Origin: an uncultured Verrucomicrobiae bacterium
GTDB taxonomy: Bacteria; Chlamydiota; Chlamydiia; Chlamydiales; Rhabdochlamydiaceae
Length of the DNA: 64,000 nucleotides
Direction: 5' to 3'
Assembly: GCA_963818965.1 (NCBI GenBank)
Contig: CAWFUG010000009.1
Location: 384,001 to 448,000 of the forward strand
Part shown: positions 1-64,000 of the stretch, piece by piece
How the letters are laid out: the number at the start of each line of letters is the position of its first letter
Position numbering within the stretch: position 1 is the stretch's first letter
Position numbers and translations under genes: made by a program
The notes under the pieces: model-generated
Told to the model about the DNA's origin: nothing
Databases searched by the model: none
Seen by the model: the letters and a program-made list of their open reading frames with translations, nothing else

Positions 1-249
1 GTCCAAAAAGGTAAATATGTGACAGATCAATTCATCAGAAAGAGTAGCGACAGGACCTTCTTCTCGGTTGTTCGCGCGCCATTCAGCGACGGTGTCGTGG
101 CACTTTTTAGTAACAGAGCTCAAATGCGTTTGATCCTCGGGATTGAGGAAGGAGATAATCGTGTAAAGGGAGTCGTTTGTAAGATGAACATTCCCTCTAA
201 AACACTTCTCTTGGGGTGTTAGTGTTTTATATGTTTCCAATATATTCAT
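1..249 (-). CDS. 5' part of a tandem-F-box-like protein, paralog of 397..2403; runs off the left edge
   Basis: Bases 1-249 closely match 2155-2403. Translates MNILETYKTLTPQEKCFRGNVHLTNDSLYTIISFLNPEDQTHLSSVTKKCH...LSDELICHIFTFLD. Absent from the ORF track because it is truncated. Confidence 0.85.
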   Translation of the reverse strand, partial: MNILETYKTLTPQEKCFRGNVHLTNDSLYTIISFLNPEDQTHLSSVTKKCHDTVAEWRANNREEGPVATLSDELICHIFTFLD

Positions 250-345
250 TTTATTCCTAAGATTGGTTTTTTTATGTTTTAATGTATGTTTTTTTATTTT
301 TGCGTGAAGTTAATTTTTAATAAATCGATTTTATATTATTTGGAA

Positions 346-368
346 TGAGCCGCTAAGCGGCTCTTTTT
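346..368. terminator. Hairpin, probable intrinsic terminator
   Basis: GAGCCGC-TAA-GCGGCTC next to a T-run, downstream of the 397 stop codon. Confidence 0.45.
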
Positions 369-396
369 ATACCATGCAAGAAGCGAGTAAACTGTT

Positions 397-2403
397 TTAG
401 TCCAGGCTACTCGAACTCGATGATCTCGAGTCTAGACGATTCCCGTCAGAGTCGGAGGAGAGCATAGAACGCCTCAGGGTTGCTGTAAGTTTTGACGGAA
501 ACGTAATCTGATACTTCGCCTCTAACCAGCCTAGCATATTGATTAGTCTTTGGGTGATTTCTGTGCAAGGGTCTCTCAATGAGGCGTCTCTCTTCATCAT
601 TTCGCGGGTCATTTTTGCGAACTTTAAAAGAAATTCACCAAGAAATGCTTCACCAAGCGTCATCCATGCAGCGTTTTCTTCTAGAAGGGTCATAGCTAGA
701 TCTCCCCGGTCAAGATGTAGCAGAGCTTCACAGATCTCCAAAATGCGTGTATCGTCTCCAAAAGCATCTGAGCACTCCATCAGAAGTTCTAAAGCCTTTT
801 CCTTTTTATCGACTTTCTTTTCAATGCATCTATTTGCAAGTTCCAATAAGAGAAGGGTGCGTGCATCTCCTTTATAGTTCGAACGGATCAATGATTCAAT
901 AGCTTCAAAATCTTCTTGTTGAGTGCAATTCTGAATATAGGTCTTCACAATGCTTTTATCGCCTTCAAAAGCAGCTGCGCATTCCATCAAAAGTTCTAGC
1001 GCCTTTTCCTTTTTATCGATTTTTTTTTCCAAGCATCTATTTGCAAGCGCTCCTAATAGGCGGGTGCCTGCCTTTCCTTTGCAATTCGAACGGATAAATG
1101 ATTCAACAGCTTCGAGCTCTTCTTGCTCGGTGCATTTTTGAATGACCAGACCCAATAGAAAGTGCGTCAGCTTTTGATAACCGAGAAGCTTACTTTTTTC
1201 GTGTAGGGAAAGCAGGCTAAGGGCTTCTTTGACGTGTGATCCCCTTATCAGGGCGTGCACTTCTCCTTGGATTTTCTTTGGGTCGAGATGGAATTGGTAT
1301 TTTTCGATGAGAGGCATCGCCTTTTGAATCTCTCCTCGACTTAAGTATTGCATTACCAACTCATCTGCCATCTCTTTCAGTACTTTTGGCTCGCAAGATC
1401 TCTCGCTGACAAAACGACGAAACGTTGCATCTGCTGTGGCAGTGCAACCTTGTTCGATACAGGCTTCAAAGAATGTTCTCTTTAGAGAGTCTTTTTTGGT
1501 TTCTAGGTCCAAGGAGGTGGGGTGCTGCAGCAAAGACAAAGCTTTACTGAAAAGGCCTTGCTCAATCAATAGGCGCATAGTCATCTGCTCCAAATTAGAT
1601 ACTAGCGGGAAGAATTTCATCAGTTTCTTGCTGTGGCCACGACAAACGACTGAAAATGCAGCCTTTCCAAGGATGTTGGCATAGCGATTACGTGTTATAT
1701 CCCCAGTGTCGTGATTTACAGTATTTAGTAGGAATACAAGGTTCATGATGATTTTAGCGATAGAGTCGCAGGGTTGTAGTTCCTCGCAGGCTGCTCTATA
1801 GGCTGCATTGAGTGCCTCATTCAGGATCTCTATGTCCTGGTCAGTTTGGGGGGAGCTTCTCACCATTTGTACACATATTTCTGCGATTTCTCTTTCTATT
1901 GAAACGGGGTAAGTCAAAATCTCAGTAAGGCTCTCTGGTTGTAGCTTGTCTCTCTGCAGCAGTCTGTTGCATGTGTTTTCAAGCAGTTGTTTCTGCAGGG
2001 GAAAATCTCCCAGCAGAGGCTGCTCCACCAAATGCGTTAGGAACTGGATGTACTCTGAAATTAAGGGATCTTTTTTCTGTTTACGCCATTTCACATCCAT
2101 CATGCATGTGTTCCATTGGTAACAGACCTTTGAGACGTTTTCCCATGATTCTAAGTCCAGAAAGGTAAATATGTGACAGATCAACTCATTAGAAAGAGTA
2201 GCGGCAGGACCTTCTTCTTGATTGTTTGCGCGCCATTCGGCGACGGTTTCGTGGCACTTTTTAGTGACAGAGCTCAAATGCGTTTGATCTTCGGGATTGA
2301 GGAAGGAGATAATCGTGTAAAGGGAGTCGTCTGTAAGGTGAACATTCCCTCTAAAACACTTCTCTTGGGGTGTTAGCGCTTTATATGTTTCTATTATATT
2401 CAT
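397..2403 (-). CDS. Tandem F-box-like protein with helical repeats (candidate effector)
   Basis: Two F-box-like segments (LTDDSLYTIISFL...SSVTKKC; LSNELICHIFTFLD...SKVCYQW), a 69-aa internal duplication and a poly-Ser tail. Confidence 0.75.
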   Translation of the reverse strand: MNIIETYKALTPQEKCFRGNVHLTDDSLYTIISFLNPEDQTHLSSVTKKCHETVAEWRANNQEEGPAATLSNELICHIFTFLDLESWENVSKVCYQWNTCMMDVKWRKQKKDPLISEYIQFLTHLVEQPLLGDFPLQKQLLENTCNRLLQRDKLQPESLTEILTYPVSIEREIAEICVQMVRSSPQTDQDIEILNEALNAAYRAACEELQPCDSIAKIIMNLVFLLNTVNHDTGDITRNRYANILGKAAFSVVCRGHSKKLMKFFPLVSNLEQMTMRLLIEQGLFSKALSLLQHPTSLDLETKKDSLKRTFFEACIEQGCTATADATFRRFVSERSCEPKVLKEMADELVMQYLSRGEIQKAMPLIEKYQFHLDPKKIQGEVHALIRGSHVKEALSLLSLHEKSKLLGYQKLTHFLLGLVIQKCTEQEELEAVESFIRSNCKGKAGTRLLGALANRCLEKKIDKKEKALELLMECAAAFEGDKSIVKTYIQNCTQQEDFEAIESLIRSNYKGDARTLLLLELANRCIEKKVDKKEKALELLMECSDAFGDDTRILEICEALLHLDRGDLAMTLLEENAAWMTLGEAFLGEFLLKFAKMTREMMKRDASLRDPCTEITQRLINMLGWLEAKYQITFPSKLTATLRRSMLSSDSDGNRLDSRSSSSSSLD

Positions 2404-2555
2404 TTTTTCCTAAAAGTTGTTTGTATTTTATTGTTATATTTTAATCGCTGTTGTTTTATTTGTATATGGAATTATTATTTTAATTGACGGATTTATGTTG
2501 TTCTAAAGGAACTGCTTAGCGGCTTTGGGAGGGCCTTAATAGCTGATTGGTAAAA

Positions 2556-2590
2556 GGGGTAGGAGGCGCCTTGCGGCCCCTCCTACCCTA
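2556..2590. terminator. GC-rich hairpin downstream of 2600..3382
   Basis: GGGTAGGAGG...CCTCCTACCC inverted repeat just after the stop codon. Confidence 0.5.
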
Positions 2591-2599
2591 GATGGGGGG

Positions 2600-3382
2600 C
2601 TATGAGAAAAGGGCGATTTTGGACTCTCCGGTGTCGTTTAGCTCAGAAACGCCCGCAAAGAGGACATCGAGCTGTCTTTCCGTCGGGTAGAGGTCTGTGT
2701 TATTCGCCAGATCATTTGCTGTGGCGATTAAAGCCTGGCAGGTCTCTAGAGGGTTGATAAACGCTTCTGCTCCGAGAAAGCGCATGTGCCCTTCGAAACG
2801 GCTCTTATGCTTTTGGGGGAGGGTCTGAAAGTGGATCTTAGCCTTTTTTAGGTTTCCATTGTGGACTGCTCTTGCAATGTCGAAGAGGTCTTCGATTTCT
2901 CCGGGGATGAGTTCGAGCATGTCCAAAGAGCGGATGTTTTGTTGTTGGGAAATAAACTCGAAATGAGAGGGGATAGGTCCACCCTTTGCCTGGCTAAGGG
3001 CGCACTTGGCATCAAATAAAATTTTGTTTTGCTCTTGAGAGGGAGCGTGATTTTTGAGTAGAGCCTGGATATGCGATTCGAGTTGTTGGATGGCGCGAGG
3101 GGAGGGGGCCCCTTTTTTTAAGTCGAGAGCCTCTTTTTGAATCTGAGAGATCTCCCATTCGACCGATCCATCTTCTAGTTTTTGGTAGAGATCGACGCAG
3201 CGTCCTTGTAGAGATTCTAAAAAAGGATTGTCATTTTTTTGGGCGAGAAGGGCCTTAAATGTCGTGTCTAATCGGTTTGATAAAACCTTGTATTTCTTCG
3301 GAGAAATAGGCGCAGTGTCTATTTCTCTCGCAATGGTTTGCACCTGAAAGGGCAAACCCTTTTGACTTGTGATGAATCCCAT
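2600..3382 (-). CDS. Hypothetical protein
   Basis: 260-aa ORF with AGGAG upstream; no family recognised. Confidence 0.7.
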   Translation of the reverse strand: MGFITSQKGLPFQVQTIAREIDTAPISPKKYKVLSNRLDTTFKALLAQKNDNPFLESLQGRCVDLYQKLEDGSVEWEISQIQKEALDLKKGAPSPRAIQQLESHIQALLKNHAPSQEQNKILFDAKCALSQAKGGPIPSHFEFISQQQNIRSLDMLELIPGEIEDLFDIARAVHNGNLKKAKIHFQTLPQKHKSRFEGHMRFLGAEAFINPLETCQALIATANDLANNTDLYPTERQLDVLFAGVSELNDTGESKIALFS

Positions 3383-3481
3383 AATTGCTCCTTATTATTA
3401 TTTGTAATATATATTACAAGGTCGCAATTAACCTTAATTACATCATATTCCTAATCTATATAAGTGTCAATTAGTTATAAA

Positions 3482-4060
3482 TTATTTTAATCTTTGATTC
3501 TTTTGAATTAAGAAGAGGGAAGGGGAGGCGTTGCGGTTGATCCACCGGTGGTGGCAAACGCTATAATGGGCGGGATCGAGCCCTTTTAAGTACTGAAGCA
3601 GAGCGACTTCCTCTTGCGCTCCTTCAGTGTGGCCGGGGTAAGAGACGATGGAAATCGCCCCACCGGGGAGCAGAAGAGAGAGTCCCTTTTCGATACTGGT
3701 GAGAGTACTTGAGGGAAGCGTTTTGATCTCTTTATCACTGCCGGGGAGATACCCTAAGTTATAGACGATCAAGCGGATCGGTTTTTCTAAGGCAAGTGGA
3801 GGGAAGGTTGCATGGGAAGAACAAAAAAAATGGACATTTTTTTTCTCCTGGCAGGTCACTTTGGCTTTTTCGATCGCTTGCGCCTGAATATCTAGGGCGA
3901 TGACACCCCCCTTTTCGTCGACTAAATCTGCCAAAACGAGGGTGTCTTTTCCATTGCCGCAGGTCGCATCGATGACCCAATCGCCCCCTTGTAAGAGGTT
4001 TTTCCAATAGGCGTGGGCCAAGTCTAGAGGTGTCTGAAAGAGAAAAAATTGCCGATCCAT
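3482..4060 (-). CDS. Class I SAM-dependent methyltransferase (YtqB/MnmM-like)
   Basis: IDATCGNGKDT, DIQ, YNLGYLPG and YPGH..G..E motifs. Confidence 0.85.
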   Translation of the reverse strand: MDRQFFLFQTPLDLAHAYWKNLLQGGDWVIDATCGNGKDTLVLADLVDEKGGVIALDIQAQAIEKAKVTCQEKKNVHFFCSSHATFPPLALEKPIRLIVYNLGYLPGSDKEIKTLPSSTLTSIEKGLSLLLPGGAISIVSYPGHTEGAQEEVALLQYLKGLDPAHYSVCHHRWINRNASPSLFLIQKNQRLK

Positions 4061-4137
4061 CTCTTGGAGAATAGCATTTTTATGAATTTTTCTTGGCTAT
4101 AATTCCGTTCTTCATTTATCCTTCTCTTTTTTCGTAC

Positions 4138-4211
4138 GGGGTATTAGCTCAGTTGGTTAGAGCGCCACGTTGACATCGTGGAGGTCAGCTGTTCAAGTCA
4201 GCTATATCCCA
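4138..4211 (+). tRNA. tRNA-Val(GAC); CCA not encoded
   Basis: Acceptor stem GGGGTAT/ATATCCC, anticodon arm CCACG-TTGACAT-CGTGG, T-loop TTCAAGT. Confidence 0.95.
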
Positions 4212-5726
4212 ATGATTTTGTTAAGACAAACCGCCGCCCAATATTTGGGAATGGCTGTGCGGGAGTTGTTTCCTAAGGTGCATCTCGTAGGAGGGCAGGG
4301 GACATCCCAATTCTTCTACTACGACTTTTTATTCCCTTTTCCGTTTCAGAAAGAGATGCTCCCTCTCATCGAAGAGCGGATGCATGCGATTCTCCGCGAG
4401 AAAGGAGAGGTGCGACGCATCGAAATGGTGCCGTCGAATGCAGCAATGCTATTTGAGAGTCGAGAACAACCTCTCATCGCCGAACGCTTGAGAAATGTCT
4501 CTACTGCGACTGTGCCCCTCTGTCAAATCGGCGAGTCGATCGATTATTGCCCCGAGCCTTTTTCTCTAAACAATACTTTTAAGTTTTTCAAGCTCATTGA
4601 AGCATTGGAAATAGGTGGGATCACCCGGATTGTCGGAGTTCTCGAAGAGAATAAAGAACTCTTAAAACAAAAAGTAAAGAGCGCAGATCTCGCTGCACAT
4701 AATCACTTAACGCTCATCGAATCTTTATTCTTCCCGCTCGAAGAGGATTCCCGTTGGGTTTGGCTCCCTAAAGCGAAGAAGATCCGCGATCGTCTGTGTG
4801 CCTTTTGGAAAGAAGCGCACGTCGAGCAAAACTTTAGTTTACTCTCCTCTTCCTCCACGACAGAGGAGGAGATGACGCGCGCCCATGTGGCGTTTTTGCG
4901 CTCTAAAAATTTTTCCAAAACGGCGGAATTGGGGACCCTCTCTTTTTGGGAAGAGGCTGATGTGCGTGAGGGGCTCTTCTCGGCAAATCGCTGCTTTACC
5001 GACCGTGGCTATCTCTTCTGTCCTAAGGAAAAACTTTTAGAAGAGGCGATTTCGTCCTTGCAATTCATTCTCAAAATCCCTAAAATCCTGTGTTTTGAGT
5101 TCGAGATCCTTTTGTCCATTTCGAGCGCTGGGAATCCCAAGGGAGCTGTACAAAGAGAAGCAGTAGATGTCTTTAAGCAGGCGTTGGGAAAGCTCGGGTT
5201 GAGTTTTACCACGTGCAAGGAGTATCATCGCGATCTGAGTGCGAGGATTGATGTTCTCCTTTTTGATTCGCTAGGAAGAAAATGGCGTGGCCCCTTTCTA
5301 GGTATCTCAAGATCAGATCTGAAGATGGGTCAAGGGAAACACCTCTTGATTCGCTCGGCATTTGGTTCGATGGAACGACTCATCGGTCTGCTCCTCGAAA
5401 ATGCCGGTGGAGAGATCCCTTTTTGGCTCGCTCCAGAACAGGTGAGGATTCTCCTAGTTAGCGAGGGTGCTACCAGTTGGGCGGAAGAAGTGCATCGGGA
5501 ATTGCGAACTCGAAATATTCGAGCGACAGTGGAAAGAGAGACAGATGCTCTTAAAGTGAGAGTGTCCCGCGCGACCCGAGAGAAAGTTCCCTTCATCGTA
5601 TTGATTGGGGAGCAGGAAATCAGAGAGCGCTCTTTGACCGTTCGAGAGGGAACAGGGATTGACCAGAAGGGGCTATCCCAGAAGAGCCTATCACTGGATG
5701 GCTTTTGTGAGATGATCCAAAGTTGA
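4212..5726 (+). CDS. Degenerate threonyl-tRNA-synthetase-like protein (504 aa), probably non-catalytic
   Basis: ThrRS layout (AVRELFP, FYYDF, DSLGRKW, FGSMERLIGLLLE, FWLAPEQV, anticodon-binding domain) with catalytic and editing residues substituted. Start moved from 4170, which lies inside the tRNA. Confidence 0.8.
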   Translation: MILLRQTAAQYLGMAVRELFPKVHLVGGQGTSQFFYYDFLFPFPFQKEMLPLIEERMHAILREKGEVRRIEMVPSNAAMLFESREQPLIAERLRNVSTATVPLCQIGESIDYCPEPFSLNNTFKFFKLIEALEIGGITRIVGVLEENKELLKQKVKSADLAAHNHLTLIESLFFPLEEDSRWVWLPKAKKIRDRLCAFWKEAHVEQNFSLLSSSSTTEEEMTRAHVAFLRSKNFSKTAELGTLSFWEEADVREGLFSANRCFTDRGYLFCPKEKLLEEAISSLQFILKIPKILCFEFEILLSISSAGNPKGAVQREAVDVFKQALGKLGLSFTTCKEYHRDLSARIDVLLFDSLGRKWRGPFLGISRSDLKMGQGKHLLIRSAFGSMERLIGLLLENAGGEIPFWLAPEQVRILLVSEGATSWAEEVHRELRTRNIRATVERETDALKVRVSRATREKVPFIVLIGEQEIRERSLTVREGTGIDQKGLSQKSLSLDGFCEMIQS

Positions 5727-5732
5727 AACGGA

Positions 5733-6254
5733 GTGGAAACGCTGAACTTGAAAATCAACCGAGAAATTCGAGCGCAGAAATTGCGCGTGATTGGTGAAGA
5801 TGGCAGTCAGCTCGGCATATTGACGTTAGCTGAAGCGCTAACGAAAGCAGAGCAATCAGGACTTGATTTAGTCGAGATCGCACCTAGTGCTGACCCACCA
5901 GTTTGTAAGATTATCGATTACGGAAAGTACCGTTATCAGCTCACGAAGAAAGAAAGGGAGCAAAAGAAGACGCAGCACCAGGTTAAAGTCAAAGAGATCA
6001 AGATCAAGCCGAATACGGATGATCACGATCTCACAGTAAAGACTAAACATGCCCGTGAGTTTCTCGTTAAGGGAAACAAAGTGCGGGTCACCTGTATGTT
6101 TCGAGGGCGGGAGATGATGCATCCGGAAATCGGCATGCGGGCAGTCCAGCGGATGTGTGAAGGGATGACGGATATCGCTACCCCTGAAGCGCCTCCAAAA
6201 ATGTTTGGACGCAATCTCTCCGTGATTCTAGCCCCAGGAGCAAAAAAGAAGTAA
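5733..6254 (+). CDS. infC: Translation initiation factor IF-3
   Basis: KINREIRA, LDLVEIAP..PPVCKIIDYGKY, FRGRE; GTG start. Confidence 0.97.
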   Translation: METLNLKINREIRAQKLRVIGEDGSQLGILTLAEALTKAEQSGLDLVEIAPSADPPVCKIIDYGKYRYQLTKKEREQKKTQHQVKVKEIKIKPNTDDHDLTVKTKHAREFLVKGNKVRVTCMFRGREMMHPEIGMRAVQRMCEGMTDIATPEAPPKMFGRNLSVILAPGAKKK

Positions 6255-6313
6255 GAATCTATTCCAAAAATCGACCAAAGATTTTACCGAGATAGGTTCA
6301 GAGGAGAGTTATT

Positions 6314-6523
6314 GTGGCAAAGACGAAAGTTAAGAGAAAGACACATAAGGCAGTTTCTGCGCGATTTAAAGTGACAGGAACGGGCAAGTTAAAACGACGT
6401 CATCCAGGACGTCGGCATATTTTGACGAAAAAAGCATCTAAGCGCAAACGCCGTTTGAAGAAAGATGCTCTCGTCGACAAAGGACAGTTGAAGATGTATT
6501 CCCGTCTCATGGGAGTTGCATAA
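6314..6523 (+). CDS. rpmI: 50S ribosomal protein L35
   Basis: KTHKAVSARFKVTGTGK...RRHILTKK; position in operon. Confidence 0.95.
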   Translation: MAKTKVKRKTHKAVSARFKVTGTGKLKRRHPGRRHILTKKASKRKRRLKKDALVDKGQLKMYSRLMGVA

Positions 6524-6554
6524 AAGATTTTGATCGTAGATTGGAGAATTAACA

Positions 6555-6911
6555 ATGGGTAGAGTCACCAACGCTGTGGCCGCCAATCGCTCTCGCAAGC
6601 GTCTTTTCAAACGGGCAAAGGGTTTTGTCGGTGATCGTAAGAATCACCTCCGCCTAACGAAAGATGCTGTGATGTCGGCATTGGCATTCAATTACTGCCA
6701 CCGCAAACAGAAAAAAAGAGATTTTCGCCGCCTCTGGATCGTCCGGATCGGTGTCGGTGCGAAAATCAATGGGATGTCTTATAGTAAGTTCATCTCAGGA
6801 CTGCAAAAGGCAGGTTGCGCCTTAAATCGCAAAGTCTTGTCCGATATGGCGATCCGCGACCCTAGCAGCTTTGCTGCTGTCGCCGGGACTGCAAGACAAG
6901 CACTCGCTTAA
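6555..6911 (+). CDS. rplT: 50S ribosomal protein L20
   Basis: AKGFVG, KKRDFRRLWIVRI, LNRKVLSDMA. Confidence 0.97.
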   Translation: MGRVTNAVAANRSRKRLFKRAKGFVGDRKNHLRLTKDAVMSALAFNYCHRKQKKRDFRRLWIVRIGVGAKINGMSYSKFISGLQKAGCALNRKVLSDMAIRDPSSFAAVAGTARQALA

Positions 6912-6920
6912 AACAGCATC

Positions 6921-6953
6921 GCACCTTTTTCCGTAAGGGGAAGGGTGCTTTTT
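6921..6953 (+). terminator. Intrinsic terminator-like hairpin between rplT and pheS
   Basis: GCACCTTTTTCC-GTAA-GGGGAAGGGTGC followed by TTTTT. Confidence 0.6.
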
Positions 6954-6972
6954 CTTCGATATAGGTATAGTC

Positions 6973-7992
6973 TTGCAATACTCACTTCCCCAAATCAAAT
7001 CGGAATTTCAACGCGACCTCAGCCAAGTCCAACACAGCAGAGACGTCGAGCAACTCAAGGTCAAATACCTCGGGAAAAAAGGATCGATCCAAGCCCTCAT
7101 GCAACAACTGCGCGACGCTACAGCGGAAGAGCGCCCCCTTTTAGGTAAGGAGATCAACCTCCTCAAAGAGGAGCTCGAGCAGCTATGCGAGCAGGCAGCT
7201 AGTAGCTTTGCTCAAGCAGAACTCGCAGAACAGTTAGCCCATGAAAAAATCGACATCTCCCTTCCAGGAAGAGAGCAGAGGATGGGCACGGAGCACCCGA
7301 TCGGCAAAATGATGAACGAAGTGATCACTATTTTGTCTGGCATGGGATTTTCTGTGCAATACGGGCCCGATATCGATACCGATTACTACAACTATGAGGG
7401 GTTGAACTTCCCTCCTGATCATCCCGCAAGAGACATGCAGGACACCTTCTACATCACCCCCGAGTACCTCTTGCGCTCGCACACTTCTAATACGCAATTA
7501 AGGGTCATGGAACACCACAAACCGCCTATCCGGATCATCGCACCCGGCACCGTCTATCGCAACGAGACGATCAGCAGCCGCTCCCACGTCTTTTTTCATC
7601 AGCTAGAAGGGCTCTATATCGATAAAAACGTCTCTTTTGCCGATCTCTTTGCCACCATGCAAGAATTGTGGAACCAAATTTTCCGCACCCAAGTGAAGAC
7701 TCGCTTTCGTCCGAGTTACTTCCCCTTCGTAGAACCTGGCCTTGAAGTCGACATCGCCTGTACCTCCTGTCAGTCCAAAGGATGCCGCCTCTGCAAACAA
7801 ACGGGATGGCTCGAAGTCTGTGGCGCAGGAATGGTCCACCCAGAAGTGCTCAAGAACGGAGGGATCGACCCTGAAGAGTACTCTGGCTATGCCTGGGGGA
7901 TGGGAATCGAACGCCTGGCGATGCTACTCTACGGAGTGAAAGATATCCGCATGTTCACGGAGAATGATTTGCGCTTCGTGTCCCAGAGCTGA
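6973..7992 (+). CDS. pheS: Phenylalanyl-tRNA synthetase alpha subunit
   Basis: HPARDMQDTFY, LLRSHTS, FRPSYFPFVEP, GMGIERLAML. Confidence 0.97.
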   Translation: MQYSLPQIKSEFQRDLSQVQHSRDVEQLKVKYLGKKGSIQALMQQLRDATAEERPLLGKEINLLKEELEQLCEQAASSFAQAELAEQLAHEKIDISLPGREQRMGTEHPIGKMMNEVITILSGMGFSVQYGPDIDTDYYNYEGLNFPPDHPARDMQDTFYITPEYLLRSHTSNTQLRVMEHHKPPIRIIAPGTVYRNETISSRSHVFFHQLEGLYIDKNVSFADLFATMQELWNQIFRTQVKTRFRPSYFPFVEPGLEVDIACTSCQSKGCRLCKQTGWLEVCGAGMVHPEVLKNGGIDPEEYSGYAWGMGIERLAMLLYGVKDIRMFTENDLRFVSQS

Positions 7993-8052
7993 GATTTTTG
8001 GCTTGATTTTTTTTTGAGTTGTGGCATAATGCCCAACTTTATCCACTTTTAC

Positions 8053-8137
8053 GGAAGAGTGGCAGAGTGGCCGATTGCGGCAGTCTTGAAAACTGTTGTC
8101 GGGCAACCGACCGTGGGTTCGAATCCTACCTCTTCCG
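8053..8137 (+). tRNA. tRNA-Ser(TGA)
   Basis: Acceptor stem GGAAGAG/CTCTTCC, anticodon loop CTTGAAA, long variable arm, GTTCGAATC. Confidence 0.95.
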
Positions 8138-8157
8138 TCCTTTAATTTGCTGTATAA

Positions 8158-9585
8158 TCAATTACGCATCGCAGAGTACATGGCATCTTTAATTCGCTGC
8201 TTTGTCGCATCATCGGTAATCCATGTAGCAGCTAGGTCATTAATGTCATGGCCTAAGTCTCTCGATTGACTCGTTGCATAACCGATCAATTCTTCTAGGA
8301 TATCTATCCATTCTGGCAGATCTCCTTTAGAACCCAGTTCGCAACAGCGTTTGACAATTTCAAGGACCTCAGCTTCCCTAAAGTAGAAGATTAATTTGTT
8401 ACAGAGGAATAGGATCGCATCTTTTCTCCTTGGGATTTCAGAAACTGTTTCGGCACAGAGTATCGCTGTTTGAGCTACGATACCGTAATCTCGAGAAAGT
8501 TGGGCAGTATCGTAGTCATCATTGAAAATCTGATCAATGATGCAACTCCCCATTCCCTCGAGGGCGTTTGCCTTTTCTCGACATTCTTTAGAGACTGTTT
8601 TAGAGCATAGTTTGATAATTTCAAAACCGGCTTCAATACAGCCGTTGTTGATTAACCTAAGGCTAATGCGCCAGAGAGCCATCGGTTTTTCAGGACAAGT
8701 TTCTGGGATTATTTCAGAGTACAGTGTCGCTAATTGAACGGCTTGCTCAGCATTCATTTCCGACGCTACTACGCAAGCTCTTTCCTGGAGCCTCTTTGCT
8801 ATATAAGGTTCTTCCTCATCTGTTTGAAAATAAGGAATAATATTTGAGTCTAAGATCGCATGGAACGCTTCGAGATCATCTGCAAGTGCGAATGTTGTTC
8901 TTATGGCGGGGATACATTTTATAATGAAATTTAAGAATTTGCCGACATTGGTGTCTGTACGGAATTCTGAAAACTGCAAAAAGAGGTCGAACTCTTCTGG
9001 GCTTAACTCTTTGAGGAATTCCACAATCTTCACTTGTTTGTCGTGCTCGAGTGTCATCATTTCAGGTAAGGTTGTCGCATCCGTTTTGCCAGGAGCAATA
9101 GCATCGAGGGTCTCAGAGATAAATTTTTGGCGCTCAAGAGAGATCTTTGGTTGAGAGAGGAGATGCTTTTTTAGAAGTTCGAGAGTTTCCCAAAGCGATG
9201 AGAAGCGTTCCCTAACTTTAGAATGTTCCTCATCGAGCAATAATCGACCTATAGAGACAGTCCATTCCTGGCAGACCTGTGAAGTTCTTCCTCTGCCCTG
9301 TTGTCCCAGAAAGCCGAGAACCCTTAAAAAGATCTCAGTGGGAAGCTGATCGATGGGGAATACAGTCGTGAAGAGGGCTTTTTGGATAGAGGTAACATTA
9401 CTGATGGCCTTCTTGAATAATTCCACGACCTGCTGGGATCGAAAGGTCTCGAGGTGTTGGTTAGAGCCTTTGTCGGCACATCCCAATGCCCCTTGTGAAG
9501 GTTGATCTAAATGGGAAAGAATGTGGCCAAATATTTTTTGGTATTCTGAATAATTGGGATTTGAACTGAAAAGAGAGAGTGACAT
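8158..9585 (-). CDS. F-box-like protein (candidate effector)
   Basis: LPTEIFLRVLGFL...SQVCQEW, plus a degenerate second F-box-like segment near the N-terminus. Confidence 0.7.
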   Translation of the reverse strand: MSLSLFSSNPNYSEYQKIFGHILSHLDQPSQGALGCADKGSNQHLETFRSQQVVELFKKAISNVTSIQKALFTTVFPIDQLPTEIFLRVLGFLGQQGRGRTSQVCQEWTVSIGRLLLDEEHSKVRERFSSLWETLELLKKHLLSQPKISLERQKFISETLDAIAPGKTDATTLPEMMTLEHDKQVKIVEFLKELSPEEFDLFLQFSEFRTDTNVGKFLNFIIKCIPAIRTTFALADDLEAFHAILDSNIIPYFQTDEEEPYIAKRLQERACVVASEMNAEQAVQLATLYSEIIPETCPEKPMALWRISLRLINNGCIEAGFEIIKLCSKTVSKECREKANALEGMGSCIIDQIFNDDYDTAQLSRDYGIVAQTAILCAETVSEIPRRKDAILFLCNKLIFYFREAEVLEIVKRCCELGSKGDLPEWIDILEELIGYATSQSRDLGHDINDLAATWITDDATKQRIKDAMYSAMRN

Positions 9586-9645
9586 TTTATGCTCCTTAAT
9601 TATTTCGATTAAATTATTTATTAATTTAAATATTTTTTTAGTATT

Positions 9646-11346
9646 TTAATAGGTGTCGCTACTTGACGAAGAGGAGGTAGGGGCGGGGGGGTTAAGGGAG
9701 TCGAGCAGCATTTTCTTTTCTGGTGCAAATAGGGTTCCAGAAAAAGAATAGTGATTTTTGTAATAAGTAGTTTCCATCCACTCTAGGAGGTGGATCAATC
9801 TTTCCGTAAGAGCTGGGTAGCCTTCTTCTATAAACAATGTCCCATCTCTTTTCATAATCTCTTTGTTCATTTTTGCGAATTGTTTGGAAAATGCACTAAG
9901 CGACTTCTCGCATTCTCTAGTAGTTAAAGGGGTGTATAATAAGTTGTTTTGCTCCATCAAGGCAATTGCCAGATGAGCTTGTTCCAAAAATAATAGATTG
10001 CCACAGAATCCCATAAAGATTTCCGTGCCGATTTTTGCCGAGATAGCCCCGGATTCTGTCAAAAGTGGTAATGCTTTTTCTTTTTGATTGTTTTTGATGT
10101 ACCTATCTCCAAGTAGAAATAGAAGTCCTCCAAGGATTCTTTCTCCCATGCCCTGCATTTCGTTACAGATCGAGCGGATAAATGGTTCGACAGTTTCGAG
10201 ATCTCCTTGGATAACGTATTCATGACAGATTGTTGCCAGTGAGCTATCTGTGATCTTTTGATAGGGGAGAAGATCGCTTTTTTCGTGCACAGAAACCAAG
10301 ACACGGGCCTCATCCCAATTTCCCCCTATCGCTAATCTTTCTACAGCTTCTAGCATGAATTGTGGATCGAGGTGGAAATGATATTCTTTGATGAGGGAGA
10401 AGGCTTCTTCAAGATTCCCTTTTTCTAAATAGGCCAGTGATAATCTTTTGGCCAGTTTTTCCAGTTTCTTCGGACTAAAAGAGTCTTGACAACGGGGAAC
10501 AAAATCACGAAACACTCTGTTTGCTGTGCTAACGCAGCCTTCTTCGATGCATGTTTTAAAGGATTTTTTAATTAGAGTGGGAGTTAGGAGGGGCAAAGGT
10601 TGTTCTATTAAGGAAAAAAGTCTATTAAAAAGACCCCGACGAACTAGGGGCTCTACCAGTACCTCTGGCCAAGAGCGTCTTTGCTGTTTGAACGCATCCT
10701 TAATCTTGCGATCTGACCGGGCCAGCGGTAGAACGTGGAAAAATACCTCTTTGCCATGGCCGTCAGCAAAAGCTTGGGAAATGGCGTTGACGAGTGCATT
10801 ATGCTCAGGGCGCAAATGGGGGATTTTGCTTAAGAGTCGTAGCAATACAAGGCTGTGGACGTTTTTGCAGATAGTCCTGCAAGCCTTCTCATTCTTGTCT
10901 ATGCCGAATTGCCGTTCTATCAGTGTTGCGAGTAGATTCTCAGCATCTGTGGAAGTGTTTGTCATTTGCAAAAGCGTTGTAGCAATATCTTTTTCTATTT
11001 GCATATTATAGGTCAAAATCGCCGCAAGACTTTCAGGAGGTTCAATAGTATTTAGATTCAGTAGTTTGTTAGTTATCGTTTGAAGGAGTTGTTTTTGCAG
11101 GGGAAAAGATTCCATCATGGGGCAGTTGGTTAAATCCGTTAGGTAGGTGACGTAAGCGCGAATCATCGGATCCCTTTTTACCTCGCCCCATTTCACGTCT
11201 TTCATCCAGATATCCCATATTGTGCAGACTTGAGAAACACTCTCCCACGATTCTTTGTCTAGAAGGGTAAATGTACTATGGATAGCCTCTGGAGGAAGCT
11301 CGGTCCATAAGCTCTCTATTTGCGAATTTGTTTGTACTCTGTTCAT
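9646..11346 (-). CDS. F-box-like protein, paralog of 397..2403
   Basis: LPPEAIHSTFTLLD..SWESVSQVC..W..WMKDVKW; shares FPLQKQLL, YHFHLDP, HEKS.LL.YQK and KEKAL.LL.E with 397..2403. Confidence 0.75.
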   Translation of the reverse strand: MNRVQTNSQIESLWTELPPEAIHSTFTLLDKESWESVSQVCTIWDIWMKDVKWGEVKRDPMIRAYVTYLTDLTNCPMMESFPLQKQLLQTITNKLLNLNTIEPPESLAAILTYNMQIEKDIATTLLQMTNTSTDAENLLATLIERQFGIDKNEKACRTICKNVHSLVLLRLLSKIPHLRPEHNALVNAISQAFADGHGKEVFFHVLPLARSDRKIKDAFKQQRRSWPEVLVEPLVRRGLFNRLFSLIEQPLPLLTPTLIKKSFKTCIEEGCVSTANRVFRDFVPRCQDSFSPKKLEKLAKRLSLAYLEKGNLEEAFSLIKEYHFHLDPQFMLEAVERLAIGGNWDEARVLVSVHEKSDLLPYQKITDSSLATICHEYVIQGDLETVEPFIRSICNEMQGMGERILGGLLFLLGDRYIKNNQKEKALPLLTESGAISAKIGTEIFMGFCGNLLFLEQAHLAIALMEQNNLLYTPLTTRECEKSLSAFSKQFAKMNKEIMKRDGTLFIEEGYPALTERLIHLLEWMETTYYKNHYSFSGTLFAPEKKMLLDSLNPPAPTSSSSSSDTY

Positions 11347-11612
11347 AATCAATCCTCGTAAGAGTTTATTAATTTAAACATTATTATAATTGGATTTGTT
11401 TTATTTTTAAATTTAATAAATTTTTTAATTTGTGTAATTTTATGTTATTTGGAATGAGGAGTTTAAGTTGTGAAGAGAGGGGCCTCGCAGCCCCCGCTTA
11501 AGGATTCAAGAGATTACTTTATAAGAATAAGGCGATGAAGCCTATAAGCATAGGCTCTTTGATCGATAGATCCACCATCGAAGTGATCATTGGATGGGTA
11601 TTAGAGCCTTAT

Positions 11613-12830
11613 TTACTCAATTCTCTGGTAGTAGGGGTGGCCCTCTACTTTTTTGTATTCTTGAGTCTCTTCGTCCCAGACTTTGGCGGGCTCTAGGTTT
11701 TCTCCGTATTTGCTCTGGAGGAAGGCGACGGTGTCGTTGGGAGCCCAGACGGTCAGTCCGTCGAAGTGGGCTTTTTTAAGGGGGAAAATCTGGTCGTAGC
11801 GCAAGGGGGTAACGCAGGTCAGCTCTACCTTTTTCCAACTATCGGGGAAGGGGCTGTCTTTGAAGGTGAAGAAGTAGCCGAGTTCCTGTTTTGCCTCATC
11901 GATCGAGTAGTGGTAGATGTCGATGAAGTTTTTTGTCTCTTTGACGTAGAGCTTAAGGAAGGTCTTTGGGTAGGTGTAGCTAGACCAATCTTGGATCTGG
12001 TACTTTTGGGGATCGAGCTGGGAGAGGAGTCTTTTGACGTTTTCGTGATCGGGAACGAGGATGGCGATATCGATGTCCCAATCCCAGGGGATGATCCCGC
12101 CGTAACGGTAAGCTCCTAGGCATGTGCCGCAGTCGACCCACCACGCGATGTCATGGGCATCGAGAAGCTTTCCGATCTCTTTTAAGGTCCCAATTTCGAT
12201 TTGCTGGCGTTTGAGTAATTTAGAGGGGCGTTTGTGCTCTAAACAGGGGATGAAGACGTCGGAATGGGAAGGATCGAGCCCCTGCGCGCGGTAGTCTTCG
12301 AGGTGAGATTGGATGATGGGGGCTTTTAAGCTTCTGCGGATCGCTCGGTTTCTCCTTCTGACATCGGGAGAGAGGTGGGCGATTCCTTTAAGTGTTGATC
12401 CGATCACTTCTCCTACGGGGAGTGCGATGATGGAAGCGAGCGTTTTAAACCAGTGCAATTTTCGGTAGTGAAAGGATTTTTGGATTTGATAGCTGACTTC
12501 TCCGTCTGCGTTGATTTTAACCGTCTTCCCATCGAAGAGATATTGCGATGGTGCGAGGAAGAAATTGCCGAATGATTCGAGGAGCGTTTCTCTCCCTCCT
12601 CTCACTCTGGCATTGAGAAAAAAGTTCTCGCGCATCGCGTGATAGGAGGAGACGATGGGGAGCCCGAGCGGCATGAGGATATCGCGTGCGAAATTGGCCT
12701 GGATCTGCTTTTTTTCATTTTGATCCGCATGAGAAAACGGGTGGGATAGGAAGACAAAACTGAATGTGAAAAAAAATAGCGCAAGACGATTGGTTTTTAA
12801 GCAAGAGACGAGCATAGCAGGATACCTCAT
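11613..12830 (-). CDS. LicD-family nucleotidyltransferase-fold protein with an N-terminal signal/TM segment
   Basis: GTCLGAYRYGGIIPWDWDIDI, FIDIY, IFPLKKAHFDG...AP...L..KYG. Start uncertain (12830 or 12815). Confidence 0.85.
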   Translation of the reverse strand: MRYPAMLVSCLKTNRLALFFFTFSFVFLSHPFSHADQNEKKQIQANFARDILMPLGLPIVSSYHAMRENFFLNARVRGGRETLLESFGNFFLAPSQYLFDGKTVKINADGEVSYQIQKSFHYRKLHWFKTLASIIALPVGEVIGSTLKGIAHLSPDVRRRNRAIRRSLKAPIIQSHLEDYRAQGLDPSHSDVFIPCLEHKRPSKLLKRQQIEIGTLKEIGKLLDAHDIAWWVDCGTCLGAYRYGGIIPWDWDIDIAILVPDHENVKRLLSQLDPQKYQIQDWSSYTYPKTFLKLYVKETKNFIDIYHYSIDEAKQELGYFFTFKDSPFPDSWKKVELTCVTPLRYDQIFPLKKAHFDGLTVWAPNDTVAFLQSKYGENLEPAKVWDEETQEYKKVEGHPYYQRIE

Positions 12831-12943
12831 TTTGAAAATATATATATCGATTTTTTGGGAAAGGTCCACAGAAATCTGAATTTTTGATGAAAAAAATGTG
12901 GGGGAAATGGTACTTTCTTCGCAAAAACAACCAGGAGTGCCCA

Positions 12944-13840
12944 ATGAGAACGCTGCTTTCGACTTGCCTTTTGTGCCTTTCCATTACCTGTCATGCTCAA
13001 GAGATGTATACAGAGACTCTCTACCCTGAATGGCAACAGCAACTGAGAATGGATCGGATCTTGAAGCAGGATAAGACAGACTTACAAGATCTCGTGATCT
13101 TCGAAAACGACCGGATGGGAACTGTCCTCGCTTTGGATGGAGTGATTCAGACGACCTCGTCGGATGAGTTCGTCTACCACGAGATGATGGCTCATGTGCC
13201 TTTAATCGCCCATGGCAATGCGAAGAAAGTGTTGATTATCGGTGGAGGCGATGGGGGGATGCTCCGCGAGGTCAGACGCCACAAGAGTCTCGAAAAGATC
13301 GTCATGGTAGAGATCGATCCTTCTGTCATCGCTTTGGCAAAAGAGCATTTGCCCATGCTTTCTCAGGGCGCGTTTGGAGAGCCTCGACTCGAGCTGGTCA
13401 TCGCAGACGGCTCTCGCTTCGTGAAGGAGACAGAAGAGCGCTTCGATGTCATCATCTGTGATTCGACAGATCCGATTGGTCCTGCTGAAGTGCTCTTTAC
13501 GGAAGAGTTTTATGCCGATTGCAAAAACATCCTCAATCCCAAGGGGATCTTCGTGAACCAAAATGGTGTACCTTCCATGCAAGATTTTGAAGTGAAGGAT
13601 ACTTATGCGCGCCGTCTGCCCCATTTTGCGGACACGAGTTTTTATTTAGCTCCCGTCCCAACTTACATCGGGGGGTTCATGGCATTCGGTTGGGCGACAG
13701 ATGAGTTAAGCTACCGAGACCTCTCTTTAGAAGAGATCGAACAGCGTCTTTCTGCTATCGAAGGGGAGATGAAGTATTATAACGCAGAAATGCACCGGGC
13801 GTGTTTTGCACTCCCTAATTTCATCCAGAAACTTTTGTAA
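12944..13840 (+). CDS. speE: Polyamine aminopropyltransferase (spermidine synthase) with an apparent signal peptide
   Basis: LDGVIQ, DEFVYHEMMAHVP, VLIIGGGDGG, FDVIICDSTDP; AGGAG before ATG 12944. Confidence 0.93.
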   Translation: MRTLLSTCLLCLSITCHAQEMYTETLYPEWQQQLRMDRILKQDKTDLQDLVIFENDRMGTVLALDGVIQTTSSDEFVYHEMMAHVPLIAHGNAKKVLIIGGGDGGMLREVRRHKSLEKIVMVEIDPSVIALAKEHLPMLSQGAFGEPRLELVIADGSRFVKETEERFDVIICDSTDPIGPAEVLFTEEFYADCKNILNPKGIFVNQNGVPSMQDFEVKDTYARRLPHFADTSFYLAPVPTYIGGFMAFGWATDELSYRDLSLEEIEQRLSAIEGEMKYYNAEMHRACFALPNFIQKLL

Positions 13841-13848
13841 AGGTAGCG

Positions 13849-14796
13849 ATGTTACCCTCCGGACGTCCCCTTAGTTCCGATTATAACGAATATAACAGTT
13901 ACGATGCCTATAGCAGTGTTTCTGCTGAAGCGAATGTCTCTTCTGAAGAGGAGGATCCCTCTATCCGCGGTGGCATTTTGAGAGGGCATTTTGTAAGCGA
14001 GGGTGGTCCAACTGCAGATCCTCGCATTCATGCCCTAATCCAAAAGAACGTTCTGCGATTAATAGAGCAAACAAAGAAAAGAAGCAGGGGAGATACAGAG
14101 ACAGAGATTGATACCTCCTTTAAAAAGCTCCGTATCAATGGGGAATTTGTGGGGGGAGTTACGAAAATGAACCCGCGAAAAAAGCGGGTTCCACCCGCAC
14201 TGAGTTTCCATTTTTGTCCCCCTTCAGATTCACGCTATGAGCAGTTAACCGATAAGGTATATGGGGCAAATGGCGTTTTTTGCGCTTTTTTTGATTTAGG
14301 AGATGGGACGTGCCTGCAAGCGGCACCCTTTTTTCCCGACAAGATTCAAACGAGCGAGGATCTAGAAGAGTTAATCGTACTTTCTAATCCTATCTGTCAG
14401 ACAGGCAACCGGTCGCTCTGTTACTCGCCCTCTCATGAGTTATATTTTGAAAGCTTACAGAATGGGAAAACCTCTTGCGCTGTTCCTCTTTTTTATGTGA
14501 ATCGATTAGTGCCAGGGAATTGGTATTATATTTTTCAAGAGGGAGAGCCCCTTTCTTCCACTGAGATTTGGAACAGGGTGCTTATTTGTATCGATAGGTA
14601 CAATAAAATAGGTGGAAATAACCCTCTGCGCTATGTGAACGTGCCCGGTGAGGATGGGGAAGAAGGGCTTCTTGCCATCGATATCGGCTTCTGTTTTAAG
14701 GACCAAGGTGTCCACAGTGGGATCTTGTTTATTATAGAAAATAATGTTATTGCAAATAGTGTCGACGTAGTTAACTGCTTGAACGATCTTGGTTAA
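13849..14796 (+). CDS. Hypothetical protein with a Ser-rich N-terminus and basic clusters
   Basis: 315-aa ORF; KKRSR, KKLR and PRKKR. Confidence 0.65.
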   Translation: MLPSGRPLSSDYNEYNSYDAYSSVSAEANVSSEEEDPSIRGGILRGHFVSEGGPTADPRIHALIQKNVLRLIEQTKKRSRGDTETEIDTSFKKLRINGEFVGGVTKMNPRKKRVPPALSFHFCPPSDSRYEQLTDKVYGANGVFCAFFDLGDGTCLQAAPFFPDKIQTSEDLEELIVLSNPICQTGNRSLCYSPSHELYFESLQNGKTSCAVPLFYVNRLVPGNWYYIFQEGEPLSSTEIWNRVLICIDRYNKIGGNNPLRYVNVPGEDGEEGLLAIDIGFCFKDQGVHSGILFIIENNVIANSVDVVNCLNDLG

Positions 14797-14948
14797 TGAT
14801 CTATTCCTTGAAACTGTCCTGGTGAAAATCTTAAGCTCAATTAAATTATTAATTGTGTTGTTTTGTCTTTAATTTCCATCTATAATACATAGTAATATTC
14901 GCTTTGTTTTTAAGCGCGAGCTGTTAATTTTATTTTTAGTGGGTTTTT

Positions 14949-17816
14949 ATGTGTTTTGACTTGCCTTTGCGGGCTCGGTTACTTATTACGCAAACTTATG
15001 CAGCGCTCATAGAACAAGACCCTAATTCTTTACCCCCTGGATTCGAACAATCTCACCGATTCCCTAGAGTACAGGATTTTCAGCGCATCGCAGCCCTTTT
15101 TGGCAAAAATTTGCCAGAACCAGACTCTCCAGACCAAATTGAAGAAGTGATTTGCCACTTCGTGAAGCAAAAGACTCCTTTCTTGCTTCCTCTTTTCGCC
15201 CACGTTCCCTCTGCTTATCCGTTGTTTTGGAAGCATAAAGACTACAAATGTGTTGCTGATTTTATTGGGGTATTGGAAAAGATAGATTGGAAAAAATCTC
15301 TTATCTCTCAATTTTCATCCCACATCCCTTTTCAGAATATTATAGATTTGCGTGGATTTCTCTTTCAGGCTCTTTTGGAAATAAAACGAAGCACTGCTTC
15401 CCTTCCTCATGAAAAACAGCAGCAGTGTCTGATGAGTTTTTTATTTTATTGCATTAGCGAGCATCTCGAAACGGCAAGCATTTTTGCCTCTTTTGGGTGG
15501 AAGAAAGGCATCGAGGATTCTGGGTTATGTGAAGAGGATCTCGTCTGTTTTTTGTCTAATTACTTGCAACAAACAGGTCAATCGGAACAGGTTATCAGCT
15601 GGATGCAGGAATGGTCTTTGAGCGATGACGGCCAGGTGGAAATAGCGTTGGAATTAGTCAAGCGATTGGGTAAAGCTCAATTTTGCGCCTCTCTCCCTCA
15701 TCTCTGTTCTAATCCCTCTCAAAGCCTTTTGTTCTTAAAGCGTTATGTAGAAAAATATGGAGAGAGTTTAGATGAATTTAAAGATCTGCCTCTGAATGAA
15801 TCGCAGTGGTTTGAGTTAGCTTTGCACTGCGAGGGGAAATATTTTTCATACTTTCTCTCTAATAAAGAGCAATTTCCTCTTTTTAGTAAGGAAAATTATG
15901 CAGAAATCATTATGCGCTGTGCGCAGGCGGAATGGTGGATAGAGCGTGGTGTGAAGGAGTTTAACATTTCTGATGAGGATCTGTTGTGGAAGATTTTTTT
16001 AACGAGTGTCTTACGAGATCTTCAGCTCGATTGGAAAGAGCGATTTTCCGACGCGAGTCGTAGGGAATTTTATGAAGCTCTCAAAAAGGGAGCTGAGGCT
16101 CTACAAAACCCTATCTTGCAACAGAGTGAAAGCGCTTCTCTCATTTTGCAGTCTTTAAGAGAGAGTGGTTTTGTCGATCAGTGGGGAATAAAAGAAGCTC
16201 TTGAGCTTCATTTTAAGTCTATTACAGCGGCAAAGAGAGGAAAACTCGATGCGCTTTTCTGGCTCTTGCGGTTCATGGGAAGGTGCATGGCACAAGAAGT
16301 GCCTCTCGCTGAAGCCTTGACACACCCCTTTGTAGAGAGTGCTCTAGCACTCCGCGATCCCGAGATGCGCGAGACATTGGCCCCAAAAATCCTCTCTCTT
16401 TTATACCCCGCGCGCTCAAATGCACCATCCTCAAGCGCGCAGGGTATAACAGATCCAAGCCGAAGAAAATATGCAGATATGCAGTTGGCATCTAAAAAAT
16501 CGCGAGAAAGGTTTTTTCCTAAGCACGCGCGCCTGCCTCTGCTGCTGCTTTCGCTGTCATTAGATCCAGAAGGGATCCCTCAAGATCTTTGCAATCCTTT
16601 AGTAGATCTCAGTAGAGATCGCATATTTAAGGACGCGCAAAATTTACAGACCTACCTTGCAGCCCTAACGCTCATTTTAGAAGAGAAAAGTTGGTCGCAG
16701 GAAGATAAAAATCATCTTTTGAGTCTGATCGTATCGACAGCACTGCCTAAAAAGAGCGCGTCAGATGATTCCAGAGAAGTAGAGAGTGTTGAGACAAAGG
16801 TTGAAAAACGAATGGAAGAAATGGTTTGTCTGCTACGAGCGATTTCTGCCACTCATAGCCTAATGGGATCTTTTTCTTTAACAAAAGAAAATCTCACTAT
16901 GTACGGAAATGATATCGTAAAAATTCTCGTCGAGGCTTGTTGTGCCAAGATCCCCATGAAGCAGATAGAGCTTTTCAAGAAACTTCACGTTAAACTCAAT
17001 GAGATGTTTAGAATTCCTCATGCATTGTGGATTTATGCGGGGACGCTTCAGCAATGCCAAGTGCGGAAGGTTTTGACACTAGAAAAGTATAACGAGATGA
17101 AAGTGGCACTGGCTTCTTTGGTCGATGCAGTGCTCCTCGATCTCGAAGATCCAAATGCTGAAAGCTATCGTAAACTGCGCTATTCGCTAGAGCGGAGCAA
17201 ACATTTAAAAGAGATCTTCTCTAACAGACCCGAGCTCTTTGCTAAATGGCAAGAAAATAAAATCTTTTCGCTAAAGAAATTTAAAGCTTCCCACTGTCCT
17301 GATCTAAAAGGAATAAAATTTTCGTGTTACAAAGAGTGGACAATTGAATTCACAGACAATCCTGTGGACCTCATGCTAAGCGGGACAGAAACTCTGAGCT
17401 GTCAAGACATTAGAAATTCTTTGAGTAGAGCCGTGCTCGCCGGTCCCCTGGATGGAAAAAACAAAATCTTAACCATTAAAACGGGAAAGAAAAAACTGGT
17501 CGGTCGTCACATTTTGCGGATTTTGCGTGATCAAAAAAAAGAGCCTGTGCTTTTTCTCGAGAAACTCTACGCTCACGGTGCTTTTAATGGAATCTTCATA
17601 GGAGTCATAGAGCAACTCGCTAGGCTTGTGGCAAATGAGTTAAAGATTCCTTTGTTAACTAGCAAGGATCAAGCGAAGGTGGGCGCTGAACGGTATGAGG
17701 GGGCAATTTGCTCTTTGGGCAGTTCTGTGCCGTATGAGTATGTCGATGGGACCTCTACTGTTGGGGGTTCCCTGACGAATGGTTCTTTTCGATTGGAAGA
17801 TACTTATTTTTACTAG
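14949..17816 (+). CDS. Large hypothetical protein (955 aa)
   Basis: Long ORF after an AT-rich spacer; C-terminal motif-rich region (TDNPVDLMLSG.E..SCQ, LDGKNK, PVLFLEKLY). Confidence 0.75.
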   Translation: MCFDLPLRARLLITQTYAALIEQDPNSLPPGFEQSHRFPRVQDFQRIAALFGKNLPEPDSPDQIEEVICHFVKQKTPFLLPLFAHVPSAYPLFWKHKDYKCVADFIGVLEKIDWKKSLISQFSSHIPFQNIIDLRGFLFQALLEIKRSTASLPHEKQQQCLMSFLFYCISEHLETASIFASFGWKKGIEDSGLCEEDLVCFLSNYLQQTGQSEQVISWMQEWSLSDDGQVEIALELVKRLGKAQFCASLPHLCSNPSQSLLFLKRYVEKYGESLDEFKDLPLNESQWFELALHCEGKYFSYFLSNKEQFPLFSKENYAEIIMRCAQAEWWIERGVKEFNISDEDLLWKIFLTSVLRDLQLDWKERFSDASRREFYEALKKGAEALQNPILQQSESASLILQSLRESGFVDQWGIKEALELHFKSITAAKRGKLDALFWLLRFMGRCMAQEVPLAEALTHPFVESALALRDPEMRETLAPKILSLLYPARSNAPSSSAQGITDPSRRKYADMQLASKKSRERFFPKHARLPLLLLSLSLDPEGIPQDLCNPLVDLSRDRIFKDAQNLQTYLAALTLILEEKSWSQEDKNHLLSLIVSTALPKKSASDDSREVESVETKVEKRMEEMVCLLRAISATHSLMGSFSLTKENLTMYGNDIVKILVEACCAKIPMKQIELFKKLHVKLNEMFRIPHALWIYAGTLQQCQVRKVLTLEKYNEMKVALASLVDAVLLDLEDPNAESYRKLRYSLERSKHLKEIFSNRPELFAKWQENKIFSLKKFKASHCPDLKGIKFSCYKEWTIEFTDNPVDLMLSGTETLSCQDIRNSLSRAVLAGPLDGKNKILTIKTGKKKLVGRHILRILRDQKKEPVLFLEKLYAHGAFNGIFIGVIEQLARLVANELKIPLLTSKDQAKVGAERYEGAICSLGSSVPYEYVDGTSTVGGSLTNGSFRLEDTYFY

Positions 17817-17935
17817 AATCTTTTTCATGTAGTTTTTTATTAATTTTAATATTGAGTTTTATGTTAAACAAGTCGGTTAATTGACTTTAAAAGCGTTTTG
17901 AGCCATACTGTGCCCCTAAAAAAAGGAAGTTTCTG

Positions 17936-18841
17936 ATGGCTCATATTAAAAGGAATTTTTGGTTGCGCAGCTGGGCGCGTCTTTGTGATTACTGTCTTCT
18001 TTTTCTCCTCTTAGGAGTCATTTCTCTTTTTCTCCCTCTCTTTTACGATCCTCTCTTCTATCTGTTCATGGCATTATCGATCCCCTTTTTGTGGATTCCT
18101 CTAGAAGCGCTGTGGATTGCGAAGTGGGGAACGACCTTGGGTAAACGGTTCTTTGGGATCTCTGTCCAGGGAGAATCGGGTACCCATCTGTCTTATCTCA
18201 AAGCTTTAAGGCGTTCTCTCTTCATTTTCCCACGGCCTGGGGTGATCCTACAAAAGAAACTCTCCTTTGTCAGAGCGTTAGGGGCCATTCTCTTGACGGT
18301 AGGCTGTTTTGCCTTTGGTGTCTTTGGCAACCTGATCACAGAGTGGGGAACGGGGATCCATCCCGCTGTGGTCATGGACGGTTGGGTGAAGTTTGAGTCG
18401 GAAAAGGCAGATTTTAAAATTTATTTCCCCGAAGACCCTCAAGAAGAATCGAAACAGATCATCCTTCCCGATACGGGCAAGGTGCTCGATTACGAGCAAA
18501 TCACGCATGAGAATGAAGAGATCGCCTATTCTGTGACGCATATGAAGATCCCGAATAAGTGGAAACTCGCGGGAAATGCCACCTTGCTCAAATTGTCTTT
18601 GGAGGCGATGGTGAAGCACTCAGAGGGTGGGAAGCTCTTAGACAAGCAGTTCATTATGCACCAAGGGCACCGGGCTCTCGATTACACACTCATAGAAGAG
18701 GGAAAACGGATCAAAGGACGACTCATCGTCATCGGAAACATGATGTACAGACTGGCTGCTACCTCTCCTTCGCACTTAAAGGAGCAGGGAGAAGGCCAGC
18801 TCTTCTTAGATTCATTCGTCCCCTTTCAATCTCAAGATTGA
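17936..18841 (+). CDS. RDD-family membrane protein with a C-terminal soluble domain
   Basis: FWLRSWARLCD and GTTLGKRFFGISV; TM segments. Confidence 0.75.
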   Translation: MAHIKRNFWLRSWARLCDYCLLFLLLGVISLFLPLFYDPLFYLFMALSIPFLWIPLEALWIAKWGTTLGKRFFGISVQGESGTHLSYLKALRRSLFIFPRPGVILQKKLSFVRALGAILLTVGCFAFGVFGNLITEWGTGIHPAVVMDGWVKFESEKADFKIYFPEDPQEESKQIILPDTGKVLDYEQITHENEEIAYSVTHMKIPNKWKLAGNATLLKLSLEAMVKHSEGGKLLDKQFIMHQGHRALDYTLIEEGKRIKGRLIVIGNMMYRLAATSPSHLKEQGEGQLFLDSFVPFQSQD

Positions 18842-18870
18842 GATAGGAGTCTATCCCAATAATGGCGTTA

Positions 18871-19025
18871 TTGCATAAATAGCTGAATTTCACCACAGAG
18901 ATGAAAACCACAGAGAGGAAATTTTTTAATAGGAATTTCCTCTCTGTGGTTTTCCCTCTCTGTGGTGAAATTGCATATATTCAGAATGGAATGATGGGGA
19001 CCTAGATTAGGTCCACTTGGGTATA
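18871..19025. repeat. ACCACAGAG palindromic repeat (type A) with its flanking arm, ending in an ACTTGGGTATA element end
   Basis: Inverted repeat 18886-18972; flank matches 55190-55230. Confidence 0.85.
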
Positions 19026-19067
19026 CACAACAACGTCCAAAATAATCCCAAAAATCGACGAAAAATT

Positions 19068-19673
19068 TTACTGGGATAGATTCAGATTTTTAATCCAAAA
19101 ACTACACTGTCTCTCTTTTGGTTTAGCTTCTGCTATTTTTCTCCAGGGGATGAGGCACTTGAGCTCAGGGTGGTGGATGTAGCCCCGTTTGCGCCAGAAA
19201 TCGAAGAGGGGAACGAAGTCTTTGGGAAGGGTGGGATCGAGCTCGATATCGTCTGGGAAGTAGAAACAGATCGATTGGTAGGGTTTTAAGGAGTGGACGT
19301 GCGCTTCGCGCGCGTCAAAAAAGTGGTGTCCGATGCCTCTTCCTCGGTAAGTTTTGAGCAAAACAGAATCTCCGAAGAAAAAATAGGAGGGGATTTGTTT
19401 TTCAGGGAATGTCTTTAGGGTCGTTGGCTCTTCTAGTCTGAGGGGATATCCCAAGGATGCGCCGACGAGGGTCGCATTATCGAAAATCAAGACTCCGATC
19501 GACTCCTTACAAGCGAGCACTTTATTTAAGTGCTGGGTTTCTTTTACAAAATCGGGCTCTTCTAGGTAAGGGTACTCGCGAAACACTTCTGTTCTCAATT
19601 TAGCAATCCCATGCGCGTAGGGTTTTAGGCTAGATCCCGTGAACGTTCTGACGTGAATATCGGTCATCAACAT
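19068..19673 (-). CDS. GNAT-family N-acetyltransferase
   Basis: LRTEVFREYPYL, YRGRGIGHHFF, FWRKRGY. Confidence 0.85.
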   Translation of the reverse strand: MLMTDIHVRTFTGSSLKPYAHGIAKLRTEVFREYPYLEEPDFVKETQHLNKVLACKESIGVLIFDNATLVGASLGYPLRLEEPTTLKTFPEKQIPSYFFFGDSVLLKTYRGRGIGHHFFDAREAHVHSLKPYQSICFYFPDDIELDPTLPKDFVPLFDFWRKRGYIHHPELKCLIPWRKIAEAKPKERQCSFWIKNLNLSQ

Positions 19674-19790
19674 CGTGACACTCCATAAAAAAAACAAATG
19701 TTTCCTTTATGACTCAAGGGAAGAAAAAGTTAAAGAAAAAAAAGAAGATAGGTTGTTACAGTGACTCCTTTACCTATTAAGGGAGGAATG

Positions 19791-20402
19791 ATGGCTAAGC
19801 TCTATTTTCGTCATGGAACTGTGGGGAGTGCAAAGACGTTGAACTTGCTCGCGGTAGCGCATAATTACCGTCAGCAGAGCAAACAAGTGGTCTTGCTCAA
19901 ACCAGAGATGGACACGCGCTTTGGAAGGGAGCGGATCAAATCGCGCGCGGGACTCGAGATGGCAGCGGACATCCTCGTCGCTCCGCATACGAAGCTCCTG
20001 AATTTGGAGTGGAAAGATGTCGATTGCATTCTGGTGGATGAGGCGCAGTTTTTATCGAAGACGCACATCGAAGAGCTCAGGACGCTGACTTTAGAGAAGG
20101 ATATTCCGGTGATCTGTTACGGGTTGCGCACCGATTTTAAGACCAATCTCTTTGAAGGCTCTTTGCGTCTCATGGAGTTGGCTGATTCGATCGAAGAGGT
20201 CAAGGCTACCTGTCATTATTGCCACCGTAAATCGATTGTGAACTTGAAACACGTCGATGGGAAACCTATCGCAGAGGGACCGACGGTTCAGTTAGGAGCG
20301 GAGGAGCACTATTTTCCCGCCTGCTACCGGTGTTACACGAATGCGTTGAAGTTCGGTTTAAATTTCGTCGAGAAAGATGCTCTCGCGGTATCTGCGCATT
20401 AA
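19791..20402 (+). CDS. tdk: Thymidine kinase
   Basis: GTVGSAKT P-loop variant, LVDEAQFL, YGLRTDF, Zn-binding CxxC pairs; GGAGG upstream. The 3' end overlaps tgt by 45 nt. Confidence 0.93.
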   Translation: MAKLYFRHGTVGSAKTLNLLAVAHNYRQQSKQVVLLKPEMDTRFGRERIKSRAGLEMAADILVAPHTKLLNLEWKDVDCILVDEAQFLSKTHIEELRTLTLEKDIPVICYGLRTDFKTNLFEGSLRLMELADSIEEVKATCHYCHRKSIVNLKHVDGKPIAEGPTVQLGAEEHYFPACYRCYTNALKFGLNFVEKDALAVSAH

Positions 20403-21520
20403 GTCCACCATGAAGAAGAGGTTGTGGACGGTCGCGAGTGTCAAACTGATCGGCTCGTGCGCTTTGAAGAGGTGGTGGAGGTAACTGAGTGAAAATTGCC
20501 GGCACGTCGGACAAGGGCACCCCTCTTCTGGCGGGGAAAATTTTAAAGCGCACTCTCCCTTTGTGACGTTTAAGGGGCCCTCTCGCGTCAATAAGATCCC
20601 ATGCCGTGCGACCTTTGTCGGATAAGAGGAATCGAAGGTATCGATGCCGAGCGGAATCGAGCGGTGGATCGAGGGGAGATCTCCGATACCAAGCAGGTGA
20701 TTGGGACGGTCTTTAGGGAGATACTCCATCGTCTTTCCCAACATGTGGATCATCTCCTCTTTCGTCTTACCGACGCTGCCGCCGATGGCAAACCCATCGA
20801 AGGGTAATTCTGTCAAAAAGGCGCAGCTCTTTTTCTCAGCTCTAAATGGACGCCGCCGTGGATTACGGCATACATCGCTTGATTGTTGGGGTTCAAGAGG
20901 TGCTCCTCCACTGAGCGCTTTTCCCACCGGTGGGTGCGCTCTAGAGAGAGCTCGAGATCGAGATCGGGAATGTGATAGGGAGGGAGTTCATCAAAGGGGA
21001 TGATGATATCTGCCCCTAAATCCTTCTGAGCACGCACAGAAGTCTCTGGAGTGAGCAAGATCTTAGCTCCATCGCGGTAGGAGCGAAAGAGGACCCCCTC
21101 TTCAGAGATTTTTAGGACGTGCCCTTCCTGCTTTTTCGTGCCTTTGCTCTTGATCTCATCTGTAACCGACCCATAGGCCAGGCTAAACACCTGAAATCCC
21201 CCAGAATCTGTAATGATCGGAAGCGAGCGGCGGATGAACTTGTGTAAGCCTCCCGCCTTTTTGATGAGCTCCGTTCCCGGCTGCACCATCAGATGGTATG
21301 TGTTGCAAAACATCAACTGAAGACCGAGCTCTTCTACCAGCGCATTATCGAGCGCTTTGATCGTCCCATTCGTTCCGACTCCGACGAAATTCGGCGTATC
21401 GATGGCCCCATGGGGTGTGAGGATTCGACCGACCCGCGCAGCGGAGCGCTTAGAAGTATGTAGTACCTCGAAATCAAAAGAGGTCGTCAAAGAAGAGGGG
21501 TCATCTTGCAGGATGGGCAT
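20358..21520 (-). pseudogene. tgt: tRNA-guanine transglycosylase split by a 1-nt frameshift (real or an assembly error)
   Basis: The N-terminal half (TPNF, NTYHL, TDSGGFQVFSL) stops at 20813. The C-terminal half (AIGG, HLLGIG, GIDTFDS, CxCxxC...H) is in another frame. The switch is at the A5 run 20830-20834. Confidence 0.85.
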
Positions 21521-22166
21521 GGAAAAACCGTTTAGAATAAGGGATTAAAAGACTCGTGAGAGCGATGATTGAGAGCTTGATGAGAAAGCTGATGACGATG
21601 ATGTCGAATAGGTCAGCGACGAGCCCCCACAGCCCCAAGAGGGAAAAGAGGACGGTATCGATCAACTGACTACAGACGAGCGCTCCTACGTGACGTAAGG
21701 AAAAATTGGAAAACCGCTGTTTGAGGAGGTTAAAGAGGCGAAGATCGATCTGTTGCACGAGGAAAAAGACGAGAAGTGATGCGGCCATGAGCCGAGGGGA
21801 AGGGGAAAGGAGTGTCTCAAAAGCTCCCTGAGTGCTGTCATAACTGTTGGGAGTATAGAGGAGATGGAGCTGGGACATGCCCACAAAGAAGGCCAGCGAG
21901 AAAAAACAGATCCAAAGCGCTCGTTTTGCCGCCTCTTTGCCATAGAACTCGCGCAGCAGATTGAGTCCCAAAATGCTCCCGATCGCAAAGACATCACTAC
22001 ACGTCACATGGAATCCCAAGAAGTCGATCTGCTTGAGCACGAAGAGGTTCGCTAGAACAGATTGGAGCGCCACCCAAGTGGTGAGTGCCGTAGACCCCAG
22101 GCGCAGGGCCCCAAAACCAAATCCCACCATGACAAGAGTGTGCAAACAAAATAATAATTCATTCAT
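21501..22166 (-). CDS. yhhQ: Queuosine precursor transporter (YhhQ/VUT family)
   Basis: ANLFVLKQI, LREFYGK..A, SQLIDTVLF; multiple TM segments; overlaps the tgt start. Confidence 0.88.
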   Translation of the reverse strand: MNELLFCLHTLVMVGFGFGALRLGSTALTTWVALQSVLANLFVLKQIDFLGFHVTCSDVFAIGSILGLNLLREFYGKEAAKRALWICFFSLAFFVGMSQLHLLYTPNSYDSTQGAFETLLSPSPRLMAASLLVFFLVQQIDLRLFNLLKQRFSNFSLRHVGALVCSQLIDTVLFSLLGLWGLVADLFDIIVISFLIKLSIIALTSLLIPYSKRFFHAHPAR

Positions 22167-22213
22167 AGAATGGAGAGAAGAATAGCATATCTGTCCCCAT
22201 AATCTCAAGACCC

Positions 22214-22280
22214 TCCTCCTCCTCTCTCTGTGGTTAAGAAATTTTTACCACAGAGAGGGGAAACCACAGAGAGGAGAGGA
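22214..22280. repeat. ACCACAGAG palindromic repeat (type B, partial)
   Basis: CTCTCTGTGGTT-aagaaatttt-TACCACAGAGAG..AACCACAGAGAG. Confidence 0.8.
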
Positions 22281-22374
22281 AAAGTCTGAATTTTTCTTTG
22301 CTTAAAAACGAAGTTTGAGCGTATAAGCTCCTGCCAAAAAATGAAAAAAAATCTCAAAAAACTAAAGGTTTGTC

Positions 22375-24972
22375 ATGCAAGCAGTCACCACGTCCAGTAG
22401 ATGGCCCGTTTCCACACCACAAGAGGCTCATGAGCTCGATCGGCTCGAGCGATTATGTCATCGAGCGGAAACCTCTTCGAGAGACGATCTTTCATTATAC
22501 AAGCTCGTGAGAAAAATGCAGGGTTTGGGGATCGTGCGTCGATTACCCGCTCTTTCTCACGATCTACGGGTTCAAAGGCTGATGGATCGACTCTCCCATT
22601 GCCAGACTCTCGCTCGGGAATGGGTAAGAGAAGATGTCGTGGCTTTTGACGCACTGAGGCTCAAGGCAAGAGGGTCTAAAGACTCTCAAGAGTTGCGAGA
22701 AATCTCGATCAAAATGAAGCAACTGAATCTTTTGGGGAAATTGGGACAGTTCAAGGGGACAGAAGAGAGCGTTGCGCGTTGTAATCAGATGACGCAAAGA
22801 GTGGAAAAAAGGGCTGCGCAGCAGCTGAATTTCGAAGTGAAAAAAACAGAGCAGAATGATCTTCACCTTTACGCTCTTGTGAGAAAGCTGTTGAATTTCG
22901 ACTGCGGAGACCCAAAGCTACTCTCTCAGCTGCAAAGAAAAGCCCAAGAAAAAATCCAGCGGGATATCGACACTTTTTATCAGTTAAGCGCTCAGTCGCG
23001 AAGGTGTCTAGACGAAGACCAACTGAGAATCGCTCTCGATAAATTGGAAAGACTCAATCTCGTCGATAAACTGAGCTACTTTGATGGGGTAGAGGGGATT
23101 CAGCAGGAGTACCAGCTCGCATTAAAACAGGTGAGCGCAAAGATCCCCGCCCCCGGACTCCCTGATGATATTTTGTCCCTGATCTGTCGGCGCCTCTCTC
23201 TTCGTGGCTTGATTAGCTTTGCATGCACGAGCAGGGGAATGCGCAATGCGATTTATGGCAATTCCCTGATTTGGAAACATTTTTGGCAGATGCTTTATCC
23301 CACGAACCCTCAAACCCAATTGCCCCATGCAATACCTGTCGTTCCTCAAACCCACTCTCTTTTTAAACAAGAGATGAGACAGCAATTTCAAGAGAACCGC
23401 ACTATGGGCACCTATACTTGCACCTCGTGGCCGCCACTTCCCCTGGATGGAACCTGTTTTCAGTGGCATGAAGGGCGGGTCTATTTAGCTGAATCAGACG
23501 GGAACATTTGCGTTTGGGAACAGCAAAAGAATGCAGGAAATCTCATGGGGAATAAGAGTATAAGATCTCTTATTGGCAATGGAAAGCAGATTCAGTGCCT
23601 AGAAATACATGCCCCTTTTCTCTGCAGTCACGCTAAAGATGGCGTTCTGAAGATCTGGGATCTCGAAACTTCTGGCTCTATTTTTAAGATCGAAAATTGC
23701 GAGAAGTTCAAAATTCACAATGGGGAAATTTATGCGCTTATCTTCAAGGAACAGAGTATCGAGAGTAAGGGGCGCGACACTTTCAACTATACCGTTAAAG
23801 AGAGGCGCATGATTCATGGGTGGGATTTGGCGACAGGTAAAAAATTGCAGAGAAAGAAATTTCCAGAACTTATTGTCGATTTCGATTTTTATGGAGATCA
23901 CATCATCGCAGCTACTGCAGACAAGAAGATTAAAAAGTACTCTTTGGATCGGAAAGGGAATGCGACCGAAGTAGGAGAGATCCCATTATCAAATCTGTCT
24001 AAGGTGTCGTCTATTGACCGCTTGAAAATCGAAGAGGATCGGCTGGTGATTGTTCTCTTGGGTTACGACAATTATGCAACGTTGGGATGGTATGGTTTTG
24101 TGCTGCATCTACCGAGTGCAACACAAGATTTTCGCAGTCGTTTTAGCAGTCAGCCTCAACAACTCCTCATTCATGAAAATGTCTTGTACCCGGTCTTACC
24201 TTATGAGCAAAAAGTAGTCCCTCATATTTTAAGCTCGCACAGGCATCGATCCTCTTCTGGATTTGCTGATTCAGTAGAGAGCTGTTCTAGTTTTAATTTA
24301 AGTCAAACATCTCAGTTTGTTGTAAAAGAGAGGATTCAGCTATTGGAAACCAAGTGCTTTATCTATTCTTCTCTAACCGGCCATTTTCATGTTTTAGATT
24401 GGAAGACACCTCCATGTGCCTCTCTTTACTTACAAAAAGATCTCGAAAAGAGTTTGGAAATTCTCGAGGAAATCCAAAAAGTAGCAGGGCAAAAAAGGGA
24501 AAAGGTAGAAGAGCAAAAAGCGGGATATCGAGCGATCTCTTTCTTTTTAGACCAGCTTCCCATCGAGCATTTCCAGGCGTGCCTGAAGCCCCATTTAGTG
24601 ACTGACGCGCCTTTAAACTCCCTCTTTTCAACCGTCCTCGAACGAGCCAAAGTGTTGATCCACATCGAACAGCTCTTGCACGCCTTCTACCACAAAGACT
24701 CTGATCTAGTCGCTGCTTTGGCAGAGCAAATCGAGGGGATGATAGGCATCGGCTTTTGGACCTGCTTTAATGAGTTTTATCATCGAGGCCCACCTGTTGG
24801 TGGTCATCTTGTGGATCCCAAGGGAAACTTTAGTGACTCGGAAGGGGATGTCAAACGGCAGATCGCATTTTTAAAAGAAGTCCGAGAGAAACTGTCAGCG
24901 GCTTGGGGTGGAGATCTCGCCTATCCTACGGTTTGCGCTTTTCCCACTGAATTATTTGCCGCCGAACAATGA
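22375..24972 (+). CDS. F-box + WD40-like repeat protein
   Basis: LPDDILSLICRRL...FACTSR..R; LKIWDLE and IHGWDL repeats. Confidence 0.8.
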   Translation: MQAVTTSSRWPVSTPQEAHELDRLERLCHRAETSSRDDLSLYKLVRKMQGLGIVRRLPALSHDLRVQRLMDRLSHCQTLAREWVREDVVAFDALRLKARGSKDSQELREISIKMKQLNLLGKLGQFKGTEESVARCNQMTQRVEKRAAQQLNFEVKKTEQNDLHLYALVRKLLNFDCGDPKLLSQLQRKAQEKIQRDIDTFYQLSAQSRRCLDEDQLRIALDKLERLNLVDKLSYFDGVEGIQQEYQLALKQVSAKIPAPGLPDDILSLICRRLSLRGLISFACTSRGMRNAIYGNSLIWKHFWQMLYPTNPQTQLPHAIPVVPQTHSLFKQEMRQQFQENRTMGTYTCTSWPPLPLDGTCFQWHEGRVYLAESDGNICVWEQQKNAGNLMGNKSIRSLIGNGKQIQCLEIHAPFLCSHAKDGVLKIWDLETSGSIFKIENCEKFKIHNGEIYALIFKEQSIESKGRDTFNYTVKERRMIHGWDLATGKKLQRKKFPELIVDFDFYGDHIIAATADKKIKKYSLDRKGNATEVGEIPLSNLSKVSSIDRLKIEEDRLVIVLLGYDNYATLGWYGFVLHLPSATQDFRSRFSSQPQQLLIHENVLYPVLPYEQKVVPHILSSHRHRSSSGFADSVESCSSFNLSQTSQFVVKERIQLLETKCFIYSSLTGHFHVLDWKTPPCASLYLQKDLEKSLEILEEIQKVAGQKREKVEEQKAGYRAISFFLDQLPIEHFQACLKPHLVTDAPLNSLFSTVLERAKVLIHIEQLLHAFYHKDSDLVAALAEQIEGMIGIGFWTCFNEFYHRGPPVGGHLVDPKGNFSDSEGDVKRQIAFLKEVREKLSAAWGGDLAYPTVCAFPTELFAAEQ

Positions 24973-25000
24973 AAAAGTTCTCAATCACTAAAGGTTTATC

Positions 25001-27691
25001 ATGCACGCAGTCCCCGTAGCGACGCATAACAGGTGGCCCGTCTGGACACTACAAGAGGCCCATCAGTTGGATAGGCTTGAGCGCTTGTGCCATCGAGCGG
25101 AAACCTCTTCGAAAGACGATCTTTCGTTTTATAAGCTCGTCAGGAAAATGCAGAGTTTGGGGATCGTGCCTCGATTACCCGCTCTTTCTCACGATCTGCG
25201 GGTTCAAACGTTGATGGATCTATTCTCCCATTACCGGCGCTTCGCTCGGAAAGGGCTGAGGGGAGATGTCATTGCCTTTGATGCGCTGAGGCTTAAGGCG
25301 CGAGTGTCTAAAGACTCTCAAGAGTTGCGAGAAATCTCGATGAAAATGAAGCAACTGAATCTTTTGGGAAAATTGGGACAGTTCAAGGGGACAGAAGAGA
25401 GCGTCGCGCGCTGTAATCGGATGACGCTAAGAGTAGAAAAAAGGGCTGCGCAGCAGCTAAACCTCGAAGTGGAAAAAGCTGGGCGGGATGATCTTCATCT
25501 CTATGCTCTGGTGGCAAGGATGCTGAATTTCGATTTTGGAGATCCAAAGCTACTCTCTCAGCTTCAAAGAAAAGCCCAAGAAAAAATCCAGCGAGATATC
25601 GACACTTTTTATGGCTTAAGCGCTCAGTTGCCAGGGTCCTCAGATGAAGACCTGCTCAGAATCACTCTCGATAAATTGGAAAGACTCAATCTCGTCGATA
25701 AACTGAGCTATTTTGAGGGGATAGAGGGGATTCAGCAGGAGTACCAGCTCGCATTAAAACAGGTGAGCGCAAAGATCCCGGTCCCCGGACTACCTGATGA
25801 TATTTTATCCCTGATCTGTCGGCGTCTCTCTCTTCCTGGATTGATCAGCTTTGCGTGCACGAACAAGGGAATGCGCGATGCGATTTATGGTAATTCCCTG
25901 ATTTGGACACATTTTTGGGTAAGGCTTTATCCAACAGATCCTCAAAAAGAATTGCCCAATGCACTACCTGTCGTGCCTCAAACGCATTCCCTTTTCAAAC
26001 AAGAGCTAAAAAAGCAGTTTCTGCACAATCTGGCCACTGGCACCCACACTTCGACCTCATTGGGTTCGCTCTCTAGCGGTGGAACCTGTTTTCAGTGGCA
26101 TGAGGGACGGGTGTATTTAGCTGAATCAGACGGGAATATTTGCATTGATGAGGAGCGAAAGACTGCAGGAAATCTCATTGAGAATGAGAGGATAGGAAAT
26201 CTCATTGGGAATGGGAATCAGATTAAATGCTTAGAAATTCATGCTCCTTTTCTCTGTAGCCACGCTGTGGATGGAATTGTGACGATCTGGAATCTCGAAG
26301 CTTCTGGCGGCTGCATTTTTCAGATTCAAGACTGCGAGAAGTTCAAGATTCACAATCAGCAGATTTACGCTCTTACCTCTAAAGAAGAACGACCTTCGGT
26401 TCCCAACGACGACGGCACCCCTAAAAAGAGTCGTAGGATTCATGGTTGGGACTTGGCTACAGGTAAGAAATTGGACAGAAAGAAGTTTCCAGAATTCATT
26501 GTCGATTTCGATTTTTATGGGGATGAAATGGTCGTAGCCACGGCAAAACAGAAGATTCAGCGGTACTGTTTTGATCGGAATGGGACAGCGATCCTGGTGG
26601 AAGAGATCCCATTGAAACACCCTTATAAAAAGGGGTTTGTTGGCCAACTTAAAATCGAGGGGGATCGACTGTTGGTTCTCTTCCATGGTTCCGGTAGGTG
26701 GAGGTGGCGGGGATTTGGCTATCCTTGTTTTGTGTGGCATCTACCGAGTAAAACAGAGGATTTTTATATCGATTTTGGCCAAGAGCCCCAACAACTCTTT
26801 ATTCATGAAGATGTTTTATACCCCGTCTTTGATTCAGATAGGGGAGAGAAAGAAGTAGGCCTTCACTTTTTTGATTCAGATTGGGATAAGGGAGGGCAAG
26901 AAGTGCTGCCTTACATTTTAACCTCCCATATCGATCTTCCCTCTTCTGAAAAGGATGAGTTGTTAAAAATGGGAGCCCGTAGTCTTCATGAACATGAATA
27001 TTCCATGGTTCCTAAAGAGGTGTGTCGCTGTCCCCATTTTGGGATAGGTCCATACGCACCAAGTGTCTGGGATCCTAAAGATAGAATTCAGGTATCGGGG
27101 ACCCAATGCTTTGTCTATTCCGTTACAAACGGTCATTTTCAAGTTTTAGATTGGAAGACATCTCCCTGTCCCTCTCTTTACTTACAAAAAGATCTCGAAA
27201 AGAGTTTGGAAATTCTCCAAGAAATCCAAAAGGTGGCGGAGCAAAACGGAGCGCATGGGGTCAGATCTTCCCTTTTAGACCAGCTTCCCCTCGAGCATTT
27301 CCAGGCATGCCTGAAGCCTCATTTAGTAGCTAATACGCCTTTGAGCCCCACGTTTTTCACCGTCCTCGCACGAGTCAAAGTGTTGATCCACATCGAGCAG
27401 CTCTTGCACGCCTTCTATCATAAAAACTTTGATCTAGTGGGTGTTTTAGCCGAACAGCTGGAAGAGCTAATCGGCAAGAAGTTGTGGGAGTCGTATCATC
27501 GGTTTGGGTACCGAAAGATCGATTCCGCTCCTCCGCATTTTGCGAGCGCTAAGGAATTCTTTTGTGATCCGGTAAGCGGCATCGAACAGCAGATTGCTTT
27601 TTTGCAAGAGGTTCAAACGCAGTTACAAGAAGCTTGGGATAGCGATCTCTCTAAATATCAAATCATCTTCCCTGTTTTTTATTGGAGTTAA
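25001..27691 (+). CDS. F-box + WD40-like repeat protein, tandem paralog of 22375..24972
   Basis: Same architecture with a closely similar N-terminal half; leader ACTAAAGGTTT.TCATG is also duplicated. Confidence 0.8.
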   Translation: MHAVPVATHNRWPVWTLQEAHQLDRLERLCHRAETSSKDDLSFYKLVRKMQSLGIVPRLPALSHDLRVQTLMDLFSHYRRFARKGLRGDVIAFDALRLKARVSKDSQELREISMKMKQLNLLGKLGQFKGTEESVARCNRMTLRVEKRAAQQLNLEVEKAGRDDLHLYALVARMLNFDFGDPKLLSQLQRKAQEKIQRDIDTFYGLSAQLPGSSDEDLLRITLDKLERLNLVDKLSYFEGIEGIQQEYQLALKQVSAKIPVPGLPDDILSLICRRLSLPGLISFACTNKGMRDAIYGNSLIWTHFWVRLYPTDPQKELPNALPVVPQTHSLFKQELKKQFLHNLATGTHTSTSLGSLSSGGTCFQWHEGRVYLAESDGNICIDEERKTAGNLIENERIGNLIGNGNQIKCLEIHAPFLCSHAVDGIVTIWNLEASGGCIFQIQDCEKFKIHNQQIYALTSKEERPSVPNDDGTPKKSRRIHGWDLATGKKLDRKKFPEFIVDFDFYGDEMVVATAKQKIQRYCFDRNGTAILVEEIPLKHPYKKGFVGQLKIEGDRLLVLFHGSGRWRWRGFGYPCFVWHLPSKTEDFYIDFGQEPQQLFIHEDVLYPVFDSDRGEKEVGLHFFDSDWDKGGQEVLPYILTSHIDLPSSEKDELLKMGARSLHEHEYSMVPKEVCRCPHFGIGPYAPSVWDPKDRIQVSGTQCFVYSVTNGHFQVLDWKTSPCPSLYLQKDLEKSLEILQEIQKVAEQNGAHGVRSSLLDQLPLEHFQACLKPHLVANTPLSPTFFTVLARVKVLIHIEQLLHAFYHKNFDLVGVLAEQLEELIGKKLWESYHRFGYRKIDSAPPHFASAKEFFCDPVSGIEQQIAFLQEVQTQLQEAWDSDLSKYQIIFPVFYWS

Positions 27692-27730
27692 TACCAATCC
27701 TCGAAAATAACGTGCATTAGAGCTGCGTCA
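27690..27730. repeat. Short dispersed repeat; second copy at about 49674-49713
   Basis: TAATACCAATCCTCGAAAATAAC.TGCATT..AGCTGCGTC. Confidence 0.75.
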
Positions 27731-27762
27731 AAGCCGCCGGGATTCGACGATCGTAGGTTGGG

Positions 27763-28092
27763 TAGGCGTTGTTGCGTAATTCATGAGGACCTAATCTAGC
27801 TCCCCACCATTCTATTTTGAATATACCCCTTCCACCTCAATCGTACCCAAGAAAACCGAATGAAAAGTTCTCAAATTTCGAATCAAAGGGAGGGGGTAAT
27901 ATTGAATTAATATTAACCCCTTCCCTTTGATTCGAAATTTGAGGCTTTTAATCGGTTTGCTTGTGGTTACGATTGAGGTGGAAGGGGTATATATGCAATC
28001 TCACGACGGAGATGGAAAACCACAGAGAGGAAATTCATATTAAAAAATTTTCTCTCTGTGGTTTTCCATCTCTGTGGTGAGATTCAGCTATT
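27763..28092. repeat. Reverse-oriented type A composite repeat interrupted by a 166-bp MITE
   Basis: 27763-27823 and 27990-28084 reverse-complement 55107-55255. Confidence 0.85.
27824..27989. mobile_element. 166-bp palindromic MITE, copy 1, with TA target duplication
   Basis: Terminal inverted repeats TACCCCTTCCACCTCAATCGTA/TACGATTGAGGTGGAAGGGGTA; TA on both sides; empty site at about 55190. Confidence 0.85.
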
Positions 28093-29617
28093 ATGGGGCA
28101 TCGACTACCTTTGAAAGGCGCGGCACGAACCAGAAGCTCGCAAAGAGGAGCAGGAATAGGCCGACTAGAATGTAGCCCATAAAGCCGAAGGCGTCATTGA
28201 GGGCGAGGGAGGTGGCCTGTTTGGTTAGGAGAGTATTGAGCTGTTCTAAAGATTGACCATCACTGAGGGAGAAGATCTCTTTGGCCCGCTTAAAATACTC
28301 AGAGGTCAGAGGAGAGTAGCCAGTCAGGTCTTCGCCGAGCCTTTCGTGGAAGAAGGCTTGCCGCCGCTGCCAGAGAATGACGTAGAGGGCGGCGCCGAGA
28401 CTGCTCGAACAGGAGCGGACGACTTGGAAGAGGGTAAAGATGGGCGTTGCCTTCTCAGGTCCGTAACTTAAAAGAGCGAGGTTGAGGGCAGGCATGAGGA
28501 AAAGGCCGAGTCCCACTCCCGCAATAAAGCGCGCGACGGCGAGGTGAAAGAAATCGACCGTGACATCGAAATAGGTCGAGTAGTAGCAGGAGCTCGCAAA
28601 GGCAAGAATGGCAAGAGCGAGGAGAAAGCGCGGGTCGAACATGCGCAGACAACTCTTGGCAACGCCGTATGCGACGACACCGCCTACTGCCATCGCACCG
28701 AGTAGCACAGCAATCCAGGCGGGACTATAGTTGACGTAGATCTTGAGCCAGAGGGCAATCAAGATGATCATCCCAAAGTAGGCGGAAAAGAGAATAGCGA
28801 GGTTGAGAAGAGAGTAAGAGAGCAGCGGGCTCTTGAGGAGTTTGAGCTCTAGTAGAGGTTCAGACTGGTACAAATTGCGGAAGATAAAAAAGCTAAGGGA
28901 TGGAATTCCGATGGCAAGGAGCAAAAGAAAGAGAGGGGAGCGGTGCCAATCGAGCTCTTGAGCTAGGGTTAGCGCAGTGACGAGGGATGTCAATCCCACA
29001 AAGAAAAAGAAATACCCTATCCGATTAAAAGAAGGTATAGCTTCATCCTCAACCAACTCTTTTTTCCAAAAGAAATAAAAAAAATAGGCAGCTAAGAGAA
29101 GCGAAAGGGGTTCATTGACGTGGAAGATCCATTTCCAATGAGACTCATAAGAGACCCAAGCCCCGAAGGAGCCGCCGATGACGGGAACAATCACGTACAT
29201 CAGGAGCATGAGGACCGAGTAGTTTTCCCTCTTTTCTTTGGGAGCAAAAGCAATGAGCAATCTCCGACACAACATATAAAAAAGCCCAGAGGCTGCACCT
29301 AGCGCTAAGCGAAAGAGATTGAACCAAAAAAATGTCGGAGCGATTGCGCAAAGAAGCGAAAAAACAGTATAGGCTAAAAGGCCGTGGATGAGGAGCTTGA
29401 AAGTGCCGATTCGATCCGCTAGGGGGTTGGCGAGGGGGATTGTGAGTGCATTGCCGAGTCCAAAAAATACCATCGAGTAGACGGAGATGTCGTTACTACC
29501 ACCGAGATCGGAGACGATGTAGACTCCTCCTAGGCTTGTGATGGTGTTGTAGAAGATGGCCAGGAAGAGGGTGGCAAAGACACACAGAAAGAAGAACGGA
29601 GGAGCTTTTTCCCTCAT
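28091..29617 (-). CDS. emrB: DHA2/EmrB-family MFS efflux transporter
   Basis: About 14 TM segments; LADRIG, WKWIFHVN, WQRRQAFFHERL; downstream of emrA. Confidence 0.85.
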   Translation of the reverse strand: MREKAPPFFFLCVFATLFLAIFYNTITSLGGVYIVSDLGGSNDISVYSMVFFGLGNALTIPLANPLADRIGTFKLLIHGLLAYTVFSLLCAIAPTFFWFNLFRLALGAASGLFYMLCRRLLIAFAPKEKRENYSVLMLLMYVIVPVIGGSFGAWVSYESHWKWIFHVNEPLSLLLAAYFFYFFWKKELVEDEAIPSFNRIGYFFFFVGLTSLVTALTLAQELDWHRSPLFLLLLAIGIPSLSFFIFRNLYQSEPLLELKLLKSPLLSYSLLNLAILFSAYFGMIILIALWLKIYVNYSPAWIAVLLGAMAVGGVVAYGVAKSCLRMFDPRFLLALAILAFASSCYYSTYFDVTVDFFHLAVARFIAGVGLGLFLMPALNLALLSYGPEKATPIFTLFQVVRSCSSSLGAALYVILWQRRQAFFHERLGEDLTGYSPLTSEYFKRAKEIFSLSDGQSLEQLNTLLTKQATSLALNDAFGFMGYILVGLFLLLFASFWFVPRLSKVVDAP

Positions 29618-30876
29618 GGAAAAATATCCTGTTCTTCTGCGATCTCTTCGCGGAGGATCGCATCCTCTATAAATGCCTCCTCGAGAATGCCGGGGAAATC
29701 GAGTCCTATTTCCCCGAGCTCAATCGACTCGCGTGCGTAGTCAGAGAGGAGGGGATCTAGGTTTGCAGCGATGATCGATTCGATCCGCTTCCCATCCCCC
29801 CTCTCTTCCCTCTCAAAAATCGGAGTGGCGTAAAGGGGAGAGCCCGCAGTCGTCGTAGGGACCATCAGCCCCCTCCTATCGCTTATGTCGACAATCGCTG
29901 TACAGCTCAGCCCCAAGCGCAACGGATGCTGCTCGATCTCTTGCGGATCGAGGGCGACCCGCACGGGAAGGCGCTGGACGATTTTGATCCAGTTTCCCGA
30001 GAGGTTTTGGGGAGGAAGTAGCGAAAAGATGTTCCCTGCGCCTCCCGGTAGGCCGACGATCGTCCCATGGAAAACCACCTCGGGCCCCCAGAGATCCACC
30101 CGAATCGATACCTTTTGACCGAGGCGCATGTGTTTGAGTTGGGTCTCTTTGTAGTTCGCATTGACCCAGATCTGATCGAGCGGGAGGACGCTCATGAGCG
30201 GTTGTCCTTCGGGAACCCACATGCCGACTTGGATCGTCCTCTGAGCGACGAGCCCTTCGATGGGGGAATAGATCTTGCACCGATAGAGAGAGACCCAAGC
30301 GTTACGCACTGCGTCTGCAGCTGCGATGACGAGAGGATGGCTGCGGATCGATGTGTTTTGAATCGCTGAAAGGCTCTTATAATAAAGCGCTCCTGTCATC
30401 TCGAGGGAGGCATATTGCGCCCGCAGTGCTGCGATCGCGTGTTCATAGTCTTCTAGAGAAACGCCCTGGTCGCGGAAGACCGCTCTGCGGTGGAGATAGT
30501 CTTGTCCATCGCGGATGAGTTGCGCTAATTTGAGATCGATCTCTTTTTGATAGACGAACACCTGGTGAAAGAGCGCACAGACTTGGCGTACGGTTTGTGC
30601 GAGATTTTCTTCCGCGTGTTCAAGGGCGATGCGCGCATCTGTCTCATCGAGACTCACGAGAAGTTGGCCGCGCTTGACCAGAAAAGAGTCATCCGTGTGG
30701 ATCGAGGTCACAAATCCCGGGTGCAAGGGGGTAATCGAGACGAGGTTACCCTGGACGTAGGCATCGTTTGTGAATTTGTGATGGCGCAGGTAGAAGAGCC
30801 AGATGAGGAAAAAGATGAGGAGGAGAAGTGCACAGCTTCCCCAAAAGTAGAGAGCGAATTTGCGGTGTGCCGTCAT
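29614..30876 (-). CDS. emrA: EmrA/HlyD-family membrane fusion protein
   Basis: TNDAYV, WVNANYKETQL, FSLLPPQNLSGNWIKIVQRLPVR. Confidence 0.92.
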   Translation of the reverse strand: MTAHRKFALYFWGSCALLLLIFFLIWLFYLRHHKFTNDAYVQGNLVSITPLHPGFVTSIHTDDSFLVKRGQLLVSLDETDARIALEHAEENLAQTVRQVCALFHQVFVYQKEIDLKLAQLIRDGQDYLHRRAVFRDQGVSLEDYEHAIAALRAQYASLEMTGALYYKSLSAIQNTSIRSHPLVIAAADAVRNAWVSLYRCKIYSPIEGLVAQRTIQVGMWVPEGQPLMSVLPLDQIWVNANYKETQLKHMRLGQKVSIRVDLWGPEVVFHGTIVGLPGGAGNIFSLLPPQNLSGNWIKIVQRLPVRVALDPQEIEQHPLRLGLSCTAIVDISDRRGLMVPTTTAGSPLYATPIFEREERGDGKRIESIIAANLDPLLSDYARESIELGEIGLDFPGILEEAFIEDAILREEIAEEQDIFP

Positions 30877-32288
30877 TGGTAGCCTCCCCCTAGAGCTTTT
30901 GTCAGGTTGATGCTGACGAGATACTGTTGGAAGATCAGCCCTACATCTTCTAATTCTGTCAGGATTTTTTCCTCTAAGAGTTGGTAACTGGTAAGCGCAC
31001 TATCGATCCCCTGTTCTTGTCGTTGGCGTGTAAGCGCATACCGTTCCGTCGCATTCGCGACGATCTCCAGTTGATTTTCCTTCTTGTCGTAGACCGCTTG
31101 AGCGATGGCGAAGAGATCGGTCACCTGTTGAAAACTCTGTAAAATCAGATCGTTATATTGAGAGACGGCTTCCAAAAAGAGAGCCTTTTTTCCAGAGACA
31201 TTGGCTCCGATCGCTCCCGCTGTGTAAAGGGGTAAAGTCAAGCCGGGGATGAGCCCTGCGGTCTTGCTCGCCCAGGAGAAGATCTTCGACCAGGAGGTAC
31301 TCTCAAACCCCGCAAGCGCAGCGAGGTTGATATTTGGCCAAAAGTCAGCTTTTGCAGCTCCCACCTCGTGGGCGAGCGCATCGACCCGGAAGATCTGCGC
31401 TTTCAGATCGGGACGCCTTGCGAGCAGCTCTGTCGAGATGTCGCTTGGGATCGCGAGCTGTTCAGGGAGCGCCTTTAAGGGCTCATCGAGCCTTAACGGC
31501 ACATCGGGTCCGCGGCCTACAAGCGCGTTGACGAGGTGTATTCCGACCGCGATCTCTTGTTCAATGTCGTCCAGCCATTGTACGGCCTCGAACACCTTCT
31601 CCTCAGAGAGCAGGGGAATGAGTTTAGAATAGAGGGAATTGTCTAAGAGTTTGTTCTGCAGATCGAAATACTTTTTTCTCACGACATAGAGTCGTTGGTA
31701 GAGGTTGTACCGGATGAGATTGGTCTTTAAGGCGAAATAGGCTTGAGCAAGGGCTGTTGTGACGATGAGCTCCGCTTGGTTTTTCTCCGCTTCTGCTGAC
31801 TGTTCTCTACTTAGCGCTGCTCTGTAGAGGTTCCGGTACTTTCCCCAAAAGTCGAATTCGTAAGAAAAGGAGAGGGAAAAATCGAGAAGCGTCGCATTGA
31901 TCGGGATCTTAGGATTCAGTGCGCGGTAGAGCCCGTTTTTGCTCAAATACTCCCACTGATCGCTCGCATCGAAGGAAATGAGGGGAAGGAGCTTCGAGCG
32001 CGCGATCTTCGCGTGGCTCTTTGCAAAATCGATCCGCTGCGACGCCCCATCGATCGTCGGGTTCTCCTCGAGAGCCAATCCGATGAGGTCATTGAGCTCC
32101 GTAGAGCCATACTGGACCCACCAGTTTTCTTCTGGCCACGCATCGAGAGTGAAAAAAGAGCTATCGAGCGCTGCTGTGAGGCTCGAATCGAGCGAAGGGG
32201 TGGGGAGAATGCTCTGCATCCTCTCTTGCTCAGAGAGTGAAAACGTGCATCCCGCTAGTAATAAAAAGAAAAAAGATGCCGTTCTCAT
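30873..32288 (-). CDS. Outer membrane efflux lipoprotein (NodT/TolC family)
   Basis: Lipobox LLAGC, YEFDFWGK, ELLARRPDL. Confidence 0.9.
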   Translation of the reverse strand: MRTASFFFLLLAGCTFSLSEQERMQSILPTPSLDSSLTAALDSSFFTLDAWPEENWWVQYGSTELNDLIGLALEENPTIDGASQRIDFAKSHAKIARSKLLPLISFDASDQWEYLSKNGLYRALNPKIPINATLLDFSLSFSYEFDFWGKYRNLYRAALSREQSAEAEKNQAELIVTTALAQAYFALKTNLIRYNLYQRLYVVRKKYFDLQNKLLDNSLYSKLIPLLSEEKVFEAVQWLDDIEQEIAVGIHLVNALVGRGPDVPLRLDEPLKALPEQLAIPSDISTELLARRPDLKAQIFRVDALAHEVGAAKADFWPNINLAALAGFESTSWSKIFSWASKTAGLIPGLTLPLYTAGAIGANVSGKKALFLEAVSQYNDLILQSFQQVTDLFAIAQAVYDKKENQLEIVANATERYALTRQRQEQGIDSALTSYQLLEEKILTELEDVGLIFQQYLVSINLTKALGGGYQ

Positions 32289-32368
32289 GGGCCCCCTCAT
32301 TTCTTTTTAAGAAAATGGCATTAATGAGTCAAGTGTAGAGGGGGTACTTCTTGTCTTAGGTCGGGCTT

Positions 32369-32767
32369 TTATTTTTTCTTTTTAGATTCTCCCTCAGGTT
32401 TTGGCTGATTAGACGGGCAGTTCGGATTAGAACATTTGAAGGCGCCACTGATTCTTTCCCATCCGCAGAGAGGACAAGGAGACGTTATACTTCTTCTGAA
32501 AATTTTTTGAATGTAAACACCCTGTGCATCAGAATATAAGGCGGGAATTTCGACATATTCCTCATTAATATTAAGGAATAATCCGTATTCTGTTACAGCT
32601 AGTTTGTTTGGATGAACGTATATTTTGTCATTGACGCACCCAACAACGCAATCGCAATCGTTTGCAAGAATTTTATTAATTAGGGTATCATGCATTTCAA
32701 GCTCATGAGCGAATCCACTGACACTGCAGAACACCAGAAATAAGACGGAAAAAACACGTGCTAACAT
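32369..32767 (-). CDS. Small exported protein with a C-terminal Cys4 motif
   Basis: Signal-like MLARVFSVLFLVFCSVSGFA; CPLC...CSNPNCP; AGGAG upstream. Confidence 0.65.
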   Translation of the reverse strand: MLARVFSVLFLVFCSVSGFAHELEMHDTLINKILANDCDCVVGCVNDKIYVHPNKLAVTEYGLFLNINEEYVEIPALYSDAQGVYIQKIFRRSITSPCPLCGWERISGAFKCSNPNCPSNQPKPEGESKKKK

Positions 32768-32804
32768 ACTCAATATCTCCTGTAAGGACAAAAAAGTTAG
32801 AGAC

Positions 32805-33650
32805 ATGTTAAAACAAATTCTTATTTTTTCAATTATTTTTTTTCTCTCCACTGCGCATGTAGACGCTGCCTCCTTCGAATTAAGTCAGCAAGAACGAAAA
32901 TGGATGCAGAAATTTTTCCATGATTTGCTTTTTGTAGAAGGGGGCATTTATACTTTGTGGGGATCGAAACCGATTACTGAAATTGTGTTAGTTCATTACA
33001 CAGAGGAAGAAGTAGAAGCAATCCTAAAAGGAGCCCCCGAAGAAGAAACAAGAAACTGTTACGTGAATGACTGTTACGATTTGCCAGAGAACTGGGAAAA
33101 ATGGGAGGGGATCAAAAATCGGTTTCCCATAAAGAAGTACTTGCTCTTCCGCTCCCATTTTGGGGCCGATGAAAAGATCTCTTTCGTGTATTTTGTCGAT
33201 ATCTTAAAAACTGCCACAGTTATTCAATCCAACTATGCGCTTTTTCAAAAAGCCGTTGGGTTTGATTTTCACCCGTTCGAAGCTGTTCTGAGCATGCCGG
33301 ATAATACATCCGTTTTTTGGCAAAAAGTCAGAGAGTCAAAAGAAAGTCCTCTTTTGTGGGGGGTGCTATTTGGTTACGGGGAGATCAATGCCTCTGCCTT
33401 TCATTGGAAATATTTTGACTGCCCGCAATCTTGCAAAAAAAACATCGAGGCGTATTCTTTCCAATTTAGTAATCCTCCACCCAAAGGACAAACGCGCCTT
33501 TCGAGCGACAATTTCATCCTTCCTTCCTTCGCCTCTTTCACCAATGAGGATCAAGTGGTAAAACGCTATGAAAAAGAACGAAAAAAGATCAAGAAAACCT
33601 ACAAAGGAAAGGACCTCCTCCAGCTGACATTGCAAAAATTAACGAGTTAG
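32805..33650 (+). CDS. Exported hypothetical protein
   Basis: Signal-like N-terminus; GGIYTLWGSKP and GVLFGYG..N motifs. Confidence 0.7.
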   Translation: MLKQILIFSIIFFLSTAHVDAASFELSQQERKWMQKFFHDLLFVEGGIYTLWGSKPITEIVLVHYTEEEVEAILKGAPEEETRNCYVNDCYDLPENWEKWEGIKNRFPIKKYLLFRSHFGADEKISFVYFVDILKTATVIQSNYALFQKAVGFDFHPFEAVLSMPDNTSVFWQKVRESKESPLLWGVLFGYGEINASAFHWKYFDCPQSCKKNIEAYSFQFSNPPPKGQTRLSSDNFILPSFASFTNEDQVVKRYEKERKKIKKTYKGKDLLQLTLQKLTS

Positions 33651-33942
33651 AGAGCTGTTGTAAACCGCCCTCAGAATTTTTGGGTTGTGCCGCTTTTGCT
33701 TTCTGCGCATTTTCCCCTCCAAACAGCGTCTCGAAAATATAAAACAACACAGATTTTGGTTTGAAATTACCTTGTGATGCGCCATTTTTCTCCTAGTGAA
33801 ATAGGAAAATGGGCTGTTTTAAACCAAAATGTAGGTTGGTTTTCGGCCTAAGTCGCATTGAAAAAAAGCGCGGGGGTTGTCAGAATGCTTCCCATCAAGC
33901 GATTTTCGTTTGAAACTAAAACTCAGAACAAGAGGTTTTTAA

Positions 33943-34284
33943 ATGGCAACTTCAGCGATTCGAACGGCGACTATTCATGTGGCCCATCCCACCATTCGAG
34001 TGACCTACCCATCCATTATGAAAATGGAAATGAGCTCAGAGCATCCTATGAAAGGGAGGAGTGTACAGGAGATAAAACGAGAGATCTTCCGAACGGTGTG
34101 GGCGCAGCTTGGAGAAATCTATCCGCTGATTACCCAGCACGGAACACCAGAAGATGTCGTCCTAAAGGCGGATGACACTGTCATCCTCACAGATGAAGAT
34201 TTGGAGGAAGGCGCTGAGGCGGGAAGGATTTTTACCGCAGTATTTGGTCGTGGTGGACAAGGACCGTCCGATGCAAAAAATTGA
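33943..34284 (+). CDS. Hypothetical protein
   Basis: 113-aa ORF with GAGG upstream. Confidence 0.5.
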   Translation: MATSAIRTATIHVAHPTIRVTYPSIMKMEMSSEHPMKGRSVQEIKREIFRTVWAQLGEIYPLITQHGTPEDVVLKADDTVILTDEDLEEGAEAGRIFTAVFGRGGQGPSDAKN

Positions 34285-34615
34285 ATTAGGCGGTGTTATT
34301 GTCTATGGGGTGAATCTCAGCGCTTGTACCGGATGTAAGCATTACGCTTCTCCTCTCGACATCGTTGCAATTCAGTTCAAGTGTTGTGGCGCCTATTTTG
34401 CCTGCTACTCTTGCCATCTCGAGATCTGCTCCCATGCGATCGAGCGATGGACGCCCGCTGAGTTTAATCAGCGGGCGATTCTATGCGGCCGGTGTACCCA
34501 TCTGTTGACCATCACAGAGTACCTTGCCAGCGGCTTTCACTGCATCTACTGCCAAGCGCCTTTCAATCCCAAGTGTCAAGGACACTGGGATCTTTATTTT
34601 GAACTAGGAACTTAG
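34271..34615 (+). CDS. CHY zinc-finger protein
   Basis: CKHY..PLDIVAIQFKCC...ACYSCH...CGRC...C..C..PFNP.C..H. Confidence 0.85.
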   Translation: MQKIELGGVIVYGVNLSACTGCKHYASPLDIVAIQFKCCGAYFACYSCHLEICSHAIERWTPAEFNQRAILCGRCTHLLTITEYLASGFHCIYCQAPFNPKCQGHWDLYFELGT

Positions 34616-34721
34616 AGTCGTCTACACTCTCGGCTATTTCACTTTTCGCTTGGATTTGATTCCCTTGATTCCTTTTAAAAAAAACAGTATCAACATATCA
34701 AGCGCACAGGAGGCTAGAGCT

Positions 34722-35489
34722 ATGTCATTAAAGGGAAAGGTCGCCATCGTAACGGGGGGTAACAGCGGAATCGGTAAAGCAATCGTATTGGCGCTTGCTA
34801 AACAAGGGGCTAACATCGTCATCGATTATCTCGTCGGACAAAAAGAGTTAGATGATCTAGAAAAGCAGATTGTAGCCCTCGGGGATCAAGCGATCGGTGT
34901 GCAGGCCGATGTCAGCAAAGTCGCAGAACTCCAGAAAATCATCGATGCGGCAGTCGCTCGCTTTGGAAAAATCGACATCATGGTGAACAACGCGGGGGTC
35001 GAGACGCGGACTTCGATTTTGGATACGACAGAGCAGCAATATGAAAAAGTGCTCAGCATCAACTTGAAGAGCGCCTTTTTTGGCACTCAGCTCGCTGCCA
35101 AGCAGATGATCAAGCAGGGGAATGGGGGGCGGATCATCAATGTCACCTCCGTTCACGAAGACTGGCCGATGCCGGGGAACATCGCTTATTGCCTTTCCAA
35201 AGGGGGGATGCGCATGCTGACCCGTACAGCAGGGGTCGAGCTCGGGCCCCATAACATCTGCGTCGTCGGCATTGGGCCGGGCGCTGTCGCTACGCCGATC
35301 AATCTGACGACGATGCAAAATCCTGCGCTGATGCAAAAACTAGATACGGCGATTCCGTTGGGGCGAATGGCAAAGCCAGAGGAGATCGCCGCAGTCGCTG
35401 CCTTTGTAGCAGGGGAGGGGGGATCTTACATCACGGCGACGACGATCTTTGCCGATGGCGGGATCATGCAACAAGGACCTGGTCTATGA
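34722..35489 (+). CDS. Short-chain dehydrogenase, glucose-1-dehydrogenase-like
   Basis: TGGNSGIG, NNAG, SVHE, YCLSK; AGGAGG upstream. Confidence 0.9.
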   Translation: MSLKGKVAIVTGGNSGIGKAIVLALAKQGANIVIDYLVGQKELDDLEKQIVALGDQAIGVQADVSKVAELQKIIDAAVARFGKIDIMVNNAGVETRTSILDTTEQQYEKVLSINLKSAFFGTQLAAKQMIKQGNGGRIINVTSVHEDWPMPGNIAYCLSKGGMRMLTRTAGVELGPHNICVVGIGPGAVATPINLTTMQNPALMQKLDTAIPLGRMAKPEEIAAVAAFVAGEGGSYITATTIFADGGIMQQGPGL

Positions 35490-38176
35490 CAACACAAGAA
35501 GAAAAGCGACTTCAAGAGGCAAAAGAGGGTACTGCGCCCTGGCGCCTCTTCGGCCCTTATCTCAGCGAACGGCAATGGGGTACGGTGCGCGAAGACTACA
35601 GTGGAAATGGAGATGCGTGGAACTATCTCCCGCACGATCATGCCCGCTCGCGCGCCTACCGCTGGGGAGAAGAGGGGATCGCGGGGATTTCTGACAATCG
35701 ACAACAGCTCTGCTTTGCCCTGTCTCTTTGGAATGGAAAGGATCCCATCCTTAAAGAGCGCCTCTTCGGTTTGACAGGACATGAGGGAAACCATGGAGAA
35801 GATGTCAAGGAGTACTACTTCTATCTCGATAATCTCCCTTCCCACGCCTACATGAAGTACCTCTATAAGTACCCTCAGAGTGCCTATCCTTACGAAGCTC
35901 TTGTCGCAGAAAATCGCAGACGATCCCGCTCAGATCCTGAATACGAGCTGCTCGATACGGGGATCTTTAATGAGGATCGGTATTTCGATGTCTTTGTTCA
36001 CTACGCTAAGGCTTCTCCAGAGGACATGTTGATCGAGATTGAAGTGGTGAACCGAGGCCCAGAGCTCGCAGAGCTCCATCTCTTGCCGACGCTCTGGTTC
36101 CGTAATATGTGGAGCTGGGATGGAGAGGAAGCAAAACCCAAACTCACTCTCGAAGCCAATCAAGTGGTGCATGCGCATCACCCATCGCTCGGTGACTACT
36201 GGCTCTATTGCGAATCGCCCGAAAAGTTTTTCTTCACAGAGAATGAGACCAATTGCGAGAGGCTCTTCGGCACAAAAAATACATCCGCTTATGTCAAAGA
36301 TGGGATCGATACTTATGTCGTCCATGGCAAACCGGAAGCCATTAATCCCAAAAACGTCGGGACTAAAGTCGCAGCTTCCTACGTTCTTAAAATCGCTCCG
36401 GGAGAGACGGCGACGGTACGGCTGCGTCTCTGCAATACGGGGACGTTAAAAGACCCCTTCGGCAGGGAATTTACCGCTACGTTTCAAACCCGTCTTGCAG
36501 AAGCGGATGCCTTCTATCAGCGGATCTGCCCCTTTCCCCTCTCCGATGACATGCGCAATGTCCAGAGGCAGGCATTTGCGGGATTGCTCTGGAATAAACA
36601 GCTCTACCACTACAACGTCGAAACTTGGCTCAAGGGAGACCCAGGGGAGCCTGAGCCTCCGGAAACGCGAAAAGAGGGGCGCAACGCGAAGTGGTGGAAC
36701 CTCGATGCTTATGACATCTTCTCCATGCCAGATAAGTGGGAGTACCCTTGGTTTGCCTCCTGGGATTTAGGGTTCCATACGATTTCACTTGCCCTCTTAG
36801 ATCCTGAATTTGCAAAGAACCAATTGCTGCTTCTCGTGCGCGAGTGGTACATGCATCCCGATGGGCAGATTCCGGCTTATGAATGGTCGTTTGAAGATGT
36901 CAACCCTCCTGTCCACGCATGGGCAGCACTGCGCGTCTACCAAATCGAAGCCAATCGCTATGGGCGCAAAGATATCGATTTTCTCAAGAAAATCTTCCAC
37001 AAACTCTCTTTGAACTTCACCTGGTGGGTGAACCGAAAGGACAAGGATGGACGCAATATCTTCGACGGGGGATTTTTAGGACTCGATAACATCGGTGTCT
37101 TCGATCGCTCCAAAGAAGTGCCGATGGGAGGGGTTTTAGAACAGTGCGATGGGACGAGTTGGATGGGAATGTACTGCCTTAACCTCTTGCAGATCGCCCT
37201 TGAAATCGCACAGGAAGACTCTTCCTACGAAGACATGGCGGTCAAATTTTTCGAGCATTTCATCTACATCGCCGATGCGATCAATAACCTCGGTGGACAG
37301 ACGGATGGACTGTGGGATGAGGAGAGGGGCTTTTACTATGGAGTGCTGAACCTACCCGATGGAAGGCGGATCCAGCTGGACTGCGAGACGATCATCGGAG
37401 CGATTCCGCTCTTTGCTGTCGTCGTCAACGATCCTAGGAATTCAACCGGTTTTTCTGAATACAGGGAGCGATTTTTGTGGCTCGTCAAAAATCGCCCTGA
37501 GCTCGTGAAGCATATCGTTGCGACAGAAAAATGGACGGAAGAGGGGAAACTACTCATCGCCCTCGCGAGTCCTGAAAAGATGCGACGCATCTTGTCCAAG
37601 ATATTAGACGAACAGGTTTTCTTAAGTCCCTTTGGCCTCAGATCTGTCTCACGCCAGTTAAAAGACAACCCCTTCACTCTCCACTTAGGAGATGAGACCT
37701 ACAGCCTCAATTACGAACCGGCTGAAGCGACAGTGCCTCTCTATGGCGGGAATTCCAACTGGAGAGGGCCGATCTGGTTTCCGTTGAATTACCTCTTCAT
37801 CGAATCGCTGCAAAAATACCACTACTACCTCGGAGACAGCTTTCAAGTGGAGTGTCCGACAGGCTCTGGAAACCAAATGAGTTTATGGGACGTCACCTCT
37901 GAGCTCTCCTATCGACTGATGAAGATCTTCCTAAAGGATGAACAGGGAAGACGTCCTCTCTATGGCAATATCGAGAAATTTCAGACCGACCCTCACTGGC
38001 GCGACTACATCCTCTTTCACGAGTATTTTAACGGAGATACGGGAATGGGACTCGGCGCAAGCGCTCAGACAGGGTGGACGGGCCTCGTCGCTAAGCTCAT
38101 CCTCCAACACGGCGAATACGTCATGCAGCACAAATCTCCAATCCCTTACGAAAAAAAACGGGCAGGTAATGCGTGA
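35486..38176 (+). CDS. GH63/MGH1-like glycoside hydrolase
   Basis: GPYLSERQWGTVREDYS, SMPDKWEYPWFA.WD, NSNWRGPIW, FHEYF.GD.G.GLGA. Confidence 0.9.
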   Translation: MTTQEEKRLQEAKEGTAPWRLFGPYLSERQWGTVREDYSGNGDAWNYLPHDHARSRAYRWGEEGIAGISDNRQQLCFALSLWNGKDPILKERLFGLTGHEGNHGEDVKEYYFYLDNLPSHAYMKYLYKYPQSAYPYEALVAENRRRSRSDPEYELLDTGIFNEDRYFDVFVHYAKASPEDMLIEIEVVNRGPELAELHLLPTLWFRNMWSWDGEEAKPKLTLEANQVVHAHHPSLGDYWLYCESPEKFFFTENETNCERLFGTKNTSAYVKDGIDTYVVHGKPEAINPKNVGTKVAASYVLKIAPGETATVRLRLCNTGTLKDPFGREFTATFQTRLAEADAFYQRICPFPLSDDMRNVQRQAFAGLLWNKQLYHYNVETWLKGDPGEPEPPETRKEGRNAKWWNLDAYDIFSMPDKWEYPWFASWDLGFHTISLALLDPEFAKNQLLLLVREWYMHPDGQIPAYEWSFEDVNPPVHAWAALRVYQIEANRYGRKDIDFLKKIFHKLSLNFTWWVNRKDKDGRNIFDGGFLGLDNIGVFDRSKEVPMGGVLEQCDGTSWMGMYCLNLLQIALEIAQEDSSYEDMAVKFFEHFIYIADAINNLGGQTDGLWDEERGFYYGVLNLPDGRRIQLDCETIIGAIPLFAVVVNDPRNSTGFSEYRERFLWLVKNRPELVKHIVATEKWTEEGKLLIALASPEKMRRILSKILDEQVFLSPFGLRSVSRQLKDNPFTLHLGDETYSLNYEPAEATVPLYGGNSNWRGPIWFPLNYLFIESLQKYHYYLGDSFQVECPTGSGNQMSLWDVTSELSYRLMKIFLKDEQGRRPLYGNIEKFQTDPHWRDYILFHEYFNGDTGMGLGASAQTGWTGLVAKLILQHGEYVMQHKSPIPYEKKRAGNA

Positions 38177-39726
38177 ATACAGAATACGACTTCATCATCA
38201 TCGGTAGCGGAGCGGGAGGAGGCACCCTCGCGCAACACCTCGCCCCTTCTGGAAAGCGGATTCTTATCCTAGAGCGGGGCGATTGGTTGCCACGCGAGGT
38301 GCAGAATTGGGATGCGCGCGCCGTTTTTATGGAAAATCGATACGTCTCCAAGGAGACCTGGTACGACGATAAGGGCAAACCCTTCCAACCTCAAGTCCAC
38401 TACTACGTCGGTGGTGCTACGAAAATGTACGGCGCAGCGCTCTATCGCCTGCGCAAAGAGGACTTCCAAGCCTTAAAACACCACGACGGGATCTCTCCTG
38501 CCTGGCCGATTAGCTATGAGGAATTGGAACCTTACTACACAAAAGCAGAGCAGCTCTATCAGGTACACGGAGAGAGGGGAATCGATCCGACAGAACCTCC
38601 GTCCAGCGCTCCTTACCCTTACCCACACGTATCGCATGAGCCGCGTATCCAAAAACTCTACGACAATCTGAAAAAAGCGGGTTATCATCCCTTTCCCGCT
38701 CCCTGTGCCATCATGCTCAATGAACAAAATAGGGCATTTAGCCGCTGCATTCGCTGTAACACGTGCGACGGCTTTCCGTGTCTCGTTCAAGCCAAAGCCG
38801 ATGCAGAGATGGTAGGCATTCGGCCTGCACTCTCTTTTCCCAACGTCACCCTTCTCACTCATGCCTGCGCTGTCAAACTCAACACCGATCCTTCAGGGCG
38901 CGTAGTGACCGAAGTCGTGGCAGATGTCGACGGTAAAAGAGAGAATTTCCGCGGCAAAATCGTCATCGTCTCCTGTGGGGCAGCGAACTCTGCGCAGCTG
39001 CTCCTCCGCTCTGCAAGCGACAAACATCCCAAAGGACTTGCCAACGGCTCCGATCAAGTCGGCCGCAATTACATGTTCCACAATAGCCAAGCCGTGCTGG
39101 CTCTCTCACTCGAACCTAATCCCACTCAATTCCAAAAGACCCTTTCCCTCAATGATTTTTACCTCGGCTCAGATGACTTTCCCTTCCCCATGGGCAATAT
39201 CCAAATGGTGGGAAAGTCCCTTGGACCCATGTATAAGGGAGAAAAGCCGCTCGAGACCCTGCTGGCACCGATGATGGCCCTCGATGAGATTGCCAAGCAC
39301 GCCGTCGACTTTTGGCTCTCTACAGAAGATCTCCCCGATCCCAATAACCGAGTCACTCTCGATGCAGAAGGGAAACTCACCCTCCACTACACCCCCAATA
39401 ATCAGGTTCCTAAGCAAAAACTCTACGAAAAACTCAAATCGATGCTCGGCCACCTCGAGATGAATCCCTACCACTTGATCCCGCGGCACGCTTACCTCAA
39501 GAGTGAAATCCCCTTGGCGGGAGTCGCCCACCAGGCAGGCACCTGCCGCTTTGGAAAGGACTCCACCACTTCCGTCCTCGATACGCACTGCAAGGCCCAC
39601 GAGCTCGATAACCTCTATGTCGTCGACACGAGTTTCTTCCCGAGCATCGGAGCGGTCAATCCCTCGCTCACTGCCATGGCAAACGCTTTGCGCGTGGGAG
39701 ACCATTTGTTAGGCGTTATTGCCTAA
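38173..39726 (+). CDS. GMC-family FAD oxidoreductase
   Basis: IIGSGAGGG, HQAGTCRFG, NLYVVD.SFFPS..AVNP. Confidence 0.92.
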   Translation: MNTEYDFIIIGSGAGGGTLAQHLAPSGKRILILERGDWLPREVQNWDARAVFMENRYVSKETWYDDKGKPFQPQVHYYVGGATKMYGAALYRLRKEDFQALKHHDGISPAWPISYEELEPYYTKAEQLYQVHGERGIDPTEPPSSAPYPYPHVSHEPRIQKLYDNLKKAGYHPFPAPCAIMLNEQNRAFSRCIRCNTCDGFPCLVQAKADAEMVGIRPALSFPNVTLLTHACAVKLNTDPSGRVVTEVVADVDGKRENFRGKIVIVSCGAANSAQLLLRSASDKHPKGLANGSDQVGRNYMFHNSQAVLALSLEPNPTQFQKTLSLNDFYLGSDDFPFPMGNIQMVGKSLGPMYKGEKPLETLLAPMMALDEIAKHAVDFWLSTEDLPDPNNRVTLDAEGKLTLHYTPNNQVPKQKLYEKLKSMLGHLEMNPYHLIPRHAYLKSEIPLAGVAHQAGTCRFGKDSTTSVLDTHCKAHELDNLYVVDTSFFPSIGAVNPSLTAMANALRVGDHLLGVIA

Positions 39727-39885
39727 ATAGCTGAATCTCACCACAGAGAGGAAAAACCACAGAATCTCACCACAGAGAGGAAATTTTTTAATATCAATTT
39801 TCTCTCTGTGGTTTTCCCTCTCTGTGGTGAAATTCAGCTATTTATGCAACAAATCCATGCCCAATTGTCAACTCCACTTGGGTAT
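39725..39885. repeat. Type A ACCACAGAG palindrome followed by an ACTTGGGTATA end
   Basis: AAATAGCTGAAT.TCACCACAGAG...CTCTGTGGTGAAATTCAGCTATTT. Confidence 0.85.
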
Positions 39886-39945
39886 AGACAAGTTACCTCT
39901 AGTGTCTTATGCTCTTTTTCGTAAAACAAACGGCAAGGGATATAA

Positions 39946-40455
39946 ATGAGAAAGTTAATTTTGTTTTTGTTGGGGATTTGCTCTGTCTGGACGGCTCCTA
40001 TTTTGGCTGCAAGTGCTCCTCAAGCGCCTAAGGCACTAGAGCGCACATTTGCGATGATCAAGCCAGAGGCGGTTCAGAGCAACAAGAGTGGCCATATCAT
40101 CGCGCGGATCGAGACGGAAGGGCTCTCTGTTGTGGCGATAAAAATGGTTTCCCTTTCCAAAGCAGAAGCGGGTAAATTTTACGACGTCCATAAAGGGCGC
40201 CCCTTTTACCAAGAGCTCGTCGACTACATCTCCTCAGGTCCCGTCATCGTTATGGTCATCGAAGGAGAAAATGCCGTAGAGGGGTATCGCAAACTGATGG
40301 GATCTACCGATCCTAGAAAAGCGCCTCCGGGCACTTTGCGCGGCGACTTTGGAACCAACATCCAAAAAAATGCCGTCCATGGCTCGGATTCGGGAGAAAA
40401 CGCAGATAAAGAAGTCGCTTTTTTCTTTGCTGAAGAACAGATTTATAAGCGTTAA
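39946..40455 (+). CDS. ndk: Nucleoside diphosphate kinase with an apparent signal peptide
   Basis: ERTFAMIKP, FYDVHKGRPF, GTLRGDFG...NAVHGSDS. Confidence 0.95.
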   Translation: MRKLILFLLGICSVWTAPILAASAPQAPKALERTFAMIKPEAVQSNKSGHIIARIETEGLSVVAIKMVSLSKAEAGKFYDVHKGRPFYQELVDYISSGPVIVMVIEGENAVEGYRKLMGSTDPRKAPPGTLRGDFGTNIQKNAVHGSDSGENADKEVAFFFAEEQIYKR

Positions 40456-40524
40456 AACTATTCATTTTATATCCAAGTAATATTACTTGGATGTAAAATG
40501 AAAAAAAAAGTGATGTGAAAAAGT

Positions 40525-41163
40525 ATGCAAGTACCATTTGGCGAACTCGTTCATTATTTCTTTTCGCTTTTCTTTATTTGCAGCCCCTTTTCTGCACTTT
40601 CTGCTTATTTAACCCTTACCCAAGACCTTCCTCTAGAAGAGAAAAAGCGGACGGGAATCTTGGCAGGGGTTGCAGTCGGAGTGATTCTCGTCTTAATGAC
40701 CTGGATCGGCGCCGGATTCCTCTCTGTCTTGGGGATCTCATTGCCCTCGTTTCAGCTAGCGGGAGGAGCGATCGTATTTCTACTCGCTCTATCGATGCTA
40801 AATGCGGAAACGAGCCCGATGAAACAATCGCGCGAGGACCGCAAAGATGCGATGCAAAAGCAATCGATTGCCATCGTTCCTCTCGCCATTCCCCTCATGG
40901 CAGGTCCCGGAGGGATAAGCGCTGTCATCTTCACCGTTAGCAGCCACCCCGGCATCGTCAACCAGATCTATTTCAGCATCTGTGCACTCCTCGTCGCCTT
41001 TATTGCAGGCCTCATCCTCTATACCGCTACCCACCTCGAGCGGATGATCGGCGTGACAGGCATTAACATCGTCAACCGCATCGGCGGTCTTATCCTAGCG
41101 GCCATCGCCGTCGAGACCATGGCCAAGGGGGCCACTGGTCTGTTCCCTGGGCTGTTGCATTAG
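40525..41163 (+). CDS. MarC-family membrane protein
   Basis: FQLAGG, AIVPLAIPLMAGPG, RIGGLIL. Confidence 0.9.
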   Translation: MQVPFGELVHYFFSLFFICSPFSALSAYLTLTQDLPLEEKKRTGILAGVAVGVILVLMTWIGAGFLSVLGISLPSFQLAGGAIVFLLALSMLNAETSPMKQSREDRKDAMQKQSIAIVPLAIPLMAGPGGISAVIFTVSSHPGIVNQIYFSICALLVAFIAGLILYTATHLERMIGVTGINIVNRIGGLILAAIAVETMAKGATGLFPGLLH

Positions 41164-41178
41164 AAGCTCTAGAACCGA

Positions 41179-41208
41179 TATACCCAACTTTTGAGTCTAC
41201 TTGGGTAT
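41179..41208. repeat. Mini element TACCCAA...TTGGGTA
   Basis: TA-TACCCAACTTTTGAGTCTACTTGGGTA-TA; same core at 42915-42937. Confidence 0.7.
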
Positions 41209-41385
41209 ATCTGCCTCTCGCTCAGTTTTTAGTTTCTCAGTCTTAAGCGTGTCCTATTTAGTGACTTGGGTTTTTTTGCAGGTCCAGCTGGGTGGCCATT
41301 TTTTTTGTGTTGCGCTTTTTTAATTATGTTTTTGATATAATTAAATTCAGTTTAGTTTATTTTTAATATCAAATATGGTTTATTT

Positions 41386-41862
41386 ATGTTTTTTATGAGT
41401 CCATTTTTATTCACTTATCAGATTTATCCAGTTCTTAATGCCTCTCGTAGTTCTTCAGTTCCTAATACCCCTAACCAGAACGAATTGAGCGAGGCTAAGT
41501 ATATCCAGCTCTATGCGAGGATCCCTAGCTCGACACTGACAAGTAGCTCTGAGATGACATGCAGCTCTGTTTGGAGCGAGCCCTTTGATGAAATCAGACC
41601 TTTTGAGAAGGATGCTATCAGTGCAGAGAATGAGGTTCATGGAAATTCAGAAGCCGCTTTTGAGGATAGTGGAGAAGGAGCTAGCAGCCTACCTGAAGGA
41701 AAAGAAAGGGGTTCCACGAAAGGGTACATTGCCAACGATTCAATGGAGAGTTCTGAGTGTCGTCGACTGACGATTTCAGAGGAAGTGGCTCTGATGAAGG
41801 AGACTCAATTGTTAAAGCATACGTTGTATATCTGGAATAAGACTTTAACTAACTCGAAATGA
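41386..41862 (+). CDS. Ser/Glu-rich hypothetical protein
   Basis: ORF after an AT-rich spacer; shares a 41-aa block with the next gene. Confidence 0.55.
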   Translation: MFFMSPFLFTYQIYPVLNASRSSSVPNTPNQNELSEAKYIQLYARIPSSTLTSSSEMTCSSVWSEPFDEIRPFEKDAISAENEVHGNSEAAFEDSGEGASSLPEGKERGSTKGYIANDSMESSECRRLTISEEVALMKETQLLKHTLYIWNKTLTNSK

Positions 41863-42147
41863 GGGCAAAAGGGCTGTGTCAGGGTGGGCTAGGACCTAGA
41901 TTTTCCTCCGCCCACGACAAAAAATCGTCGTTCGAGGCAAATCGGGAAGAAAATGAACGGGATATTATCCTGTTCATTTTTTGTGGTGTACAGAGTCAAT
42001 TTTCAAGCTCCAAGTCTCAATTGTCTTATAATTAGCGATTTGCGTCTTTTAAAGCGCGTTGTTTTATATTTCCATCCTTTTAATGTTTATTTTAGTTATA
42101 ATTAATATTATATAATTATCATTAATAATAAAAATTGAGGGTTGTTT

Positions 42148-42807
42148 ATGTCTTTGTGTTTAGGTTTAGGGCATAGTGCGGGAGAGCTGAATTCTGTTCC
42201 ATTACCCGGGCTAGCTCAATCGCGTTGGATGAAGTTCTGTGAAGAAAACCATATATTTAGTGGTTTTGAAGTAGGGAATAAATCGACAGAGGAAAAATCT
42301 GCTAGAGTGTATGCAAGCACAGATAAATCGACATCTACTAGTAGCTCTGGATTTGTGATTATCGAGAGACCCCAATTGTGTGATTCTCATTACGAGGCCC
42401 CTTGTCCATCCAGGGAATCGAGTCTTTCAAAGGAATTGAGCGAGGCTAAATATATCCAACTCTATGCGAGGATCCCTAGCTCGACACTGGCAAGTAGCTC
42501 TGAGATGACATGCAGTTCTGTCTGGAGCGAGCCCTTTGATGAAATCAGACCTTTTCAGACGATCAGTACAGAGAGTGAAGTTTCTTTAGGATATATTCCA
42601 GATGATGCGGGGGAAGAACCTGAGGATGTAAAACAAGAAGCTTCTGAAGTAGGTTATTCTCCCACTGATGCGGGGGAGATTTCTAGGTATTCTCCACCCA
42701 CCCTCGCAGAAGAATATGATCTCCGAATTCAGGCGCAATTTTTACAGCATGCATCGCCTTTGTGGGGTCAGCCCTTAAATACCTGGCAAATCCCCATCGC
42801 ATTCTAG
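42148..42807 (+). CDS. Ser/Glu-rich hypothetical protein
   Basis: GAGG upstream; shares the 41-aa block. Confidence 0.55.
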   Translation: MSLCLGLGHSAGELNSVPLPGLAQSRWMKFCEENHIFSGFEVGNKSTEEKSARVYASTDKSTSTSSSGFVIIERPQLCDSHYEAPCPSRESSLSKELSEAKYIQLYARIPSSTLASSSEMTCSSVWSEPFDEIRPFQTISTESEVSLGYIPDDAGEEPEDVKQEASEVGYSPTDAGEISRYSPPTLAEEYDLRIQAQFLQHASPLWGQPLNTWQIPIAF

Positions 42808-42937
42808 CTCTGAAGGCAATGGCGCCACCAGCACAGAGGTCACGGCTTCGATTCATTGATGTTGTTTTTTGCGCATTCAGGGGAGATTATCTCTCCTGAA
42901 TACCTATCTGTTTTACTTTTGAGTCTACTTGGGTATA

Positions 42938-43103
42938 TACCCCTTCCACCTCAATCGTACCCAAGAAAACCGAATGAAAAGTTCTCAAAATTCGAATCAA
43001 AGGTCGGGGTTAATATTAAATTCAATATTGACCCCGACCTTTGGTTCGAATTTTGAGGCTTTTAATCGGTTTGCTTGTGGTTACGATTGAGGTGGAAGGG
43101 GTA
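42938..43103. mobile_element. 166-bp palindromic MITE, copy 2
   Basis: Same termini and length as 27824-27989; TA flanks. Confidence 0.85.
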
Positions 43104-44066
43104 TATATCCCGTATTCGCTCTGTAACAGCCTCTTCGAGATAAGGGAGGAGCTCAGGGTATTCTTTTTGAAGCCATCTTTTCAGTTCCAATGTCCCATAG
43201 AAGAGCTCCTGTCTATAGACGAAGGGCTCGCGCATTCTCTCATTTTCCAGGAAGGAGCCCGAATCGATTTCGACTGCTTGGGTGCCGATGAATCCCAAAT
43301 TGCGATCGACGATATCCCGATCGGCAAATCCCTTCGTGCAGCGCACGAGGATCAATTGGAGCAGGGAGTCGATGCACTCCTTTGCAGCTGCGTGGTTTTC
43401 CTCCTGTTTCAAGGCGGCGAGGTGTGTTTCGATCGGGACTGCCTTTTTTTGGAGGAAAAACTTGGCAGTATCGAGATCGATCGTATGAGCGATACCACAG
43501 CTATCGTAGAGGTTAAGGCTCCGCTGGAGGTGCTCTGTCGGGTTAAGGTGAAGATAGAGAAGCCCTGCTTCCTCTTTTAGCTGAGTATAGGCCAGTTTGA
43601 GGCTCGTGAAGGTCCGCAGCAGCCGGTATTCGCGCATGCCAAACAGGCGCTTGAGCGCTTTATCGAAAAAAGAGTGACTCTCCCCCTTCGCGTAGGAGAG
43701 ATCGGAAAGAGTCCCCGCATAGCTACTGTAATCTTCTAGAAAGATCCCCCGATGGATGTAGACAGGTCGTAACAGGTCCAACTTGAAGAATTTGATGACC
43801 GTCGATTCATCTGCGCTCAAAAAGGCGAAGCATTCGCTGCCAGCTCCCAAAAAGGTGTAGCTTTGCGAGAGGAGCGCATCGACTGCTTTTTCCGTTTCTG
43901 CAGAAAGAGGCGGGGTTTGCCAGTCAGAGTGGAAAGGAAGGTCTTGCGCGCGGATCCTCTCGATACAAAAGCCGCGGGTTTGCCGTTCGATGAGTTGCTG
44001 TAACCCTAAAAACAACCCGATAGCGCAACAGAATTTAAAAAAAGTTTTCACAAAACGTTGAATCAT
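43062..44066 (-). CDS. Membrane-anchored protein-kinase-like protein (5 of 5)
   Basis: FLGAGSECFAF, VIKFF, DRDIVDRN, IDSG; the C-terminus is read from the MITE. Confidence 0.7.
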   Translation of the reverse strand: MIQRFVKTFFKFCCAIGLFLGLQQLIERQTRGFCIERIRAQDLPFHSDWQTPPLSAETEKAVDALLSQSYTFLGAGSECFAFLSADESTVIKFFKLDLLRPVYIHRGIFLEDYSSYAGTLSDLSYAKGESHSFFDKALKRLFGMREYRLLRTFTSLKLAYTQLKEEAGLLYLHLNPTEHLQRSLNLYDSCGIAHTIDLDTAKFFLQKKAVPIETHLAALKQEENHAAAKECIDSLLQLILVRCTKGFADRDIVDRNLGFIGTQAVEIDSGSFLENERMREPFVYRQELFYGTLELKRWLQKEYPELLPYLEEAVTERIRDIYPFHLNRNHKQTD

Positions 44067-44958
44067 CCTCACATGATAATCGCTCCTGCAATTCTCGATC
44101 AAGAGGGGGGATGAGAGAGGGCGCATTTTTTGTCAGCCAAAATTTTAAGCTGGCAAAGACGCGTTCGCTCTCTTTTTGTCGGTACTGTTGGGAGCAGACT
44201 GCCCCGTCCTTCGAGAGGGGGCCGATGTCGATTTGGATTGCTTTCCCCTCGAGGAAGCCATAATTGGTGCGGATCAGGGGGTCGTTGTCTGCAATGCCGT
44301 GCCCGTACTTCCAAAAGAAGAGATCGAGCAGGGAAGACAGCGCCTGGCTCGCCTCAGATGTCTTCCCCTCATCGATCATTTTTTTGAGCGCCGGATAGGC
44401 GAGCTCGACCTTTTTTTGGATGACGAACCCGATCCCATTCAGATCGATCGGATGCGCGATATTGAGCCGATCGATGAGGAAGAGGGGAGCGGGGAGTTCT
44501 GCGCCTTTTTGCAGATGTACGTAGAGCAGCGCTGTCTGCTCCTGCATCTCCTCAAAAGCGATCGCGTAGCTCGTGAATGTCCGCTGGAGCTTCTGCTCGA
44601 AGAAGTTCCGTTTTGCCTCTGCCCATGTGTTTAAAAAGGGGAAGTGGGAAAAGAATCTAAAGAGGGAAATTTTAGAGGGATAGGCGTTATTGAAGATCTT
44701 GAGGACATATTCTCCATCTTCAGAGAGAAACGCAAAGCTCTGTTTCCCCCGCCCGAAGTAGCGGAATTTTTGCTGCAGAAGCGAAAGTGGCGCGTGAGGT
44801 GTTTGAGGTAGGAGAGCCTCTGAGGTTTTTTTGGGGGGTAAGTTATCTCTGATTTTCCACAGCGCAAACCCTTTGGTCTCGTGGTGGCAAAAGCGGGCCG
44901 TTCCATAACAGAGGAGCGGGATGAGGAGGAGGGTAAGTATTCTAGACTTTAGCATCAT
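44035..44958 (-). CDS. Membrane-anchored protein-kinase-like protein (4 of 5)
   Basis: YFGRGKQSFAF, VLKIF, DNDPLIRTN, IDIG. Confidence 0.7.
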   Translation of the reverse strand: MMLKSRILTLLLIPLLCYGTARFCHHETKGFALWKIRDNLPPKKTSEALLPQTPHAPLSLLQQKFRYFGRGKQSFAFLSEDGEYVLKIFNNAYPSKISLFRFFSHFPFLNTWAEAKRNFFEQKLQRTFTSYAIAFEEMQEQTALLYVHLQKGAELPAPLFLIDRLNIAHPIDLNGIGFVIQKKVELAYPALKKMIDEGKTSEASQALSSLLDLFFWKYGHGIADNDPLIRTNYGFLEGKAIQIDIGPLSKDGAVCSQQYRQKESERVFASLKFWLTKNAPSLIPPLDRELQERLSCEDDSTFCENFF

Positions 44959-44980
44959 TTGACAAGTTGTTTTCTCTACA

Positions 44981-45066
44981 AACCTTTTTTCTCTCTGTGG
45001 TTTCCCCTCTCTGTGGTTAAAAAAATTTCACCACAGAGAGGGGAAACCACAGAGAGAAAAAAGGTT
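44981..45066. repeat. Type B ACCACAGAG palindrome inside the kinase-like cluster
   Basis: About 36-bp arms: AACCTTTTTTCTCTCTGTGG.../...CCACAGAGAGAAAAAAGGTT. Confidence 0.9.
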
Positions 45067-45070
45067 CTAT

Positions 45071-45934
45071 TCATGCATAAATTTTCATCTCTTCATCGAG
45101 AAGATCTACGAGTTCAGGGTGACACTCTTCTAACCAGTGGCGGAAGCGTTTCATGATCAGGCGGAGATCTTCTCGGTAGACGTCGGGGTTTTTGCGCTGA
45201 TCGTCCCTCACAAAACGCCCCACGTCGATGAAGATCGGCGCTTCTTCGATAAATCCCAAATTGCGATGGATCTTCGGATCCTCGTCGAAAATCCCCTTTT
45301 CACAGCGGGAGACGATCCCTTTTAAGATGGCGGCAAATCCTGCGCGGAGCTTAGTGAGATTTTGTTCTTCTACGAGGGTGTCGATGTAATCATAAGCCAA
45401 GATCGCTCTTTTTTGCAGGACGAATTCGACATCATTAAGGGGGATCTCATGGGAGATGCCGAGTTTATCGATGATATGGGCCGTGAGATCGAGGGGCACA
45501 TCTTTGTTGAGGTGGATGTAGAGCAGACCCGATTCCTCTTTTAGCTCTTCGTAGGCGAGTTTGTAGCTCGTGAAATCGCGGCGCATTTTAAGGAGTGATT
45601 TCTGCAATTTCTTTTCAGAGAGATAGGGGTAAAGGTAAGAGTAGGGCTTGCGGAAGCGGTGTTTGAAGAATTTAATCACGTAGCGTTCATCATGTGAGGC
45701 AAAGGCGAAGGCTTGACCCCCACAGGCTAAATAGTGAAAGGGTTGGGAGAGGATCTCTCGGAGCTGTTCTCTTTGTGCGGTTTCGATCGGCTCTATTTCC
45801 CATTCAGGAGAAGGAGCGAATTCAGAATGGATTCTAGCGACGGAAAACCCATCGGTCTGAGCGTCGCAAAAGGTTTTAGCGAGGTAGAAGATCAGCATTA
45901 CAGCGCTTAAAAGTGTTAAAAATCTGAATTTCAT
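45071..45934 (-). CDS. Membrane-anchored protein-kinase-like protein (3 of 5)
   Basis: YLACGGQAFAF, VIKFF, DEDPKIHRN, IDVG. Confidence 0.7.
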   Translation of the reverse strand: MKFRFLTLLSAVMLIFYLAKTFCDAQTDGFSVARIHSEFAPSPEWEIEPIETAQREQLREILSQPFHYLACGGQAFAFASHDERYVIKFFKHRFRKPYSYLYPYLSEKKLQKSLLKMRRDFTSYKLAYEELKEESGLLYIHLNKDVPLDLTAHIIDKLGISHEIPLNDVEFVLQKRAILAYDYIDTLVEEQNLTKLRAGFAAILKGIVSRCEKGIFDEDPKIHRNLGFIEEAPIFIDVGRFVRDDQRKNPDVYREDLRLIMKRFRHWLEECHPELVDLLDEEMKIYA

Positions 45935-46716
45935 AGGAAGCTGGCCACAGTTTGATCAAAATGTTCGAGGAGCTCTTCGTGATGGGTAGCGAGCCAGTTG
46001 CGAAAGCGGGGAGTGATCCGCGCGATCTCTTTCTTGTAATTCTCCTGGTTTTTGATCTCTTCTGAATAGACGACTCGCCCGATGTCGAAGAGGATTGGTT
46101 CCCCTGCGATAAAGCCGCAGTTCGACTGGAAGTTGGCATCCCGATTTCGGAATCCTTTTTTGAAGAGATCGACATGGAGCAAGAGGAGGCGTTCGATTCC
46201 TTCTTTGGCGAGATCTTCTCGACCTTGGCTTACCCACGCATCGATTTGATCATAAGTGAGAATGGCTCTTTTTTGCAGCAAAAAGAGATGCTCCTCTAAA
46301 TCGAGGTCAAGGGGTATTCCTTCCGGTCCGAACAGGCGCGCGGTTCGGGGCAGGGGGGTGCGTTTTAGATGGGCGTAGAGAACCCCTGTTTCTTGGGCAA
46401 AGTGTTCAGAGCAGAGCTGAAAGGCGTAAAGGACCTTGTTTTTTTGAAGTGCTGCCTTCGCTTTATTTTTCGAGAATTTGGGTTTTAAGAATTTCAAAAC
46501 AAACTGCCCATCTGCGCTGAAAAAGACATGGGATTGTCCTCCTCTGCCGAAGTAGTGATACTCTTGCGAGAGGGCCTCTTCGACAATTGCCTTTTCTCGT
46601 TCAGAGAGCTGGCCAGAAGGGGCTGTGGCGGAGATTTTTTCCACTGAAAACGAGCGGCTCTCTTGTGTCGTACAAGCGAAAAGAAGCGTCAAGCTCATCA
46701 AGAGAACGTACCACAT
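45931..46716 (-). CDS. Probable lipoprotein, protein-kinase-like (2 of 5)
   Basis: Lipobox-like LFAC; YFGRGGQSHVF, VLKFL, NRDANFQSN, FDIG. Confidence 0.7.
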   Translation of the reverse strand: MWYVLLMSLTLLFACTTQESRSFSVEKISATAPSGQLSEREKAIVEEALSQEYHYFGRGGQSHVFFSADGQFVLKFLKPKFSKNKAKAALQKNKVLYAFQLCSEHFAQETGVLYAHLKRTPLPRTARLFGPEGIPLDLDLEEHLFLLQKRAILTYDQIDAWVSQGREDLAKEGIERLLLLHVDLFKKGFRNRDANFQSNCGFIAGEPILFDIGRVVYSEEIKNQENYKKEIARITPRFRNWLATHHEELLEHFDQTVASFL

Positions 46717-47610
46717 CTAAATTTCCGATTCTAATCGATGGATTTCATGCATCAGATGCTCAGAGAGGGGAGGACAGCTTTGATCGAGCCACTGGCGAAA
46801 ATGGTCTGTAGTCCGGATGATCTCATCCCGATAATTCTCTTCCGTCCCTTTTTCTTCACGGGGGCGGAACCTGCCGATATCGATTTGCAGCGGCTTTTGA
46901 CCAATGAAGCCGAAATTTGTATTGAGATCGGGATCTTTGTCGAAGATTCCCCTTTCACAGCGCACAGCGAGCAGGCGGACCAATGCAGAAATCGCTTCTT
47001 TCGCTTCGGAGATCTCTCCTTTTTGTACCAGCGCATCGATCGCAGGGTAGACCAACTGCGCCCGTTTTTGTACCAAAAATTCCATGTCATCGAGACAGAT
47101 GCGATGAGCGATATTCAGTTTATCGTAGAGGATGAGTTCTTTGTCGAGGTGCTTTGTCTTATTCAGATGCAGATAGAGCAATCCCGTCTCATCGCGCAAT
47201 TGATCATAGGCGATGACGTAACTCTGGAAGTCCTTGCGGAGCTCTTCTCTCTTCTGTAGCCATTTTCTCAATTGAAAGGCCTGTAAAAAAGGGGGGAACT
47301 GCAGCTGAGAAATCCAAAAAGGAGGGAGCAAATGGTTGAGGCGGAAAAATTTGATGACCGACTCTCCATCTTCTGAAACAAAGACGAAAGACTGCGCCCC
47401 TTTGGCCAAATAAAAATAGGGCTGATCGAGTGTTTTTAAGACGGCAGAGCACTCGTTTTCAGGAAGTAGTTCCACTTCCCAATCGGGATTAAACGGCAGG
47501 GAAGATTGGATTTTATGAGGGGAAAACCCTTCCGTTCTCTTGTAGCAAAATCGCTTGACAAGAGGCAAAGACCCTACGACGAGAAGAATGAAAAGGATGC
47601 GTCTTAACAT
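46717..47610 (-). CDS. Membrane-anchored protein-kinase-like protein (1 of 5)
   Basis: YLAKGAQSFVF, VIKFF, DKDPDLNTN, IDIG. Confidence 0.7.
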   Translation of the reverse strand: MLRRILFILLVVGSLPLVKRFCYKRTEGFSPHKIQSSLPFNPDWEVELLPENECSAVLKTLDQPYFYLAKGAQSFVFVSEDGESVIKFFRLNHLLPPFWISQLQFPPFLQAFQLRKWLQKREELRKDFQSYVIAYDQLRDETGLLYLHLNKTKHLDKELILYDKLNIAHRICLDDMEFLVQKRAQLVYPAIDALVQKGEISEAKEAISALVRLLAVRCERGIFDKDPDLNTNFGFIGQKPLQIDIGRFRPREEKGTEENYRDEIIRTTDHFRQWLDQSCPPLSEHLMHEIHRLESEI

Positions 47611-47937
47611 GTGGCTACAATGTAGCCTCTATACCCAATTTAGCTCAAGAACCTATCCCTTAACTGGACTCAAAAGTCGGTGGTCCTCATCGCTAGAAAA
47701 ATAGAATCTTAAGCAAAAAATAGTAAGGTGGACCCCAATGTCTAGACAAAAAAATCAGATCATTTTGCGCGTCTTGACGCTTGCTCCAAAAACCTTACCA
47801 AAAGCTCCTTATACCCAAGTGGACTCACGAGTTGCCAGATCTTGAGCTTGGTCTGGCACAACTTTTGTTTATAGAAATTAACGAAATGTCTATAGTAGAC
47901 GCTCGCATTGATTTTTTTAACAAAAAACAGGAGTTTT

Positions 47938-49695
47938 ATGGCTTCCTCTTTAGGTGGTGTACCCCAACGCAACTCAATTCAGCCCATTCCAGAACATGCC
48001 GCCTCAACGAAGCTAGCTCTCCCCAGCGAGCTATGGAAGCTCATTTGGCACTATTTGCCTGTGCAAGCGCGATTGAGCTGGGGATCTACAGCAAAAGCGA
48101 TGCGCGGCGATCCTGAGATTTGGGAGCTCTTTTTAACGCGCTGTTATCCCGGCATTTATGCAAGACACCACGCGCAGGTTCCTGAATGGCAACTTTCTTC
48201 TCTTTTTTTTCAAATCAAGAAAGAGATCGCAGCCATCGGTCCTCATATCAGCCAGGGAAAATGCACCATTCGCACTTTGGATTGGATCGAGGGGAACCCG
48301 ATTGCCAAATACGTCTTTGAGGGGCAGATCTATACCTGCTTTTGTAATGGAGCAATCAGGGTGTGGGATCTGATCCAGAAAAAAGAGCTCTATACGCTAT
48401 GTGAGGGGGATGAGACTGTGCATTGGACTCGATCAGATGTGGCTCTTACAGCTTCTGCGCGGTTCCTCATCCTTTCTCAAAAACAGGTAGTAGCGGAGCG
48501 AAAGACGCTGATGATTTGGGATCTCGAGGAGCGGGAAAAAAGCCCTTCCCTTCTCATTGACTGTGCTGCGTACCAATTGCTCCATGATCAACTCTATTAT
48601 GTCACTGCACAGAATCTAATCCAGGTGATCGATTTAAAGACACTAGAGGAGAAGGTCTGTTTTGCTTTTCCAAGCGAAAAATCACAGCTTGGCTATAATT
48701 TTCAGTTTTTTGTGGGTCCGGGACAGGTTCTTTACTTATTCATGGGCGGAGAGATTATAGAATGGGATTTGAAAGTAGGGAAGGAGCGCAGTCGCTTTCC
48801 TCACAGGCTTCCCGCGGAAGCGCGGATTGAATGGTATGAAGGGGGGCAGTTTTTGCGGTTGGTCGCAGATGGTAAATATCTTTGCCTATACCCCGATTCC
48901 TTGGAGAGAAACGACTTGATTTATTTCTGCGATCTCCGCCGCGAATCAAAACAATGGCTTTGTACTGAGTGCAATGTCCCTGCGGCAGATTGTGAGATGG
49001 CTGAGGGGGGATTCTTCTATAGAAGTCGAAACAGGTTGGTGAACTTCTACTCTTTTGAGGGCAAAAAGACATATTCTTGGCCTCTTGGAACAGATGTGGA
49101 GATCGACTATTTTTGGATCGAACCGGAACCCCGTTCGATTCAATGTCAATGGGATGGGTATGAACGGTTTTGCCTGCCTTATTCTCAATCATCCATTAGC
49201 GTGAGAGACTTTAGCTTCTCTTGTCAGGCGTCCTATGCAGAAGAAGTGCTCGATCAGAGTCTAGAAGTTGTAGAGTCGATGCAACATGCAGAGAATGAAG
49301 AAGCGTGGAAAGATCTTTTTCAAAAGCTACACCTCGATTTTCAAGCCGAGTGGGAGAGTGCTGCTTATCTAGACCCCCTAACGATTAAAAGAATGCAAAC
49401 AGACATTTACTTCCAGCAAATGCTCCATATGCTTCACAGGGAAGATTTACAGATCGTAAGAGAGCTTTTGTACAAATGGATAGAGATCGATCCGGGGAAT
49501 CAGGAGAGACTGAGGTGTTGTATCAATGCTACCATAAGAAGGGGTTGTCCTTTGCAAGAGGAAGAAAATAGCATCGATGCCTTTTTCCACCTAAACCCGG
49601 GCCGACCCAATCTCGTAAAGACGCCGATCGGATATCAGGCGTATATGATTCAGAAGTTGCAGATCCTAAAAACTAATACCAATCCTCGAAAATAA
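47938..49695 (+). CDS. F-box + WD40-like protein
   Basis: LPSELWKLIWHYL; IRVWDL, LMIWDL, IEWDL; C-terminal region resembles that of the 22375/25001 pair. Confidence 0.75.
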   Translation: MASSLGGVPQRNSIQPIPEHAASTKLALPSELWKLIWHYLPVQARLSWGSTAKAMRGDPEIWELFLTRCYPGIYARHHAQVPEWQLSSLFFQIKKEIAAIGPHISQGKCTIRTLDWIEGNPIAKYVFEGQIYTCFCNGAIRVWDLIQKKELYTLCEGDETVHWTRSDVALTASARFLILSQKQVVAERKTLMIWDLEEREKSPSLLIDCAAYQLLHDQLYYVTAQNLIQVIDLKTLEEKVCFAFPSEKSQLGYNFQFFVGPGQVLYLFMGGEIIEWDLKVGKERSRFPHRLPAEARIEWYEGGQFLRLVADGKYLCLYPDSLERNDLIYFCDLRRESKQWLCTECNVPAADCEMAEGGFFYRSRNRLVNFYSFEGKKTYSWPLGTDVEIDYFWIEPEPRSIQCQWDGYERFCLPYSQSSISVRDFSFSCQASYAEEVLDQSLEVVESMQHAENEEAWKDLFQKLHLDFQAEWESAAYLDPLTIKRMQTDIYFQQMLHMLHREDLQIVRELLYKWIEIDPGNQERLRCCINATIRRGCPLQEEENSIDAFFHLNPGRPNLVKTPIGYQAYMIQKLQILKTNTNPRK

Positions 49696-49727
49696 CTTGC
49701 ATTTCAGCTGCGTCTTATTTTCAAAGA

Positions 49728-50036
49728 TTAAAATCTTCGGGAGCGCTGGAAAAAAAGATAAGAGAAAAAGGCGCCGGCAAGCGTTAAAAGTCCTCCAATG
49801 ATGATGTAAATCAAGGAAGCTTTGTGGATTATTGGGGGGACTTCTTTGGGAGGAGTGGGAGTTCCTCCGAAGAATTTAACGACGGGATCCCAGACTTTAT
49901 ATACGAAAAAGTCGGAAGTTTTTTCCCAGGTGCTTTGGGGAATCTCAATAGGATGAAGCGTGTTTATCCCATAGATAACTAGGTAAATACCCACTGCCAA
50001 GAGAACCAAACTGCCCACGCGTTTGAAATAAATCAT
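49728..50036 (-). CDS. Small two-TM membrane protein
   Basis: Two hydrophobic helices. Confidence 0.65.
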   Translation of the reverse strand: MIYFKRVGSLVLLAVGIYLVIYGINTLHPIEIPQSTWEKTSDFFVYKVWDPVVKFFGGTPTPPKEVPPIIHKASLIYIIIGGLLTLAGAFFSYLFFQRSRRF

Positions 50037-50050
50037 GATTTGCTCTTTGC

Positions 50051-50884
50051 TTATTTCAGCGTGATGGTGCGCTCTACGTCGTTGAAGAGGCCGGGGACGC
50101 GCTTATTTTTGGGGTCGAGTAGCTCCAAACGGATCTTGTGCATTCCCTTTTTGAGCCCGTAGATGTAGTGGGGCTGCCAAGAGGTCAACTGCCTTTGTAT
50201 ATTACCATCGATAGTCAGCCGTACCTTGTACCCATCCTTGGAGAGGGTGCAATGGGTCAGATAGAAGTCGAGCAGCACGGGCTTGGGTTTCTTTTCATTA
50301 TAGGGGATGTCCCCTTGAGGAAAATTGTAGGTGAGATAGGGAGCTGAGAGATCGACTTTCGGGTTGTCTTTCTTCTCTTGGAAATAAAAGATGCTGGCCG
50401 TGAAGGCATTTGCCGCTTTGATGCTCTCGTGGTAGGAGCGGCAGGGGTAGGCGCGGATGACGTGCATTCCCGGTTGTAGCTTGAAGGGGATTTCAAAATT
50501 AGCGGTTTGATCGAAGTAGTTTTCGATGTCATCTAGGGCGTCGAGAAAGGCCTCGCTGACGGAGAAGTAGGGCTCATTGTCGATCATGATATGGACCGAT
50601 TGCCCTTCTGGGTCATTCCAAACCTCATTCCTTCTGGGATTATCTTCTGTGTCTACCCCTAATGCGATCCCATCGACCCGGATCTGTCCTTTGATGGGGG
50701 CCGATTTTTTGAGCTCGCCGTATTTGGGAAAGAGGATTTTCGTTTCCACCGCGTTCGGATCGGGAGAGGGATCGACAGGAACGACGCGTATGCTGTGCGG
50801 ATTAGCCTGTTGTTCTTTCAGTTCTGCGGCAAAGTTTGAAGAAAAGAGCAGTGAGAAGACGGTAGTAAGTAGGCTTAGGCGCAT
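50051..50884 (-). CDS. Exported hypothetical protein (two related beta-rich domains)
   Basis: Signal-like MRLSLL...FAA; HIMIDNEPY, GMHVIRAYP, GMHKIRLELLD; AGGAG upstream. Confidence 0.75.
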   Translation of the reverse strand: MRLSLLTTVFSLLFSSNFAAELKEQQANPHSIRVVPVDPSPDPNAVETKILFPKYGELKKSAPIKGQIRVDGIALGVDTEDNPRRNEVWNDPEGQSVHIMIDNEPYFSVSEAFLDALDDIENYFDQTANFEIPFKLQPGMHVIRAYPCRSYHESIKAANAFTASIFYFQEKKDNPKVDLSAPYLTYNFPQGDIPYNEKKPKPVLLDFYLTHCTLSKDGYKVRLTIDGNIQRQLTSWQPHYIYGLKKGMHKIRLELLDPKNKRVPGLFNDVERTITLK

Positions 50885-50900
50885 AAGGATTCTCCTAGTA

Positions 50901-50965
50901 TACACCCAAGTGAACTCAAAAGGTGGCGCAGTCCTATCGCCAACGTTTGAATTCACTTGGGTATA
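50901..50965. mobile_element. About 65-bp MITE-like inverted-repeat element
   Basis: ACCCAAGTGAACTCAAAAGGTGGCG...CGCCAACGTTTGAATTCACTTGGGT with TA flanks. Confidence 0.7.
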
Positions 50966-51010
50966 AAATTTGTGTTTACAGTTTTTCTTTTTTTTCGTCT
51001 ATTGATAAGT

Positions 51011-52006
51011 ATGTCGATTGAGATTCTGATTCTGATTATTTTCTTGGGGCTGTTGTTCGATTATACGAACGGCTTTCACGATGCCGCTAATGTGGTCTCC
51101 ACAGTCATTGCCACGCGCGTACTCGCTCCTTTTACTGCCATTACTCTAGCAGCCCTGCTCAACTTCATCGGAGCGACGCACATCAGCGGGGTTGCCCAGA
51201 CGATCGCAACGGGTCTGGTTAATTCCCAAGACGCCTCTCAACTCGTCATTCTCTGTGCACTGATCGGGGCCATCGTCTGGAATTTTGCGACGTGGTATTT
51301 CGGGATCCCGAGCAGCTCTTCCTACGCTCTTGTCGGAGGGCTGGTCGGCGCCGCTTGGATCGCTCAAGGGTCGGAGAGTGTCATTTGGGGAGGGGTGATC
51401 TATAAAGTGATGATCCCGATGGTCGTTTCCCCTCTAGCAGGATTCCTCCTCGCCTTTTGTCTGATGAAAGGGCTGAGTCGGTTGTTGCGCTCTCCCTGGC
51501 TCCACCGTCGGAAGAAGATCTTCTCCCACCTTCAGATCGCCTCTGCGAGTTTAGTCGCCCTCGCTCACGGGCTCAACGATGCTCAAAAGAGCATGGGGAT
51601 CATCACATTAGGGCTTTTTACGGCAAATGTGATCTCGACCACGCACATCCCCCTCTGGGTGATTTTGGCGTGCGCGGTCATGATGGGGATAGGGACAGCC
51701 TCGGGAGGGTTTCGGGTCATCCGGACTGTCGGATTCGAAATCACAAAACTCGAACCCTTTCAGGGATTCGCCTCAGAGATGAGCGCCTCTTGTGTCATCT
51801 TGGTCGCCAGCTTCTTAGGATTCCCCATCAGCTCTACCCACATGATCGTAGGTTCGATCACAGGGGTGGGAGCTGCCAAGGGGATGAGACGGGTGCGTTG
51901 GACGACATTCAAAAAACTCACCCTCACCTGGATCTTCACCCTGCCGGGAGCTGCCCTGGTCGCAGGCGGGTTTTTAAAGCTATTTACAATGTTGAATCTG
52001 TTTTAG
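51011..52006 (+). CDS. PiT-family inorganic phosphate transporter
   Basis: NGFHDAAN, GIPSSSS, AHGLNDAQKSMG, PISSTH. Confidence 0.93.
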   Translation: MSIEILILIIFLGLLFDYTNGFHDAANVVSTVIATRVLAPFTAITLAALLNFIGATHISGVAQTIATGLVNSQDASQLVILCALIGAIVWNFATWYFGIPSSSSYALVGGLVGAAWIAQGSESVIWGGVIYKVMIPMVVSPLAGFLLAFCLMKGLSRLLRSPWLHRRKKIFSHLQIASASLVALAHGLNDAQKSMGIITLGLFTANVISTTHIPLWVILACAVMMGIGTASGGFRVIRTVGFEITKLEPFQGFASEMSASCVILVASFLGFPISSTHMIVGSITGVGAAKGMRRVRWTTFKKLTLTWIFTLPGAALVAGGFLKLFTMLNLF

Positions 52007-52085
52007 TTTCGTTTTATTTTTAATTTTATTGATTATTTAATCTTTTTGATTAAAAATAAAATAAGATCGAAACTAAGGTGGTTCC

Positions 52086-54230
52086 ATGCGACGGCGTAAA
52101 GGTCAAGAGGGGCTCTCTGTTGTGCAAGCAGTTGATCATCTGTCTTCTATGGCAGAGATCGATACGTATGCTCCTTTAAATGAGCCGCCTCTCTCCAAAA
52201 AGCGAATACAAACCCTAACGCAGGATGATCCTGAGTATTTTCTCTATCATCGAGACCAGATAAAAGAGACCTTCAGGACGATCCTCAACTATCTCAAAGA
52301 GTTGCATCAAAAAGATAAGGGAAAGCTGCGCGAAGACGAGGTGCAGCGAGGGCTCAAGGCCGTCATTCTCTTAGCCACAGAGGCAGCGGAGAAGCTCGAT
52401 AAGTACGCGGAAGTGGAACAACAGGGAAAGATTACAGAGCTCAAAGAGTACCAGGATCTGATGAAGTTCTACCAGAGCAAGGTATTCCACCGCTTCCAAG
52501 CCCCTCAAGAGGGCACAGAACACTGGCCAGAACAATGGGGATCTCTTGCAGTAGAAAACGCTCAAAAGGGGAGCTTAAAAGGATTAGAGTCTGTGCGCTC
52601 TGATCGAGAATACGAGCTCTTTTACATCAAAAAAGAGGATGGAACGCCCTATTTTAACCGCTCTTTGTTGCGCCATCTTCAGCTTGTCGGGAAATTCGAT
52701 ACGCTGCTCATCGATCCCAAATCGGATGATCTCTTTGGACGCTTGAAAATCATGCAAGATAGAGACTCTCATCACGCCGCCCAAAAAATCTTAAGTGCTG
52801 TATGGGATCAAATCGAAGAGTATTTTAAAGAGGCGATGAAACACAAAGAGATTCCCTATGTCGCAGCAGTCAACCAAGCGATCATGGCCCTCATGCTCAG
52901 TGCCAATACAGCGAATCTCTTGCAAAATACGACAGGAAAGAGCTCTTTGCGCTATTATGCTGATTTCCTCTTATACCTACGCCAAGCGCTCCACTCAGAA
53001 GAATACCGACGTTACCTAACGCACCCTCCGAAGACAGCCGAGCGTTTTTTTTCCCTCGCCTTTAAATTGACCCATCAGCTCAGCGCCCTTGTCTTCTTGC
53101 GATCAGGCTATCAAAAAGAGATGCAGCTGTTCATCCGCCAATTGATCGAAAGGGGGATGGCAGATAGCATAACAGAGAAAGAGAAGAAAAGCCCCTTGGC
53201 CTCTTGGAACATCTTACGCGATGAAGACGCCGCCTTGCGCTCTTTGTTACAAAAGTATCCCAATGGTCCTCTCATAAAGACCCTTTCCCTATTTCAAGAC
53301 GATCTTCCCATGAGCGGCTTTGATCCGATCAAATCGACGCATCTGCCTGCGCAGCTTTACACGCTGGTCAATAACGACATGCATGTGAGTTGCTTGAGAA
53401 TCCCCAGTCCTATCCTCCAAAAAGTAATCCGCAAAGCAGAGATCGCTGAAGAATTTTACGGGTTTTTAAGGAGTCTTAGCTCCAAAGGAACCCATCAACA
53501 CCATCTTCTCATCAACCTTCAGGACCGCACCTCGTGGCAGGAGCACACGCGCTGTGTCGCTCTAGAAGAGATCCCTGAAAAAGAAGATTTTTCAGCCGTA
53601 TTGAGCGTCGTGACCCTTCCCAAAAGTGGCGATTTTTACTGGCAGAGCGCCGAATATCTCGATCGCGACGATGCGAGCGAATTCATCCAACAGTTTAAGA
53701 GTCAAATTGCAAGCGGAGAGCAGTGCGGCTTTTTCTTCCCTAAAACGATCGACAAAAAGCAACTGGCTACATTTTCCACTCAAGCATTCCAAACGATCCA
53801 TACCCTCTTCTTCGGCGGAAAAAAGATGTTGACCCATCGCAACCGACTCGATTTCATCGAGATCTTCTACATCCTGTTAACTCTCAAGCTCATCGAAGAG
53901 AGCTCCCCAGATAGTATGAGCTTCACCTGTAAGGACGCCCTCGATACAGGCATCGTCCACAGCGCCGAGCTCTTCGCCTTCCTGCGGTTGCTCAATGACC
54001 CTTCCCCCTGTACCAAGGAAGAGCGCGACTTCTTCGTCTGGATGCTCTATGCCCCTGCTTTGGAGGCCCGTTTCCGGGCGATCGAGCCCAAGGCCTTGGA
54101 TCGGATGCTCGGGGCCATCAGCCTCATCCACGGCGAGCTCGAGGCCCACCGCACCGCCATTGTGGCCGGCTGCGGCCAGCTCTACAAGCGGCAGTTCTTT
54201 AAAGACTTGATTATCAAGGACTTCGTTTAG
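52086..54230 (+). CDS. Hypothetical protein (714 aa)
   Basis: Long ORF; LINLQDR and SFTCKDALD motifs. Confidence 0.75.
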   Translation: MRRRKGQEGLSVVQAVDHLSSMAEIDTYAPLNEPPLSKKRIQTLTQDDPEYFLYHRDQIKETFRTILNYLKELHQKDKGKLREDEVQRGLKAVILLATEAAEKLDKYAEVEQQGKITELKEYQDLMKFYQSKVFHRFQAPQEGTEHWPEQWGSLAVENAQKGSLKGLESVRSDREYELFYIKKEDGTPYFNRSLLRHLQLVGKFDTLLIDPKSDDLFGRLKIMQDRDSHHAAQKILSAVWDQIEEYFKEAMKHKEIPYVAAVNQAIMALMLSANTANLLQNTTGKSSLRYYADFLLYLRQALHSEEYRRYLTHPPKTAERFFSLAFKLTHQLSALVFLRSGYQKEMQLFIRQLIERGMADSITEKEKKSPLASWNILRDEDAALRSLLQKYPNGPLIKTLSLFQDDLPMSGFDPIKSTHLPAQLYTLVNNDMHVSCLRIPSPILQKVIRKAEIAEEFYGFLRSLSSKGTHQHHLLINLQDRTSWQEHTRCVALEEIPEKEDFSAVLSVVTLPKSGDFYWQSAEYLDRDDASEFIQQFKSQIASGEQCGFFFPKTIDKKQLATFSTQAFQTIHTLFFGGKKMLTHRNRLDFIEIFYILLTLKLIEESSPDSMSFTCKDALDTGIVHSAELFAFLRLLNDPSPCTKEERDFFVWMLYAPALEARFRAIEPKALDRMLGAISLIHGELEAHRTAIVAGCGQLYKRQFFKDLIIKDFV

Positions 54231-54419
54231 TGTTTTTCTTTCTTTTCCTCTGCTCAGCTTCTGGCGATTGATCGTAAGTGGTTTGTAGTCAATCGTTTGC
54301 GGTTTTTAGCTGGTTTAGCTTCTTTTAATTAATTGTTTTATTTAACTTTTGTTTTTTATATAATTATGTTTAGTAGGTTTTTTGTTTTTTTAATTAATTT
54401 AATAAAATGTGAGGTTTTT

Positions 54420-55058
54420 ATGGCGTTTGGTATTGATGGCGTCCAGTCCATGTCCTATAATAGAACAAAATTAACTAGTGGAGCAACTAGAGGAGGGGCG
54501 GGGCATACAGGAGGCGAAGTAATCAACAGAGGTCAGTTTGTTAGTAGTACACAGCCTTATAATAGAGGGAATTCAAAGGTAAATACTCGTGTGACAGTAG
54601 TTGCCTTAAAAGTTACTGCAGAAAAAAAACCGGTTCAGAGAGCACAAACTCTACCTTCTACTCAATCCAATGAAAGGGCTGCTTTTTTTAAAAGATATGA
54701 TGGGGTACGCGCACAGCAATTATCCAAACCGCAAGATATATCCAAAGCTCAAACGATGGAAAATGAAGAGCCGAGAGATCATTTGAATTCCAATCCATTC
54801 TCTGTAACTGCCTTGACTCTAACACAACCCTCTCCATCGCAAGCCATAGCTATACCCGAACCTCAAAAGAAAGAAGGTGAAGAATCGAGCAATGGTTCAA
54901 GTCCTGAGTTATACTCTGTAACAGACCCAACTATAACAAAAGCGCGGAACTTTATGGATCGTGTTATAAACCGGGCGGGGCAGACTCCTGAAGTCTCTTT
55001 TGGGTCTTCAGATTCAGGGTCTTCTGTTGATGAGAAAGATAAGGACTACTACTGCTAA
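54420..55058 (+). CDS. Low-complexity Ser/Thr-rich hypothetical protein
   Basis: GAGG before ATG 54420; disorder-type composition. Confidence 0.6.
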   Translation: MAFGIDGVQSMSYNRTKLTSGATRGGAGHTGGEVINRGQFVSSTQPYNRGNSKVNTRVTVVALKVTAEKKPVQRAQTLPSTQSNERAAFFKRYDGVRAQQLSKPQDISKAQTMENEEPRDHLNSNPFSVTALTLTQPSPSQAIAIPEPQKKEGEESSNGSSPELYSVTDPTITKARNFMDRVINRAGQTPEVSFGSSDSGSSVDEKDKDYYC

Positions 55059-55098
55059 TAGTTATACTCTGCCCGCTATAAAAATCCCTGCCGCCAGG

Positions 55099-55255
55099 TT
55101 GGGTATAACCACAGAGATGGAAAACCACAGAGAGGAAATTTTTTAATATGAATTTCCTCTCTGTGGTTTTCCATCTCTGTGGTGAGATTGCATATATTCA
55201 GAATGGAGTGATGGGGAGCTAGATTAGGTCCTCATGAATTACGCAACAACGCCTA
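55099..55255. repeat. Uninterrupted type A composite repeat (empty site for the MITE)
   Basis: Palindrome from 55107 plus the arm TGCATATATTCAGAATGG...CAACGCCTA. Confidence 0.85.
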
Positions 55256-55535
55256 AGGATTACCCCACTTCATCCCTACATACCTTCCCAGTTTCTAAGT
55301 AATTTTTCACCTTCAGAAGGGGTCATTTCTAAAAAATACTTACACATGGAAAAAGTATTAGCGGGAATTGTTAAAAAAAAAGTTAACATTTTTCGCAGGC
55401 GAAAAAATGAAGTTACGACAGGAATGAGTTGTGAAATATTTTAAACTTACCTCAATATTGACAATATAGATAAAATATATGAAAATATGTACATGAAATA
55501 ACGGTTTTTTTAACAAAAAGTAGTAAGGTGGTTTT

Positions 55536-56835
55536 ATGTCTTTTCTTAGTTCGATCGGAAAATCCAAGGTAATTGACAGTTCCTCATCCTCCTCGTCCTC
55601 ATCAGACGTAGCACCCACACAAACCCGTTCAAAAATGGGGAAGACGTCAAACCCCAGACAATACACCACAAGCCGAGCAACTACTACTACGACTACTACT
55701 AAAACCGCTAATGCATTCTTGGAGTCATCATCCTCATCAGACTCAGCACCCACACAAACCCGCTTAAAAAGTACGAGGGACGTCAAATCCTAGACAATAC
55801 ACCGCAAGCCGAGGAACCTCTTCGAATAAGCCCACCACTACTACGACTACTACTAAAATCAGTAAGGCGTTCTTTGAGTCATCTTCCTCATCGTCTGACT
55901 CAGGACCTACTAGCGCATTATCCTCATCAACCCGTTCAAAACTTTGGGATGTTTCAGATCTCAGTCGATCCAAGACGAGCCAAGCGAGCTCTTCGAATAA
56001 GTCCAATACCACTAAACCCCGTGCATTCTTCGATAGTTCCTCCTCATCATCAAGCGAAAGCACCTCTTCTTCAAGTTCAGAAGACCTTCAAGCACGACGA
56101 CGCACTCCACAAAAAACCAAGAAGCAGAGTTCAGCTTCTAAGTCTAGTAAATCGGCTTCTAAGCCTACTAAGTCAGATGAAAAAAAACTGGCCGCAGAGT
56201 TGGCAGCGTTGGCTAAGATCGAAAAATTAGCTCAGAGAGGTGTGATTATTTTTTATGATGATAGCTTTACACCGTTAACAGGATGTTTTGGTAATTTTCA
56301 TATTTGCGAAAATCCGATTGAATTCGAAGGTCACTCTTATTCCAATTCTGAGGCGGCTTTTCAGGCTCAAAAATTCGCTAATAACAAAGATCTGCAAGCG
56401 ACGTTTAAGAAATTCAATCGAAACACTACTGGCAAAGAAGCTCTTGCGCTAGGTAAAACTCGTCTCTCCCCAGAACAAGTCGCTAAGTGGGATAGGTCTA
56501 AGTTCGATGTCATGTACGATATTTTGCAAGCAAAATTCGATTGTAACGAAGCTCTCCAGAAAAAATTGCTGGCTACTGGAGATGCCCTACTCGTCGAACA
56601 CTTACCCGATCCTCACAGGAGCGATACATTTTGGAGCGATGGATTCTATGGACCCGGAGGGGAGCATGGAACAGAAACTGAAAAAGGAGGAAACAATCTG
56701 GGGATGTGCCTAATGTGGGTGCGCCATGGCTATCAAGATCAAATGCAGGGCACTAAGACTCAATTTGATCAAGCGCGTTACGAGGCGCAATATCGAAAGC
56801 TAGACTTTCCAAATTTGGGTGACTTGCGAGCCTAG
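55536..56835 (+). pseudogene. Ser/Thr-repeat protein with a C-terminal NADAR (YbiA-like) domain, split by a 1-nt frameshift
   Basis: FGNF, SEAAFQAQKF, LLATGDALLVEH, D.FW.DG, GNNLG.CLM.VR. The NADAR frame is open back to about 55780, where one repeat copy carries an extra base. Confidence 0.75.
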
Positions 56836-56864
56836 GGGCCTGTTTAAACGCTCCGCACTCGATA

Positions 56865-56900
56865 GAAAGGGGAGACCTCATCAGAGGCTCCCCTTTTTTT
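56865..56900. terminator. Bidirectional terminator between convergent genes
   Basis: AAAGGGGAG.CCTC...GAGGCTCCCCTTTTTTT. Confidence 0.65.
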
Positions 56901-58101
56901 ATTCCCCTTCCGCATCCAGCAGCTGCTGGTTATAGAGCTTAAGGCTGCTAGAGAGCGCCTCAGCTTGTCTCAAGAGCTCGGCGAAGTCGCGGCGGAAGGC
57001 GTCGTCACTGAGGATCTCTTCTTTTTTCGGGTTATATTGGGCTCTGTCGATGAGTTGAGAGAGGCGGGACATCGCCGTATTGATGTCGTCCACTTCTGTT
57101 TCGAAGTAGTGTTTAAAGCTTTGTGGGGTATCGAGGGCATTCATCGTGGTGATTTGTTGGGAGCGTAGACGCTGCCAGGTCTTGTTGAGGTGGAAGAGGA
57201 TGCCGTAGTTATTGATGTCGTTCATCATGGTGTTGACCTTGCTCATGATGGCGGTGACTCTCAGGTAGAGGTCATCCCCTTTGATCAATTTGCCAAGCGT
57301 TCCTGTGCCACTTGCGATATCGCAGGTGATTGAATTGATGTAGGAAGAAGCGCTTTTTAGGTTGTTCATCATGACGCCAGCATTTGCAAACACCTGGGCA
57401 TTTTCGAGCTCATCGATTGCATTGTGGATGCTGACAACGGTATCTTTTGCCTCATTGACCATCGATTGAATATCGAGGATCACTTCTGAATCATTGACTG
57501 TTTGGACGGCTTCTTTAATCTCATCCATCGCATTGGCAAAGCTCGTGACGGCATAGCCCATCTCGTCGGAATTTTTCCGCAGCCACTGATTGACCTGTTG
57601 GAAGGTGGTCTGCATCTCTGTGGCGAGGTCGGATAGTTCGGTGAAGGCCTGTTCGATCGGATCTGCCGACTCGGCGTAGATCGGTTGGTTGGTGATGAGT
57701 TTAGGAACGACCCCTTTAGGGGGGGCTTTGGGCATGATGGCGATCGATTTTTCACCGAGAAGGCCAGAGGTTTGGATGATCACATCATCTGTGTCATAGA
57801 CTTTGATGTGAGAATCGACTTTTAAGACGAGTTGGTAGTAATAGACGTCGCCCATCACGTCGATTAGGGGTTTTTGCCTTGCGTTATAGATCTCATCGAT
57901 CGCGACGACTTCTCCGACGGGTTTTCCCGCAAAGAGCACGCGCGTGCCGACATTAATGCGGTTGATATTGGCAAAGCGGACGTAGAGGGTTTCTTTTCCA
58001 TCTCCTACAGAGGGTTTTAAGAAGAGGGTCAGCCAGACGATCAGGGCACAGGCAGCGATGACAAAGACCCCGATCAGCATGTTTTTGGTCTGTTCACCCA
58101 T
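56899..58101 (-). CDS. mlaD: MCE/MlaD-family protein with a long helical tail
   Basis: IGVFV TM segment, VGTRVLFAGKPVGEV, TSGLLGEKSI. Confidence 0.85.
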   Translation of the reverse strand: MGEQTKNMLIGVFVIAACALIVWLTLFLKPSVGDGKETLYVRFANINRINVGTRVLFAGKPVGEVVAIDEIYNARQKPLIDVMGDVYYYQLVLKVDSHIKVYDTDDVIIQTSGLLGEKSIAIMPKAPPKGVVPKLITNQPIYAESADPIEQAFTELSDLATEMQTTFQQVNQWLRKNSDEMGYAVTSFANAMDEIKEAVQTVNDSEVILDIQSMVNEAKDTVVSIHNAIDELENAQVFANAGVMMNNLKSASSYINSITCDIASGTGTLGKLIKGDDLYLRVTAIMSKVNTMMNDINNYGILFHLNKTWQRLRSQQITTMNALDTPQSFKHYFETEVDDINTAMSRLSQLIDRAQYNPKKEEILSDDAFRRDFAELLRQAEALSSSLKLYNQQLLDAEGE

Positions 58102-58876
58102 GGTGGTTTTTCTCCTTTAAGGTTCTGGGATCTTGAGAGATCGTACAATAGAGGAATTTAATAAGGGGATCGTCGATCTTCAAGAAAGCGTCTGGTTCTG
58201 CGATGTGTGCGATTTTTCCATCGCGAATGAGTGCGAGCCGGTCTCCGACGTAGAGAGCAGAGAACATGTCGTGTGTGACTACGATACTCGTCGCTTTGAG
58301 CTCTTCTTTGGTTTTGACGATGAGTTCATTGATCTGCATGGCGATGATTGGGTCTAGACCTGTCGTCGGTTCATCGTAGAGGATGATTTTAGGACGGTAG
58401 ACGATGACACGCGCGAGTGCTGCTCTTTTGCGCATCCCTCCAGAAAGCTCTGAGGGCATTTTTTTATGCGTTCCCTGAAGGCCGACGAGTTCGAGAGCAT
58501 AGGAGACGCGGTCTGCGATCTCTTTCTTTGAGAGTCTTTTTCCCGTTTCTAAATCGCCGTGTTCTGTCAGGTAGAAGCCGGTATTTTCTTCCACATTCAT
58601 CGAATCGAAGAGGGCGCCTCCTTGAAAGAGCATTCCCATTTGGTGGATGAATTTAAAGAGTTCTGATCGGTCGAGGTCGGTGATGCGCAAGCTGTCGATG
58701 TCAATCGTCCCTGCATCGGGTTTTAAGAGGCCGATGATGTGCTTGAGCAGCACACTCTTGCCGATTCCCGAAGGGCCGAGGATGACGACGGTCTCTCCTT
58801 CTTCAATCTGGAGGTCGAGCCCGCTTAAGACCTGTACTTTTCCAAATTTCTTCCACAAGTTGCAAATCTTAATCAT
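58094..58876 (-). CDS. mlaF: MlaF-family ABC ATPase
   Basis: GPSGIGKS, LFQGGALFDS, LSGGMRKR, YDEPTTGLDP. Confidence 0.9.
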   Translation of the reverse strand: MIKICNLWKKFGKVQVLSGLDLQIEEGETVVILGPSGIGKSVLLKHIIGLLKPDAGTIDIDSLRITDLDRSELFKFIHQMGMLFQGGALFDSMNVEENTGFYLTEHGDLETGKRLSKKEIADRVSYALELVGLQGTHKKMPSELSGGMRKRAALARVIVYRPKIILYDEPTTGLDPIIAMQINELIVKTKEELKATSIVVTHDMFSALYVGDRLALIRDGKIAHIAEPDAFLKIDDPLIKFLYCTISQDPRTLKEKNHHG

Positions 58877-59697
58877 AGAAACCTAGAGATTTGGTCGTGG
58901 AGGATATTGAGAGAGACGGTGAGGAAGAAATTAATCAATAGAATGGCGCAATAGGTGATGACGACGCTACTGGTCGTAGCTCTCCCGACACCAGCGGCCC
59001 CGCCCGTGGTGCGCAGCCCCTTAAAACAGGCGATGGTGAGGATGAGGATGCCGAAGATGAATCCCTTGATGATTCCCGTCATAAAGTCGAAATAAGTCAC
59101 GTGAGTCGGGATCGGATCGAAATAGGTATTCGGCGCCATGCCGAAGAAATAGACAGCGATGAGATAGCCCCCAAAAATGCCCATGACGATCCCGAAGATC
59201 GTGAGAAGGGGCATCATGAGGATCCCAGAGATGAATCGAGGCGCTAGAAGGTAGCGATTCGGATTGACGGACATCGTCTGGAGCGCGTCGATCTGTTCTG
59301 AGACGCGCATCGTTCCGAGTTCTGCACACATCGCAGCGCCCACACGCCCTGTCACCATGAATGCCGTCAATACAGGCCCGAGCTCTGTCATCATCGCCTT
59401 AGCGACCATGAGCCCTGTGACAGAAGCGAGGCCTTTATCGGATAATTGATAAAAAGATTGTGCAGCGAGTACGAGCCCTGTCGAAAATCCCGTGATTGCG
59501 ACGACGGGAAGCGACGCGACCCCGATGTCATAGAGCTGTTGAAGGATGAGACGGAGGTGGGGAGGACGCTGCAGTGTCGCTTTAGCGACCTGTAAAATGA
59601 GAGTGATGTATTCCCCGAGGGCGATCACGATCCCCATTCTCTGGAGAACTTTGACCCACGTCGAATGGTTATTCTGATTTTCTACACTAGCTTCCAT
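58873..59697 (-). CDS. mlaE: MlaE-family ABC permease
   Basis: ELGPVLTA...GRVG...AELGTMRVSEQIDAL, GVGRATT. Confidence 0.92.
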   Translation of the reverse strand: MEASVENQNNHSTWVKVLQRMGIVIALGEYITLILQVAKATLQRPPHLRLILQQLYDIGVASLPVVAITGFSTGLVLAAQSFYQLSDKGLASVTGLMVAKAMMTELGPVLTAFMVTGRVGAAMCAELGTMRVSEQIDALQTMSVNPNRYLLAPRFISGILMMPLLTIFGIVMGIFGGYLIAVYFFGMAPNTYFDPIPTHVTYFDFMTGIIKGFIFGILILTIACFKGLRTTGGAAGVGRATTSSVVITYCAILLINFFLTVSLNILHDQISRFL

Positions 59698-59750
59698 ATC
59701 CGCATTGTAGAAAAAATACTATTTTTAGGGACATATCTAATTGATATCCC

Positions 59751-59824
59751 TTCCCTCTCTGTGGTTTTCCCTCTCTGTGGTTAAAAAATTTTCACCACAG
59801 AGAGTGGAAACCACAGAGAGGGAA
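59751..59824. repeat. Type B ACCACAGAG palindrome
   Basis: TTCCCTCTCTGTGGTTT...AAACCACAGAGAGGGAA. Confidence 0.88.
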
Positions 59825-59830
59825 AAGACC

Positions 59831-60253
59831 TTATATCCCTAGGGAATCGAGGTAATTTTGGAGGATGACGACTGCGGAGAGGCTGTCACTGAGCTGAGCG
59901 CGTTTTTTGCGAGAGACTTCAGCGTCTTTGAGCATCCGATCGACTTGGGAGGAGGTGAGTCTTTCATCCCAAAACAGCACGGGGATGGCGAGGGCTTCGC
60001 CTAGAGCCGTTCCAAAGGCTTTTGCCAAAAGCGCCATGTCTCCCTCTTTGCCGCTGAGCAACAGGGGATGTCCGACGATGATTTTTTCGATAGGACCGAG
60101 GGGGGCAAGCTCTTTTTGGATGAGGGCGATGGTGGCCGTCTTCTCTTTAGCGACGCGAATGGTCGGAAGGCTACGTGCGATGATCTTCCTCTCATCAGAA
60201 ACCGCGAGCCCGATCCGTACCGTTCCAAAATCAACTCCGACAATTCTTCCCAA
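59831..60253 (-). CDS. yqgF: YqgF/RuvX pre-16S rRNA nuclease
   Basis: GVDFGTVRIGLAVSD, WDERLTS, D.LSA..ILQNYLD. Confidence 0.92.
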   Translation of the reverse strand: MGRIVGVDFGTVRIGLAVSDERKIIARSLPTIRVAKEKTATIALIQKELAPLGPIEKIIVGHPLLLSGKEGDMALLAKAFGTALGEALAIPVLFWDERLTSSQVDRMLKDAEVSRKKRAQLSDSLSAVVILQNYLDSLGI

Positions 60254-61877
60254 CGGGCTCTCTCATTTTATTTTTTAGGACAGCGCCGATAAACTCTCGA
60301 AAAAGGGGATGGGGCTCGGCGGGTTTTGATTTGAATTCGGGATGGAACTGGACCCCGAGCATCCACGGATGGTCTTTGATCTCAGCGATCTCGCAGAGAT
60401 CTCCTTCTTCGAAAATGCCCGATAGGATGAGTCCGTTGTCTTCGCAGGCTTGTTTGTAGGTGTTATTGAATTCGAAGCGATGGCGGTGGCGCTCTGAGAT
60501 CTTATTTGTGCCATACGCCAGCTCTGCTTTTGTGCCGGGAAGGACGCGACAAGAAAAGGCGCCGAGGCGCATCGTGCCTCCGAGTTCCTCAACCCCTCTT
60601 TGTTCACTGAGCAAAGAGATGATCGGGTGGGAAGTCGCAGGATCGATTTCTGTCGAGTTCGCATCGTGTAGGTCGAGCACGTGTCTCGCGAATTCGACAC
60701 AGAGCACTTGCATGCCTAGACACAGACCAAAATAGGGGATGTTATTTTCCCTGCAGTACTTCGCCGTCATGATCTTGCCCATCCAGCCCCGCTCTCCAAA
60801 GCCTCCAGGGACGAGATAGCCATCACAGCCACCGATCACCTTTTCGACAGAACCGAGATCGAGTACTTTATCCGATTCGAATCGGCGGATTTCGATCTCG
60901 ACTTGATTAGCGAGAGCCCCATGGTAGAGGGCCTCGAAGACAGATTTATAGGCATCTTGATGCTGTAAATACTTACCGACGATCCCGATGACCACTTTCC
61001 CCTTGGGATTTTTTAAAGTGTGGAGCATCGCTTCCCATTTTAAGAGGTCAGCGCGCTGGGAAGGGAGATTCAGGAGCTGGCAGATTTTATCGTCTAAGTG
61101 TTGGCGGTGTAGATTGAGGGGCACCTCGTAGATGCAAGGGACGTCGGGGATATCGATAACGCCTTCTTTAGAGACGCTGCAAAAGAGACTGATCTTATCC
61201 TTGAGCTCTTCAGAAAGGCTCTCTTCACAACGACAGAGGATCAGATTGGGGATGATCCCGATACTGCGCAATGTCTGTACAGAGTGTTGGGTGGGTTTTG
61301 TCTTGAGCTCTCCTGCCGCTTTTAGAAAGGGGACATAGGTCAGGTGGATGTTGAGACAATCGGAGGGTCTTTCATGGCAGAATTGACGAATCGCTTCAAA
61401 GAAGGGCAAAGATTCGATATCGCCGACGGTCCCGCCGATCTCGACAAGAACGACATCAGTCTGGGGCATTTGTCGTGAGCAAGCGATGATCCTCTGTTTG
61501 ATCTCATCGGTGACATGGGGGATGACTTGCACTGTCTTACCGAGATAATCCCCACGCCGTTCCGATTTGATGACAGCATCATAGATCTGGCCCGAAGTGG
61601 CATTAGAAAGGCGGGAAAGAGGGGTATTGGTCAGGCGGTGGTAATGGCCTAAATCCAAGTCGGTTTCCGCTCCATCGTCTGTGACGTAGACCTCTCCATG
61701 CTGGAAGGGGTTCATCGTGCCTGGATCGACGTTGAGGTAAGGATCGAGCTTTAACATCGCAATTTTGAGGCCTCTGGACTCTAAAAGCATCGCGATGGAA
61801 GCTGAGGTAAGCCCCTTGCCCAGGGAAGAGACCACGCCCCCGCTAATAAAAATATATTTTGTCGATTGCATGCACAA
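60231..61877 (-). CDS. pyrG: CTP synthase
   Basis: GGVVSSLGKG, KLDPYLNVDPG, GLCLGMQ, QFHPEF. Confidence 0.98.
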   Translation of the reverse strand: MCMQSTKYIFISGGVVSSLGKGLTSASIAMLLESRGLKIAMLKLDPYLNVDPGTMNPFQHGEVYVTDDGAETDLDLGHYHRLTNTPLSRLSNATSGQIYDAVIKSERRGDYLGKTVQVIPHVTDEIKQRIIACSRQMPQTDVVLVEIGGTVGDIESLPFFEAIRQFCHERPSDCLNIHLTYVPFLKAAGELKTKPTQHSVQTLRSIGIIPNLILCRCEESLSEELKDKISLFCSVSKEGVIDIPDVPCIYEVPLNLHRQHLDDKICQLLNLPSQRADLLKWEAMLHTLKNPKGKVVIGIVGKYLQHQDAYKSVFEALYHGALANQVEIEIRRFESDKVLDLGSVEKVIGGCDGYLVPGGFGERGWMGKIMTAKYCRENNIPYFGLCLGMQVLCVEFARHVLDLHDANSTEIDPATSHPIISLLSEQRGVEELGGTMRLGAFSCRVLPGTKAELAYGTNKISERHRHRFEFNNTYKQACEDNGLILSGIFEEGDLCEIAEIKDHPWMLGVQFHPEFKSKPAEPHPLFREFIGAVLKNKMREPVGKNCRS

Positions 61878-62037
61878 TCCCCTTACACGTTAAAGAGTAA
61901 AGCTGCATTTTAGGGAGGTGGCGCTCGCTAGTCAATTAAAATAAAAATTTAACAGTTTTAAGGCTTTGGTGCGTTGTTTTTTATTTCCACGTTTTATATA
62001 ATATAATTAAAAACAATATGTATTTTAAATTAATTCT

Positions 62038-64000
62038 ATGAATTCTGTTTTCTTTTCTGATCACACTTTTGTAACGCATCTATTCAGCATTTTTCAGGAA
62101 GATGCGCGACATATGCAGGGCACCGATGCTGCTGGACTGCTCGAAATCGAGCGTCTGAAAAATTGCTCGCAGGTGTGTGAATTGTGGCGCAAATACGCAC
62201 TGGAGCTCTCTTTAGAAGTAAAGGTCCAAGGGACCCGATTCATCCCTATCGCCGATTATACTCCTCGACTCTATGCTGTAGAATATGAGCGTTTTGATTT
62301 GCTCCCCTTTATCGATCGATTAGAGCATGGTTTTACGCTAAAAATGGCCAAAATGAAGCTGAGTGCATTGCATCGGTACGAGATCGATGGGCATTATAAA
62401 GTAGACCAAATCACATTTAATCCCGCCGTAGACCACGTCACGCATCACCACTACTTAGCTCAATGGCTTTATCAGTCTCTGCATCTCTTTTTTTATCACT
62501 TCCCCGTCGACGAAACATGGAATGCTTCCTGTAGAGATAAGGCTTTGCGTGCAGTGAATGATTTTCGTGAGAACAGTTTCTACTGTACCACTTGTTCTGA
62601 GAGTTTTCGAGAATGTAAGCTCGGAGAGGTTCAGAAGGTTTTTGGGAACAAGGCAATCATGTGCGTAGACAGTGCCAGTCAAGTGTGTGGGAATACCCAT
62701 TGGGTGAATTTCCTTATTTATGGAAATCAAATCGCCCTTGCAAACCGGGGGAAAAACTCAGATGATTTACCCGGGGCGTGTATCTATTCCCTGTCAGAGG
62801 TCGATCCTTCAATGCCCATGAATCAATTAATCGATTTTTTTCAATATGTCGAGCCAGACGTTCATCTAAAGCTATCTCATCAAAGGAGTGGCTCTTGTTC
62901 GCGCACTAGTTTTGAGGGAGATTTTCTCAGCCTCATTTTTTTCATTCTAGAGGAGGAACATGCTTTACACGGATTGAAAGACAATAAGACCATCTACCGG
63001 GTTTTCAATGCATGGAGACAAGCGGATCATTCTCAGGGATTATATGAAATCATGCATGAGGATCTGTCGATAAATTATGATCCTCATCTGCTCGTTCGCG
63101 TGCTTGCAGCATTTAATGGATCCCCAGAAGAGGTAGAAACATTTTACGATTTTCTAAGGGATACAAAACAAGTCGATTGGGATTTGATCAATAAAACGGA
63201 AGATACGGCGGGGAAGGTTCCTGTCAATTACATCCCGCTTGAGGATTTTCCTAAGAAAGAGAGGCTTTTTGCTCGAGAACTCATAGCTGCTTATCGCAAT
63301 CAAGCTTTGAAGGAGATTTGGAGAGCCTGCCATTCTCTCTTTGCAAAGAGAGCTGCACCTAAGGTAAACGCTTCCATCGATGAAATTAGGGCCTTTTTTC
63401 TCGATCTGAACAACGCACCTTTATTCGATCGGTGTAGGACCCTCACATTAGCGGGATCTGAGTTAAAGGAGCTGCCTCAAGAGGAAATGAGGATTTTACG
63501 AAAGGTAGATAAGCTGAATCTTTCTTATAATGCATTTAGCCATTTTCCAAAATGGGAGTTTTCCAATTTAAAATGGTTAAATATGGATGTGAATTTGATC
63601 GAGAGCTTTGAAGGGTTTCAAAACGACTCTATTGAGCATCTGTCTGCTAATGGGAATACGATTTCTGTTGTTTCAGATCTAGTTTTTTTAAATCTAAAAA
63701 TTCTCAGTCTTAAAAGGAATGGGTTGTCGGATTTCTCAAATATGAACCTGCCTAATTTAATCATTTTGAATCTTCGTTCTAATGAGATTGAGAAAATTGA
63801 AAATTGTTTTTTTCCAAAACTGAAGAAGCTCTCTTTGGATGAGAATCTGTTAACCGAGATTCCCGATTCTATCCGCAATCTCTCTGAATTGGAAATACTC
63901 TCGCTGTCTGAAAATGATATTTCTGAAGTCAATGGCTTGAACTTTCCCAATTTGTCTTGGTGGGATCTTTCAGCAAATCAACTGACTGCAGTTCCCGATC
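62038..64000 (+). CDS. F-box-like + putative papain-like domain + leucine-rich-repeat protein; runs off the right edge
   Basis: Hand translation is open from ATG 62038 to the end of the window. Motifs: CSQVCELW; H...NRG...QRSGSCS; LRRs from about 63430 (e.g. FPKLKKLSLDENLLTEIP). Confidence 0.85.
   Translation, partial: MNSVFFSDHTFVTHLFSIFQEDARHMQGTDAAGLLEIERLKNCSQVCELWRKYALELSLEVKVQGTRFIPIADYTPRLYAVEYERFDLLPFIDRLEHGFTLKMAKMKLSALHRYEIDGHYKVDQITFNPAVDHVTHHHYLAQWLYQSLHLFFYHFPVDETWNASCRDKALRAVNDFRENSFYCTTCSESFRECKLGEVQKVFGNKAIMCVDSASQVCGNTHWVNFLIYGNQIALANRGKNSDDLPGACIYSLSEVDPSMPMNQLIDFFQYVEPDVHLKLSHQRSGSCSRTSFEGDFLSLIFFILEEEHALHGLKDNKTIYRVFNAWRQADHSQGLYEIMHEDLSINYDPHLLVRVLAAFNGSPEEVETFYDFLRDTKQVDWDLINKTEDTAGKVPVNYIPLEDFPKKERLFARELIAAYRNQALKEIWRACHSLFAKRAAPKVNASIDEIRAFFLDLNNAPLFDRCRTLTLAGSELKELPQEEMRILRKVDKLNLSYNAFSHFPKWEFSNLKWLNMDVNLIESFEGFQNDSIEHLSANGNTISVVSDLVFLNLKILSLKRNGLSDFSNMNLPNLIILNLRSNEIEKIENCFFPKLKKLSLDENLLTEIPDSIRNLSELEILSLSENDISEVNGLNFPNLSWWDLSANQLTAVPD

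Follow-up and report, generated by a model that had tools for sequence, protein, structure and literature searches.

Five tandem genes on the minus strand of a chlamydial genome, at positions 43062-47610 of the window (the whole stretch of 64,000 nucleotides that was analysed), encode paralogs of a very large unannotated family (2549 representatives of clusters at 50% identity, E ≤ 1e-3; up to eight tandem copies) that combines a protein-kinase-like (PKL) fold and an intact catalytic set with a Sec-like N-terminal leader. The reading preferred here, to which a probability of about one half is given, is that these are exported kinases whose domain lies across the inner membrane and phosphorylates envelope targets with ATP-Mg.

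Five co-directional paralogs form a compact array

The sequence-only reading of this DNA had described five co-directional, mostly abutting or overlapping, diverged open reading frames (ORFs), and the ORFs are exactly as described (Table 1). Paralogs B, C, D and E share 33%, 40%, 36% and 35% amino acid identity with A, respectively, and the family-profile E-values of the five (1e-141 to 3e-78) demonstrate that the resemblance among them is due to homology and not to chance. B starts with an ATG immediately after the stop codon of A and shares 4 nt with C, which is separated from D by 112 nt. The longest ORF of E overlaps D by 92 nt; based on the N-termini of orthologues, the true start of E is probably Met21 (window position 44066), which would leave a 30-nt gap. 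A promoter and terminator scan gave counts no different from shuffle expectation. Paralog A is composed of an N-terminal basic and hydrophobic leader, a juxtamembrane KRFCYKRTEGF motif and a minimal kinase-like domain, and its closest matches, besides one near-identical entry (98%), share 59-62% identity. Prediction of a complex between the kinase domains of A and B, each with its own alignment, scored 0.00 in both of two runs ("no answer"), a result that is neutral on oligomers, and the hetero-oligomer proposed earlier for the five paralogs is without support in the present analysis.

Table 1 Features of the kinase-like array and the neighbouring ndk gene, in window positions
Feature	Position	Strand	Description
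A	46717-47610	-	297 aa; most conserved copy
A K87 codon	47350-47352	-	
A D226 codon	46933-46935	-	
A N232 codon	46915-46917	-	
A D244 codon	46879-46881	-	
B	45931-46716	-	261 aa; shortest of the five; profile E 3.2e-78
B leader			MWYVLLMSLTLLFAC; no basic residue; lipobox-like LFAC
C	45071-45934	-	287 aa; profile E 8.9e-108
D	44035-44958	-	307 aa; profile E 1.2e-99
D leader end			...GTARFCHHETKGF
E	43062-44126	-	354 aa as longest ORF; profile E 2.0e-98
Second Ndk of the genome	39946-40455	+	PF00334 E 1.5e-55, residues 32-166; predicted cleavable signal peptide MRKLILFLLGICSVWTAPILAAS|AP

The proteins have a predicted kinase fold and belong to no known kinase family

The AF2 model of A (pLDDT 91.8, pTM 0.87) has the bilobal PKL fold, with an N-lobe consisting of a beta-sheet and helix C, and a helical C-lobe that contains the catalytic and metal-binding loops. 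DSSP assignment shows only two helices after the DxG motif and, together with the homolog alignment, extra strands at residues 158-182 that bear the invariant Gln181. The nearest folds among the matches listed include Bud32/PRPK and RIO, the pseudokinases MLKL, IRAK3 and CASK have similar fold-search scores, and WaaP (6dfl_A, E 2.7e-4) is among the Foldseek matches. The protein-kinase-like fold anticipated from the motifs is backed by structure prediction, by these fold searches and by conservation in 302 homologs.

Searches of the five proteins against Pfam and NCBIfam returned noise only (E 0.03-0.18), a Pfam search of 47 homologs (E ≤ 10) pointed to no one family consistently, DUF2110 being the commonest (7/47), and the sole match of a PDB sequence search with two profiles was a spurious one to KduI (E 0.2-1.7). 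Language-model neighbours with a Pfam assignment were YrbL-PhoP_reg (0.88), Kinase-PolyVal (0.86) and WaaY (0.86), and serve as leads only. Membership of the eukaryotic-type protein kinases was rejected, as Pfam Pkinase is unmatched by the five proteins (E ≤ 1) and by the 47 homologs (E ≤ 10), hhalign against four eukaryotic-type domains from the same genome gave a probability of 3%, and just two helices follow DxG. Membership of AceK was rejected on the lack of a Pfam AceK match and of the extra (N-terminal regulatory) domain in proteins of 261-354 aa, that of the RIO/Bud32 sequence families on the lack of a match to the RIO1 or Bud32 models, and that of the Kdo/WaaP/WaaY lipopolysaccharide (LPS) kinases on the silence of PF06293 and PF06176 across the family; a genome-wide PF06293 search matched ordinary Ser/Thr kinase genes only. 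Fam20 and CotH gave no Pfam match, and neither is among the fold-search matches listed. Judged from the predicted structure and these profile searches, the chlamydial genes are a new sequence family within the PKL superfamily, one that occurs across environmental chlamydiae, and no published description of it was found in the part of the literature covered by our search.

Catalytic motifs are intact in all five genes and nearly all homologs

All five genes contain, in the order stated by the sequence-only reading, a Gly-loop (Y/F-x3-G-x-Q/E-x2-A/V-F), a beta3 lysine (V(I/L)K), a catalytic-loop D-x5-N (D-x4-N in E, in contrast to the other four) and a DFG-like (I/F)DxG. Columns invariant in the five (A numbering) include G71, F77, S79, D81, K87, H148, Q181, D226, N232, D244 and G246. 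By DSSP assignment of the predicted A structure, K87 belongs to strand three (84-89), the loop that joins strands 222-224 and 233-236 contains D226...N232, and D244 comes directly after strand 239-242. Placed by strands in this way, the Gly-loop, the beta3 Lys, the catalytic Asp...Asn and the DFG-type Asp have the canonical order and position. The retention of Lys/Asp/Asn/Asp noted for the five genes extends to the family, with the tetrad reading KDND in 288 of 302 homologs and G71 kept in 301 of 302. The 14 homologs that deviate from KDND include two paralogs encoded elsewhere in this genome, in which the catalytic-loop Asp is replaced by N (the C8 copy) and by E (the second C12 copy).

These deviants, the proximity of Bud32/PRPK and RIO in the fold searches and the similar scores of pseudokinases would all fit a kinase-like fold that has taken on another role, whether as an ATPase or switch (RIO, Bud32), in another nucleotide-dependent transfer (SelO, SidJ) or as a pseudokinase scaffold. 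However, the four catalytic positions and the Gly-loop are intact in all five genes and in the great majority of homologs, a pattern that marks active phosphotransfer or ATP hydrolysis rather than a dead scaffold. Another role is considered distinctly unlikely. The motifs suggest that the family is catalytically active.

N-terminal leaders resemble those of exported chlamydial proteins

As the sequence-only reading noted for every paralog, each of the five proteins starts with a hydrophobic stretch. Among 254 homologs, the uncharged core has a median length of 15 residues (mostly 11-16) and is preceded by at least one K/R in 249 and at least two in 223, and by an acidic residue in only 24. The family therefore has the basic n-region and signal-length uncharged h-region that define a Sec-type leader. 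Small -1 and allowed -3 residues are located directly ahead of the first charged residue in just 60 of the 254, so cleavage is uncertain. In P0123, a divergent member, a classical signal that ends in AHA|V precedes an acidic stretch and two kinase domains; tandem double-kinase proteins are also seen among other family matches.

A linker, [KRQ]-F-C-x3-T-D-G-F, is conserved directly past the hydrophobic core. The juxtamembrane C22 is conserved in 233/302 homologs and absent from E, and no conserved Cys pair suggestive of periplasmic disulfides was found among the 302, C22 alone being conserved. This conserved Cys is not that of a lipobox, since [KRQ]-F stands before it. The lipobox-like LFAC noted earlier is indeed present in B, but of the 21 B orthologues just 2 matched a loose regular expression for such a pattern; with LFAC confined to B among the five and the lipobox unconserved, the lipoprotein reading was rejected.

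The charges flanking the core were examined in the same 254 homologs. Net charge is 2.57 in the N-flank versus 1.80 in the C-flank, and mean K/R is 3.05 in the 15 residues past the core versus 2.67 in the N-flank. A fixed-window count of 125 sequences, in which C-flank K/R exceeded N-flank K/R in 90, with the reverse in 10 and equality in 25, would fit a cytoplasmic domain; this count was replaced by the uncharged-core count with controls because the window swallowed N-terminal basic residues. As controls, chlamydial OppA-type lipoproteins have the same leader pattern, including a K/R-rich stretch past the signal (net +1 to +6), and the Ndk signals in the same genomes also match it, while MlaD anchors in these genomes have 22-residue cores. 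Export of the five proteins, as claimed in the sequence-only reading, is favoured by their Sec-like N-termini and by the occurrence of the same pattern in true periplasmic lipoproteins of the OppA type, although the K/R-rich stretch past the core and the crude charge count lean towards the cytoplasm.

That leaning is one part of the case for membrane-anchored small-molecule or glycolipid kinases that face the cytoplasm behind an N-out anchor and act, like WaaP/WaaY/KdkA, on lipid-linked sugars, LPS core or inner-leaflet lipids. Such enzymes would have an unproblematic ATP supply, and the minimal C-lobe resembles Kdo/WaaP-type and RIO-type kinases; the WaaP match and the YrbL-PhoP_reg, Kinase-PolyVal and WaaY leads above are further points in favour. 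An N-out anchor, however, would need translocation of an N-tail that has two or more K/R in 223 of the 254 homologs and hardly any acidic residues, and the median core is short for a stable transmembrane helix when compared with the MlaD anchors. The exported OppA lipoproteins have equally basic post-signal stretches, P0123 carries a classical cleavable signal, and the Pfam Kdo and WaaY models miss the chlamydial family. Cytoplasm-facing, membrane-anchored kinases of this kind are considered rather unlikely.

The family is present in most chlamydial genomes and its orthogroups A, B and C are stable

A homology search returned 366 matches, and the family is present in 220/300 genomes of the phylum; it was found in none of the 29 genomes searched from f4, a family with small genomes. 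The genome analysed here has 11 copies, five in the array and six elsewhere, and all 20 related loci that were fetched contain arrays of 3-8 copies. Orthogroups A (23 members, 21 loci, support 0.998), B (21 members, 21 loci, 0.944) and C (20 members, 20 loci, 0.864) are stable in all 20 related arrays, across which A is 36-60% identical; orthogroups D (22 members, 17 loci) and E (18 members, 13 loci) have support of 0.488, which is weak, and 0.155, respectively. The long life of A, B and C, kept in every array examined, suggests that each paralog may have its own substrate and is not redundant. In the search for domain fusions, only two longer homologs were seen (526-537 aa), neither with a precomputed Pfam domain.

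The same distribution bears on whether the kinases, after Sec export, pass out of the bacterium by type II secretion or outer-membrane vesicles and serve as host-directed effectors, active in the host cytosol or the lumen of the inclusion. The Sec-like leader, the multi-copy tandem arrays and the restriction of the family, among named records, to host-associated chlamydiae would be compatible with such a role, as would a mass-spectrometry study of Waddlia in which several signal-peptide proteins, including Ndk2, were detected in medium from infected cells that had been permeabilised (PMC7143554, Table 1). No family member is identified in that table, the hypothetical proteins of which are unmapped. 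The stability of orthogroups A, B and C, and the identity retained by A, do not show the pattern of a fast-evolving effector; the conserved linker right after the core suggests a membrane-held domain, and a clear signal-peptidase site is found in a minority of homologs only. Host-directed effectors are therefore a distinctly unlikely explanation.

Gene neighbourhoods and the signal-bearing Ndk

The signal-bearing Ndk is encoded 2.6 kb from E, and a plain ndk is located elsewhere in the genome. Orthologues of the signal-bearing Ndk lie 2-4.4 kb from arrays in six relatives and adjoin the cluster in genome G209. The link to the kinases suggested earlier thus recurs in same-family relatives and in a single genome from a different family, is missing in others, and is weak; this Ndk is a possible nucleotide-handling partner of the kinase-like proteins. 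The genome also contains three full-length TLC nucleotide-transporter genes.

The six non-array copies are located amid unrelated housekeeping genes. Three other chlamydial families have genes for two OppA-type binding proteins and a 660-720-aa uncharacterised protein interspersed among the kinase-like genes, and these arrays adjoin a DHA2 efflux pump; a FabI-like reductase is encoded next to them in families f6 and f12. No consistent functional partner was found across these contexts. The 660-aa neighbour, for which the predicted model is mediocre (pLDDT 72, pTM 0.35), is similar to the N-terminal part of 7jsr, a 180-kDa glutamate dehydrogenase (E 1.7e-7; an ESM search had given a lead), and was rejected as a functional clue since this likeness leaves the kinases unexplained.

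Discussion

In the exported-kinase model, a Sec-type leader, in which an uncharged core of 11-16 residues follows a basic n-region, would carry across the inner membrane a domain comprising the conserved linker and a minimal RIO/Bud32/AceK-like kinase core with intact Gly-loop, beta3 Lys, Asp...Asn and metal-binding Asp. The domain, then either membrane-tethered or free in the periplasm, would phosphorylate envelope targets using ATP-Mg. Chlamydiae would be able to run such a reaction, since host ATP has to pass through the periplasm before it reaches the nucleotide transporters of the inner membrane, and this ATP is the proposed source. To our knowledge, free-living Gram-negative bacteria have no such compartment or chemistry, for want of periplasmic ATP. 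It is tentatively proposed, as a broader idea that is possible but doubtful at present, that environmental chlamydiae carry out periplasmic ATP-dependent phosphorylation of envelope proteins, glycans or lipids by specialised Sec-exported kinases, using host ATP, with the exported Ndk balancing the nucleotide pool. A counterpoint to the exported-kinase model is family f4, which presumably also lives on host ATP and yet lacks these genes in the 29 genomes searched, even though the kinase-like family is among the most expanded in reduced chlamydial genomes. A periplasmic domain would mean that energy parasites are able to use ATP from the host beyond the cytoplasm of their own cells, and would add a further level at which the envelope is regulated or modified; if the domain is cytoplasmic, the family would be a new class of membrane-anchored kinases.

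Among known systems, the eukaryotic secretory-pathway kinases (POMK, Fam20 and four-jointed) and bacterial CotH show no sequence relationship to the chlamydial family in the searches made here, and ordinary kinases are at least as close to it as POMK; the location of the chlamydial proteins outside the cytoplasm is a prediction. WaaP, WaaY, KdkA and YrbL are, like the chlamydial proteins, small bacterial PKL enzymes at the membrane and, judged by language-model features, are the closest clusters with a Pfam assignment, but they work on the cytoplasmic side and their Pfam Kdo and WaaY models do not match the family. The closest known systems include the kinase domain of AceK and the minimal atypical kinases Bud32/PRPK and RIO1/RIO2. 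Bud32 and RIO are cytoplasmic or nuclear, act in ribosome and tRNA pathways and function mostly as ATPases; they have no leader, whereas the chlamydial family has both a leader and the additional strands that carry Gln181.

Five tandem paralogs with kinase-type motifs

The sequence-only reading described five paralogous ORFs with kinase-type motifs in a fixed order, and all of these motifs were found in A to E: a Gly-loop (Y/F-x3-G71-x-Q/E-x2-V/A-F77; A numbering throughout), the Lys motif V-I/L-K87, D226-x5-N232 (x4 spacing in E) and I/F-D244-x-G246. In a MAFFT alignment of the five, B, C, D and E share 33%, 40%, 36% and 35% identity with A, and 31 columns are invariant. Translational coupling looks likely for A, B and C at least, since B starts at the base directly after the A stop and shares 4 nt with C; the C-D gap is 112 nt. 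D and E overlap by 92 nt when the longest E ORF is taken; because E orthologues start approximately 20 residues further in, the true E start is probably Met21 (window position 44066).

Features of the window, of other contigs of the source genome (G000) and of comparison loci
Feature	Position	Strand	Remark
A	46717-47610	minus	297 aa
B	45931-46716	minus	261 aa
C	45071-45934	minus	287 aa
D	44035-44958	minus	307 aa
E	43062-44126	minus	longest ORF, 354 aa
GH63/MGH1-like glycoside hydrolase (896 aa), then GMC oxidoreductase (517 aa)	35486-39726	+	just upstream of signal-bearing Ndk gene
Signal-bearing Ndk	39946-40455	+	second Ndk; clear, cleavable-looking signal peptide
Two adjacent ORFs	41386-41862, 42142-42807	+	no Pfam match at E≤1
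595-aa protein	47908-49695	+	divergent from array; no Pfam or NCBIfam match
Two uncharacterised conserved neighbours	50051-50956, 52086-54230		near array
MlaD, MlaF, MlaE homologs	56899-59697	minus	near array; typed by clustering with Pfam-typed orthologues of other loci
Plain ndk	G000:C1:274518-274919		another contig of source genome
Paralog with N at position 226	G000:C8:45551-46414		outside window
Paralog with E at position 226	G000:C12:40107-40922		outside window
Kinase/OppA-type/660-720-aa gene cluster	L002:1122-9205		also L005, L006, L007, L009, L010

A putative new sequence family with a kinase-like fold

Searches of A to E against Pfam and NCBIfam returned noise only, 47 homologs gave no recurrent Pfam family at E≤10, and two profile searches of PDB sequences gave nothing except a single spurious match. 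A confident AlphaFold2 model of A was compared at the level of structure (47-sequence alignment; pLDDT 91.8, pTM 0.87). The top Foldseek PDB matches were all kinase-like (AceK, RIO1/2, PRPK/Bud32, WaaP, Lpg2603, WbdD, COQ8A and APH(3'); E 1e-4 to 3e-3), and a second, independent scan, of 48,161 representative chains, had a kinase or pseudokinase in all of the best 50 rows listed (AceK 10.7, PINK1 9.9, Haspin 9.8, Bud32 9.7, POMK 9.1, Rio1 8.9). The kinase-like fold proposed from the motifs is well supported by the model and both scans. In the model, strand three of the N-lobe contains K87, the loop ahead of strand 233-236 contains D226...N232, and D244 comes immediately after strand 239-242, predicted positions that match the canonical kinase places. 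Only two helices follow the D244 region, giving a predicted minimal C-lobe like that of RIO, Bud32 and Kdo-type kinases. As no single known family was prominent and all sequence-model membership tests against known kinase families failed, A to E and their homologs are taken to form a new sequence family within the protein-kinase-like superfamily. No description of the family was found in the literature searched, a body that leaves most subscription journals outside.

Distribution and conservation

A word-indexed search gave 366 homologs, all unnamed or 'hypothetical', and when 1.84 billion representatives were searched in full with an HMM, 2549 matched at E≤1e-3, of which 1800 reached E≤1e-30. 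Among named genome records, relatives occurred in Rhabdochlamydia(ceae), Waddliaceae, Simkania, Parachlamydiaceae and unclassified chlamydial MAGs; submitter labels such as Verrucomicrobia, Acidobacteria or even Chlamydia trachomatis on some of the MAGs were taken to be binning or labelling artefacts. Among named records the family is restricted to environmental chlamydiae, where it is massively expanded. Matches were present in 220 of 300 genomes sampled across the phylum, including, by chlamydial family, 59/62 of f1, 32/32 of f6, 46/46 of f7 and 24/26 of f9; none was seen in the 29 genomes of f4 (1.0-1.4 Mb, probably the Chlamydiaceae) or those of f10 (0/5), f14 (0/7) and f15 (0/4).

The source genome has 11 copies, five in the array and six on four other contigs, and arrays of 3-8 copies were found in all 20 f1 loci fetched, a non-random sample picked from the best 150 matches listed. 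In a FastTree phylogeny of 133 copies, the A, B and C orthogroups comprised 23 members from 21 loci (support 0.998), 21 from 21 (0.944) and 20 from 20 (0.864), respectively, with weaker support for D (0.488) and E (0.155). The array is old, and each of its members has been maintained individually.

The proposed retention of the catalytic Lys/Asp/Asn/Asp was borne out, all four being intact in A to E and jointly present in 288 of 302 homologs (K87 in 301, D226 in 290, N232 in 299, D244 in 297). Two source-genome paralogs replaced at position 226 may be regulatory or inactive copies. Further near-invariant positions, Q63, S79, D81, H148, Q181 and W274, are family-specific, as is a linker F-C-x3-T-x-G-F. 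Tandem double-kinase proteins of 501-564 aa (P0121, P0123, P0127, P0057, P0273 and P0274) are candidate fusions or merged gene calls; these aside, no homolog was seen joined to another domain.

Leader and membrane side

Export of the kinases had also been proposed. In a fixed-window count of 125 sequences, the hydrophobic segment was followed by more K/R residues than preceded it in 90 (reverse in 10, equal in 25), which would suggest a cytoplasmic domain. Since this window absorbed N-terminal basic residues, the core was redefined as the longest uncharged run ahead of the conserved GF in 254 sequences with gene-caller starts. The core was short (median 15, mostly 11-16 residues), and the N-flank had at least one K/R in 249 sequences and two or more in 223, whereas acidic residues occurred there in just 24. 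Net charge fell from 2.57 ahead of the core to 1.80 behind it (higher before in 138, after in 56, equal in 60), although raw K/R was still greater after the core (3.05 vs 2.67). OppA-type chlamydial lipoproteins of the same genomes, which are certainly exported, gave the same charge and core picture: their n-regions contain 1-3 K/R, their cores span 14-21 residues, and the sequence past the lipobox is strongly basic (net +1 to +6); the true N-in anchor of MlaD had 22-residue cores. In the divergent P0123, a textbook signal that ends in AHA|V leads into an acidic stretch, with two kinase domains behind it. Together, the core-based counts, both controls and P0123 make a Sec-type, N-in leader, and with it an extracytoplasmic domain, the favoured reading, at roughly two chances in three. 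The leader may or may not be cleaved, a small -1/-3 pair lying immediately before the first charged residue in just 60 of 254 sequences. Export is inferred, but it is the topology with the better support. The lipobox-like LFAC noted in B is not a conserved lipobox, as 2 of 21 orthologues match under a loose pattern, and the conserved Cys of the family, preceded by [KRQ]-F, is not in a lipobox either.

Gene neighbourhood

Neighbouring genes revealed no clue to the substrate. In f9, f23 and f25 loci, kinase genes are interleaved with two SBP_bac_5 (OppA-like) genes and one for a leaderless 660-720-aa protein in an apparent operon, with a DHA2-type MFS pump transcribed divergently and an MlaEFD system nearby. 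Mla genes also lie near the window array, and they keep this placement with respect to the kinase cluster in f9 and f25. A mediocre model of the 660-aa partner (pLDDT 72) shows alpha/beta modules in repeats, similar to the N-terminal part of 180-kDa glutamate dehydrogenase (best match 7jsr, E 1.7e-7), a resemblance that does not explain the kinases. Other family copies adjoin unrelated housekeeping genes. Within the window, the two adjacent ORFs share approximately 45 nearly identical residues (LSEAKYIQLYARIPSSTL...FDEIRPF), and the LPSELWKLIWHYLP stretch of the 595-aa protein is F-box-like, by eye only.

ATP supply and the signal-bearing Ndk

The periplasm of free-living Gram-negative bacteria is regarded as ATP-free. 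Chlamydiae take up host nucleotides via TLC/NTT transporters in the inner membrane, so that ATP must cross the periplasm. Three full-length TLC genes plus one partial match were found in the source genome, as were two Ndk genes. Orthologues of the signal-bearing Ndk lie 2-4.4 kb from kinase arrays in six f1 relatives, and a signal-bearing Ndk is the immediate neighbour of the kinase cluster in the genome G209, which belongs to another chlamydial family. Two ndk genes at most 2 kb apart occur in several other-family genomes, e.g. G235, G122, G055 (f6) and G202 (f7), but the listed kinase match is far from the pair in G235 and G122, and most genomes with the kinase family have a single ndk match. 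Given this mixed proximity, the proposed Ndk-kinase link is suggestive at best. Table 1 of PMC7143554 lists both 'ndk2' (predicted signal peptide) and 'ndk1' (none) of Waddlia chondrophila as detected by MS in medium from infected cells that had been permeabilised, so chlamydiae already have an exported Ndk paralog on record.
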